In this document: positions 1-64,000 of the stretch, in pieces
Position numbering within the stretch: the first letter of the stretch is position 1
How the letters are laid out: every line of letters starts with the position of its first letter
Assembly (NCBI GenBank): GCA_051294375.1
Contig: CM119265.1
Coordinates: 10,864,338-10,928,337 of the forward strand
Length of the DNA: 64,000 bases
Direction of reading: 5' to 3'
From: Paraspadella gotoi
Taxonomy: Eukaryota > Animalia > Chaetognatha
Program-made: the position numbers and the translations under genes
Notes under the pieces: generated by a model
What the model saw: the letters and a program-made list of their open reading frames with translations, nothing else
The model's database searches: none
What the model was told of the DNA's origin: nothing

Positions 1-2540
1 ATATTATGACGATTGTCATGGTAAAGTGAATTAGTCCATTTTGGTAAAATTTTTAATGATTGGAATTTTAAGAGTTTTCAACCGGGAGTCAGATTCGGGA
101 AAAATTTTTGTAGCCCAAGTGGCAACAAATAAACAATGTCGAAGAACATGACCTAATAATGTTTCGATAGCAACGGAAACGTTACCTGTATAAAAAAAAA
201 ACAAACTTGACCTAGATCACGCCGCCGTTGCGGGAAAACTTTTGTTATAAATAAAGTTCGATCGTTTTGACCTATATTTCACCACCGTTATTAGACGACA
301 AATAAACGAGTTTTAATTATATAGGAAGCCGCTATAGAAAAAGAAGCCAGTGACTTTTTTCTTATATTTTTATATCGATAGATGTGGAATGACGGGAATA
401 TTGTAAATCTTAAGTTTCGCTTTAATCGGACCTCACATTGTGGAGAAATCTTAGGAAACCCATCAAAATTCCACCCCTTTTTTTCAACATTCTCGGTTTT
501 TAAGATTTTCGCCGATTCTGACTTCCTCTTACAAACTTATAATTCCGTAAGTTAATTTTTTTTTCTTAAACGAGCGAAGGGAATCCACAACTTTCTGTTA
601 TTTTATGATTTCTGGGTAAAAATTATAATAAATTACATTAACATTGGGATATTATGAACGTGTAATATCTTATAAAGCCTGTGAGAGTTAAATAATTAAA
701 AAATCGCTTATTATTATTAATAAAAAATAACATCAAAGTGAAGAAGTTGAATGGCTTTGGGCTCCTTTCAGTAAACATCCCTGTTCTCTCAATAAGATAA
801 TGTTTACTTTTTGCTGGTGGAAAAGAAGGATAAATACTTAGGCTGTGATGGGGTGAATAATATTTTGTAGAATTTTGTAGCATGCTTGTAAAATCAGACA
901 AGCAAATATTTAAATGACAAAAAATTCACATTTTCTTTATCCAAAAAACTTTAAAGTTTTACTAGAGTACAATTTAGCTTTTTTTCTTTCAGAATCATTA
1001 AAGAGAATTAAATTTTTCATTTATTCTTATGGGGTGTCATTAGTTTTAAAATTCATTATAATTTTTACTTAGTTTGACACTCACCCTGTATGGAGGTTTC
1101 AGCATAAGTAATTCTAAAATTGTATCTTGTATGTGCCCTATGCTTATGGCTTCATTTGGTACTATTGCCATCTCTTTATCTTTATTCCTTCAAAAGATAT
1201 TAGGAAAAATCAGTTTTTTTCTCAACCTTCCTTTTAATTTCTTTTTAAATAAAAATTTCGCGATTCAAACCGGACTATTTCATTTAAACCTGATCATTTT
1301 ATGTCAAAATCATTATAAAATGAAAGAAAAAATAGGACAAGCTCTTCAGACACAAAGCAATCAGAATCGCGAAATTCGAAGTCACTCATGTAACAGGAAC
1401 ATATAGCAATCCGGTTTGCAATTTTAAGTTTGTAAACTTTCCCTTTCATTTCTATAGTAAAAAATTAGGTTTGAAAATTCTCCGGAGATGAGTAGTGGCA
1501 TTTTCCTGGCTTGTTTGATATTAAATCCTTTATCAAATGCCATAAAACGAATAGGACAAGCTCTTCAGATGTAACGCTCTCGGATCGTGCGTTTTTAACG
1601 AATTTCTGGCAAACGCGTTTGCAATTTGGGTAGTCAGATTTGAACGGAATTCTCTATTAGAAAAATGTTGAATTTTTTTTAAGCGAGATTCTCGTCTAAA
1701 TTATATGTCGCTCTCTCTCTCTTTTCTTCTGAATAGCCGGCCTCTCAATAGGGTAAATCAAAAATTTAGAATAAAAACTTGCTCAAACAAAAATTTATAT
1801 ATTTTAAGTATATTTTTAAGTATACTTTCAATGTACAAAACATTTCTTATATGGGTCTATACCCTATTTTTTAATATTTATTTATAGAAAGGAAAGGAGT
1901 TTGACCCTATTCAGATTCGTCTAAAAACGAGTTCAGCTCTGAAGCAGGTGTCCAGCGGCTGTCCAGCTTTTCTCTCTCTCTGTTTTTCTCTGTACGATCT
2001 TTTGCGTGATCGTGCATTTTTTATCATCAATGAATGATTATTATCCGATCAATGAAGGATTATCATCGCATCAATGAATGATTATCATCGTCTTCAATGA
2101 ATGATTATCATCATATCCATCATTTGGTTATCATCGCATCAATATTTGGTTATTATGCATCAATTATTTGGTTATCATAGCAATCATTGATCATGGCATC
2201 AATATTTGGTTATCATTTATAATATTGATTCATCGCATCAATAATCTATTTCTATTAAATCAATAAATTATTATTATATCAATAATTTCGTTATCGCATC
2301 AATCATTCGTTTTTTTTCCTAGATTTTTTTATTAATTTTTTTTGATAGCTGGCTGGCGAGATCTTATACTTTAAGATTTTTAATCCATTTAATTTTGTTT
2401 TCCTTCTAACGTCGAGTCTCACTTTGCGCAATAATATACATTTTTTTTGTTCAGTAATACAAATTTTATAATTTTATAATAAATAATAATTGTTTAATTT
2501 TTTTTTAATTGCTATTTTTATGTTTGAGGTAGAAAATGAA

Positions 2541-2690
2541 TTGTTTGTTTACGTACGAGTTTTAGAAAGAAACAAATTTCGGACATGTTTCAGCTTCAAT
2601 TCGTTTTTGGGCTGATGGAGGTTTATATTGAAGCCGAAACATATGTATCTGAAATTTGTTTCTTTATATAACTCGTACGTAAACAAACAA
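2541..2690. repeat. Foldback of two inverted PLE-type pseudo-LTR ends with a hammerhead-like core
   Basis: Inverted arms of ~60 bp (ttgtttgtttacgtacgagtt.../...aactcgtacgtaaacaaacaa); CUGAUGG-A-GGUUU..AAGCC-GAAA-CAUAUG at 2612-2645. Confidence 0.6.
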
Positions 2691-4181
2691 AGAAAAAAAC
2701 ACACTTTTTGTGTTATGTTTTTTAAACCATGTTCCCTGCTCCCTCTAAATATTTTGTTTCATAACAAGTTAGGAGTGTTGTCGATTACAACTAAAATTCC
2801 GTGTTAAAATATAAACGCTTGGCCTTGGGTTTGCGACGCAGACAAATTACTGAGGGAGCGGAATGTTTTCAATGAGTCCAAAAATGAACGTCAGCGTTAA
2901 AATTTAAATCTTGGCAGCCGACGATCGTTGAATTTTTGCTTACAACTTAAACCAACCATCCTTGCGTTGAATCCCCAAATAACTCGATACAATATGCATC
3001 TCTTATTAACAATGACCGAAGGCGAGGAAATTAGCCTGAAAGTTTTTAAATCGGATGAAACTGGCTTGATGGGTTTTATCAAACTTCATTACAAACGAAT
3101 AAGAGTCAACCCCGACTCTTGAAAACTGGCTTTTTCGTAACACATACTGCACGAAACTGATTGTATGGCGTTTACTGACGTACATCTTCATATTAGGGGT
3201 AATTTGCTTATCCACCCCTCGCCCAAAAAATATAAGATCGCCATCGTGTTTGGGTTTTTTCTCTTTCTTTTATGTCGACCATAGATGAGGGGAATTACGG
3301 AGCCACGACGCGATTCACTCGAGTGCGTCTGGTCAAAATAAGAGACGTTTACGTCAATCGCCTGGGCGAGCGGGATTCTTTTTGAAGTTGCAAATGCCTT
3401 TTTACGGCCTCGGGCCTTAACTGAAGTCTTCTCGACTAGTGTTTTTCTGTCTGTCTCTCTCTCTCAAAAATAAATGAGAAAATTGAAAAGTACAGCAGAA
3501 AAATATATTAAATCGTAAAATATAATTCATTAAAAAATAAATTTAATCATGCATTCAAGTATAATGAACAGTCTTACTGACACAAAAAAAAGAACAATTT
3601 ATATAACATCGTAATTCTGGTTCTTCTCAGAGAGCCGGCTCTGGAAAAAAAGAATATAAAAACAAAGTAGTATTTTATCTGTTTCGGTAACGGGTGCTAA
3701 AAAACTAAAATTAAAGAGCTCGCCCGCATCTTCGGATGCATCAGGAAAATAAAATATCCAAGACGTTTAAATGTATAATGTTAAATTATCCTATCGAGTA
3801 AAAACAAGCCTCCGACGATTTTAGCAACGAAAATAAAAAACATGCTCATTAGAAACAACTCAAAAGACAACAGTATTCAATTTAAAAGACAACTCAATCC
3901 AAGGCATGTAATCGTAAAAACACCAGGGCAAGATAAACAAATGGCACCAAAATTTCAAAGTCGGGGGAGGGAGGGAAAACGAAATAAAAGCCAGAAAAAT
4001 GGATACGAGTAATAATTTATAGACTTTGGTATGTTCATTTTTCGTTTTAATAGATGCTGATTTCGTCAGTAGTCTTGAAGTTGTTGTGGCTTGTGGCTGC
4101 TTTATAAGTTTCTATTCTTGACGGGATCCAACGTGCTTGCTGCTGCTGCTGCTCCTGCTTCACCTCACCCCCTCCTCCTCC

Positions 4182-5990
4182 TCACCCCTCCTCGGACTCG
4201 GAGCGCAGATTCTGTCTGCTCGTGATTTGTCGCCGAAGCGCGTTTCCCATCGAAGCGGGAAAAAGAGGGACGGCGCCGGCGATGTGGGCGGGGTGTTGGG
4301 GGTGGTGGTGCTGAGTGGTTTGGAGGGCAGCGGCGGCTGATCGGAGGACGACAACGGGCGGATGGGCGTTGCGCGGCGTCGGCGGCGGAAGCGAATCCGG
4401 AGGACAGAGGCGACCGTTGTGTTTGGTAAGAAGAAGACCCGCCACCCAACGGAAATAAACGTCAGCATCGGGGAAGATGAGGCTGCGTCCGATGAAGGGG
4501 GTGTCCTTGGAGATGACGAGCGGGTCGCCGCTGGAATTGAGTGGAGAATGGGAAGGGAGACAATAGGTCGCGGTTTGGAAAGAAGACAACGATGACTAAA
4601 CAAAAGACGTTCGGATCTTCCAAAAAGTCACCTGCTGACGAAAGTTATTCCCAAAGGCGGTCCGGTCGCCCCCTTCTCCCGCTTCAACCCGCGAAGTCGA
4701 GGCTTTTCGACTCCGAGATAAACGTTGACGTCTTCGATTCGCCACCGGCCTGAGGAGTCACAACAATGTTGCCATTGAAAAGGAGTGATTCATTGTTTAA
4801 TTTCGTCAATCTTAACTCTCTCTCTCCGCTCACCCATTTCCTTTTTGTTCTTTCCAGCGTAAAAGAGGATCTGCGCCTGAAGAAACTCGACGGTCATTTT
4901 CTTCCACGCAGCCTTCTCGCTGACCTGTAGCTCTGACAGCAAGCAGCCGGACGGCAGCGTCTGCAGCAGAGCTCGGCTTTTCAAGTCCTGGGAAAACAAA
5001 GAAAAATATGATCACAATACATGATTAAATAAATAAATTTCATCTTTCGTAACGAGTAATGAAATTAACACTAATTTACTACTATATGTAAATGAGATTG
5101 ATGAAATAAATTTAATTTTATATATACTAAAAATCTTAAAAGCATAAGGATCGTCGCAATCGCATGAGAAAAATCTGGATTGACGACAAATTTTGATACT
5201 AAAAGAAATAAAATTTAAGAAAAGAAAATTAATTTATAAGCAGAAAGAAAAATTATATTTTATAAATTAAAGTTAGTTTCTGAAAAAAAAAGAAAAAAAA
5301 ATTTTTATTGTCAAAAAATAAATGAGCAGACGCAACCCCTGAAAAAAAAAACGAAATAAAAACCCGATGTTGCGATAGCAAAATGATAACACAAATGCGA
5401 TGCCTAATTTTACGAGTTCAATTCTATTTTAATTTTTTTTAAATAAAAACGCAAAAAGAAAAAATCTTAAAAGCATAAGGATCGTCGCAATCGTATAAAA
5501 AATATTTGGATTGACAACAAATTTTGATACTAAAGAAGAAAAAAAAAAAATATAAAAACAGTAAAATAATATGGTGGACTAAAATCCACCAACCGTTCAT
5601 CAGCGGCCATTGGTGCGGAGGCAAGTCATTCGCCTCCCAACCCAAAGGTCCGGGGTTCTAGCCGGTGGTCGTTTGGCAGTTAAGAGGGACGGGGCGCTTA
5701 ACCCGCCTGTAACATGGTGTTACAGCCTGATCCGAAGCTCAGGGACTGCTTATATTGAACGGTTCTGTCACTAACAAAATAACAATTATTACTGTCTCTT
5801 CAATAACTAATTTTCGAGTTTATTTTTAGCAAGTGCTAAGTCTGGATGGAGAAACATTATTGAAAGTACTTTTGTTTTACTTTTAGTTTGATCGAATGCG
5901 ACCTCTCTAAACCCTGTCAGCATTCCCAGACAAAAGACAAAGTAAAACTTAAATCAGACTGACAAAGTGAAGTAAAGACTAAAGTGAAGT

Positions 5991-6035
<45 letters not shown>

Positions 6036-9000
6036 AAATCGTTTTTAGACGAATCAGCAGAGGCACCCAGAAAAAAAGAAAAATCAAAAGGAAGCAGCAG
6101 AAGAAAAGAGAGAAAAAGAATAAGCCCCTGCAGAGCCAGCTGCAGACTCAGAAGGCAGCAGCAGAAGCAGCAGGAAAAAATAGAAAAAGAAAGAGCCCCT
6201 GCAGAGCCAGCTACAGATTCGTTTTTTTAGTCGGGTCTGCTTATCAGCAGATCCCGACTCTATAATTCACTTTGTCGGTCCGTCCCCTCAATATTGTCGG
6301 GCTCTAACTTATATCATGTAAGAACATCGAATTATGATAAATTATGCCCATCCGTCCGTCGTTCGTCTAGCCTAGCAAAAAACACAATTTACTCGTGATG
6401 GATGGATGGATTGGAATGAAATTTTGTGCTGGGTAGGGAAGTGTGTGATTGAGCTGTATATGAAGTTTTGAGAATTGTCGAGTGAAATTGTTTAAATGGA
6501 AAAATAAAATAAATTTAACATATTTGAACACCAATTACTAAGAGTGGATGGGACGATTGACTTGATGTTGTATTTCGTAGAAAGTGTGTGATTGAGCTGG
6601 AAATCAAATTTGATGGAATCGTTTGAGTGGAAATGAGTTTAAATGGAAAAAACAGAAAACTGTTTCACTATTGATTATGCTTCTTTTTCCTTTATATTAA
6701 ATGTATATGGATGTATTAATAAATCAAATAATTAATCAGTTTAATATAGTCAATTATTAATCATAATTAATTAATCAGTCAATCAATCCGTCCATCTTAG
6801 CAAAAGCTCCAATAACTCGTGATTGCTGGTTGGATTGGAATGAATTTGTTTTGTGGGTAGGACAGTGTGAGATGAAGCTGATTATAAGTTTCGATGGAAT
6901 CGTGCGAGTGAATGAGTTTAATGGAAAAAACATAAGTTGCTTTACTAAAACTTTTTATTATTTAACCAATAAATATCTATTTTAATCTTAATTGGATGAA
7001 TAAGATTTAGTTGAAATTTTGTGTGGGGAAGAAAGTTGTGTGACGAAGACTTGATACAAAGTTTTGGTGGAAACGTACAAGTGGAAATGGTTTAAAATAA
7101 AAAAAATATGAGTCACATTTACTTGAATTTTTTGTTTTCACGATCTTGTTAGTCCTGCAATTACTTATTTTAACCCAATAATTACTCGAATTAAATCATA
7201 ATTGAATGATAGTTTAAAGGAAAGTGTTGTGAAGAACTAGATATAAAGTTTTGCGGAATTGTGCCTGTGGAAATGAGTTTAAATGGAAAACACATAATCA
7301 TATTTTCTTGCTCTTTTTATTTATGTATATAATAATGTTTAATTAATTAATTAATTATTTGAAAAATTATGCAGTTGAAATAATTGAAGAAGTTATGCAG
7401 TTAGAAATTATGCAAGTTGAGAAATTATGCAAGTTGAAAAACTTTGCAAGTTGATAAAATTATGAAAGTTGAAAATGATGCAAGTCGAAAAATGATGCAG
7501 TTAAAAGTGATGCATGTAAATGTTTAAATTTGAATAAATGATGAGTTGAAAAATTATGTGCGTGAAAAAAATGATGCGAGTTAAAAAAAAATATAAAAAA
7601 ATATTGTGATTTATCATCTGATTAGTAGATTACCGCTTAATTATTGTAGGCAGATCCGACATTGTTTGCTCAAACTTGTTTTCCCAATGAATCAGCACTG
7701 GGGAAAAGAGAGAGAGAGAGCTACATATATTTAAAAGAGAAAAGAGAGAGAGAAGGAAACAAAAAAAGAGAGAAAATTTGTTTGCTTTGATAAAACGTAA
7801 ACAAAATATATCTAATAACTGTCCTGACTCAATTTTAAGCACATCGATGAAATTTAATCATAAAAAAGGCGATCTATAATTTGGAACGCCAACGACGACG
7901 ACAACGACGGCGACAACGCCACTTATGAGCAAAACCACAGCAATATCGCAAACGCAAAGCGATTGCGACGATAAAAAGGCGATCTATAATTTGGAACGCC
8001 GACGACAACGACGACGACGATGACAACGATGGGCCACTTATGGGCAAAAGCGTTACAATATAGTCGCAAACGCTAAGCGATTGTGACGATAAAAACTATC
8101 TGCTACAATTACAAAAGCAGGTAAAAAACACCCCCCAAAGTCCACCTGCAAGATGTAATTCTTCTTCAAGACGAGCGCCGACTTTTCACCCGGCGTCTCG
8201 GCGTATGGCGGGACGTTCCACTTCCCCCAGGCGGAGACGAGAGCGAAGACGTCTTCGTCGAAGTGGACGAGCCGTTCCAGCTGAGAGTTGGCGACCGTCT
8301 CGAAGGCGGCGAAGGCAGCAACGTCAGAATTGGGGGCGTTGGCGAGGTGAAGGGCGTCGTGGGTGACTTCGCGAGCGGTCATGCCGGGGAAGAGGTGGAC
8401 CTGGTGATAGGATAGAGAGTGAGACGAATCATTCTTTGTCTCTGTCTCCATCTCTCTCTCTGTATACCTGAAAAGATCGCATCTCCGATCGTCCGTCGCC
8501 CAACGAAGTTTCGACCAAAACCGAAAACAAAAAGCCTCCGTTGTCGCCGCCAGTCGGAGCCTTAAGCGCGCTGGAGAAAAAAAAGCAAAATCGACAGGGT
8601 AGTGCGGAGTAATTCGGAACACTTTTGGAAGTAATCAATTTTTTTTTTAATTTCTGGTGATATATCTAGGAAAGTGTCCCCGCTACAGGTTGATGCATCA
8701 CGCATAAAACGGGGTATATTTTTTTGTCAATCGAGTAAACAAAAAAATTTCGGAATCTTCTTTACCGTTTTTTTAAATTTCAGATTTAAAAAAAAAAATT
8801 CTTATTCCTTAATTTTTTTCCTAACTTTTTTATAAATTTTTTTTTCAAACAATTAATTTCAAACTATTGCATAAAAAGTTTTTATTAAAAAATTTATACA
8901 AAATATCGAGATTGGTTTATTTTATTAAACATTGCATTCGAAATTCAAAACATTTCTATGGTAAGAAAAAGTAAGAAGGATAAAGCAGATGAGTAGGGTA

Positions 9001-12000
9001 AAAATCAGAGGGAGAGACAGTGAGAGAGAGAGAGAAAAGAAGAGAGACTCTCAAAAACTTCTCAAAGCAAACGTCTTGATAAGGTATAGTTGCCGCTGTA
9101 AAACCATTGTCAGCAGAATATTGAAGTCCAGTATCAATAGAATCTATAATTTATGATAAAAAGACAGAATTTATCAAAAAGGAAAGTAAAAACAACTAAA
9201 TTCGTTCAAGGATTTTCAAGAAGACTGTTCTCACCCTCGGGTAAAACGGAACACGTTATTATTACTGAGTAAATTATCACTAACACATTATAAAAAGCAT
9301 ATGAGGGAACACAGAACACTTACTTTACAGGTGTTCCGTTTTACCCCGATTTAATTGTAGCTATGTAAAAAATAATTGAATTATTTTTTTGAAATAATTT
9401 ATACAATAACTATTAGCATTATCTATTAATAACTATTATTATTAACTAAAAATTAGTAGTTTCGTCTATCAGATATTAATATTACATAGTCATATTATGT
9501 CAAATATGACTCAAAAACGAAATTTGACTAGCAGCTTTGAAATTGCTGCTGCAGCTGCTGCAATATCACCAGAATGCTGTAACTGTAATAATGGAAAGTC
9601 AAGTTGGTGAAATATTAAATGAACAAAAATATTATAAAATATCTATACACAATTTATTTTATTTCATTTTATATGTCAGTGTTCCGAATTTGAATTCCTT
9701 TATAGATATTTAATACTATATCGGTCCGCCTCGCCACGAAAATGCCCTTTTGTTCGCGGTAGTCGATAGATCGCGCCTTTATCAGAGTAAGAAAAACGAA
9801 CAAAATAACATTGTAAGATAACAAGTTTGAGCAAACAATGTCGGATCTGCCCACAATAATTATCGATAATTAATTAATGAATAATTAATTAATAATTAAT
9901 TCAAGTTAATTATTTAATTAGTAATTAATTTATTATTATTATTTATTAAGTTAATTATTTAGGCAATTAATTAATTAATTTGATCGAAATGTTTGTTTTG
10001 ATTAATTGACTGATTAATTAATTATTGATTAATTGACTAATTAACTGATTAATTATTGATTAATTAATACATCTTGAATTGTTAAGTGTCATCTCATGCA
10101 CCGAGTAGTTTGATAAAGAAAAACATGATTTGGGAAACAGTGCTAATTTTATTTAGACCATGCATTCAAACCATTTAGCTGGTTCATTATTCAAGACCAG
10201 AGAAATTGTGGTGAGGTAAAAAAAAAATTATTTTTACAAATAAGAGAAGGTGAGGAGGAAGAGGAGGAGACTCAGAGAGAGAGAAAGAGAGAGAGGAACT
10301 TTCAACCAAAAAGGGATTAATCCCAAACAAAAAAAGCCGTCGCCAAAAAGGGACGCGGAATCCATAGCTTTCGTTGCTCTTGCTCTCCTAAGGCTCGATA
10401 CATTGGAGAAAACCTGTCGTAGTTTTGAAACTCGAACGGCAGAACACAAAAGAGCAGCCGAGTCAGGTAATTGGCGTCATTCCGGCTTGACACAACATCG
10501 AGAGCATTGCGATGCCCCTTTCATCTGAGAACCTGAATTCACTCTCTCAGCCACGAATCAAAAACCAAAGAATGCTCAAGCACCATCTAAGAGTGGAAGA
10601 AGCTCTTTGGATTCGTCATTTTGATTGTGGACCAGGCAAGGGCTCAACGAAGACAAAGGAGCATACGTGAAAACAGATGCATGGAAGCCAATCTGGACCA
10701 CCTTCATCGGACGAAGACAAGGGGGGAGGGGGATGAGGGATTAATCCCTTTTGGTTGAAAGTTCTCTCTCTCTGAGTCTCTCCTCTTCCTCTCACTTCTC
10801 TTATTTATAAATAATTTTTTTTTTACTCACCACAATTTCTCTGGCCTTGAAAATGAACCAGCTAAATGGTTTGAATGCATGGTCTAAATAAAATTAGCAC
10901 TGTTTCCAAATCGATGTTTTTCTTTATTAATACATCTTGTATATTACATTTAAATAAAAGAAAAAAACTTAAAAGCATAAGGATCGTCGCAATTGCATAA
11001 GAAAAATCTGGATTGACGACAAATTTTGATACTAAAAAAAATCAAATTTGAAAAAAAAAAAAAATTTATAAACAAAGAAAAAGAAGAAAAGAAATAAATA
11101 AAGAATAGAAAGGAAAGAAAGAAAGAAAAAAAAGAATATAAGGAAGAAAGAATAGAAAGGAAAGAAAAAATAGAAAGGAAAGAAAGAATAGAAAGGAAAG
11201 AAAGGAAAGAAAGGAAAGGAAAGAAAGAATAGAAAGGAAAGAAAGAATAGAAAGGGGAAAAAAAGAAAATTAGTTTATAAACAGAAATAAAAATTCTATT
11301 TTGCGATTGTCAATTTACAATTACAGTTTCTGAAAAAAAAAAGAAAAAAAAACAAAAAAAAACTTTTTCATTGTCAAAAGAATAAATATAAACAGTAAAA
11401 TAACTTATTTTCGAGTTTATTTTTTAGCAAGTGCTAAGACTGGAGTAACATTTTTGAAGGTACTTTTGTTTTACTAAAGTGAAATAAAAACCCGATGTTA
11501 ACTAAGCAAAATGATAACATGCACGAATGCGATGCTAATTTTACGAGTTCAATCCCAATTCAAATTTTTTTGTTTTAATAAAAACACAGAGAGAGAGAGA
11601 GAGAGAAAAATCAAATGGCAGCAGCAGCAGGAGAAAAGAGAGAAAAAGAGAGAGCCCCTGCAGAGCCAGCTGCAGACTCAAAAGGCAGCAGCAAAAGCAT
11701 CAGGAGAAAATAGAGAAAAAAGAATAAGCCCTGCAGAGCCAGCTGCTGACTCGTTGTTTTCCCTAATGATTAAGAATCAGTGAATAGGGAAAAGAGAGAG
11801 GGAGAGAGACATGTAATTAAAGAAAAAGAGAGAGAGAAAAAGAAATATGAAAATAAAGAGAAAATTGTTTTGTTTTGAATAAACATAAACAAAACATATT
11901 TTAATAACTGTCCAGAATCAATTTTAAGCACATCGATGATGAGAAGCGTATATAAATTTCAGCTTCATAAACTCAAAATTTAATCATAAAAAAGGCGATC

Positions 12001-15000
12001 TATAATTTGGAACGACGACGACGACGCCTACGCCACTTATGCGCAAGTGTTACAATATCGTCGCAAAACGCTTAGCGATTGCGACGATAAAAAAAAGCAT
12101 AATCAATTAGTGAAATAGGTTCTTTTTTTTTCCATTTAAACTCATTTCACTCAACGAAATTCCATCGAAACTAAATTTCGCTTAATCACACACTTTTTCT
12201 ACCCAAATACAAAATTTAAAGTAATCGCCACTCCACTCATGAGTAATTGGTGTTCAAATAGTGAAATATATTTTTTTTGTTTTTTCCAAGCGACGTCGAA
12301 CGGCGTGAAAAAACTGGCCTGGAGAGGTCTACGGTCCTCCATAGCTGGAGAACGAAGGGGGGCCAGGCGGTCAGTATCTTTGACCTCTAGGCGCGGAAGA
12401 AGACTCGTCGGATCAAAGAAGGCCGGCAACGCAGCAGCGAAGGATGCCATTCGGCGGTGAAAGAGAACGGGAGATGAGGTCCAAGATCAAAAAGGGCGCT
12501 CCCTCCGTCCTCCATCGGAATGAGGATGATCTTGGGGAAGAAGCCCAGCGACACCGAGACTCCCTTGAAGGCGTTGTTAAACGACGCCGCCACAAACGCC
12601 ACGTCGACCAACGGCGTAAGTCTCCAAAGGAAGGAGACTAGTCGGGACCTCCACGCCCAGAAAGGCGTGATCCTGAAAGGCTTTGGAGGAAGGGAGACGC
12701 CCTTCCGACGAACGTCGTCCAAAAGGTCGAAAAAGAGTGGGCCTCCGACGGGTAAATCCCGAGAGGAGCCCCGGTGTAGAGAAGTCCGAGAACCCGAAAA
12801 CCGTGGGCGGAGCTAAGACGTGAACGCGATGACGGCGTTACGATGCAAAAGCCGGGGCGAGTCCCGGCTTAATTCCCTGTCTAAGGACGCGGTCGGACAT
12901 CTTAGAACACTAGCGCTTGAAGGACCGCTTGGGGAGGAAGCGAGAGCGCTTGTTGGCAGCGGATATGACATTGGGGGTTGAAACAGCCGCGTCGAAAAGG
13001 GGCGTCGAAGCCACCTGCACGTCCTGATGGCGGATCTTGCCAACGGAGTGGCTGAAGGACGCCACTAGAAAAAGAGCCACGTTGCAGAGCGGGGGCGGCG
13101 AGGATGTCAACGCTGGTTGGAGACATCAATTGAAAAGCACCGATGCCACCGGCGTACAATGTTATATTTTGAAAAAGGGCCTCCAGGTTAACGCCCTGCT
13201 CCTTCCTCCGTCCGCCTATCTCGTATACGGCGCCTCCTGAAAGCCGGGGCGCCGCTGTGAGTCTCCGACGTCGGATCTCGCCGACAGAGCGGTCGAGGGA
13301 CTTTGCTAGAACCGCCGTGTCGTGGAGAGAGGCGGCAAGGACGTCAACGCTAAAGACATCGTCCCTGGACGAGCTGTAGCGGAGAGCATCCGTGATCTCA
13401 CGCAGCTCGTCAGAGACCATGAAGGCGTTAACGGCCGCAGCGTCATCATAAAGGAATTAAAAATTCTCATATCGGTCCGCCTCGCCACGAAATGCCCCTT
13501 GCAAAGAGGCGGAGGGAAACATGAACTTTTAAAAATAATTTTAGATTGAAAACGAAAAATAAGAATTTTCAAAATAACCGGAAAAATTTGAAAAAAAGAA
13601 AGGAGAAACAAAAAGAGGGAGGCGAGGCGTTCAAAAGAACGAGCCCAATTGGTAACAACTCCCCGCTAGAGAGCGTCGAGACGCTGGAAAGACTCGCGTA
13701 GAACTAGAAACTCTCGAAATTAATGACGAGATCATCGTCGTGTGGACAGACTCCAGTCCTCTGTCCCGACCAGCTGCCACTTGGCCCGACAGCGGTGTAA
13801 GCAGCTGACGCGGGCGAAACCCCCACCGCTCGGCCGGGCAATGGAACTGTCGGTTAGTACGGGCTGAGCCCCCAAAACTGATGGAATCGGGCTGCCGAAA
13901 ACCGCGTAAGAGGGGGAAGAAGGCGGCGCTGGTGGGGGTGGTGGCGTCGGGGGCGAGACCGCTCAGGTCCTACTGGGCCTGCTCAAGCCCTCCCGAGGGA
14001 TCTCCATTCCCTCTCTACGACCCAGAGACTTGTCCGAACGTGTACAGTAGTCGGGCCCCCTGCCCGAAAGTTCGTCTCTGTTATCGATATCGATAAAAAA
14101 TATAATGAGCGGATTTCGGTCATAGAAACCGTGAAAAATACTCGAGAAATTCACAAAAAAGGTGTGAAAAACTCGAGAAAACGTGAAAAAACGCGAAATC
14201 TAATCAGTGAGAACCGAACTCGATGAGCGCGAAAAAAGATTGAGGACTTCCAAGCCCGAATGAGGGAGAAGGAGCCTAAGGAGGATTTGCCGGGCTTCAA
14301 TGGTCAATGCCGGTCACGCGACGGCATCCCTTATTTTTCTCTTTTTATCTTATAATGTTATTATCGAGCCTACCGGCGAAGCCGGTTCAGGCTCGATACT
14401 GATTCGGGTGAGCTTCTTTGTGATGCCATCGTCGGCGTTAATTTTGTTATTTTATTTTTTATTTTTTTTATTTTATTTTTTTAGTGTAAAAGACTGGAAA
14501 ACTAAACTGTGTAGTGAAATTCAATAAAAACAAAAGACACTAACGTTTAAAAGACTGGAAAATAATTAAAAACTAAACTACATATTGAAATTCAATAAAA
14601 ACAAAAGACACTAATGTTTAAAATCATTAATAAAAATCATTAATAGATGTTATGAACTAATTCATAAAAAACTATAAAAAATAACGTTCAAGAACGTTCA
14701 AGGATCAAATGTAAAAATCATAAAACCGGAAAAACTAAAAAACGAAAAATGTCAGATGTCAAGAGAAGCAATAGTTTTTATTTTAAATTTATAATTTTTT
14801 ATTTTTTGATAATGCGTAAAAATAAAAACAAAAAATATAACAAAGACAAAAACAAAAAAATATAAAGCATAAACGAAAAACAATGTTAATAAAACGTTCA
14901 AAGATAATGCGTAAAAACAAAAACAAAAAATATGAAAACAAGAACAAAAACAAAAAATATAAAGCATTAATGAAAAACATGAGACCAAAAAATAAACTAA

Positions 15001-18000
15001 AACATTATAAAAATGTTTAATATTCAAGGTTTTATTTTATAAAAAGTCATTATAAGTATTTAATGCATGGCGTTAAGAATTTTTATATAAAAACTACTAC
15101 GCTTTTATAGTTTTGGCTGGGACTTACAGTTTTTTTTTAAATAAAAATTATTATGAATTACGATGAAGTTTTATAAAAGTGTGCGATCATAGTAAGTTAA
15201 AAATTTAGATATAGCTTCTCATCTTGAAATAGCTCTGAAATTTTCATATTACATTTGGATTCAAGTATTTTTTGTTTGAATTTCCACTTCATTATAATTT
15301 ACTGCAATATGCAAATGAGATTATAGTACTCAATATAATATTAAAATTATTATATAGAAATGCTTTAATCTAATTTACATATTGCAATAAATAATATTGA
15401 AGATGAAATTCATAAAAAAAATATTTGAATCAATAAAAAACATGAAATCAAAAGACCTTTTTAATGAGAAGCTATTTCTTAATTTTAATACAAATAAAAA
15501 TAAAATCTTTTACAAGCTATGATTGAAAAGAATTGTATCAATTTCCAATTGTAAACAATTGTAACATTTTTTTCCTTTCTTTTATTTTCGATCATTTGGT
15601 TATCATCGCATCAATTAATGGTTATCATCGGATCAATATTTGGTTATCATCGGATCAATCATTTGGTTATCATCGCATCAATCCTTTGGTTATCATCGCA
15701 TAAATATATGGTTATCATTGAAGGTAGGCTCGATCCTATTCTTTTAAGATTTTTTGTTCGTTTTTCTTACTCTGATAAACGCGCGATCTATCGACTACCG
15801 CGAACAAAAGGGCATTTCGTGGCGAGGCGGACCGATATGAGAATTACCCCTGTTCCGAATTACCCCGCACTACCCTAAACAAAAGACTCGACCATCGGTT
15901 AATAGCAAAAAAAAATAACAAAAGCGGTTGTGATCTTTAGTCGGTACTATCACCACGCTCACGAGTAAAAGCTTGGTAAATTAGGTTAACAATAATGCGG
16001 ATTTTTCCAGATTAAATAAACTAACCTCACGAGTCTTGTATTCGGCTCATGGCCCCTTAGATTAATACCATCAGCTAAAAAATTAATTTCCGAAAACTGA
16101 AATGTAAAAAAAAAAGAAAAGAAAAGACTAACCTCTGCATGATCTTGAGCTTCTCGAAGGCCTGTTCTTCCTTCTCTCTCTCCCCGGCCGAGACGTCGAA
16201 GAGCCAATCGAGATGCTCGGTGAGAAAGTAAATCGTCCGAATTTCTTCGCTCGTCCGTTCAAATCCGTCGACCGATGAAGACGTCGACATCAACGTAGGA
16301 CCGAAGATGGCGCTCAGGTTCTTGAGATCCTGTTTGAAGATGGCGAGAAAAGAATGGAGAATTCAAAACGAATAAATTAACCACTATTCAACTCACCATG
16401 AGATTTGTCTCGCTCTCTCGCGAAATCCTTCGCAAGTGTACGAGTAGCGCCTTCAAAGTAGCGTAATTGACGACCGGAAGTTGACGCAGGAGATTCTTGA
16501 CGCGACGCAACCGCGTTCTCTCGTCCGAGGGCGAAGCGTCTTCGGACCGCATGAGGTCGCACCATTCATCGTGAAGGGAAGTCAACAAAAGTGCATCGGG
16601 CAATTGGGAAAAAAACCTGAAAATTTATTTGCATTTGATAATAAATCATTGAAATTCTCCCCCTTGTGCCGTCCACCCCCTCCGTTTTCCTCACTTTTTC
16701 AAGACGTTAGCAACGTCCTCGACTCCGTAAGCGTCGGCGGCGTCTTCGCCGGCCTCTCCTTCCGTCAAACGCAGCTTGACGGCGCGCGCGTCGTCGCGAA
16801 ATCGCGCCAACAGCGCCGCCACTTTAGCCGCGGATCCGGAACGCCGGTAGATGCCGGGCGACGACAACCCGTGACTCAGGATGAAGGCGAGACATTCCTC
16901 CACAATCACGGGCACGTTGTCCTAAGTCCGTCAAGACATGAAAATATGTCAATCTCTGTCTATTTTCCAATCAACTAACTCACTTGCCTTGGTGAGTAAC
17001 TGCTCCTCGCAACCCGCTCCAGCCTTCCTCGCCTCCCGGATAAAGTTGAGCCATGATTCCGTCTCCTTCCTGCCCTCAGCCTGCAAAGCCAGAGTTCGGC
17101 CTTCGGGAAGATCTACCAGGATTTGAGGTGATGATCCCAGATCGACGGGAAGAAACCCTGAGAGCGAGACCAAACGATTACTTAAAAGCTCAATCAACTC
17201 TCATAATCGATTTTGTACCCAAATGATGACCCGCTGCACCGACGAGCCCTTCGCCATCGCCGTCCCTCGCCGCGCGGACGCCGTAGACGTTTTTGCGAAG
17301 ATCGAGATCCACGAGATGCTCCTCGAGAAGGAGAAACAGTGCCAGGAACTGTTTCTGTTATAAGAGGGGAAAACCATTAGTAATTCAGATCTTAAAATAA
17401 CCTCGTCCAAGAGTAACCAAATTACGTTGAGAACGGCCCAGGCTTTTGCCGACGAATCTCCGGTCTTGATGGAATCCTTGACGAGGAGTTTCCCGCATCT
17501 GGTGAAGCCGTCGTCAACGAAGTCAAACAGTTGAGGCGGGAGGAGGTTCATGGCCAAACAAGACTTCCAAGATTTCTAAGAAGACATTGAGGAGTAGGGT
17601 GGAGTGATGAAAAGATTGAGCGATGGAACAATGTTTTTTTGCTGCCTTTGTATATGTAATATAAAATAATTAAGCCCTTTTTCAAAAAAAATTTGCATAA
17701 CAGTATCATAAATTGAATTTTTTTTTATAGTAATATCCTTATAAAATCATAAAATTTTAAAATCATATTTTCTTAATTTTAAGAACAGTTTTGGATTCGC
17801 CGGAAAAAACTAAAAAACTTTTGTAAAATATGTTACATGATATTTTTAGGTTAAAGCTGCGAAAAATGACCAAAACGTTTCTTTGAGAGTCATCGCATAT
17901 ACCGAGATAATGAATTAGATAGAGATTACACATGGGAGTACAGGTACAGTATTTTTATTTATGACCAATATTTCGATCCATTGGACAGATCATCTTCAGG

Positions 18001-21000
18001 GCCAAATGAGTAAGTTAATAGACAGAGCAAAAAAAGAAGAGAGAGAGAGAGAGCGAGAGAGAGAGTGACCAAAATCATCTTTAAGGGAGAAATGTGCCGA
18101 GCGGAACGTCTGTGCTCGACTGAAGAGGCTAAGAGAAAAGAAAAGGACTTTGCATTAAAAATGTTTACTGATAATGGGCATGATCAAAAGACGTACAAAA
18201 AAATTATGCAGGATTATGGACCAAATGAAAAAACAAAGAACAAAAACAAAAACCAGAATCAAAATCAGTTGAATATCCGCAGCAGCAAATTCGCGATTTA
18301 TTTGCCGTCCTTCCATTTCATAACGCGGAAAATATTGAAATGCGCCCTTATGCCACATTACCCTACATCCCTGGAATGACCCATCAGCTACAGCGGGCCT
18401 ACACGAGGTCAGGGGCCAATCTGTTCTCTAAGTGTGGTCAGACTCTTTCTAGCATCCTGTGTGCTAAAATCAAGTCAAAACCTCCTCCACTGAAAGGGAA
18501 GGGGGTCTATAAATTTTCTTGTTCTTGCTCTGACAAAGCAATCTACGTTGGAGAAACTCGAAGCTTTGACATTCGTGCGGAAGAACACCGGAAAGCCGCA
18601 GAAAGCAGTTCTTCAAATCTCTCGGGAATCTCACAGCATAGAAAAAACTGTTCAGCGCCATTCGATTGGAAACCTGAGATCCTGTTGCAACCCAGAATAA
18701 AAAATCCAAAAAGCCTAAAACATCATCTCAAGGTTGAAGAGGCTTTGTGGATAAGGCGCCGAGACTGCTGCCCAGGACGTGGACTTAATGACGATCTTGG
18801 ATCCTATGTGAAGACAGACGTTTGGAAACCTGTTCTTGATGACTTTAAAAACAAGGAGGGGCGTGGAGGGATTAATCCCTGATTTTGGTCACTCTCTCTC
18901 TCTCTCTCTCGCTCTCTCTCTCTTCTTTTTTTGCTCTTTCTATTAACTTACTCATTTGGCCCTGAAGATGATCTGTCCAATGGATCGAAATATTGGTCAT
19001 AAATAAAAATACTGTACCTGTACTCCCATGTGTAATCTCTATCTAATAATAGTTCTATTACAAAGTGTTAAAAAAGTGGAGAATTTGACCTGTTTTTCTA
19101 TTTTTGACACAGAAGACATTGAAATTTTTAATATATTTTTGATCTAACTTTTTATAAAGAATCAGAATCAGAATATTTAAAAAATTATTTTGAAAATTTA
19201 TGATTTTATAAGAATATTACTATAAATATATTGTAATTAATGATACTGTTCCCCAAACAATATAAGAAAAATATTTTTTGTAATCTTTAATCAAACTATC
19301 TCACGTCTAAATATCCTTGTTTGATCACTCAAATAAAATTTATGTTCCCCAGTGCTCCACTCTATTGAGGAGGCAAGTTGCAATGGTTGCATTTTCGTAT
19401 TCTTCTCTTTTATTCACTTTCCCTTTCACCTTCTTTTCCGAATTTTCGGCGGCGAACGTATAAGTCCTAGACGGAATAGTAATCTCGAAACTGTTGGCAT
19501 CTTCCCCACTGCAAAGAATAACCCGACTGAGCAATGAATAATGACAAAAATCAAAACCGTATGAATGCAACCTTTGATGCGGATCAGAAACGAGAACGAC
19601 ATCCTTGAGATCGACGGTCCCCTTCGGTGCCGTCGACTCCTCGTCGTCGAAGTATTTGAGGCTTCCGGCATCGAGGACGCAGAAACGACGAGCGAAGCGT
19701 CCGCGCGGACCGCCTTCTTTGAGCAGAAAGTCCTTGAGGGTGGTGTGGCCGATGCGCGATCGGGAGTGGGGATTCCGCCAGGAGACTGGAAAGGGTTTTA
19801 TTTGAGGGGGCTTTCTGGACAGATATCTTTTTAAAGATTAAAATTAAATGGACTCACCAGAATTCCTGCTGCCAGCGATGCCGTCCTCTTCGGTGCTGCT
19901 CTCCAAAGCGTTCGACGCCAAGAAAGGACTCGGACCAGCGTCATCGGCGTCGGCGCCGTGGAGGGAAAGGAGCGCCGCTTGCAGGACTTGTCCGGACCTG
20001 TAATTTAGCATGAACTATTTCATGAATCGACCTCGTATACGATAAAGAAATGAGGCTCTAACCTTCTCGCAAGTTCCATCAAAGAACGCCCACCGAAAAC
20101 ATGATCTCTTCTGGTAGAGACGTCGGCTCCGGTGGCGATAAGTCGCATCGTCGTCATCAGTTCCGGCGTCTGAACATTTTTCGCCAAGGCCCTGTCCAAC
20201 GCCTCTTGATCTCCCTTCATCGGGTACATATTGCAGAATTTGCGCATCTTGTATTTCATAATGACGTAGTTCTTTCGCTCCAACTTTGAAGAGTCGGCGT
20301 TTATCTTTTCTTGGTCCAGGTAATATTCCCACATGCGGTTCGCGTTTTCGTTTCCTGGCAACGAACGGAGTTAAAATATCAATCAATCTCCCCGTTTACT
20401 TCTCCCCCCACTCGGTCTTCCCACTCACCGACGGCGCGCGTTAGCTCTATCACGTCGTCGATCCAGACCCCCTGATCCATCTTGAGTGACCTGACTTTAG
20501 AGTAGGAGACCCCGAGTTCTCTGTGGGCGCCGGAACAGTCCTTGCAGACGACGAGGCCCCAGTTGACGACGGCCCATTCAGGGTCGGGTCGTCCGCAGTC
20601 GGCGCAGAATCGGTTGGAAGGATTCTCGCGGATCAGGGACCAAATTCTGAGAGCGGAGGGGAGTGTCCCGATAGAGTAAAAATCTTAAAAGCTTAAGGAT
20701 CGTCGCAATCGCATAAGAACAAGTTTGCGCAAACAATTAATTAATCGATTAATTAATTAATTAAATAATTAATAAATAAATTTATAATACAGCTTATCAT
20801 CATCGATGTCCTTAAAATAAAGATAAATGTGACTTATATTTTTTTCATTTAAACTCATTTCCACTGGCACAATTCCGTCAAAACTTTATATCTAGCTTCT
20901 TCACAAACTTTCCTTCCCGCTCAACAAAATTTCATCTCAATCTATTATGGTTAAAATAAGTAAAAAGAGTCAAGTAATGTGACTCATATTTTTTTCATTT

Positions 21001-22388
21001 AAACTCATTTCCACTCGTACCGAAACTTTATATCAAGCTTCGTCACACATTTTCCTACCCACACACAAAATTTTAACTCAATCTATCCATCAATTATGAT
21101 TAATTAGAGTATTTATTGGTTTAAAATAAGTAAAAAGATTTTAGTAAATGCGACTTATGTTTTTCCATTTAAACTCATATCCACTCACACGATTCCCGTC
21201 GAAACTTTATATCCAGCTTCATCACACATGTTCCTACCCATAACAAAAATTCATTCCGATCCAACCAGCAATCACGAGTTATTGGGGCTTTTTTGCTAAG
21301 GTGGGACGGATGGACGGTATTGATTAGTGAATAATTAATTGACTAATTGATTAATTAACTGATTAATTATTTGATTTATTAATACATCCTGCATATACAT
21401 TTAATATAAAAGGAAAAAAAATCATAATCAATTAGTGAAACAGGTTTTTTTTGTTTTTTTCCATTTAAACTCATTTCCACTCAAACGATTCCATCGAAAC
21501 TTGGTTTCCTGTTAAATCACACACTTTCCTACTCACATACAAAATTCCAGGTCAATCGCCCCATCCACTCATGAGCAATTGTGTTCAAATAGTGAATTAT
21601 ATTTTTTTTGTTTTTTCCATTTAAACTCATTTCCACTCAGCTCATCGCACACTTCCCTACCCACACACACAAAATTTCATTCAAATCCATCCATCCAATC
21701 ACGAGTAATTGTGTTTTTTGGCTAAGGTGGGACGGACAGACAGAGCGGAGGACGGACATCATTTTTTTTGGCAATAATTTATCATAATTCGATGTTCTGA
21801 CATGATATAGTTAGTGCCCGACAATATTGAGGGGGACGGACCGACGGACCGACAAAGTGAATTATAGAGTCGGGATTGATAACAAATTTTGATACTGAAA
21901 AACATCGATTTGGGAAACAGTGCTAATTTTATTTAGACCATGCATAAAATAAAATTAAAAAAAAAGAAAATTAAATTATAAACAGAAAGAAAAATTATAT
22001 TTTGCGCTTGTCAATTAAAAAAATAATAAAGTATTGAGGAAAATTAAAGTTACAGTTTCTGATAAAAAAAGTTTTTTTTTGTCATTGTCAATTTTTATTG
22101 TCAAATAAACTTATCAGCAGACGCAGCCCCTTAGAAAAAAAATTTGAAAAAAGAAAATTAATTTATAAACAGAAAGAAAAATTCTATTTTGCGATTGTCA
22201 ATTAAAAAAAATAATAAAGTACCGAAAAAAATTAAAGTTACAATTTTTGAAAAAAAAAAAACTTTTTCATTGTCAAAAAAAAAAAATAAATAAAAACCCG
22301 ATGTTGCGATAGCAAAATGATAATATGCACGAATGCGATGCCTAATTTTACGAGTTCAATCCTAATTCAATTTTTTTTAAATAAAAAC

Positions 22389-22435
<47 letters not shown>

Positions 22436-25400
22436 AAAAGGCAGAAGCAGAAGCAGCAGAAGAAAAAAGAGAAAAAGAGAGCCCCTGCAGAGCCAGCTGC
22501 AGATTTTTTTTTTTTTGATGAATCAGCACTGGGGAAAAGAGAGAGATAGCTTCATATAATTAAAAGAGAAAAGAGAGAGAGAAGGAGACATAAAAATAAA
22601 ATAGAGGATATTTGTTTGTTTTGATAAAACGTAAACAAAACATATTTAATAACTGTCCTGACCCAATTTTAAGGACATCGATGATGAGAAGCTGTATATA
22701 AATTTTCAGCTTCATACACCCAAATTTAATCATTAAAAAAGCGATCTATAATTTGGAACGCCGATGACAACAACGACGACGACGCCACTCATGTGCAAAA
22801 CCACAGCAAAATCATCGCAAACGCAAAGCGATTGCGACAATAAAAAAAGGTGCTAAAGATGTGGGACACAAACTTTGACGAACTCACTCGTCCGAGTTAG
22901 TGGAGAGTCCGGCGGCTGTGGCGTCTCTCATGGCTTCCTGCCACTCCCTCATCTCCTCCAACGTCTCCGCGGCAAAGGTGAATCTAACGTGGGGAACGTG
23001 GACGAGTTGGAAGCGAGGGTGCTTGGCCGAGGCCGGCGTCAAATCCTGGTCGCACGAAGAGAAGAAATTTAACAGAGGGATAAGCAGATTCCATCGGATT
23101 CCCCATTTCTCTTCCCCATTAACGATCGCCACACCTTTTCTTCTTCCTCTTCCGCCTCTTTTCCTCACTTCCCTTTCCTCCTCATATAGCGACGAGAGAA
23201 GAAGAAGAGAGAAATTTTAGCTCCATCTTGTGTTCTACTTCAGCTCGATAGCTCCCTCTCATTGTTTTGACTTTTCCATTGTCTTTACTCATAGAAAGAG
23301 ATACTGGACCGACCCATCAGTTAGCTTAATGTCGAAAAATGACTTGAGGACTCACGCAAATTGAACCAACCTTGACGCAACCGAGCTTCATCTCAAGCTC
23401 CACTGCAGGCGAATCGTCAACAAAGTCTTTCTCCTCTTTGTAGATGCACATGATGGCGCCTTTGATCGCCAGAAAGCGTCGCCCCACCAACGCCTTGGGG
23501 TTTTCAGTCTGCTCCACGGCCTCCAAGCGGAGAAAACCTTGAAATTTTGAGAAAAGAAGAAGAAAAAATTAAATGTTAGTCTAAACAAGTTTGAGCAAAC
23601 AATGTCGGATCTGCCTACGATAATTAAGCGGTGATAAGCTAATACGATGATAAATCATGGTAATTTTTCTGACTCTCAATTTGTGATTATAACAAATCAT
23701 AACAGACTTCTTAATATATCTATGAAAAAATCTATAAACCAATTGATCTATCAATCATTACCAGTAGCTGTGCTTATACCAACTTGCATAATTTGGCCAA
23801 CTTTCATAATTTAATCAACTTGCATAATTAAATCAACTAGTATAATTGGGTCAATTGACATAATTTGGTCATCTTGCATAATTTGGTCAAACTGGCATAA
23901 TTTGGTCAACTGGCATATTTGGTTCAACGGCATAATTTGGTCAACTGGCATAATTTTGTCAATTGTCGTAATTTGATCAACTGGCATAACTTAGTCAACT
24001 GACATAATTAGCTTAACTGCAAAATTTGGTCAACCGGCATAATTTTGTCAATCAATCAATCAGAGAAAGATTGAGAGAAACTTTTAAAAATTGACATATG
24101 TCTTTTGGTTTTCTGTTTTAAACTCTTTTCCACGCCTACGATTCCATCAAAAACTTCTATCCACTTATCCAGCTTATCTCATAGTTTACTACCCACACAC
24201 AAAATTTTATTTTAATTTATCCAATTTTTAATAAATATAATAATTATGAGTAAATATAAGTAAATATGACTTGTTTTTTCCATTTAAACTCATTTCCACT
24301 CGCACGATCATTAATTAATCGTAGTTAATAAATTAATTAATTTAATCCAAAATGTTTGTTTTTAGGTCTTTTCGTCACTTACCACGATTAAAGCAACGAT
24401 GACGATGATGGCGACGATGACAATAATTCCAATAACGATTGACTTGATTGATTAAATAATTAATTAATTGATAAATAAATTGATTGAATAATTAATTAAT
24501 AGATAAATAATTGATTGATTTAAGAATTAATTGATTAATTGACTGATTAATTAATTATTGATTAATTAATTAACAAATTGATTAATTAACTGATTAATTA
24601 TTAGATTAATTAATATATCTTGCATTTACATTTAATATAAAAATAAAAAGGAGTATAATCAATTAGTGAAACAGGTTTTTTTTCATTTAAACTCATTTCC
24701 ACTCCGACGATTCAATCAAAACTTGATTTCCAGCTTAATCACACACTTTCCTACCAACATACAACATTTCAAGTCAATCGTCCCATCCACGCATGAGTAA
24801 TTGGCGTTCAAATAATGAAATATATTTTTTTGTTTTTTCCCCTTAAACTCATTTCCACTCGCACGATTCCATCGAAACTTCATATCTCGCTCGATCACAC
24901 AATTCCCTACCCACACACAAATTTTTATTACAATCCATTCATCCAATCTCGAGTAATTGGAGTTTTTTGCTAAGGTGGGACGGACGGACGGACAGATCGA
25001 CAGACAGACATTGTTTTTTTTGCATAATTTATCGTATTTTTCCTTTGTTTCGTTGCGATTTGATTTAGAACAAAGTTTTTGAGTTGTAACAACGATTTTT
25101 ATTTCATAGTGAAACGGACATGTTTCGACTCGCATAAGAGCCTTCAGCGCAATTCAATTTCAATTCAAATTGAATTGGCGCTGAAAAAGGCTCGTATGTA
25201 GCATAATTTATTATAATTCGATGTTCTGACATGAAATAAGTTAATGCCTGACAAGATTGAGGGGGCGGACCGACGGACCGACAAAGTGAATTATAAAGTC
25301 GGGATCTGCTTATAAGCAGATCCGACTAAAAATTATTAACAGCTTATTAAGAGCTGAATATAACCTACCCGATTTGTCGGGTTGATTCATATCGCCGCCT

Positions 25401-28400
25401 GGTTTGTATGAGTCTCGCGATTGTAGCTCTTTCGGTATAATCTGAACAATGAATAAATCGTTAAATTGTTGCAGTATTACACACTATCCAATTGGCCGAG
25501 CCTCGGCATTTTCACCTGCATAATGCTCATGCTCCACTGACACATGGCATCGCACGTGTCGGCGGCGAAAACGTATTCGCGATTGAGCGCGGTGATGACG
25601 AGGCGAAATTTGCGGGTCTCGCCGTCGGGCCCCACCTTCTGCGTCACGTTGAGAATGCGGGACCCGCGGATGACTTGCCTGAGAGGAGAAAGGGAAAGAT
25701 TAAAGCTTAGGGTTTGAACTTTTAAATTCTAAAGTGTTAAGATTTAAAATTTTAAAAAATCAATCCATTGAGTCAATGGATTAACCTGGAAAGTGGATCT
25801 TTGTCGCTGACAAAATATTTCAAGACACCGCCTTCATGACGATCATCGCCCTCGTGGGGAGTCAGACGCAACCATCGCTTAACCCATCGATTCGTACCTG
25901 TTAGCGTTGATAAGAGAAGGATAATCAAATGATATGTGACTAAAGAACACGAAATATTTTTATTTGGGATGACAACATCTAAAAAAATGAAAAAAATTGT
26001 GTTCTAACGAAAGAAATCGAAACCTAAAATAAATTCAACAATTTAGAAGAGAAAAAGAGAGAGTTTCCGGGAATCTTTCTAAAAGTCTTCATTCAACTCA
26101 CCGGCCGGGGTCTTAGTGAGTTTATAGAGCCAGCCTTGTCTGACCCCGGATTCGAGCAATCTAGATCCGTGATCGTCCAACGACGACAGAGAAGGGAGGG
26201 AGATGACACGCACGCGGCCTTCGTCGTCGTCATCGTCGTCGGCGGAGGCGATGACGTCCGAGTCGGAGGGGTCGCCGTCAGTGCTGCAACGATCGTCGTG
26301 AACGCTGGCGGGGAGATCACGTGACAGGTGAGAGCGATCAAGCCATAACAAAATATCACAAATTCAAGTCTCACCCGTCATCGGTGCCGACGGCGCTGTG
26401 ATAGGACGTTTGAGATTCCATGAGCGCCGAGGGACCGTTGGACATCCCGAGACCGTCCGGCACCGTGCCAGCCTTGGCGTAGGATTGAGGCGGACCGCGG
26501 CCCGAATCCACTGGCTCGTAGGTGCTGTGATCGACGGCGTGGGGCGGGACAGGCGGCGGGAGTTTCTGCGCCTGCGCCGTCGAGACCAAAGATTTCTTCT
26601 CAAAATGCAGCACGTGGTAGTCGATTGGCGGGGGTTTGGCGGAGACAACTTTCAAAGTTGTCATCGTCGTCGTCCCCAAAACGGCTCTCTTATCGTCTTC
26701 TGTCACGTCGTCATAGATTTGATCGTTCTCGATAGTCGATGGAGAATCTGCATCACATAACGTCTCGTTAAGATTATTCAGGTAAGACCAGGATGTCATA
26801 CACATCACTTACCTTTAGGATTTCCGCTTTCCAATAGAGGATCGAATCCTCTCAAAAGCGAAGACGCGTCTCTCGTCTTCAACGACGACCCCACTTCCGG
26901 TTTCGCTCTCTTCGGCGCCAAAAGACGCGGGAAAGTCGGCGTCTCGTAAGTGTCTTGAAGCGGATCGTCGGAGCCGGGGTCCGAAGCGACTCTTGAGAGG
27001 TGAGAAATCGAGTTGCGGAGAGTTAGTTAATGAAAATATTTTGAATAAATACGATTCTACATTAGGAAATAATTCTAAAGATCAAGATCCATTTTTGTTT
27101 AATACAAGAATCAAAACAAATCCAAGAAAAAAAAATTTTAAAAAATTAAAAAAAACAGGAAAGAAAAAGAAAGAACGAAAAAATATTGAAATAGAATTAG
27201 CTCACCGAGACGGCGCCGAAGACGACGACGACCTCAGATAATCGAGCCGGTTGAAGGCGTCGCACTGCGCCTTCCAGTCGAGATCAAAGTTCTCGTCCGA
27301 AGTCTCCGGCGCTGTCTTCGATTCGAAATCGACGTCGTCTTCCATCGATTTTCGGTTCCGCAAAACGACGCCGTCGCCGCAACGAGCGTGATAATCTCTG
27401 GCGCCGCCGGAGATCGGCGGTGGCAACAGACCGGCGGGACATTCGCGGTCCCAGCGGCGCGGCGGAAGTTGGAGGACGACGAAATCGTTCTCGTCGGCGG
27501 CGGCATCCATAGGAGGCGTGGCCAACGGACCGCGATGTCCTGCCGGCTTTAACGCCATCTCCCGTAAGAGTTTCTGCGCCCCGACGTCGTCCTGCGCCAG
27601 AGAGGACACGCGCGCCGATGCGGGAGCGGCGACCTTATCGAGTTGAGCGACGGGCTTAACGCCGGAATCGCGCCCGACCCAAACTTGACCGTAGATGTCG
27701 CCATCGTCGGGCATGGCGTAGGCGTCGTCTGCGGCGTCGTCGACGTCGTCGGCGGTGAACGATGAGTCTTCACGCGGAAGAAGGCGCGACAATTGAAGGC
27801 TCGTGTCGTTGGCGGCGTCGACGCTGACGTCGTCGTTGGATCGACCGGAAGTGGCGTTGGCGAGGCACTCGTAAATGTCCTCGTCGTTGACGAAAGGAGG
27901 CTCGGCGTTGGGGCAAGAGGTTGACTCGGGTTCCGACTGAGTCCGCGGCGACGACGAAACGGCGTCGTAGGCGTCGACCGAGTCGTCGATAAGCGCGCCG
28001 TTCGATGGCGTCATCGTCTGCGCCAGAGTTCTGACGACGGCGCGCGGGGAATCGCCGGGGGACACGGAAGTGTAGATAGGAGATTCGGTGACGGAGGCGG
28101 CCTTGAGGGCGGCGGCGGCGGCGGCGGCGGGAAAGGGAGGTACGGGAGGCAGGCTGCGGGCCGGAGTTGAAAAACCCGAAGACTGGCGAGGTAACGAGGA
28201 AGATGGCGAGGGCGTGGCTTCTGGGGCGTCGGGGCTGGCGTCAGCCGCCATCAAGACTCCGCTGTCGGCGGCGCTTTCGCTCAAACTGACGTCGGCGACG
28301 ATGGCGTCGAGCGAGTCGAGGATGGCGTCCACTTCGGAAAAATTGGCCGGAGATCGATCTGGCGAGAAAAAGAAGTTAAAATGTCGAAATTAAAAACAGA

Positions 28401-29733
28401 CGAAAAAAGGAGGAGGCGGATACCGGAATTTGAAAATTTGGAAAAGTCTCGATCTCACCGTGGGAATTCCTCTCTTCCTTTCTCTTCGCGTCCCACACGT
28501 TTCCGTAGGGATCCTCCTCTTCTTCTTCGAAGATCGGAGCGTCCACTGTGTAAAGGAATTGTAAAAGAGAATGTCAAGAACATAAAAAAATCTTAAAAGC
28601 ATAAGGATCGTAGCAATCGCATAAGAAAAATCTGGATTGACGACAAATTTTGATACTAAAAAAAAATCAAATTTGAGAAAAGAAAATTTATTTATAAACA
28701 GAAAGAAAAAGAAGAAAAGAATAAATATAAAGAAAAAATATAAAGAAAAAAAAAGAAAAAGAATAGAAAGGAAAGAAAGAATAGAAAGGAAAGAAAAAAT
28801 AAAAAGGAAAGAATAGAAAAGAAAGAAAGAATAGAAAGGAAAGAAAGAATAGAAAGGAAAGAAAGAATAGAAAGGAAAGAAAGAATAGAAAGGAAAGAAA
28901 GAATAACAATTTTGATACTAAAAAAAATCAAATTTGAGAAAAGAAAATTAATTTATAAACAGAAAGAAAAATTATATTTTGCGATTGTCAATTAAAAAAA
29001 ATAATAAAGTACCAAAGAAAATTAAAGTTACAATTTCTGAAAAAAAAATACTTTTTCATTGTCAAAAAATCTTAAAAGCATAAGGATCGTCGCAATCGCA
29101 TAAAAAAAATCTGGATTGACGACCAATTTTGATACTAAAAAAAATCAAATTTGAGAAAATTTAATTAATTTATAAACAGAAAGAAAAAGAAGAAAAGAAT
29201 AAATATAAAGAAAGAATAGAAAGAAAAGAAAGAATAGAAAGGAAAAAAAGAAAGAATAGAAAGGAAAGAAAGAATAGAAAGGAAAAAAATAGAAAGAAAA
29301 GAAAGAATAGAAAGGAAAGAAAGAATAGAAAGGAAAGAGAATAGAAAAAAGAAAAAATTGAAAGGAAAGAAATAATAAAAAGGAAAGAAAGAATAGAAAG
29401 AAAAGAAAGAATAGAAAGGAAAGAAAAAATAGAAAGGAAAGAAAGAATAAAAAGAAAACAAAAAATAGAAAGGAAAGAAAGAATAGAAAGGAAAGAACGA
29501 ATAGAAAGGAAAGAAAGAATAGAAAGGAAAGAAATAATAGAAAGGAAAGAAATAATAGAAAGGAAAGAAAGAATAGAAAGGAAAAAAGAATAAAAAGGAA
29601 AAAAAGAATAAAAAGGAAAAAAGAATAGAAAGGAAAGAAAGAATAGAAAGGAAAGAAAGAATAGAAAGGAAAGAAAGAGAGAGTGACGAGGAGAAAGAAC
29701 GAAATAAAAACCCGATGTTTAACATGCACGAAT

Positions 29734-29775
<42 letters not shown>

Positions 29776-30645
29776 AAAGAAATCAAAAGGCAGCAGCAGA
29801 AGCAGCAGGAGAAAAGAGAGAAAAAGAATAAGCCCCTGTAGAGCCAGCTGCAAAAGAGAGAGGGAGAGAGACATATAATTAAAAGAGAAAAGAGAGAGAG
29901 AAAGAAATATGAAAATAAAAGAGAGAAAATTTGTTTGTTTTGATAAAACGTAAACAAAACATATTTAATAACTCAATTTTAAGGACATCGATGATGAGAA
30001 GCTGTATATAAATTTTCAGCTTCATACACCCAAATGTAATCATAAAAAAGGTGATCTATAATTTGGAACGCCAACGACGACGACGACGCTAAGCGATTGC
30101 GACGATAAAAAAATCAAAAGGCAGAAGCAGCAGGAGAAAAGAGAGAAAAAGAAAAAGCCCCTGCAGAGCCAGCTGCAGACTCGTTTTTTTTTCTTCGATG
30201 AATCAGCCTGGGGAAAAGAGAGAGAGAGAGCTATATATAATTAAAAGAGAAAAGGGAGAGAGAGAAGGAGACATAAAAATAATAAAGGAAATTGGTTTGT
30301 TTTGATAAAACGTAAACAAAACATATTTAATAACTGTCCTCACCCAATTTCAAGGACCTCGATGATGAGAAGCTGTATATAAATTTTCAGCTTCATACAC
30401 CCAAATTTAATCATCAAAAAGGCGATCTATAAATTGGAACGCCGACGACAACAACAACGACGACGACTACGCCACTTATGCGCAAAAGCGTTACAAGATC
30501 GTCGCAATCGCTTTTTTACCAAATAAAGGAAAGGGGATAAAAATATAAAGGATAATTGTTGCATGTGTTAAATGCAAATTCTTTTCTGGATAAAAAAAAA
30601 CAGTCAAACAGAAATCCATTAATGCTTATGGAGACAGTGCCCGCT

Positions 30646-30686
<41 letters not shown>

Positions 30687-32826
30687 CAAGTTAAAACAAT
30701 TTTTCTCTCAAAATAAAGGAACCCGAATGACTCATTTGAATTTTACCGAAGACTAAAAAGGGAATTTACCGAACCAAAAATAAATGGATGACTCGAACGT
30801 ATTACTCCATAATGTGTATTCAGTATTGTGTAATGTGTATGAAAATTTGCAAATTACTACTTATTTACTACTTATTTAATAAATTAAATGACCAACCACG
30901 CGTCTACACCCTCAATTGAATCATACCCCGAGCGACGGAGGTTGCTTGACCCTTGGCCGGAGTGGGAGTGTCATAGAGGAGACCGACGTCGGCTTCTTCC
31001 GGCGTCGGCGTTTGTTTAACGGGATAGAGCGGCTCCATAACGTCGACCGAGGATTGGAGAAAAAGGGACGCCGCCGGCGTAACTGAGAAGATCCATTGTG
31101 TATTGTGAAAAAGTTTGGGGAATCATGGCATTATGACACTAAATCTGAAAGACTAACCTCCATCCTCCGACAAAGCCGAAGACGCGACCCTCGACGAAAC
31201 CCTCGACGATGCCGGACTCGGCACGTCGTAAGTTTCGAAGGGAAACGGCGATTGGACGGAAACCGGAGACGCCCTCGTCGTCGCGATCGTCGACGACCCA
31301 ATTGGCGCCCCTTCTGCTGGAAGCGACGCCAGCGAAGACGAAGATTTGAAAAGAGTATCGGCGCGAACTGGCGCTGGCTTTTTGTGCGGTCGCGGCGCCG
31401 TGCAAAAGATGGAGCTGGTCTGCGGAGGCTGCTGTTGGTTATTTAAAGGCGGCGAGACAAGAGAGACCGGCGCCGTGGCGGGAGTGTCATAAATGTCGGC
31501 GTCGAAGCTCGAAGACGTCGCCAAGTGCGTCGTCGCCGGACGAGGGATGTTTAACTTGAGACCCGTCCCAGAAGAAAAGACGGGAACGTTGTAAAAATCC
31601 TCGGAAACGGAGCTGTCTGAAAATGGGTTAACTATTTAGATTTCGAATGATACAATGTATGTAATGCATTCATTACTTACCCTTAGATATAAGAAGGTCG
31701 TTCTTTTCGACTGGCGGTGTCGAAATCGTCTGTGGCGTTTGTAAATTTGGCGGCGCTTGCGGCGTTGACTGCGGCTGCGGTGTTTGGGGCGACGACAAGC
31801 TGGCGCTTTTCTTAAGAGGCGTCGGTCGATGCGGAGGGATAATGTAGAAAGAATGCTCGCCTAAAAGAGTCATATCAAAACAAATTTAACTATTTTCGAA
31901 ACGACCACTTCTGCCTTAGGTCAATAATACCAGGGCCGATGAATCCAGTCTCATCGAGGGATTCGTATTCATGTTCGGTCTCCGGCGGCGTCGTCATCGT
32001 CCTCGCCGTCCCCAGCTTGGTTCTCGGGGCAGGCATCGGTTTGCGGTTTTGAAGCGTCGTCGATCGAGGGGAACCTTAGATTACAAAGGTGTGCAGGTGC
32101 GGATTTAGTTTCTCGGTGAAGTGTAAAACAATCTTTACTTTTTCATGTAATCAATTGATATTTTATGTTTTCAACTGGTCATCACCTAAATTAACCTATT
32201 AAATTAATTTACTATAAAAGCTAACAGTTCTAACCTTTGCCTCCCTTTATTTCGATGTTGATCGTCTTCTTTCCTTTCGACGTCTCAGTCGATCCTCGCT
32301 TCCCACTATTCGAGACTTTTGCGTCGCCAACTTCGGTTCCATTGACGCCGAGATCGAGGGCGGGTGGCGCCGACGATCCGGGTGACGCCGGCGGTCCTTG
32401 CGGCACCGGCGTACTGGGAGGTCCTTTCGGCGCCGAGTCGAAAGGCGGATTCGGGGAGGAACCGAACGACGGTGAACGCGCAGGCACGGGAGGTTGCTCG
32501 GGCGGCTGAGGCGAAGGCTTGGCGGCCACCGGATCCGGCGACGTTGAGGGCAGTTGCGAAGATGGTTGCGCGGTGGAGTTTCCCGAGGAGTCGTCTGGGT
32601 CAACCGGCCGGATAAAGAGGCTCCGGGATCGAGGTTTCGGCATCGGCTTTTTGCACAAAGAGGCGCCGCCTTCCGTCGACGACGCCAGACCGGAAACGGA
32701 CGTGGATTTCGGTAGCGGAGACGACGACGGCTCATTGTTGGCGCCGGGAATAGCACTCGTTCCATTGGCGCCGGCGAAGGAGACATTCTCGTAGACGGAG
32801 CCTACTCCGACTACTTCGTCTCCCAT
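4182..32826 (-). CDS. ARAP: ARAP-family protein (ArfGAP, RhoGAP, ankyrin, PH and RA domains), multi-exon
   Basis: Start MGDEVVGVGSVYENV at 32826, then long low-complexity N-terminal exons. PH motifs (GVRQGWLYKL at ~26120; FTFAAETLEEMREWQEAM at ~22950). ArfGAP zinc finger CADC-x16-CKDCSGAHRELGVSYSKVRSLKMD at ~20410-20650. RhoGAP (VPVIVEECLAFILSHGLSSPGIYRRSG...NYATLKALLVHL...NLSAIFGPTL) at 16130-16920. RA-like exon at ~8155-8400 and last PH helix (FRWVAGLLLTKHNG) at ~4430. GT-AG introns. An apparent frameshift near 4650-4670 may be an assembly error. Confidence 0.88.
5570..5802 (+). mobile_element. Solo LTR-like repeat (family 2) with tRNA-Gly-like head and twister fold
   Basis: 233 bp, TATGG...TTCA, 4-bp TSD ATAA. 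The empty host site is visible at ~11391-11420 (aacagtaaaataacttattttcgag). Near-identical to 41956-42189. Confidence 0.75.
5676..5749 (+). ncRNA. Type-P5 twister ribozyme candidate
   Basis: GCAGU..GG-GA-CGG-GGCGCU-UAA-CCC-GC-CUGUAAC/GUUACAG-CCUGA UCCGAAGC UCAGG-G-ACUGC. Confidence 0.75.
6228..7680 (+). mobile_element. Helentron-associated non-autonomous element (HINE/DINE-1-like), family A
   Basis: T-run then hairpin gtcgggtctgc ttatca gcagatcccgac; (ccgt)n microsatellite; 3' subTIR gcagatccgac plus small stem gtttgctcaaac; no TSD. Confidence 0.7.
10114..10927 (+). mobile_element. Second 5'-truncated Penelope-like element (GIY-YIG C-terminal remnant) with inverted pseudo-LTRs and a degenerate hammerhead
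   Basis: RSFETRTAEHKRAAESGNWRHSGLTQHREHC...LRVEEALWIR is homologous to the 18340 ORF. Inverted repeats ~10114-10324 and 10737-10927. Degenerate core GGCC-UUGAAAA-U-GAACCA..UGGUUU-GAA-UGCAU-GGUC. Confidence 0.85.
10965..12092 (-). mobile_element. HINE-like family B; further whole or partial copies at ~5130-8095, 20680-22845 and 28588-30512
   Basis: One end reads cttaaaagcataaggatcgtcgcaat; the other is the hairpin atcgtcgcaaaacgcttagcgattgcgacgat followed by an A-run; (gac)n and (ga)n microsatellites inside. Confidence 0.65.
17914..19047 (+). mobile_element. 5'-truncated Penelope-like element (RT C-terminal linker plus GIY-YIG endonuclease) with inverted pseudo-LTRs
   Basis: ORFs 18065-18379 and 18340-18882: RAERLCST...DNGH; LPYIPG; KGVYKFSCSC...YVGET.RSF..R..EH...SGISQH...EALWIR...GLNDDLG. 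Inverted repeats of ~165 bp at 17914-18077 and 18880-19047. Confidence 0.9.
18957..18999 (+). ncRNA. Minimal type I hammerhead ribozyme in the PLE pseudo-LTR (inverted copy at 17962-18004, minus strand)
   Basis: UGGCC-CUGAAGA-U-GAUCU...GGAUC-GAAA-UA-UU-GGUCA; stem III reduced to the palindrome AAUAUU. Confidence 0.8.
23584..25328 (-). mobile_element. HINE-like family A copy with an 18-19-bp tandem array (23785-24050)
   Basis: Same termini as 6228-7680, inverted. Confidence 0.7.
25034..25200 (-). mobile_element. Short PLE pseudo-LTR remnant with hammerhead, inserted in a Helentron-type repeat
   Basis: Minus strand reads GCG-CUGAA-GGCUC UUAUGC GAGUC-GAAA-CAUG-UC-CGU; partial inverted copy at 25178-25198; flanked by duplicated gcataatttat. 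Confidence 0.6.
29205..29680. repeat. 18-bp purine-rich minisatellite (aaagaaagaatagaaagg)n inside family B; also at 11100-11260 and 28755-28905
   Basis: Tandem units are directly visible. Confidence 0.9.
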
Positions 32827-33347
32827 TCTCGAGTCCGTTCAAAGTTTTGATTTTGGCGCTAAAATTTCAACCGAACGAAGATCGCTCGGCGCGAGAGTCG
32901 CATGCGTGCTTGTAGCTGATCTGTTGCATCTTGTAGCATTTAATTGGACTTTTTCAATAACAGTATTTTTTCTTTCGTTTCTTCATGTTAGAAAAATTTG
33001 AAAGGCACTGAAGATGTCGTCTACGTAAGACGCAAATAACATCTTCGTTGGGATTACCTGAGAGAAAGAGAAAGAAAAAGGAAGAGCCTTCGAAAAAAGA
33101 AAACAAGGTAATTAGTATAACGAAAACAAAACAGAAAACATCGACGGAAAAAACGTAAGGATAAAGTCGAGAAATATTTTACCGAGGGTTAAAAGGGGAA
33201 AAGGGATGTCGGTGAAGAAAATAACAACAACGAAGATTTGGAGCGAAAACATCGAAGAGGCGCAAAGATCAAAGTCTAGATCCAAAAAAAATCCGACTCC
33301 TCTCGAAAAAAAAAATTATCGAAACAACTTATTTCATTTGTTAGGGG

Positions 33348-33414
<67 letters not shown>

Positions 33415-33452
33415 TGTGTTTCTCGTAAACGTGAGTTTTCAACGATCGAGTT

Positions 33453-34672
33453 CTAATCCCAAAACCCGTCGACGTCTTCCGCCCAATCGTCTTGCGATCC
33501 AAGAGCAGCTTCTCTTCTCTCCCCATCTCCTCCTCCTCCTTCGTCATAACCGACCTTTTCAGTTCCTCCCTCTACTTCCTCTACTTCTCGCCGCGGCGCC
33601 ATCGTTTCGGCGCCGAACTTCGCCCGGCGCCCGAGTTGGCGCGCGAGTTTCTTAGAGTTAGGCGGCGGCGGCGCCGGTTTTACGAGACCGGATGTCACGT
33701 GATAATAGACGATGGTGGCGCCGCGACTCACAATACCGAGAGTGAGTTTGGGAGAGAAAGCGCGCGGCATTGAGACGCTGCAGTTTTGAATGGATTCTGA
33801 GGAATCGGCCAGCGAGTTTGACGAACATTCTGGTCCGACGGATATGTTCTCTTCACTGGGGCTTTCTACCTCATCGGGGTTCGGTGCTGTTACCTCGGGA
33901 TCATCTCGGACGGTCTTCCTTGCAGAAGAAAACAAAAGAACAGGAAAATTTAATTGTGACATCCTTCTGGTTCATCGCGAAGAAGCCTCTTCTGAGCTTA
34001 AAACTTCAACCAAATGTCCGAAGAACTAAAACGAGAACCAAACGCCCCCGATAACAATCGCGGGAATTCCGATCGACATTCGCCAATTCGCTCACTCGTT
34101 ATAGACGAATCTTCTTCGAATCGAAAACAGAGGGAGAACATATTTTCCCTCGTTCGAAACGGACTCCCGATAGTCGAGATATTTCTGGTGATTGGAAAAC
34201 TACCTCTTTTTTGCCGCGCTTCCAAAACAAGTCGCTTTATCTAAAGCAAGAAAAACAGGGTCCCACTTGCCTGCAGAAACTCTCGCTTCGCCCTCTCCGC
34301 TCCCTTTAATAACCCCGCTATTTTTCGCATCGAGAGTCCGAGGTCGTCGGGCGTCGGGAGGACGAGATGGAGTGGTCCGCGTTTCGAGGGCGATCCCACG
34401 ACGAGGATCGAGTCGAGGGCTTCGTCGCGGAAAAACGACAGATGCCACCACTGCTTTCCTGAGAAGGATCGAAGGGACAAAATCATGAAAAGATAAGACA
34501 GAAGTTGAACAATTTGAGGTTTACTTTCGCAGAGATCGAGAAAGACGACGGCGGCTCGGAGGGCGGAATCTTCCGTCGTCGCGGGAAAAGACTTCATTTC
34601 TAAGAAAACGGGATGATCGGAAATTTGAAGAGGCAGGCAAATGGGTTGGGGGGAAGAGTTCGTGTTTTCCAT
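33453..34672 (-). CDS. TSEN15: tRNA-splicing endonuclease subunit Sen15-like, multi-exon
   Basis: HPVFLEM...AAVVFLDLCE / KQWW...LVVG...LVLPTP and LTLGIVSRGATIVYYHVTSGLVKP match the Sen15 pattern (HP.YLEM, VYLDL.E.K.W, TLAIV..D.TIVYY.LT.G...P). Start codon and middle exon structure uncertain. Confidence 0.75.
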
Positions 34673-34982
34673 CGTTAAGATCGACTAAGTCATCTTATCT
34701 TTAATTCCATGTAAGGGGAAAGGAAAAAGGCATAACAAATTTAAAACGATTTGACAAAGGAATGAATTCAATTGTCTCCAATCGCAAAAGCTAAAAATTA
34801 TTTCCATATCAGTGCAACATAGAAAAAGGCAAAGATTGAAATACACTTGAATTATTAAAAAAAAGGACTAGTTGAACCCAGGACGAATAAGTTTTGATGT
34901 AGAACATAAGCGACGCTTAAGCACAATAAACCGATAATTTTTTTTCATTTTTTTTTCCTCCAGCAATTCGGGAGAAAGGCAA

Positions 34983-35583
34983 TCACTTCATGGCCACCAC
35001 CATGGAGATGAACTGCTCGTAGTGGATCTGGATCCACCCGTTGCGGTCGCGGTCGTGCGCCTGGAATCCGTTGGTCAGCGTCTGCAGAGTCACGCAGAGT
35101 TGGATGAAGTCGTCGAAGGCGATGACGCCAGAGTTTTTTCGATCGAATTTTTTGACGAAGAGCTGAACCGTCTGCGGTTGAAGATTGAAGCCCATTTGGC
35201 GCAGGGCCGCCCCTAATTCGTTGGGATCGATGAAGCCGGAGCCGTCGCGGTCGTAACTGCGGAAGGTCGTCTGCCAGTCAGTCACGTATTTCCAGAGTTG
35301 ACCGAATTCTGAAAGTGAAGGCGATGCGAAAAAAGATTATAAAGAAAATCTCGTAGTAAATAAAAAGGATTATTCGGATTAGTTAACTTGTCTCACCCTG
35401 AAAATTAATGGTTCCCGACTGATCCCTATCAAACATGATGATCATAAGCCTGAGTGTCTCGGGATTGAAAGGCGCCCAAGTGCCGTTCTTTAACGCATTG
35501 CCTAATTCTTGAGCCGTGATCTGACCAGATCTGTCCATGTCCACTTGGGAGAACATATTCCACAAAAACTGTTGGTCCGCCAT
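34983..35583 (-). CDS. PDCD6: Programmed cell death 6 / ALG-2 penta-EF-hand protein, 2 exons (~35398-35583, 34983-~35308)
   Basis: MADQQFLWNMFSQVDMDRSGQITAQELGNALKNGTWAPFNPETLRLMIIMFDRD...EFGQLWKYVTDWQTTFRSYDRDGSG...IAFDDFIQLCVTLQTLT..F..HDRDRNGWIQIHYEQFISMV. Confidence 0.95.
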
Positions 35584-35686
35584 ATTCGCCGAAAGGTTTT
35601 TTTTTTGTTCCTTTGGGTTGAAATCCTTTTAACACACAATGTTTGGTTCTAATCAACAATAACAACAAACAAGTTAGTTGGCACAT

Positions 35687-37634
35687 TTAAAATAAATCCG
35701 AAAACGTTACCCACAAAAAGAGACCAAAAAACATCAAATCAAATTGAAATGGATTTGACGTCGTCGCCGTTGCAAACGACGAGTTTCTCCTCTTTCGTCT
35801 TCGTGTAGAGGGCGGCGTACTTCACGGCCGCCTTAACGGCGGGAAGCAGCCATCGCGCGGTGAAGGCTTCTCTCTGCTCGTCCCTCGACGTCGGGAAGTC
35901 GGAGGAAGGATCCAGGCGGCGGAGGAATCCGAGAACAAAGTCAAAGCAGTTATTGGCGTCGTCTGGGGAAAAGAAAAATAATTAAGAAATTAAAATATTT
36001 ACTACATTTCAAACTCATTCAAGTCAAATACTAACCGTCGTAAGTCAAGCAAGCCCCTTTGACATCGCCATCAATCGGGCGCGCCTCCTCCACGTGTCGC
36101 CGCAACGCTTCGTCCCAAACGTCTTCAGGCGATCGCTTCGGATTCGACCGCAAACGAAGTAAAGAGGGAGACGCGCGAAGGAGATCAAGGATGACGCAAT
36201 GGCGCCAGATCGAGTTTGAGGTCCGCACTCCGCCTAAAAAGAAAATCACATCCACCTCTTGGTCTAACGGGAAAAAAATATCATGGCAAGCGAATACTAA
36301 TCCAGATTCTAAGACTGAGGACGAATTCCCCCTCTATTAAAATCCGGTTTCGACGACGTCTTGATCTCATCTCATTTTTCTTATTATCATTATTTTTTTT
36401 TCAAAAAGAATTCTTTTTTTTTCATCGTTGGCGAAACTTTTCGCCAAAAAGTCTAGCCCGCGGCCGTTGAGAAACCCCGGCGCGTAATCAAGCAGAGCCT
36501 AATTCGATTTAATCTTTTCTCTCAACCACATCGAGAAGATTACTGTAACGACGCCGAGGGGGAGGTTCTCTCCAGCGCTTCGATACCCAAAAGTTCATTT
36601 CTCGCCGGAAAAAAAAAAATCCGAGTGCCGACTTTTCGATCGATCGGCAACAGAAATAGATTACATTTTTACTTAATGCAATTTACGAACTAATCCCGTA
36701 ATTTTTTTTTTATTTTAAAGATTTCTTTCGAAGTTGTTTGGCTTCGTAATTATTCAAAACAAGTCAGTCACCAGGACCATACCAGAGGACCACCACGACC
36801 AGCCCCTTCCCCATCCAACATACCTCTGTCAAAATCGTAGGCGATCCCATAGGAATCCGTGACTCCGACGTGCAAATCGTCGTACAACGCATAGTCACGC
36901 AAAAAGTCGCCCTTTGACGGTCGAACGAGGATCGAGCAAGGATGATCCGTCCCTCGGCGAAAGGGAGAAGGGAATCGAAAGGCGCGAAAGAAAACGGAAG
37001 ACGACGATCGAGATGGCAACGATGGCGCTCCCTCGTTGCAGTGATTACGTCGCCTTTTTTTCTGTTGTTCATAGTCAGATTGCTCTTTTGTCCAACCGAG
37101 ATCGAAAGGGTCGAAGTCATCCCTAAACGAGACGACGCGATCGAAATTCTCGATTGAAAAAGTTGAGTCGTCAGAGCGAAGGATTTTCGAAGAAATTCCA
37201 TCCTGGTTCTCGAGAGAACCCAATCCGGGATTCCGTTCCCGCCGAGCCCGGGTTCGCTGAGTAAACAAAACTGAGTCAACGGGGAAAGACGGGGAGTCGA
37301 GGGGGAAGGTAAGGTCAGGTGAGGAAGGAGACGACGACGAAGAAGAAGAAAGAGACGACCCGCAAAGAGGGCAAAAGGCCGGAAGAGTCAAGCAAAGAAT
37401 TTTCACGCCGACTTTGCAATGGGTGAAGCAAAGGAGAGGATCGTTCAATGGAGAGGAACAGTCGGAGGCGTAGGGAGAAGGGGAGGAATAGGAAGAAGGG
37501 GAGGAATAGAGAGAGGAATAGCGAGAGGGAGAAGAGTAGAAAGAAGGGTTTGTATAAAAGGAAGGATGCGAAGGTTCGGATGAAAAGTCGGAAAGATTCG
37601 AAACCGAAGAAGAGGCCGTCATTAAAAACGACAT
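35687..37634 (-). CDS. MKRN2OS: MKRN2 opposite strand protein-like (C3orf83 family), multi-exon
   Basis: LLCFTHC...LPAFCPLC; FPSPF..G..HPCSILVRPSKGDFLRDY....DLHVGVTDSYGIAYDFD; WRHCV; DVWDEAL; NNCFDFVLGFL; FTARWLLP...AVKYAALY. Start and exact C-terminus uncertain. Confidence 0.8.
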
Positions 37635-38379
37635 TTCCCCCCCCTTCGCTCTCGTTTGTTTGTTCAAGTAGAGATCGACTGAAAAGGAAGACGAGAAACG
37701 AGGCGACGATCAAACAGGATTTCCTTTTTGTTCTTTTATTGACGGACGGAAGCGGCGCTGGAGTCGTCGTGGCCCCGGAGTGGCGAAGATTCAATCGAAG
37801 AGGGGGGGGACTGAAAGATTGGGTTGAACTTTTGGGGAGTTTTATTTTGTCAAAAATCTGTTAAAGTCCGTTTTTCCTCGATTTTTTTTTCCGAGTGACG
37901 GGTGTTCCAAGTTTTACGACGGCGAACACGACGAAATCGCCGAGTAAAGGATTTGAGTAAAGGATTTGAGGAAACGATCCCCAAAACGAAAATGAGATTT
38001 GAGGGATTATAATCCTGCTTTGCAACCATCTTCAAATAACTTAAAGTCCAGTCATTTCCGTTTCTTTGTCGCAGTCCTTTCATTAGATTCCCTTATATTT
38101 TGCATTCGGAAATAACGGCGGTTTATGGTTTTCGATAAGTTTCATTTTTTTGGACACTTGAGTGAAGAACTTTCAATTGTTTGTCTTGCGGTACGATTTT
38201 TTTTATCGAGGGAGCGATGGATAAACAGAGCGAGAAATTCCAAAGAATTTACGCCGCTGCATCGAAAGCTTTCGAATGACACTTGCCAACTTGGCATTAG
38301 ACAATTTGAATTTGAGTTTGGATTTTTTGTCTCCGTTTTGACAACCTTGGTCTGACAAGATCTCACTTCTGTTTCAACG

Positions 38380-38802
38380 TCATCTTGGCTTGATCTTCCT
38401 CTTAGCGGCGGCCTTCTGAAAGCAGTCCTTCAAGGCTCGAAACTCTTTGGCGCAATCGTCTTTGGCCGGATTCTCGCGCATGGCGACGCATTCTCCATAC
38501 ACCGTCGCCTCGCTTCGACAATCTGTCAAATTTTAAATTTATTCTTATATTTTTGTAGAAAAAGTTTTTCAATTTTTATTTTGGTCCAGGCTTAGGTGTT
38601 ATGATTATCATGAAATTATTAGCGTGTGACTAATTTATAATTATTTACATATTTATAACGAGAGAAAATTCAACCGCGAATGTTTTGAATGAAACCTAAA
38701 TGCAAACTAATGAATAATTCGCGTTTCTTAACCTTGGAGGAGAGTTGGAAAATTCTTCCACAATCGCTGATGAGCCGATCGTACCGATGATTGTCCCGAC
38801 AT
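38380..38802 (-). CDS. NDUFAF8: Complex I assembly factor NDUFAF8-like twin-Cx9C protein, 2 exons (missed by the ORF track)
   Basis: Manual translation: MSGQSSVRSAHQRLWKNFPTLLQ|DCRSEATVYGECVAMRENPAKDDCAKEFRALKDCFQKAAAKRKIKPR*; GT-AG intron at ~38523-38732. Confidence 0.85.
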
Positions 38803-38951
38803 ATTTTTAACTTTAAGAAGTCAAATTTAGTCTCAGCTAAAAAATATATTCATTATTCATTTATTAACCATCTGTAATAAAAAATAAAACGACAGTTTCA
38901 GTCGATGGCATAATAATCATTGAAACGCGAGGAGCAACTCAAGAGGTTTTC

Positions 38952-39661
38952 CTACTCCGATCGAGTCAAAAACTGAAAGCTGTCGTCCAAGACTTCTTGG
39001 AGATCAGGAAACCTCGCCAGCGCCTTCGCCTCATCAAGCTCGACCCACTTAAAATCCCGATGCTCGTCTGAGATGACGACGGGCGTCTCCGGGTCGATCA
39101 GCTCCGCCAACCAGTAGACGACGCGCTTGGGTTTCCCACGGGCGTAGTAGTTGAGCTCCTTGACGAAGCCATTGACGATGCGAAGGGCGGATGTGGGCAG
39201 GGCGGCTTCTTCCATTGTCTCTCTGGATAAAGATTAGATTAGATTAGATTTAGAAACCGCGAGTTACATGTTCCAAGTCGTTTCATTTATTTTTCGTTCT
39301 TCCGCTTATTCTTTCATTATTCTTTTATGAATTATCGGAGGTCGAAATATCTTAAAAAGTTAGCATCTGTTCACAACCTGTTAATAATATGTAATGAGAT
39401 AGCATTACTCTGGGACAATAATATTTTCATTTTCTCTCATTCATTTTGTTAATTCTTTTTTTCATCCGTTCCTTTCTTTTTAACTCTTAACTATTCCCTC
39501 TCTCCTTTCCACCTGTAGGCAGCCTCCATCTCCTCTTCACCCGGATCCAAGTGGCCCTTAGGCGGGGACCACAAGTTCTCTTCAGAGGAGGCGTGAAGGA
39601 GAAGGAATTGAATTCGGGCGGCGACGCGACGAAATATCACAAAACCCGCGGCCACCAGCAT
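38952..39661 (-). CDS. NUDT2: Bis(5'-nucleosyl)-tetraphosphatase (Ap4A hydrolase), Nudix family, 2 exons
   Basis: MLVAAGFVIFRR...IQFLLLHASS...WSPPKGHLDPGEEEMEAAYR|ETMEEA (Nudix box)...ELNYYARGKPKRVVYWLAEL...ISDEHRDFKW. Confidence 0.93.
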
Positions 39662-39853
39662 TTTGGTTGAGACCGGGATTTTCGCGGCATCGAAAACACA
39701 GTCGATCGGGATTTCGGGAAAGTTTAGAAGCGAAGATCGAGCGAAGATAGAGAGAAAAGTTTTCCCAACTGTCGAAAGTTCGACTCGTTTTTCAGAGTCA
39801 AAGATCGAGTCAAAGCTGATTCTTTCTTTTTTTGTCTTTCTAAACTCTTAAGT

Positions 39854-40334
39854 TTATCTCTTCGTTGTTTTTTTCTTTTCCAAATTGGCTTTACGATTTC
39901 GCTCCAATTCCGCCTTTAGGCATCTGTCCATCGCAAATTTGACGTCATTGCAGACTCCTATTTTGGGGGAGGGGTAATTGGGTACTCAAGAGTTACCTAA
40001 AGCATACAACCTGGATTGAGGAGGGAATCTGGTTGTGACCAAATTTAAGTCAATATAGCTAACTTTTTCAATCGGTAACAAAATGACACTAGCAAATTTA
40101 AGATTAAAAGAGAGTAAAAACATCGTATATTTTTATAGTTTATCATTCATATAATTACATCGAAAACTAATCACTGACTGACCATTAACCAAAGGATGGC
40201 AAGGCAGAGCAAGGCATTGCCTTACCGGTAAATTTGAGAAAGGGATTGCTTTCGTGACACTCTTGGTACTCACGAATCAAACGGTTGCACTCTTCAGTGT
40301 GACGATAAGGACTTTTGTCCGCTTGAGACGCCAT
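39854..40334 (-). CDS. CMC2: COX assembly mitochondrial protein 2 (twin Cx9C), 2 exons (missed by the ORF track)
   Basis: Manual translation: MASQADKSPYRHTEECNRLIREYQECHESNPFLKFTG|VCNDVKFAMDRCLKAELERNRKANLEKKKTTKR*. Confidence 0.88.
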
Positions 40335-40655
40335 TGATACATGTCTTTTCTGAACGTCAAAGTTAATAAATCTTTATTCATTAGCTGAAATTAAAAAAAA
40401 ATTCAATAAACAATAAACTGATCGTCACGAGCACGACAAATTTATTTGCAATCTCGTCGCATGCTCTCGTAAAATGTCGTAAGTCGTGTTGGCGGCGAAA
40501 AACCGAAAAAAAATGGGTGAGTTTATGTATCGAGGGTGAGATCCGAATTAGAAATGTGACTCGAACAGCAAAGTTATCTGGAATGACGATCGAATGAATG
40601 ATCCGGCTAATATCACTGCGGATCGCTTTCGGTACAGGGATATGAAGTCGGTCGA

Positions 40656-43600
40656 TCACTCGGTGGCGCTCTCCCCATCGACGAGGGTCCCGTTAACAGA
40701 GTCAATCACTTCCTCTGTTTTGTTATTTTCTCCGACTTTTTCCTTCTCTTCTTTTTTATCTTCGTCCTTTTCAATTTGTCCGTTCGCCTCTTCACCCTTC
40801 GCCTTCTTTTTCCAAAATTGATCTTTAATCTTCGTGAGGATTTTCTTCATCGTCCCGTCGGATTCTTCGTCGAGAGCGACGCGGACGAAGCTTCGAGTCG
40901 CCTGGGCCAACGGAAGGGATCGATTAATTCTATAAAGTGAAGGGAGCCTTAATCGACCATAGCCAGTAGGGTGGAGTGATGAAAAGATTGAGCGATGGAA
41001 CAATGTTTTTTTGCTGCCTTTGTATGTAATAAAAAATAATTAAGCTCTTTATCAAAAAAAAATTGCATAACAGTAACATTAATTGAATTTTTTTATAGTA
41101 ATATCCTTATAAAATCATAAAATTTCAAAATCATATTTTTTTAATTTTAAATTCGCCGGAAAAAACTGAAAAACTTTTTTAAAATATGTTACATAATATT
41201 TTTATAGCTATATATATAGATGCAAAAAATGACCAAAACGTTTCATCATATAATAGTTTCGACTAAAAAGAGTAAAAAAGTAAAAAAAAATTGACTTTTT
41301 TCCTATTTTTGACGCGGAAGACATTGAAACTTTTAATAACATATTTTATATTTATGATCTAACTTTTTATGTAGAATCAGAATCTTTAATAAACATTTTT
41401 TTAACAATTTTTTTGAAAATTTATGATTTAATAAGGATATTACTAGGGATATTACTAGATATTACTAGTCTGGTGATTTTTTATTTTTATTTAAAAAAAA
41501 TTTTTTCACATGCTGTCATATAGCAGACATCGTTAGCTTTCATATGATACCTATAATGATGCATTAAAATTATTTTATGATAGCAATATGACATAAGAAA
41601 AAAAATTGTGATAATTTTTTTCTGCCAGGCCTCGTAGACACAGCTAAATCTTAAAATTTAAAAATCTGAAAATACAGTCTTTTAGCCCTATGTCAGTAGT
41701 TTTTAAATCAGGGGGAACAAAGTTTGAACTCCTAAATTATCATATTTAAATCATATGTTTTTTAAGGTTCCTACATGAATTTTTTAAATTTTTTTGTTTT
41801 CAAATAAATGATAATCATTATGTGTTTAATTTAATTTCAAAAGTTGTTATACTTTTGACTAAGATTCCGATCAAGATTTTTAAAAAAATCCTTTGAAACA
41901 TTTTAAAAAAATTATATGGAAAAGATGCCCCATAATTATGGATTTAATATGATACTATGGTGGACTAAAATCCACCAACCGTTCATCAGCGGCCATTGGT
42001 GCCGGAGGCAAGTTATTCGCCTCCCAACCCAAAGGTCCGGGGTTCTAGCCCGGTGGCCGCCTAGCAGTTAAGAGGGACGGGGCGCTTAACCCGCCTGTAA
42101 CATGGTGTTACAGCCTGATCCGAAGCTCAGGGACTGCTTATATTGAACGGTTCTGTCATTAACACTTATCAATAATTACTGTCTCTTCAATACCAGTCTC
42201 ATCGTTCTATCATTTTTGGTTCAAAAGATATCAAAGAAAATCAATTTTTTATTACCAATTTATGGTTCCGTATGGAACCGGGATTCTTCATGGTTCGTCC
42301 CCACCAACAAGTGAGCATCTGCTCTGCAAACGCGACATCTCCCGAGAGAAAAACGAAGAGGAATCCTCCTCTTCCCCGCCTTCTCTTCCCCCTCCTGTAC
42401 GCTACCTCAGTACGCCGTCACGAGACAGAATCACTCATAACCAAGCAAACCAAGAGGGGGGAATCCCGCGAAGACTTCCGGTGAAGCGCCACGCCCACTT
42501 GACCGGACGTCGTGGGGATGAGAAACCGCAAAAAACCAGTCCATGGACGAAAACCGGGTCTGGAGAAACTGACGGCCGGACGAGGCAACGGCCGAAAGAG
42601 CTGTCAGGCGTCCCTGGAGCCTCGCCCCTATGCTTGAGAGGCGGCAAAGACTTGCAAGGCCAGTAGGGACGGCGAGCAGGAATACGCGGACTGCCACGCC
42701 CACGCTTGCGGCTAGCAGAACAGGCGCAATTGTGTGGTGCCCCGGAGCGGAGAAGCGAAGAATGGAATGCTTGAGTGATGTCTGAGTGATGTCTGAGTGA
42801 TGTCCAAAAAGGAATGCCGTGGAGGGCGGAGAACTGGACAGAACTGTCTGAGATCCGAAGGGGCAGAGTCGACAACTAAGCGCCAAGACTCGAAAGGGCC
42901 AAACCAAAAATCGCCGCCAAACCCGACGAGGCGTCTCCAAGGGGCTTGGCAAGATCGTCATGGTGGCCTGCGTCCACTGCACCGGGCCCCTCCGAGCGAA
43001 GGGCCTGTGGCGAATTCACAGGCCTCAACTATGAGGCGAAGAGCGTCAGCGACAGAAAGGACAGCATGAGCGGATGCTCCGGCGTCTCTCATGATGCGCT
43101 CAAAAGCCTTGAAAGTGCGCGTCGTCTTGGAGTCCTTCCGAACGGCGTCGAACTGAGCGGCAAGGCAACTCTTGAGCAGGAGGACGAAATTCCGCCGGCG
43201 AAGAGACATCTGACCAGCGCCTGAAACGCGTGTTGGCGGAAAACACGTCCCACAACGGTAAAAGAACGTCATCCTGGCCAACTCTGCGCAAGTCCCTCCA
43301 CTGCTGCAAAACCCACTCCGAAGGCTGCACAGAAGCACGACGAGACAGGAAGTTGTCAAACCCCTCAACAGACTCTTCAGAGGAGGAACCCTTCTCTGAT
43401 CCGGAAACGGAGGCATCATTGTCGACTCGCGCAGGTGGGGCTCGAGGGAGGTAGGCGTGACACTCACCCTCGGAGCGTGAAGGCCGATCCGCCGCCGAAG
43501 AGGCCGCCAAAGAAAGCAAAGATTCCAAGTCGCTGGCATACAAACGAAGACCGACGAAGAACAGCGAATGGCAAACGGGGGCGTCCAAGAACCATGAAGA

Positions 43601-46600
43601 AAACGTACATGGAAAAAAAAAGAGAAATCATTGAAAAATGACAGTCTCAAAAAGAACCCCCCAAAAAAAACACCCCACCAAACAAGAACAAGCGAGCCTG
43701 AGCCGCCCTCCACCACCGGTGGTGCCAGGGGTGGACGGTGGGTGGTTGTTGGTGGGGAAGAACCATGAAGAATTTCGGTTCCATTCGGAACCATAAATTC
43801 TATCATGTAGTTCTTCCCAACCAACAAGTGAGCCTGTAACAAGACCAGGCGAAGGCCCGACAAAAACAAACAAAGTTGAGTTAGGTGGGGCACAGGAGGA
43901 AAACCCCTCTGTACGCCGAATGTACGCCAAAGAAGGCGAAAAACCAAAAAAGAAAAAAGAGAAACTCACCGCCGAAGGCTCTCCAACTCGGAACGAGACG
44001 AGCAGAGAAACTCCTTAAATTTGCGACGAACGCTAGAGAAAGCGTTGCTAATTTTGAGAAGAACTGCCTCCATCTGAGAAGGCATGGCCTCGGCCTGACC
44101 AGAACAGCCCGGAATGGCTGGCGATGGAGGCGGCGGCGGAAGAGACATGAGGGTAGACGAGTTGAAAAACACACGCCTCAGTCCAAAAAGCGGCGGAAGA
44201 GACATGAGGGTAGACGAGTTGAAAAACACGCCTCAGTCCAAAAAATAGAGCGTACCGGACAAACAAGGGGGCCGAAAACAAAGTTCTTCCCCCCTGCAGC
44301 CGTACTGTGAGCACTGGGCAAACAAGGGGGCCGAAGCAAGGTTCTTCCCCCCACAGCCGCGCAGGGTGCATCGAGGGCAAGCAAGAGGGCCGAATCAAGG
44401 TTCTTCCCTCCGAAGCCACGCACAACGAAGACGGAGAAAAAAAGGCGGCCGTGAAGAGAGAACTTCAAACAGCCACGTGTCGAAGAATATCTGTATTCTG
44501 AACTCCAAAAAAGAGAAACGAAAAATATGCAGAATTATTCAACAAAAATAATCAAAAAAATATTTTCGAAAAAAACCGGGAGACTGAGCGCAAAAGCGCG
44601 AACAAAAGAAGTGATTCTGTCTCGTGACGGCGTACTGAGGTAGCGTACGGGAGGGGGAAGAGAAGGCGGGGAAGAGGAGGATTCCGCTTCGTTTTTCTCT
44701 CGGGAGATGTCGCGTTTGCAGAGCAGATGCTCACTTGTTGGTGAGGAAGAACTACATGATAGAATTGACACGGCCAAAGCTAAAAATTTAAGTGGAACCA
44801 AACCAAACAACTTGCTTTCAAGGCATATCGCGTCTATGCGCGTCTACGTAGGTCAATTTTAAAAACAGATTTGGAATCCTCAAACGCATATTTACTAGTA
44901 ACCTGACGACATCAAGTGACGGAAGTTTTGTTCTCTTATTATATCAAAAAGAAAAATTAATTCTAATATTTTTAGTTAATATCTATCAATTTCAATGAAA
45001 AAAAGGAACTAGTTATATTGCATGTGATTGAACAATGTTTTCGCAATAATAATTTTATCAATTTTATGTATTTTGTAAGTATTTTAAGTATTTTTATTCA
45101 TTGAGTAAAATAACAACTTTTTTATTCGCTAATTTTTATCTCGGACGCTTAACACCAGACTTCCCTACTACTCAATTTATACATTTTGAAGTATACTTTT
45201 AATGGACAAAACATTTCTTATACCCAAATAATTAATTTTTTAATATTTATTTATAAATAGGAAAGGCCAAAATTTTTTTAATAATTTTTAAATTTTAAGA
45301 CCAGATTCAGATAGCTCATAAAAAGTTGTCTGCACAAAGAATAATTCTTTTTTAAATATTTTCATGATAAGTGAGTCAAAAATAAGAAAAACCGTAAAAA
45401 ATCATCAGCATCATCTATCGATGATTTTATCAGTTTTTTTATATTTTCACATAGAAAACGTAAGAATTTTTAAAAGCTGTAATTATATTTCTTGTTTAAC
45501 TTTTTATGCTGTATCATAATCCACCCAAAAAATTTAAAATTTCAAAAATTTTTTTTTATAATGTAAAAAAGACAAGTAATATTTAATGTATTAATCAAGA
45601 CGTATAATGTACATTTTTTTTGAAAATGAATGCTTAAATATTTAGTCAAGACAACTAAAAATACTTTGCTAATAGTCGAAATTTTATATTATCTCTGGAG
45701 TTGGTCCCTAATATTACTAGGATACTGTTCCCCAAACAATATAAGCAAAATATTTTTTGTACTCCTTAATCGTACTATCTCACGTCTAAATATCTTTGTT
45801 CACTCAAATAAAATTTATGTTAGCAAGTGCTCCACTCTAATAGCCAGTCATTGTCAAAACTGTCCATATTCAGCTTATTTATTGAATAAGCGGATGACCA
45901 TTGACCAATTAACAAAAAAAAAAAACGTTTCAAAAACCTGATTGTGAATTGTCCCGAATGCTATGGCCACGGCGGTGCTGACGAGGCAAATGACGTTGTA
46001 GGGCATGGAAAAGTCGGGCGTAGGCATGGTGACGAGGAGAGGGTCCGCGTAAATGCGGACCGGGAAAGACTTGGCGCCGTCGTCGAACACGGTCGACAGG
46101 ACCGAACTGGAGGAAGTCACGGACGGCGCCGGAATTTGGGCGCCGGAAAATAAGACGGCGGTGATGACGGACGACGCCACGTAGAATCCGTGGTTGGCGT
46201 CAGGCGGGTACGCCGTCCACTTGAGAAACGCCCTAGGAAAAAAAATACTCATCGGCCAAGGGAGTTTTAAAAAAATTATAAATAAAGATCGAACTCACTT
46301 TTCAAACTCGTAGGTGATTCTGACCGAAGATCGAGAGGGAATCGTGAAGGCTAATTCCATCAGTGTCGACCTCTCGTTGTCTTTCGACGGAAGATAATGA
46401 AGATACAAGGGGGCGATCGGTTTCGTGGCTGACTGAGATTCTGCGGCAGAAAATGGAGGAATTAAGAGAACTACAGCCAACTACTACCAAATCAAAATTA
46501 CAAATCCCGCACACACCTTTAGCGAGGAGCCAGAGCTGCAGGGTGTGATAAAACGTCCTGAGGTACCAAGGAACAGTCTCCATCAGCAGGACGGTTGCGT

Positions 46601-48368
46601 CGCGATCGGCGTTGTTATGGACGACGACGGCGACGCCGCCGCGATGCTGCCCCGTGCCGATCACGTGGCGAGAGGCGTGGAGATCGGGAGTCTGTGAGAA
46701 GGGAAGTAAAATTAGTTATAACAAATTCCTTTACAGATTTACTCAACGATTTTCGTGCCGGAAACATATTCACCCCGATGGACGACACCGACTCCTTGGC
46801 CGACGCGGGTTTGGCTTTAGCCGACGATTTAGTCGTCTTGCAGGCGACGTTGAGCACGGCTTTGGACCCTTTGTCGTCGCCGACAAAATCGCGGAGATCG
46901 TAGACGAGAATCTCCCGCTTAGCGCCGCCACGAGTCACGAATCGCGTAGAGGACGGCGGAGGCGTGACTTGCATCGATCGCTTGGCTCCGTCTGAGTGTT
47001 GATGCGGTAATGGAAGATACAGAAATAAAAGAAAAAGCTTGTCGATCACTTTGGCCGAGACTTACGCAGGTTTTTAGTTCCGTTGGACGTGACCTCGACC
47101 ATAACACTGCTCGTTTTAGCGAGAGGACAGCGAGATGTGAGAAGCTTGCCGAAGAGCCGCTTCATGGACCAATCGTGTAGAAAGCCTGTAATAAAGTCAA
47201 AAATATATCATAGATATTAAATATGCCCGATTGTAAACGAAGAATGAACCAACCAATCACATTCTTATCTTACAACGTTACCACTTAGCCACTCACTTTG
47301 TACGAAAGGATCGTAGACGACTGATAGCGACTGGGTCAACTCGAGACTGGACTCGGCGCATCCTTCATCCCGACAAACGGGGCGGAGATGGATCGATAGT
47401 GAGTGAAATGCGGAATCGAAGAGGCGTTTGGCGTCGTTGAGAAGAGTCGCGAGGCCGGCTTTGGATTCGCACGGAAGGAGCTTCTTCCAAGGAGTCAGGT
47501 TTTCTTGGTGGAGAAAGAAATCATCGGTTGAGATTCGAACTCATCCCGCGAGACTCGACCGTGTGGCTTACCCGTGCAAACGACTTCCCTCGGCAGCGCC
47601 CCGTATCTGACGAAAGTAGAGTTCAACCCTTCGCCCTCGAAAACTGCACCCGTTGGTCGGAAGGAGAGAACGGGGCTGACCGTCGCCGTCTTGTCAAGAA
47701 AGTTGAGGCTGGAGCAGCTGAGGCCGGAGAGAGCGTTGACCAGCCGCTTCCAGGTTTCGTCGACGGCGGCGGCGCCCAGGGAAGGATGAAACCACGCCCA
47801 TAGCTCGACGCCCGGCGGCGCCGGCGAAAGAGGGTAGCCCCAGTCCCGCGTTTTCCACAGGCCCATAGTGAGGGTCAGGTGAAGCTCCTGGTTAAGGAAC
47901 GGGTGAGTTTAACTTCTTTTTATGGGACAATGATTTAGGGCGTTATCCAGTCCCCTCCACGACTTTCACCTGAACTTTGTGATGAGCGACGATTTCTCCC
48001 AGAGCCTTCGGAAACAGATGATAGTGTTTGAAGTAAGAGTTATCGTACTCGCCCTGATATGAGAAAGGGTAAGGTTCAAACTGGGTCCGAGAAAAAGCAT
48101 CATTTGCGCCCTTACTTTGACTCCGTGAACCGGAACGTGCCAAGCGGTTGTAAATTGAAAGTGGGCGTGGAGATGGCCGGAGGGTAGCGGACGGAGCAGG
48201 AGCTCCTCGTGGAAGTCATCGTCACCGAACACGAGACCTTAGAGGTCAAGGGCAAATTCAATGTGAACTAACCGGACTAAATCGAGGTTTAATTGACGTT
48301 ATTTACCCACCTGTCAAAAGAAGGTAAGCGACGAGAACGAAAAGTGGCCAAGCCGAAACTTTCTCCAT
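40656..48368 (-). CDS. PIGT: GPI transamidase component PIG-T, multi-exon; the last intron (~40902-45937) is packed with TEs
   Basis: Signal peptide MEKVSAWPLFVLVAYLLLT; DDFHEELLLRPLPSGHLHAHFQFTT; HYHLFPKALGE; APPGVELWAWF; LVNALSGLSCSSLNF; YGALPREVVCT|ENLTPWKKLLPC; FLKWTAYPPDANHGFYV; MPTPDFSMPYNVICLVSTAVAIAFG. Confidence 0.95.
41956..42189 (+). mobile_element. Solo LTR-like repeat (family 2) with tRNA-Gly-like head and twister fold
   Basis: TATGG...TTCA with 4-bp TSD ATAC. tRNA-like segment 41989-42060 has a GCGGCCA/TGGCCGC acceptor stem, A box TGGTGCCGGAGG and B box GGTTCTAGCC. Confidence 0.75.
42063..42138 (+). ncRNA. Type-P5 twister ribozyme candidate
   Basis: Same core as 5676-5749; P5 is AGCAGUU/GACUGCU; predicted cleavage between U42087 and A42088. 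Confidence 0.75.
42257..44766. mobile_element. Non-autonomous DIRS-like (tyrosine-recombinase class) retroelement with ITRs and an internal complementary region
   Basis: ITRs at ~42302-42435 and 44610-44743 with unique outer ends. 43746-43833 is the reverse complement of the left end followed by the reverse complement of the right end, joined at AATT. Both termini end in AATT. No RT or recombinase motifs seen. Confidence 0.85.
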
Positions 48369-49213
48369 TTTCTCAGCCGATCGACGCCGCTCTTAGTTTA
48401 TCGTCACGTGATCGTCATTTCCGACTAAAAAAAACAGTACTCCTGGTCTCTGTTGTCTCGCTCCCTATTCCACTCTCGTTCTTTCTCTCTCTCTCTCTCT
48501 AAAAAAAACAGTGGATCCGCAAATCGAGAAATTTGATTCGAAGAAAAAGGTGGGTTAAATGTAGAAAAACGATAAGGAAATATATTTAAAATTGATATAT
48601 TATGATTAAAGATTGAATCTAACAGCGGAAAATGAATCGTTTTTAAAAAAAATGAACAGAAATGAAATAGTAGATTATACCGACCATTCACCCCAAAAAA
48701 ATAAAAAAGCTTTTAACAACCAGAAAAAACCACAGATTGTTTTCAAAGACAGCCAAAAAAAAGGTCGATTGCATTCCATAATTATTACTATCAAACAAAA
48801 TATATAGACAAGTAAACAAAGGACCCGTCTCGAGGTCGAGGCGAAATCAAACAACCGCTAAGACGGGACACAACCCCCCACTCTTTCTTTATCGGTAAGG
48901 GGAGAAAACCGAGGATCCGATTTAGGGCGGGGACGGCGAGGGGGAGGGCAAGTAAGTGGAAGCTGACCAAATGCACATCGCGAGCTTTATTTTATTTTAT
49001 TTGAAGCAATATATATTTTAGTAATAAACTAAGCGTGTTTTCGAATATCACAGGCCGGACGCTACCCAAAACGGACATCTGGGGGAAAAAATACGGGACG
49101 TGAATTTGGTCGAGTTTATTTTCGTGAAATCGCAGTTTGTCTCCCATCGAAAGACGGAGATGATAATTGGAACAAAAAGTTGATCCAATTCTTCCTTTCT
49201 AAAATTTTTTTCA

Positions 49214-52200
49214 TCATGTCATGGTGCCGAAAACGGGGTTATGTCTGCAAATACTCGCTCCGTATTCGTCGTAGTCGGCTTTAGTATGGCAAACCTGGTA
49301 TGGGAAAATTAATAAATAATCACGGCCGTTGTTTAAAGAGATCAAAGAATATCAAAATATAAAATATCAGAAACACCATTCAAATTACTTGGTAAAACTC
49401 GGGAGTAGACGCCAACATAGAGCCTCCGAACCAGACGGCGTAGCGCTGCATCTGATGGGTGATGACCTGCACATCGATGGGTTTCGGTTTGATGCGACCT
49501 TCGCTCAAATCCTCGTGGATCTTCAATCGGGCATCCACGGTCCTCTTGATGTCTCGCTGTAACTTCCGCCCGAAATCGCGGAACATAGTTGAGCCGCCTG
49601 AAAAAAGAGGGTCGGGTATTAGCCGAGAGGAACTCCTAAACAAGTCAACAGTAAACGCTCTTCACTCCTCCCCTCCAACCACACACCCGAGAGGACGATG
49701 TTCTTATAAAGCGGGCGCCGGACGTCGATGGGGCAATTCTGAATGACGTCGTCGACGATCTCAGAGATTGGAGTCGTGAAGTCGCCGTTGCTGAACTCGG
49801 GATGGAAGAAGATCTCCGGACCCAGGAAACGCTCGTAGCCGACGTCGACGGAGAAAGGCTGTTTCGTGATGGAGTTCAAAGCATCGTACCTGAAAACGCG
49901 AGCGTAGCGGGTTAAGTTAACTTGTAAGAGAAAGCAAAATATCAAACTAAAGATTTTGTACTTTTTAATCCACTTGGCCGGATCTGTGTCGTATTTGTTA
50001 AACTCCTTTACCATGTCGGGGCAGACGTAACAGAATCGTTCCTTGATCGCCTTCGCCGTCTCCAGGGATTGCTCCGGTGGGATCCCCACCTTTCACAACA
50101 AACCAAATTTCCGCAATTAACCAACACGGATGAAGCAACTATAAGGAAGTCTTTCCTCTATAGGGTACCTATGCTTATGACTTTACTTCCCTTAAGCTTG
50201 CTATATCAGGGTTGGCATTAAAAAACCCACCCAAAAAAAACCAAAACAAGTTTGAGCAAACAATGTCGGATCTGCCTACGAAAATTAATAAATTAATTAA
50301 TCTATTAATTAATTAATTAATTTTAGTATTCAATAATTAATTATAAATTTATATACAGCTTATCATCATCGATGTCCTTAAAATAAAGTAAATGTGACTT
50401 ATATTTTTTCCATTCAAACTCATTTCCACTGGCACAATTCCGTCAAAACTTTATATCTAGCTTCTTCACAAACTTTCCTTCCCGCTCACAAAATTTCATC
50501 TCAATCTATTATGGGTTAAAATAAGCAAAAAGAGTCAAGTAAATGTGACTCATATTTTTTTCATTTAAACTCATTTCCACTCGTACCGAAACTTTATATC
50601 AATCTTCGTCACACATTTTCCTACCCACACACAAAATTTGAACTCAATCTATCCATCCAATTATGATTAATTAGAGTATATTTATTGGTTAAAATAAGTA
50701 AAAAGATTTTAGTAAATGCAACTTATGTTTTTTACATTTAAACTCATATCCACTCACACGATTCCGTCGAAACTTTTATCCAGCTTCATCATACATGTTC
50801 CTACCCATACACAAAATTTCATTCCGATCCAACCAGCCAATCACGAGTTATTGGGGCTTTTTGCTAAGGTGGGACGGATGGACGGATTGATTGACTGATT
50901 AATTATTGATTAATTAATTGACTAATTGATTAATTAACTGATTAATTATTTGATTTATTAATACATCCTGCATATACGTTTAATATATAAGGAAAAAAAA
51001 TCATAATCAATTAGTGAAACAGGTTTTTTGTTTTTTCCATTTAAACTCATTTCCACTCAAACGATTCCATCGAAACTTGGTTTCCTGTTCAATCACACAC
51101 TTTCCTACTCACATACAAAATTCCAGGTCAATCGCCCCATCCACTCATGAGCAATTGGTGTTCAAATAGTGAATTATATTTTGTTTTTTCCATTTAAACT
51201 CATTTCCACTTGGACGATTCCATCGAAACTTTATAACCAGCTCAATCACACACTTCCCTACCCACACACAAAATTTCATTCAAATCCATCCATCCAATCA
51301 CAAGTAATTTTTTGTGTATGTTTTTTGCTAAGGTGGGACGAATGGACGGACATCATTTTTTTTGCATAATTTATCATAATTCGATGATCTGACATGATAT
51401 AAGTTAGTGCCCGACAATATTGAGGGGGCGGACCGACGGACCGACAAAGTGAATTATAGAGTCGGGATCTGCTGATAAGCAGATCCGACTAAAAACCCAG
51501 CTAAAAAAACCCAAAAAAACCCACTTTTTAGTGGGTTTTTTTGGGTTTTTTAAAATTACTTAATTTTTTAATATGAAACATTAAATTGTTGAAGCAAAAA
51601 TTTAAATTATATAAGATATGTAAAACATAGGTTTAGGGTAATTTTTTATCATTAAATTATATATTAAGCTTTGTAAAAATGATATGTTTAATATCAGTAT
51701 CACTTTCGTTGCTGGCTTCTGTACCATTTTCCTTATATTAAGTAATCCTAATCATGAATCGCAAATTATGTAAAGAGCGACAAAATAAAAATGATTGCTA
51801 TTCTCTCGTTATTATTTAACACAAGGTTAGGGTTCTTTTAAAGCTATTTATCAGAAAAAATTAAACTTCAATATAATTATATATTTGACTATTTGTCTGA
51901 AAAGGTATCCTAACCAGGAGTAAAGTAACGAGAATGCGGGAAAATAACACATTGACGTCAGGAAAAAATGTTAGCCTTATTAAACACCTTAATATTTTAT
52001 TAAATTAGCTCAAATATTTTATCCAAATATCAAAATTTTTTTTTAGCCCAAAAGACAAGTTAATTCGGCAAAAACATGTACTAAAGATGTACTTCAATTT
52101 TCAATGTATTAGTAATTTATATAAATGTTTATGATGCATATTTATATCAAATTATTTTGAGTATTTAATTACTATTTTCTAATAAAATTAAGTTTATACA

Positions 52201-54953
52201 CTTTTTATTCAGAAAATATAATATTTATATTTATTACATTTCTGTTTACCATAAAAAATATTAATTAATTAATACTATTATTAAATAATTAAATATATAA
52301 TCAGTATATTTTTATATATTTTTATCAGTAATCACTTAAGAAGTATAAATATTTTAAATTTGTATCTTAAAAAAAATTAATATGACAGTCTGCTACCTAT
52401 AATTTAAAAAAACCCAATAAAACCCAAAAAAACCAAAAAAACCCAGTAGGCTGGGTTTTTTTTAAAAAAACCAGGTTTTTGCCAACACAGAGCTATATGC
52501 TTCAAGCATGCGAGTATTCTACCACAGCAAGTTAGCTTCTCTTATTCAAGTAAGTTAATTGGTATGTTTATTGGGAATACTACTAGAGTTAAGTTTACTG
52601 TTATTTTAGGACCATTTAGCTCTCTTACACAACAACCGGCTTCGCACTCACCTCTCTCTCCCTGAGGAGCTGCTGGATGAAGTAAGTGATGTCTCTCCCC
52701 GCGATCGGAATGTGTTTGATACAGGATCCAATGACGTAACCCTCGGCGACAGGAATCACGTGCGTCACACCGTCTCCGCTGTCAATCACCGTACCCGTCA
52801 ACGTCCGTTCACCGGCCTATTATTTTAAATACATGGTGACAATTTTATAAGCGTCGGTAAAAAAACGCTGTCATTTGCAAACCATTGGTTATTTCATTCA
52901 TTTTAAAAATTAGTTAAGTAGAAAATATTAAAGTCATTTATATGTTCAAATTTTATATTGATCAGTAAAGATATGCCCTGACAATGAGTGAAAAAAGTTG
53001 GCTTTTAAAATCGGGTTATATTTTCGAACACACAGCTTTTAAATTCAAGTTTTCTGAAGAAATTTGAAATAAAATAACATTAATATTATTATCTTTTGAA
53101 AGTCCTTTCAAATCTGAAGAGAATGACGTACTTATGAATACTGTAATATAAAATTAACCGGCCCAGCTTTTAATATAATTTAATTAAGATACATACTCAA
53201 AAACGAGACATCTTTTTAAAAATCAATAGCTGGAGGGTAAATTTTAGATTTTTATTGAATTTTATCTTAAATCTTTTTTTTCAGGCTCTTTCATGATACT
53301 TATATAAATAATAATATTTTATGTTATCATCGCAGAGGAATCAAGACTCCAGAATCGAATCGGATCAACGGATCGGATCAACGGATCGGATCGGAAATAA
53401 ATGGAACATTCTCATTGGTTGAAAGATAAATGGCACCGGCCAATGAACAAATGGTCGGGAAATTTTACCCTTACCTCCGATCCGTTTGGGCTGTATAAAA
53501 GGGAACCGAATTCTGTATTGATTCACTCTGCCTTGAAATTGACACCGTCTTGTTTATCGTTTATTTTCGAAGAAATAAAATCCACTTTGGTTTCGCTCAG
53601 AAATCCTTGTCTACTTACTAAATTGAGGTGGCAGAGGTGGGATTCGAACCCACGCCTCCGAAGAGACTAATTATTATTATAATTATTATTATTATTATTA
53701 TAATTATTATTATTATTTAAACAGGTCATATATTTTTAAAAAGATTTAAAATTTTAGATAATTCACTTTTGGCTCTCTTAATTGAACCAAAGCTGGGCAG
53801 CTTAATTTTTATGTTAGAGCTTTCATAAGTATGTCATTCTCTAAATTTTTTTAAGGGCTTTCTGAGGATAGTAATATTGTTAATATCTTAATAAATACTT
53901 TGTTTAAAAAAGTACTAAAAATGAATTTAAAAACAGAGTTGGAAAATGAAACCCGATTTTAAAAGTCAACTTTTTCTACTCATTGTCAAGGCATATCTTA
54001 ACTGAAAAATAGAAAATTTGAACATATAAAGGACTCTAATATTTTTTACTCAATTAATTTTTAAAATCAATGAAATAACCAGTGGTTTGCAAATGACAGC
54101 GTTTTTTTACCGGCGCTTGTAAAATTGTCACCATGTACGTAAAAGCGAATATTATTTGCTTAATAAATTTATAATTTTCAGTCCCCCCCCCACCCCACAA
54201 CCTGTCGGGATGTCCAGGAGGCGGCCAAGGCGAGAACAGCCTGTACGGCGATATAGAGACCGGGCACGTTAAAGGTTTCAAACATGATCTCGGCAGTGTA
54301 CTCTCGGTTCTCGGGTGTGTTGAGCGGAGGCTCCGTGAGCAGAAAATAGTGATCTTCTGGTTCGGCGCGGAGATACTTGAAGACGGTCTGTTCCCAGAAC
54401 CTCTCCATCAGGTCCCAGTCGTCGACTATGCCGTGTCGGATCGGCCACTGAAAAGACGCGCAGGAAGGAAGAGGAGTTAATATTCCAACAGATTTGTTAA
54501 TTACAATCGTGTAGGCGAGTTCGAAACGAGACTGACTTTGACAGTGTAGTTGGGAGTCTCCAACGCCTCGTCCCCGATGTAGAAATCCAAATCGGAGACG
54601 CCAGTCGCCACCTTTCGGGAATATTTTTTTTTATTGAGGGCAGGCAATTGGCAATGATCATAAGAATAATTCGACATTTCCTGCGTGCTATCCCGTAATT
54701 AATTAATTAATTATCACTTATGCTTTAGTGAACTAGAATCAAAATTTTGACTTTTCCTCAATCAGTAATCTTATCTCCCCCCTTTCTTAAGAACGCTCCA
54801 CCCCAATCCCCCAACCTTAGCGCCGATTCTAGCGCTCTCTTTGACTGCGATGCAGGAGGGAATGATGTGCTGCGGTTCTGTGTTGCCCGCGTATCCGATC
54901 TTGGTGTAGCCCGTCCCGTTATCGATTACTACGGCCGGAAGTCGACCCGCCAT
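49214..54953 (-). CDS. ACTR3: Actin-related protein 3 (Arp2/3 complex), 8 exons
   Basis: [33 protein letters not shown]; [44 protein letters not shown]; [16 protein letters not shown]; [20 protein letters not shown]; [12 protein letters not shown]. Confidence 0.98.
50207..52490. mobile_element. hAT-like MITE with a nested Helentron-type element
   Basis: TIR cagggttggca / tgccaacacag; near 8-bp TSD (t/a)gctatat; subterminal aaaaaccc repeats. Confidence 0.7.
50245..51491 (-). mobile_element. HINE-like family A copy; partial copies at ~9820, 20718-21878 and 59075-59668
   Basis: aacaagtttgagcaaacaatgtcggatctgcc ... gtcgggatctgctgataagcagatccgact. Confidence 0.7.
52832..54135. mobile_element. 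TA-flanked MITE with long (~300-bp) inverted arms; another left end starts at ~63978
   Basis: TA|catggtgacaattttataagcgtcggtaaaaaaacgctgtcatttgcaaacca... is mirrored at 54083-54135|TA. Confidence 0.8.
53627..53668 (-). pseudogene. 3' half of tRNA-Leu (variable arm, T arm, acceptor strand); a fragment, not a complete gene
   Basis: Minus strand reads AGTCTCTTCGGAGGCGTGGGTTCGAATCCCACCTCTGCCACC; the 5' half is absent and (TTA)n follows on the plus strand. Confidence 0.8.
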
Positions 54954-56975
54954 CTTGGAGCGTCTGCTTTTGAATTTTTCTTAAAAACCGTTCGGGGCCT
55001 TCAGATAGGTTTCGAAATTGGAGTATCCTACCCGTTTAATGTTTCGGACAATGTTTTCGTTTGTTGAAATACGCTAACAAAACGCCCCTTTATCTAACAA
55101 ATGTTTATCAAATTCACTAATTTAGAAAAGCAAAAATGTCATCTATATTTATATTTGTTTGAGCTTGAAGTGATAATGTCGATGAAGAAATTTATTTAGG
55201 GCTTGTCAGACAGTCATTCAAACCTGAATTTCAGAAAAAAAGAGACAGCATTGTATAGAAACGTCACCGGAAAATAAAAAGGAAAATATTTCCACATATA
55301 TCCCGCGAAAAAAATTTCATTTCATTTAATTTCAGATCAAACTAAATAAATGAACGACGGACATTAAAAATTAGCGAGACTAGAAAAAACGAGAGAACCA
55401 AGGGGACAAATTAGGAATAACGGTTAGTACCAGTGGTAACGCGATTTAAGCAAATAAAATGCTAACCCTTGTAGCGCTCTAACTGCTTTAAGTACTACAA
55501 CTAATTTTTAAAAAAAATTTCGTGAGTATATCAATCAAAACTTGTAATAAAAACAAAAAAAACCGGGAACGCTAACTTTTGATGTGGCTACCATAACAAC
55601 ATGCGACAAAAATACAATTTGAATCCGAAGAATAACAATGTGTGCTACTGTGAATTATACTATGGAAATTGACCACGCAAACCCTTTAGGGAGATATACA
55701 GGTTTTAAAAGTTAACTAACTATACACATTACACAAAAAATAAAATAACCCGTAAAAGCTATCAGTGACTAATTAAAAGTAATTATTAAATCCCGATTGC
55801 GTCAAAGCGCGAGAAAAATATAAGGCTGAGAAAGTTTGTTTTCCCAAAAAATAATAATAACCAAAAGAGAGAAAGAAACGCAATTTGTTTTGTCGAAAAG
55901 AAAATTGTACCAATGGTGGTTTCGGTTAATCGCGAAAAAAATCGCCCGTTTTCAGAAATGCGGGCATCAAATAAAAGATAAAGAAAGAAGTTCAGTAGCT
56001 CACACGTCAAATGTCGCACGAAGGCATATTGATTACAACGCCCCTCAAAAAAAAGTTTTTATCTTTTGAAAAGAAGAGAAAAACCGCGAGAAGGCAATGG
56101 AAAACGTAGCCATAAGGTTGAGGGTGGGGGCTAATGTTAGCGCGGAGGTTTTTCGACAGAATGAAAAACATTGATTTTTCAAAGGCGAGTGAGCGAGGGA
56201 ATTTGTCTGTTGTAAGAGATTTTGGCGTCGCCGGATCCGATATGAAACGGAGATTGACGGTCAATTTTATAAGGTGTCGAAAAAAATCTAGACATTATTA
56301 TGAGAAAAGTTTTTTCGTGCTCTCTCACAATATGCTTTCGTAAAAAGCACAAAAATAATGAGGGAATATTTCATAAATCATAAAAACTAAAAGTCTCTCT
56401 AGCCCGTATAAATATTAAATTGAATCAAATCATTGGTGAATTAAGACAAATTGCATGATACAAAATATTGTAGGCTGGGAATCTTTAGGAACTTATTATC
56501 CAAATTCATATTTCATAGATATTATTTAAGAGGCACAAATATATACGGGTCTGTTAGAAAACTATCACGGAACGAAAAAATAATCAGATCTACAGTATAA
56601 ATCGGGTGTAAATATTTTTTTTTTCCATCACGTCTTTTAAGCCACAATATTTGACAAGTTAAAAATATTTAACTCAAATCCAAAAATTTTTTTCTCATGG
56701 TGCCATCCTCACGCGAATTACGACGAAAAACGTGAGTATACAGAATATTAAAATAAAGCCTTCGATTAATTCCCAACGCCGATTTCCATAAGCGGGGGCG
56801 TCGATTAAAAGAAGGAAAAAAAAACGATTCAGGTTTGCTCTTCATCAATAAAAAAAAAACAAATAAAAAACAACCAAAATTAGCGCTGACGTTATTATTT
56901 ATCAAGAATTTAGAAGAAAAAGACTTCAAAATTAGGAAGGAACGGCGTTGTTGTTCATAGACCAAAAAATGAGAT

Positions 56976-59900
56976 TCATCTTGAAAAGTTGTAACAGTGT
57001 CTTCGGGGTTCTTCACATCCGGGGACGGCAGCTTCGAGATCGATTCTCGGATCGGGAACGCCGCACCCGAAAATGCGGACAATCTAAAAAAAAAAGTGAG
57101 TCGGTTAAGAAAAAAGGGTAAGTTAAAGTTACTGAGATCCTCACCCGTCGATGCATCCGAACGTCGACGGCGGCCTCGTGGACCGTCTCTCCGTCGCAGT
57201 TCCACACGGAATTCTTGACGGTGGACCGGAACTGAGCGCGACGCTTCGAGCAAGCGCCGCATCCCACCTCGGCGCAGGTGCCTACGACGGATCCGACGCC
57301 GCAGGAGGGCGCCGGCGTTTCTGCATTGTCGCTGGGAATGAGGTTGAGGTCGTCGCGAGTTCCGGCGTCATCACTGACGGGCGTCGGTGTAGGCGTCGTT
57401 GCAGGGGTGCTCTTTTTGAGAAAGAAATCAAATGGAGGGGATGATATTGAAATTAACTTGAAAACCCGATTCCAAACGGTTTTCTCTCGTCCTACTTCGC
57501 TTACCGTCCGTTTAGGACAAGCGCATGCGTCCAACAACCCGCCGGCGTCGATATTCTTGGGCCTAAACTTAAAGGCTTTAACGCGGAAGACTTTGACGAA
57601 GTGGAAGTCCAGTTGATTGACGTTGTGGCGCGCGCAGTTGATGAGGTGGCGAAGGTAAGTGAACCGCGAGCATTCCGACGCCAGCATCAAGTCCATACAT
57701 CCGTCTCCCAGATGACCGTATGGAGACAGGCCGTCCGGACAGAGGCCGCAACTGGGGAATTAAATGGGGAAGATTAAACTCGTATATATATATCAAGGGT
57801 AACAATCGCACATTTAAGTCATAAGAAACAAGGTTCCGCTTCGCCTAACCGGGCCGACATCATGATGCAGTTGACGCCGATGAATTTTCCTCGAACGCTG
57901 ACCCATTCGTTCGACGACCTCGAGGACGACCTCTTCGGTCCGAGCTGGAGCGTGTCCGGCCTCTTTGGCTCCAGCAGGTCGTCGTCTTTGCCGCCGCCTC
58001 GATTCGCGTTCGACGTCGTCGTCTTCGTCCCCAACGACGAGACGGACAACCGCGCCCCCGGGCGACGAAAGTCCGAATCAAAATTCAGCCGGATTCCGGT
58101 GACGCCGGCAATACCGGCGTCCTCGGGCGACAACAACGCCTCTCCGTCAGAAGGTGACGGAGTGAGGGCGATGGGGGCCTCGTCGTCGTGGTCTTCCTCG
58201 GCTACGCCGCCGCCACAGACTTCGCAGCCCGAGTAACAAACGACGCCGTCGCCCGGATGACTCTGGCTGTTGCCACTGGGCAGAAACGTGACTTCGCCCT
58301 CGTACGAGTCGAACGTTAACAATTTTTTGAATCCCGCCAAGTTGTATCGACCTGCGAGGAGGCGGGGATAGAGGATTAACTTTACTTTGTCTCTAACGAT
58401 ACGACGCTCAAGTTTTTTTTGACCAGAACACGTTCCAAGAAAACTACTGGACCAAATTTATTGAAATTTGGAATGAACGATCCCTATGTGAATACAAATA
58501 GAAATATCGAGGCGAATTTCAATAATTGACCCCTGAGCCGAGATATGGGCACTCTGGGGGGTCACCCATTGGGGCAAAAAATGGTCAAAAATTTTTGTTT
58601 TGAACAGTTGCACAGACGTTTACTCTTCCACAAAAATCTATTTATTACCTCAAAAATGTTAGATCACCTTAATTTTCATCTTCTAAACATCAGCTGTTCA
58701 ATTCAGATTTGGAATAATTTTGGAAAATTGGAAGTAAAACGATGAACCATGCATCTTCAAACAATGCTTAATTATTGAAAATTTATCAATTTTAGTTCTA
58801 AAATGTTTTTTTTACATGTTTTAGACTTCAATGCACCTGATGCTACTAAAAAATATAAGAAAAAAATTTTTAGCCTTTTTTGGCCCGACAGGGGTCCAGC
58901 CCCAGGACCCTGTATCTCTTGTCAATGGTTGAATATTAAAATTTGTCTCGATAATTCCATTTATATCGTCATTAGGACTGTATATGTAAAATTTCATAAA
59001 TTTCGATCAAGTACTTTGGTGGGAACAGATTCTGGTTACAAAAAAGGGGTCCCACGTTTTATAATATGAAGCCTTCTGTAATTAATAATTAATTTATTCA
59101 AGTTAATTAATTAATTAGGCAATTAATTAATTAATTTGATACGAAAGGTTTGTTTTTAGGTCTTTTCATCACTAACCACGACAAAAGCAATGACGACGAT
59201 GAGAATAATGCCAATAACGATTGACTTGATTGATTGATTGAATAATTAATTAATAGATAAATAAATTGATTGACTGAATAATTAATTAATAGATAAATAA
59301 ATTGAGCGATTGAATAATTAATTGATTGAAGAAGCATAATCAATTAGTGAAACAGGTTTTTTTTTTCCATTTAAACTCATTTCCACTCGGATGATTCCAT
59401 CGAAACTTCATATTCAGCTCAATCACACACTTTCCTACCCGGTATCCACACAAAAAAATTTCATTCCAATCCATAAATCCAATCACGAGTAATTAGTATT
59501 TTTTGCTAAGGTGGAACGGATGGACGGACAGACAGACAGACTTTATTTGCATAATTTATCATAATTCGATGTTCAGACATAATATAAGTGAATGCCCGAC
59601 AAGATTGAGGGGGCGGACCGACAAAGTGAATTATAGAGTCGGGATCTGCTGGTAAGCAGATCCGACTAAAAAAACTTTTGCGCGCACCTGGTCCCAAACA
59701 TCGGTATTTTTCGCTGTTGAGCAGGACGTCGCCATAGTAACCGTAGCCCATGAAGGTGAAGGAATAGCGGAGAAGTTGACGCCGATGGTGGACGGCGGCG
59801 ACATCGAGGGAGACCGTCTTGCCGAGCACGACTTGGATGGCGCACGTCTCGGGGTCGTTGTTGCCTGAGAAATTGAGGAACGAAAGAGGAAGGCCGATGG

Positions 59901-61478
59901 GGCATGGAGACAAAATAAAGCTCAATGTACCAACGTCAATATCGGAAACTCGATCGCAAAAGATTCGCCCGATAATGCATAGAAATTTATACCATATTAG
60001 TTGTGGTAATAACCTTTCTTTTTCGTTGTTATGAAAAATAAAATTCGTTGTGAACTAAAGCCATTTTGCCTCAATACCATTTTAGTTAAAATTGTACATT
60101 CAGTCATTCACTGTTTAGGATCTTCCCGGTCCACAACGTAACGCTAACTACCCATAACCTTAACTACCTCTTACCATAATGATAAAAGCGAATAAAAATA
60201 TAACCAACCGGTTCGGTTACGGTCAGTAAAAGTATGCCCATTTTTGCATCATTTTTAACATTTGTTATTATGTTAGGAAAAGAGAGCTTATTTATAATTA
60301 TAAAATTAATGGAAAGATTTATTATTTATAAAATGAATAGATTGTGGCGAATCCTAAATTCGCCTCCCGTATAGCTTGGTGAAACTCAGCTCGTCCCATT
60401 GGCTTGGACAGCTAAGTTCCCCTCACGGTCACGCTGGTTAAAGTGTGATGGTGTTGGCATAAACATGCCAGTGACATGGGGTGGTCACTGCAGGTCCAAA
60501 GCCCTGAGCCCCAGCTGTCGAGAGATGCCTCACACCCCAGGCATCACACATGTCCCTCCGTTGCCATAAGTGGTGAGCCCTACTATCGAACACGCAACGG
60601 CTGCGTACCGTCACTCACGTTGTCGCTTAAGGATATGCATCCTAGGCCTATGCCCTACTTCTCGCTCGCTCGCTCTCTATGGAAATCTACTCTGAAGACA
60701 GTCACTCTAGGCTTGGTCACCCCAGTGTACTGTCTTGGGGGGGGCATGTGTGGCGAATCCTAAATTCGCTTCCCGTATAGCTAGGTGTAACTCAGCTCGT
60801 CCCATTGGCTTGGACAGCAAAGTACTCGTTCATCAACCGTGAGTTCCGGGTTCAATCCCCTCGCGGTCACGCTGGTTAAAGTGTCATGGTGTCGGCATAA
60901 ACACGCCAGTGACATGGGGTGGTCACTGCAGGTGCAAAGCCCTGAGCGCAAGCTGTCGGGAGATGCCTCACACCACAGGCATCACACATGTTCCTCCGTT
61001 GCCATAAGATAATTTTTCTTTAACACGAAATTCCTTACCCAGAACGGAATAGGCCATGCAGTCTGTGGATCCACAGGGAATGATGCCGAGGGGAATGCGG
61101 AGGGCGCGGACGGCGGCGTCGGGGTCGTGGAGGTCGACCTTGGCGGCGAGGTTGACGCGACGGATGAGGGCATTGGCCATCTCGTTGAAGGTCCCGTCTC
61201 CGCCCACCGCCACCACGCCGTCGAAGGAATCGAGATCGAGTTTCTGAGGGAACAAAGATTGAAAGGATGAGGAACGGGTAAGGGAAGATCCGCGAAGATC
61301 CGGGTCAGGACTAACTCACCCCGACGACGTCGATGCCGTGGCCGGCGAATTGCGTCTCCACGACCGTGACGGCTATTCCAGCCAAATCGAAGATCGGTTC
61401 CACCTTGCGGTGAAATATTCTAGGGCCGCGTCCTTTGCCGCCGTAAGGGTTCAGCAGGACGAAAATGCGGCGTGGGCG
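56976..61478 (-). CDS. CERK: Ceramide kinase; 5' exons lie beyond this coordinate (gap or outside the window)
   Basis: RPRRIFVLLNPYGGKGRG; FDGVVAVGGDGTFNEM; IPLGIIPCGSTDCMAYS; MGYGYYGDVLLNSEKYRCLGP; RYNLAGFKK; C..CPDGLSPYGHLGDGCMDL; SVWNCDGE. Confidence 0.92.
60433..60515 (+). ncRNA. Type-P5 twister ribozyme candidate, intact core (TRIM 5' LTR)
   Basis: GCUGG..GUGU-GA-UGG-UGUUGGCA-UAA-ACAU-GC-CAGUGAC/GUCACUG-CAGG UCCAAAGC CCUG-A..CCAGC. P5, P2, P3, P4, T1 (UGG/CCA) and T2 (GC/GC) can all form. Confidence 0.8.
60871..60953 (+). ncRNA. Type-P5 twister ribozyme candidate, mutated copy (TRIM 3' LTR)
   Basis: Same fold as 60433-60515, but the conserved GA reads CA and the loop reads UGCAAAGC, which breaks T1. 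Confidence 0.6.
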
Positions 61479-61489
61479 CTTTTGGAAAA

Positions 61490-61950
61490 AACAAATCTTA
61501 AAAGTATAGTGATCTCGCCAGACGTTGATATCAAAGAAAATTAATGAAAAAATCCGAAAAAAAAAACTGAATGATTGATGCGATTATAAAAATTATTAAT
61601 GTAATAGTAATTGATGTAATAGAAATTGATTGATTCAATGATCACCAAATATTGATGCGATGATAACCAAGAGATTGATGCGATGATAACCAAATGATTG
61701 ATGCGATGATACCCAAATATTGATAATATGATAACCAAATATTGATGCGATGATAACCAAATGAATGACAATGAGTCATTCATCGTAAACAAACAAATGC
61801 GTGTATGAGTGAGAGAGAGAAAAAGAAGAGAGAAGCTGCACAGCCGCTGGACAACCGCTCCTGAGCGAACTCGTTTTTAAACGAATCAGAAGAAGCTGCG
61901 ATGAAAAAAAGAGCGAGAAAAAGAGATAGAAATAGAGAAACTGGACAGCC
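61490..61950. repeat. Dispersed repeat with a ~22-bp tandem unit (ggttatcatcgcatcaat); inverted relative to copies at ~1910-2380 and 15590-15750
   Basis: Shared tandem unit and shared end motif ctggcgagatc..tactttaagattt. Confidence 0.7.
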
Positions 61951-62078
61951 GCTGTAGCAGATTAATTTGTGGATTATCTCAAATAAGTTCCTCAATCTCA
62001 TTTTCATATTATTGTATTCTGGTATTTAAGGTTAAATATTAATATTTTACATTGATAAATGATCATATTTGTTTGTGG

Positions 62079-62267
62079 TATGGTGGACTAAAATCCACCA
62101 ACCGTTCATCAGCGGCCATTGGTGCCGCAGGCAAGTCATTCGCCTCCCAACCCAAAGGTCCGGGTTTCTAGCCCGGTGGTAGCCTAGCAGTTAAGAGGGA
62201 TGGGGCGCTTAACCCGCCTGTAACATGGTGTTACAGCCTGATCTGAAGCTCAGGGACTGCTTATATT
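62079..62267 (+). mobile_element. 3'-truncated copy of the family-2 LTR-like repeat (twister fold at 62186-62261)
   Basis: Near-identical to 5570-5756; T1 has drifted to UGG/CUG (wobble pairs). Confidence 0.7.
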
Positions 62268-62813
62268 AGATGAGAATCTCGAATAAAAAAAATTTAACAT
62301 TTTTCTAATAGAGATTTCCGTTAAAATCTGACTACCCAAATTGCAAACGAGATTTCCAGAAATTCGGGTAAAAAACAGTTGTAAAAACATATGATTCCGA
62401 TAGCGTTATATCTTAAGAGCTAGCCAAATTCGTCTTATGGCATTTGATAAAGGATTTAATATCAAACAAGCCAGGGGAAATGCACTAGTCATCTCCGGAG
62501 AATTTTCAAACCTTGTTCATACTATAAAAATGAATGGGAAATTTTGCTTTTCGAAAATTGTAAACGGGGTTAGGGTATGTTAACATTATAAATATTACTT
62601 CGAATTATGAGATTTAGAAAGCCTCTTGTCTCAAGAGCTTGCCAAATTTTTCTTTTCATTATCGACCAAACTCTTCATAGTAAACCAACGTGGTAAAGTC
62701 CATTGGTCTGGTTTGACAACATGAAATTTTTATTTAATAAGATTATTTAATAAAAGGAAGCCATAATCATTGAGCACATACAAGTTACAATATTAGAATT
62801 ATTTTTGCTGAAA
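62268..62813. repeat. Dispersed repeat, inverted copy of ~1095-1700
   Basis: For example, 1481-1545 is the reverse complement of 62436-62500. Confidence 0.75.
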
Positions 62814-63758
62814 NNNNNNNNNNNNNNNNNNNNNNNNNNNNNNNNNNNNNNNNNNNNNNNNNNNNNNNNNNNNNNNNNNNNNNNNNNNNNNNNNNNNNNN
62901 NNNNNNNNNNNNNNNNNNNNNNNNNNNNNNNNNNNNNNNNNNNNNNNNNNNNNNNNNNNNNNNNNNNNNNNNNNNNNNNNNNNNNNNNNNNNNNNNNNNN
63001 NNNNNNNNNNNNNNNNNNNNNNNNNNNNNNNNNNNNNNNNNNNNNNNNNNNNNNNNNNNNNNNNNNNNNNNNNNNNNNNNNNNNNNNNNNNNNNNNNNNN
63101 NNNNNNNNNNNNNNNNNNNNNNNNNNNNNNNNNNNNNNNNNNNNNNNNNNNNNNNNNNNNNNNNNNNNNNNNNNNNNNNNNNNNNNNNNNNNNNNNNNNN
63201 NNNNNNNNNNNNNNNNNNNNNNNNNNNNNNNNNNNNNNNNNNNNNNNNNNNNNNNNNNNNNNNNNNNNNNNNNNNNNNNNNNNNNNNNNNNNNNNNNNNN
63301 NNNNNNNNNNNNNNNNNNNNNNNNNNNNNNNNNNNNNNNNNNNNNNNNNNNNNNNNNNNNNNNNNNNNNNNNNNNNNNNNNNNNNNNNNNNNNNNNNNNN
63401 NNNNNNNNNNNNNNNNNNNNNNNNNNNNNNNNNNNNNNNNNNNNNNNNNNNNNNNNNNNNNNNNNNNNNNNNNNNNNNNNNNNNNNNNNNNNNNNNNNNN
63501 NNNNNNNNNNNNNNNNNNNNNNNNNNNNNNNNNNNNNNNNNNNNNNNNNNNNNNNNNNNNNNNNNNNNNNNNNNNNNNNNNNNNNNNNNNNNNNNNNNNN
63601 NNNNNNNNNNNNNNNNNNNNNNNNNNNNNNNNNNNNNNNNNNNNNNNNNNNNNNNNNNNNNNNNNNNNNNNNNNNNNNNNNNNNNNNNNNNNNNNNNNNN
63701 NNNNNNNNNNNNNNNNNNNNNNNNNNNNNNNNNNNNNNNNNNNNNNNNNNNNNNNNNT
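62814..63758. other. Assembly gap (N run)
   Basis: Ns in the sequence. Confidence 1.
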
Positions 63759-64000
63759 ATATAAAAATTGTTTTGTAAATAAAACAAACAAATGAATTTT
63801 TGTTATTGTTATTATTATTGTTGGTTGTAGTCTTATTATGTTTTTAACGTTGTGGTCCCTCTCTCATTTATAGTTAAAATTTTAAAAATTTAATTTTATA
63901 CATTTTATACCATTAAGCTCTTGTCTTGACTTTTAATATCTTTAACATTTCATTTCATTTTAAAAGTGTAGGAATATATGGTGACAATTTTACAAGGGCC

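Follow-up and report, generated by a model that had tools for sequence, protein, structure and literature searches.

A two-LTR element next to a DAGK-domain exon

The window, a stretch of 64,000 nucleotides from the chaetognath Paraspadella gotoi, contains a multi-copy non-coding element of 664 bp at 60343-61006 (+ strand) that has the target-site duplication AGAT on both sides (60339..60342 and 61007..61010) and no long open reading frame. The element can be divided into a 5' LTR of 226 nt (60343..60568, +), a non-coding interior of 180 nt (60569..60748, +) and a 3' LTR of 258 nt (60749..61006, +). Both LTRs have the ends TG...TA, rather than TG...CA, and the 5' LTR begins with a terminal hairpin that has a CTAAA loop (60346..60364, +). 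A PBS-like sequence starting with TGG (TGGTGAGCCC; 60571..60588, +) starts 2 nt past the 5' LTR, and a G8 polypurine tract (60737..60744, +) ends 4 nt short of the 3' LTR. An earlier reading of this DNA, made from its letters (the sequence-only reading below), had described a 664-bp element with two LTRs, an AGAT duplication, a TGG primer-binding site and a G-tract, and all of these are found at 60343-61006.

The junctions of the 5' LTR are given by the loose ends of contigs. Contigs of run X1 exit the element at both predicted ends (60341-60343, 116 contigs; 60568-60569, 103 contigs) into unrelated, AT-rich flanks (agreement 0.41-0.45), and this independently confirms the LTR termini. Most family members diverge past about 60598, in the interior. 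The summed contig depth of 100,000-137,000 in the LTR versus 32-58 in the flanks, which is itself no copy number, suggests that LTR copies run into the thousands. Contigs from two studies match 60920-61100 without difference, which rules out assembly errors at the 3' junction and for two of the 3' LTR's three defects (see below).

A ceramide/sphingosine-kinase-like exon of the DAGK family (DAGK_cat domain; 61039..61246, - strand) precedes the intron that contains the element. The element is antisense to this DAGK-domain gene, and about 30 nt separate it from the GT donor. Run X9, which comes from another sample and which we guess to be RNA, gives a mere hint of expression: it covers this host exon at a depth of 67-81 and the intron flank at 0-2, and the LTR is present in it. 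An Arp3 exon reaches 173 bits with mammalian entries and 146 bits with fission-yeast ones, which, like the spliceosomal introns, is in keeping with an animal host; a homologue search gave a single match, at 70%.

Each LTR contains a tRNA-like head. In the 3' LTR, the A box (60806) and the B box (60849) of the tRNA-like segment (60806..60858, +) are 43 nt apart, which is a tRNA-like spacing. The 5' LTR contains an A-box-like motif (TRGCY plus YGG; 60400..60411, +), and its copy of the B box was removed by a 32-nt deletion, leaving the B box in the 3' LTR only, exactly as the sequence-only reading had it. These motifs fit the description of the Helenus boxes (A box TRGCY and YGG, B box GGTTC) by Kojima (2024, PMC10886601). 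ARAGORN and Rfam detect no tRNA in the element, and no cloverleaf is found, so the head is tRNA-like by its boxes and their spacing only. The proposed tRNA-derived Pol III head therefore stands as regards the Helenus-type A and B boxes with their 43-nt spacing, and not as regards a tRNA recognized by ARAGORN or Rfam. The 3' LTR is without a T4 terminator; we rejected this as evidence for Pol III, since 3,346 of 5,000 shuffles also contain no T4.

A twister-like fold behind the head, and its recurrence in a second family

Apart from a proper P1, all parts of a twister in the P5 permutation are present in the 5' LTR. The predicted fold occupies 60433..60515 (+) with its core intact and consists of P5 (60433-37/60511-15), P2 (60443-46/60463-66), the core GA (60447-48), pseudoknot T1 (60449-51/60496-98), the UAA of the cleavage strand (60460-62), pseudoknot T2 (60467-68/60501-02), P3 (60469-75/60484-90) and P4 (60491-94/60503-06), all on the + strand; the predicted cut is between U60460 and A60461. 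A strict descriptor of the P5 twister, which makes no demand on P1, P3 or P5, has a single match in 128 kb (the window, both strands), and this match is the 5' LTR. The layout is thus that of a twister core in the P5 circular permutation, as claimed. When one mismatch is allowed, about 20 further matches appear in the window on both strands.

The covariance-model check, on the other hand, largely failed. The Rfam twister-P1 model (RF03160) yields 24.5 and 20.3 bits, far short of its gathering score (67.2), and neither the twister-P5 (RF02684) and P3 models nor the hammerhead models match anything in the element. In the Rfam P5 model, P1 is an 8-bp helix and P3 is missing, while the LTR motif is the reverse, with a 7-bp P3 and a stunted P1, and this difference in make-up is the likely explanation of the poor Rfam scores. 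Reading the LTR motif as type P1, as in the Rfam alignment, was rejected because it requires insertions and yields no T1 pairing. Energy calculations give the fold little help. When pseudoknots are left out, the twister fold has an energy of -19.6 kcal/mol versus -24.3 kcal/mol for the minimum-energy fold, with a pair probability of 0.06 for P2; shuffled versions of the 91-nt twister region fold as well as the region itself (z -0.74); and an intramolecular P1 hairpin has at most 2 bp, with a pair probability of 0.05.

Among loci from pattern scans that score above or near the Rfam cut-offs, three natural twisters share the T1/L4 letters of the element: L047, of type P5 (45.6 bits, above the P5 cut-off), and L039 and L029, of type P1. 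Family-specific patterns give no metagenome loci and three viral loci, none of which has a model match. The twister core pattern gives 11 viral and 56 metagenome loci, of which 2 of 67 pass the structure filter, and these viral and metagenome loci have no likeness to the element beyond one 18-nt stretch. Two candidates were set aside: locus L040, one of the two that pass the filter and a chance look-alike with one mismatch in a bacterial coding region and no Rfam match, and an L4-like stretch at 46857-46868 of the window, which is apparently coding sequence and is matched by neither covariance model.

Besides the 32-nt deletion in the 5' LTR, 14 substitutions over 226 nt distinguish the two LTRs of this copy. 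The corresponding twister in the 3' LTR (60871..60953, +) is decayed: it fails the descriptor with a C at 60885 in place of the general-base G, a G at 60934 breaks T1 and an A at 60950 breaks P5. When natural type-P1 twisters were assayed on a large scale, replacing the general-base G by C reduced mean cleavage to 0.37, compared with 0.76, and a general-base defect combined with a pseudoknot defect was reportedly not tolerated (PMC11662667). The ribozyme is therefore not intact in both LTRs at 60343-61006, although it is intact in the majority of the family. The idea that transcription from the 5' LTR is followed by cleavage in both LTRs fails for this copy, which has no 5' B box and whose 3' ribozyme has lost its general base and a T1 pair. 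The cycle proposed below can apply to the family, and not to the 60343-61006 copy.

A covariance model that was built from the two LTR motifs of the element, using nested helices only, finds three more sites in the window at E of about 2e-6 (rough calibration), the next match having an E of 1.6. These sites belong to a second family (family B, the family of the 60343-61006 element being family A) and include two solo LTRs: one of 234 nt at 41956..42189 (+; duplication ATAC, ends TA...CA, tRNA-like head, twister fold 42064-42137) and one of 233 nt at 5570..5802 (+; duplication ATAA, twister fold 5676-5749). The third is a 3'-truncated LTR at 62079..62267 (+; twister fold 62187-62260). In each family B copy a 5' hairpin is followed by a tRNA-like segment, and this in turn by the twister fold; the hairpin is the same as that of family A with two-sided changes. 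There is no blastn match of more than 10 nt between the two families, and no Rfam twister model matches family B. A second covariance model reveals no third family in the window.

The two families conserve GA, UAA, GC and U-x-x-x-A-A-G-C. Of the 25 twister pairs compared between them, 15 are identical, 8 show two-sided changes and 2 are broken in one family. One pair of T1, for instance, is U-A in one family and C-G in the other, and T1 is absent from the search model. In the model-fitted alignment with both pseudoknots included, 97.6% of the cells pair, versus 26-39% in slid controls, for a comparison that draws on two lineages, one of them (family B) found with the nested-helix model. The covariation score is reached by none of 500 shuffles, and the count of seven changed pairs by 87 of 500. 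MAFFT alignments of the twisters were out of register and were left out of the pair counts. A relaxed descriptor, written after family B was seen, finds the 5' LTR and the three family B copies only, and no site in 100 block-shuffled windows. The P2 of family B is weak (two pairs plus A.C), and its strands may slip in register, in which case the core G would be buried.

Family variation, the P1 linker and a proposed retrozyme cycle

Three runs were aligned to 60420-60550, and 40 of the 41 variants at 1% or more are listed. All 40 are in 60450-60521, and the outer 30 nt on each side of the aligned region contain no listed variant. The structure is kept by 10 of 10 variants that reach at least 10% in any run. 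These common variants alter the L3 loop, exchange G.U with G-C or A-U with G.U in P2 and P4, or change P1 in ways that preserve its palindrome. Among variants at 4-10%, 4 of 8 break the structure (5 of 8 if position 60456 is judged against the common type, whose palindrome is disrupted by a 6% variant there). Overall, 16 of the 40 listed variants are structure-breaking, most of them at 2% or less and four at 6-9% in run X9. In the same run a structure-keeping variant is enriched, at 52% versus 2%; the contigs are of another sample, which makes this a hint only.

In the two DNA runs, the core and pseudoknot positions from 60450 on vary by at most 1.7%. The general-base G is present in 36,318 of 37,222 depth units, and the T1 position that is broken in the 3' LTR has no variant of at least 1% among those listed; the breaking changes of the 3' LTR are rare in the family. 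The probability that all seven subfamily sites are structure-compatible is about 0.014 if they are independent, a value that overstates the support because the common variants are linked; the support is moderate. The family is young, and conservation of the core is little above that of free positions, with variants at about 1% everywhere. Taken with the covariation between families A and B, the common variants support selection, at the family level, on the predicted P5-permuted twister fold.

The P1 position of this fold is taken by a self-complementary 8-nt linker (60452..60459, +), predicted to form a dimer helix; self-complementary 8-mers make up 2% of all 8-mers. In family A, the P1 duplex is computed at -9.5 kcal/mol for the common type and -4.8 kcal/mol for the 60343-60568 LTR. 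A linked two-site variant strengthens the duplex to -10.9 kcal/mol and worsens the monomer hairpin from +2.9 to +5.0 kcal/mol. In family B, P1 is a self-complementary 6-mer (-8.3 kcal/mol) that is too short for a hairpin. These models suggest that the two ribozymes of an LTR pair likely act as a dimer through their self-complementary P1. A similar arrangement is described for amphibian hammerheads, in which a weak, palindrome-capped helix III cleaves as a dimer (PMC7229834). In type-P1 twisters, however, P1 is reported to be dispensable (PMC11662667), and thus a dimer may be unnecessary, although P1 is a terminal helix in those ribozymes and a linker in the LTR twister.

Our preferred reading, to which we give a probability of roughly 0.6, is that intact copies function as retrozymes. 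Transcription by Pol III would begin in the head of the 5' LTR and continue across the 3' LTR, and the twisters in both LTRs would cut, likely via paired P1 linkers, freeing a unit-length RNA. The predicted unit between the two cut sites (60461..60898, +) is computed at 438 nt, in agreement with the roughly 440 nt claimed from the sequence. A host ligase would close this unit into a circle, and a Gypsy-type helper would reverse-transcribe the circle and integrate the product. The element lacks a T4 terminator, and the 3' cut would also fix where its RNA ends. With both LTRs cut at one and the same position, the freed RNA would carry no terminal repeat on which strand transfer could rely; a circle is then the simplest template from which two LTRs can be rebuilt, as has been proposed for plant retrozymes. 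Every step from Pol III transcription through cleavage and circularisation to the helper is inferred, as is the geometry of the dimer; the helper is proposed because the 4-bp duplication and the type of PBS are as in animal Helenus. Precedents exist for the later steps. Plant retrozymes are described as losing R and then circularising (PMC4918200), and RtcB efficiently ligates ends of this kind, tandem twisters giving circles in mammalian cells (PMC7229834).

Four other explanations can be considered. In the first, which we regard as unlikely, the twister is active and merely trims linear RNA, freeing it from upstream or read-through transcripts, or cuts so slowly that ordinary LTR copying proceeds, and no circle is formed. 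The contig data, which carry neither start nor strand, reveal no circle, and the predicted circle is moderately structured (63% paired, z -2.3), both of which are compatible with linear trimming. However, LTRs are identical at insertion, and an active ribozyme would be expected to cut both of them and remove R; a self-complementary P1 in two families is also better suited to coupled cutting in two LTRs.

A second explanation, which we consider improbable, is that the fold is derived from a twister and is non-catalytic, being kept as a signal for dimerisation, packaging or reverse transcriptase. The low Rfam scores, the stunted P1, the weak P2 of family B and the competing folds would all be expected from such a relic. 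A packaging dimer signal is expected to look like a palindrome, and the P1 palindrome resembles one. A pure packaging signal, on the other hand, would not need the catalytic residues (A1, A2 and the general-base G) or the two pseudoknots, all of which are kept in two otherwise dissimilar families.

There is a slimmer prospect that a tRNA-headed, SINE-like element carrying a twister was inserted in an ancestral LTR and that the ribozyme is a neutral passenger. SINE insertion has been proposed as the origin of Helenus by Kojima (PMC10886601), SINE-like repeats of Schistosoma join a Pol III promoter to a hammerhead (PMC6765202), and the three breaking changes in the 3' LTR twister at 60871..60953 would be unsurprising in a passenger. 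Selection in the LTR lineages is nevertheless indicated by the 8 two-sided changes between families A and B together with the 10 of 10 compatible common variants. In addition, breaking changes are rare in the family, and the data suggest that subfamily-defining substitutions avoid the core and the pseudoknots. Finally, a chance resemblance to a twister, which the Rfam E-values (0.059 and 0.96) and the L040 look-alike might invite, is hardly credible given that the strict descriptor for the core alone is matched by 23 out of 20,000 dinucleotide-shuffled LTR sequences and that the fold recurs with covariation in family B, in the corresponding place and again following a tRNA-like head.

The retrozyme reading can be carried further, to a tentative proposal that we hold to be somewhat doubtful as a whole. 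Animal LTR retrozymes may be Pol III TRIMs in which the LTR twisters are obligate dimers through a palindromic P1, such that only full-length transcripts, and not those of solo LTRs, are cut and circularised, and in which the slot behind the B box can hold different ribozymes, a twister here and a type III hammerhead in the wasp Helenus-2.

Relation to Helenus elements, retrozymes and other twisters

If the retrozyme reading is true, LTR retrozymes are not confined to plants and hammerheads but also exist in an animal, with a twister as their ribozyme, and eukaryotic twisters have a second role beside the 5' trimming of LINEs. The family would also be a natural source of small circular RNA, akin to engineered tandem twisters. 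Should the reading with an interchangeable slot hold as well, LTRs of the 'promoter plus ribozyme' type would be a recurring, overlooked class and the present motif the first natural dimeric twister. The escape of the predicted dimer-dependent twister from the Rfam models suggests that such motifs are probably undercounted.

In the non-subscription literature covered, no paper on a twister in LTRs was found, although Repbase, Dfam or the supplements of PMC11662667 and of the bioRxiv preprint might list the motif. A cycle from LTR ribozyme to circle was found in that literature only for plant LTR elements with hammerheads. A 2026 preprint places LTR retrozymes primarily in plants, and insect elements with type III hammerheads are mentioned as unpublished work (PMC7761336).

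By its sequence, the element is a Helenus-type TRIM. It shares with Helenus (TRIMp3; PMC10886601) a non-coding body of less than 1 kb, two LTRs, A and B boxes, a PBS, a PPT, solo LTRs and the lack of a functional tRNA. The 4-bp target-site duplications (AGAT here, ATAA and ATAC in family B) are likewise as in animal Helenus. In the accessible parts of the Helenus paper no ribozyme is described, the word 'ribozyme' occurring once, in the reference list, and 'twister' never. A motif search of the accessible part of its supplement, whose line breaks can hide matches, gave no match to the element or to twister L4 motifs. In that supplement, Helenus-2_SyJa and Helenus-2_SyUm, from Synergus wasps, are like the present element in having an A box, a B box, a small ribozyme motif and a similar PBS; for Helenus-2_SyJa, 11 of the first 13 letters of the PBS agree with those of the element. 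By eye, the LTRs of both contain the core of a type III hammerhead directly behind the B box (GUC, stem I, CUGAUGA, stem II and GAAAC, with complementary loops 1 and 2), which suggests that a ribozyme recurs at this position of the LTR. The wasp motif differs in that it is a hammerhead and looks monomeric, whereas the element has a twister, and it goes unmentioned in the accessible text of PMC10886601. Two published Helenus consensus sequences thus appear to carry an unremarked hammerhead, and the published set is worth re-screening.

Among the known ribozymes, the closest is the type-P5 twister (RF02684; clan CL00120, together with twister-P1 RF03160), which has the same permutation and the same P2, GA, T1, UAA, T2 and P4/L4. 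Unlike RF02684, the LTR motif has a self-complementary linker of 6-8 nt as P1 in place of an 8-bp hairpin, contains a 7-bp P3 and scores below all Rfam twister thresholds. The twister T-variants of Perere-3 in Schistosoma (PMC8501958) are also found in an animal retrotransposon and tied to the formation of an RNA end, but Perere-3 is autonomous, belongs to the non-LTR elements and has a single 5' ribozyme. Animal non-LTR retrozymes (PMC7229834; bioRxiv 10.64898/2026.07.22.740005) are likewise non-coding and ribozyme-bearing, with a weak palindrome-capped helix that needs dimers and with circles made by RtcB. They differ from the element in being tandem repeats of type I hammerheads that are linked to Penelope and are described without LTR, PBS or PPT.

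Plant LTR retrozymes (Cervera et al. 2016, PMC4918200) resemble the element in being non-coding, with one ribozyme per LTR, a PBS, a PPT and a 4-bp duplication. In these retrozymes double cleavage removes R, and the circle has been proposed as the template for Ty3-gypsy enzymes (PMC4918200). Their ribozyme, however, is a type III hammerhead, their RNAs are 600-1000 nt long, their circles are shown, whereas that of the element is predicted, and the accessible text of PMC4918200 describes no tRNA-derived Pol III boxes in them. The element thus likely works like an LTR retrozyme, yet it falls outside both the hammerhead-based definition of that class and the Rfam thresholds for twisters.

Shared and variable parts of the LTR families

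In family A, that of the short LTR element at 60343-61006 whose LTRs carry a tRNA-like head and a P5-permuted twister fold, read depth over 60569-60626 remains as high as in the LTR across the PBS (primer-binding site) and over about 30 nt past it, and then falls about 100-fold; the LTR and PBS are thus common to many elements whose interiors differ. A structure-keeping set of variants at 60454 and 60458 (P1 linker) and 60492 (P4) accounts for 32-52% of the depth in X9, a sequencing run from another sample that we guess to be RNA, versus 1-3% in two DNA runs. This enrichment may mark an expressed subfamily or reflect a population difference.

A second LTR family, B, is represented by plus-strand solo LTRs at 5570-5802, 41956-42189 and 62079-62267, with 4-bp TSDs and TA...CA ends. 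Its LTRs have a tRNA-like head and, after it, a twister fold that covaries and whose P1 is a 6-nt palindrome; the Rfam models did not detect this fold. LTRs of both families start with a 6-7-bp hairpin (60346-60364 in A, 41959-41976 in B) that contains CTAAA in its loop and shows two-sided changes between the families, and is a candidate packaging or integration signal.

Other features of the window

Members of an AT-rich repeat family, about 1.2 kb in length (6221-7369, 20735-21876, 50243-51495 and 59106-59675), have a Helitron-like end: a short palindrome and then CTAA. Between 42257 and 44766, short units of 55-59 nt in tandem are enclosed by nested inverted repeats, one of 143 nt (97%) with its copies 2174 nt apart and others of 54 and 38 nt; the structure may be a composite DNA transposon or MITE. 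The window also includes an Arp3 (ACTR3) exon on the minus strand (54178-54480), which served solely in placing the host, and an assembly gap at about 62812-63755, and contains 944 Ns.

Ribozymes in viral and metagenome contigs and apparent ribozymes in wasp LTRs

Ribozymes are also clustered on viral and metagenome contigs. Tandem P5 twisters occur among one set (L009, L011, L047, L039, L029), in which L039 has a pistol alongside the twister and L029 a twister with a weak HDV-like match; a further set (L013, L025, L061, L063, L065) has repeats at a twister-like site identified by pattern match.

In the PMC10886601 supplement (Kojima 2024), the wasp Helenus-2_SyJa-LTR and Helenus-2_SyUm-LTR contain, after the B box, what looks by eye like a type III hammerhead whose 12-nt loops 1 and 2 are complementary; the article makes no mention of a hammerhead in either LTR. 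Helenus-2_SyJa and Helenus-2_SyUm are candidate insect LTR retrozymes.
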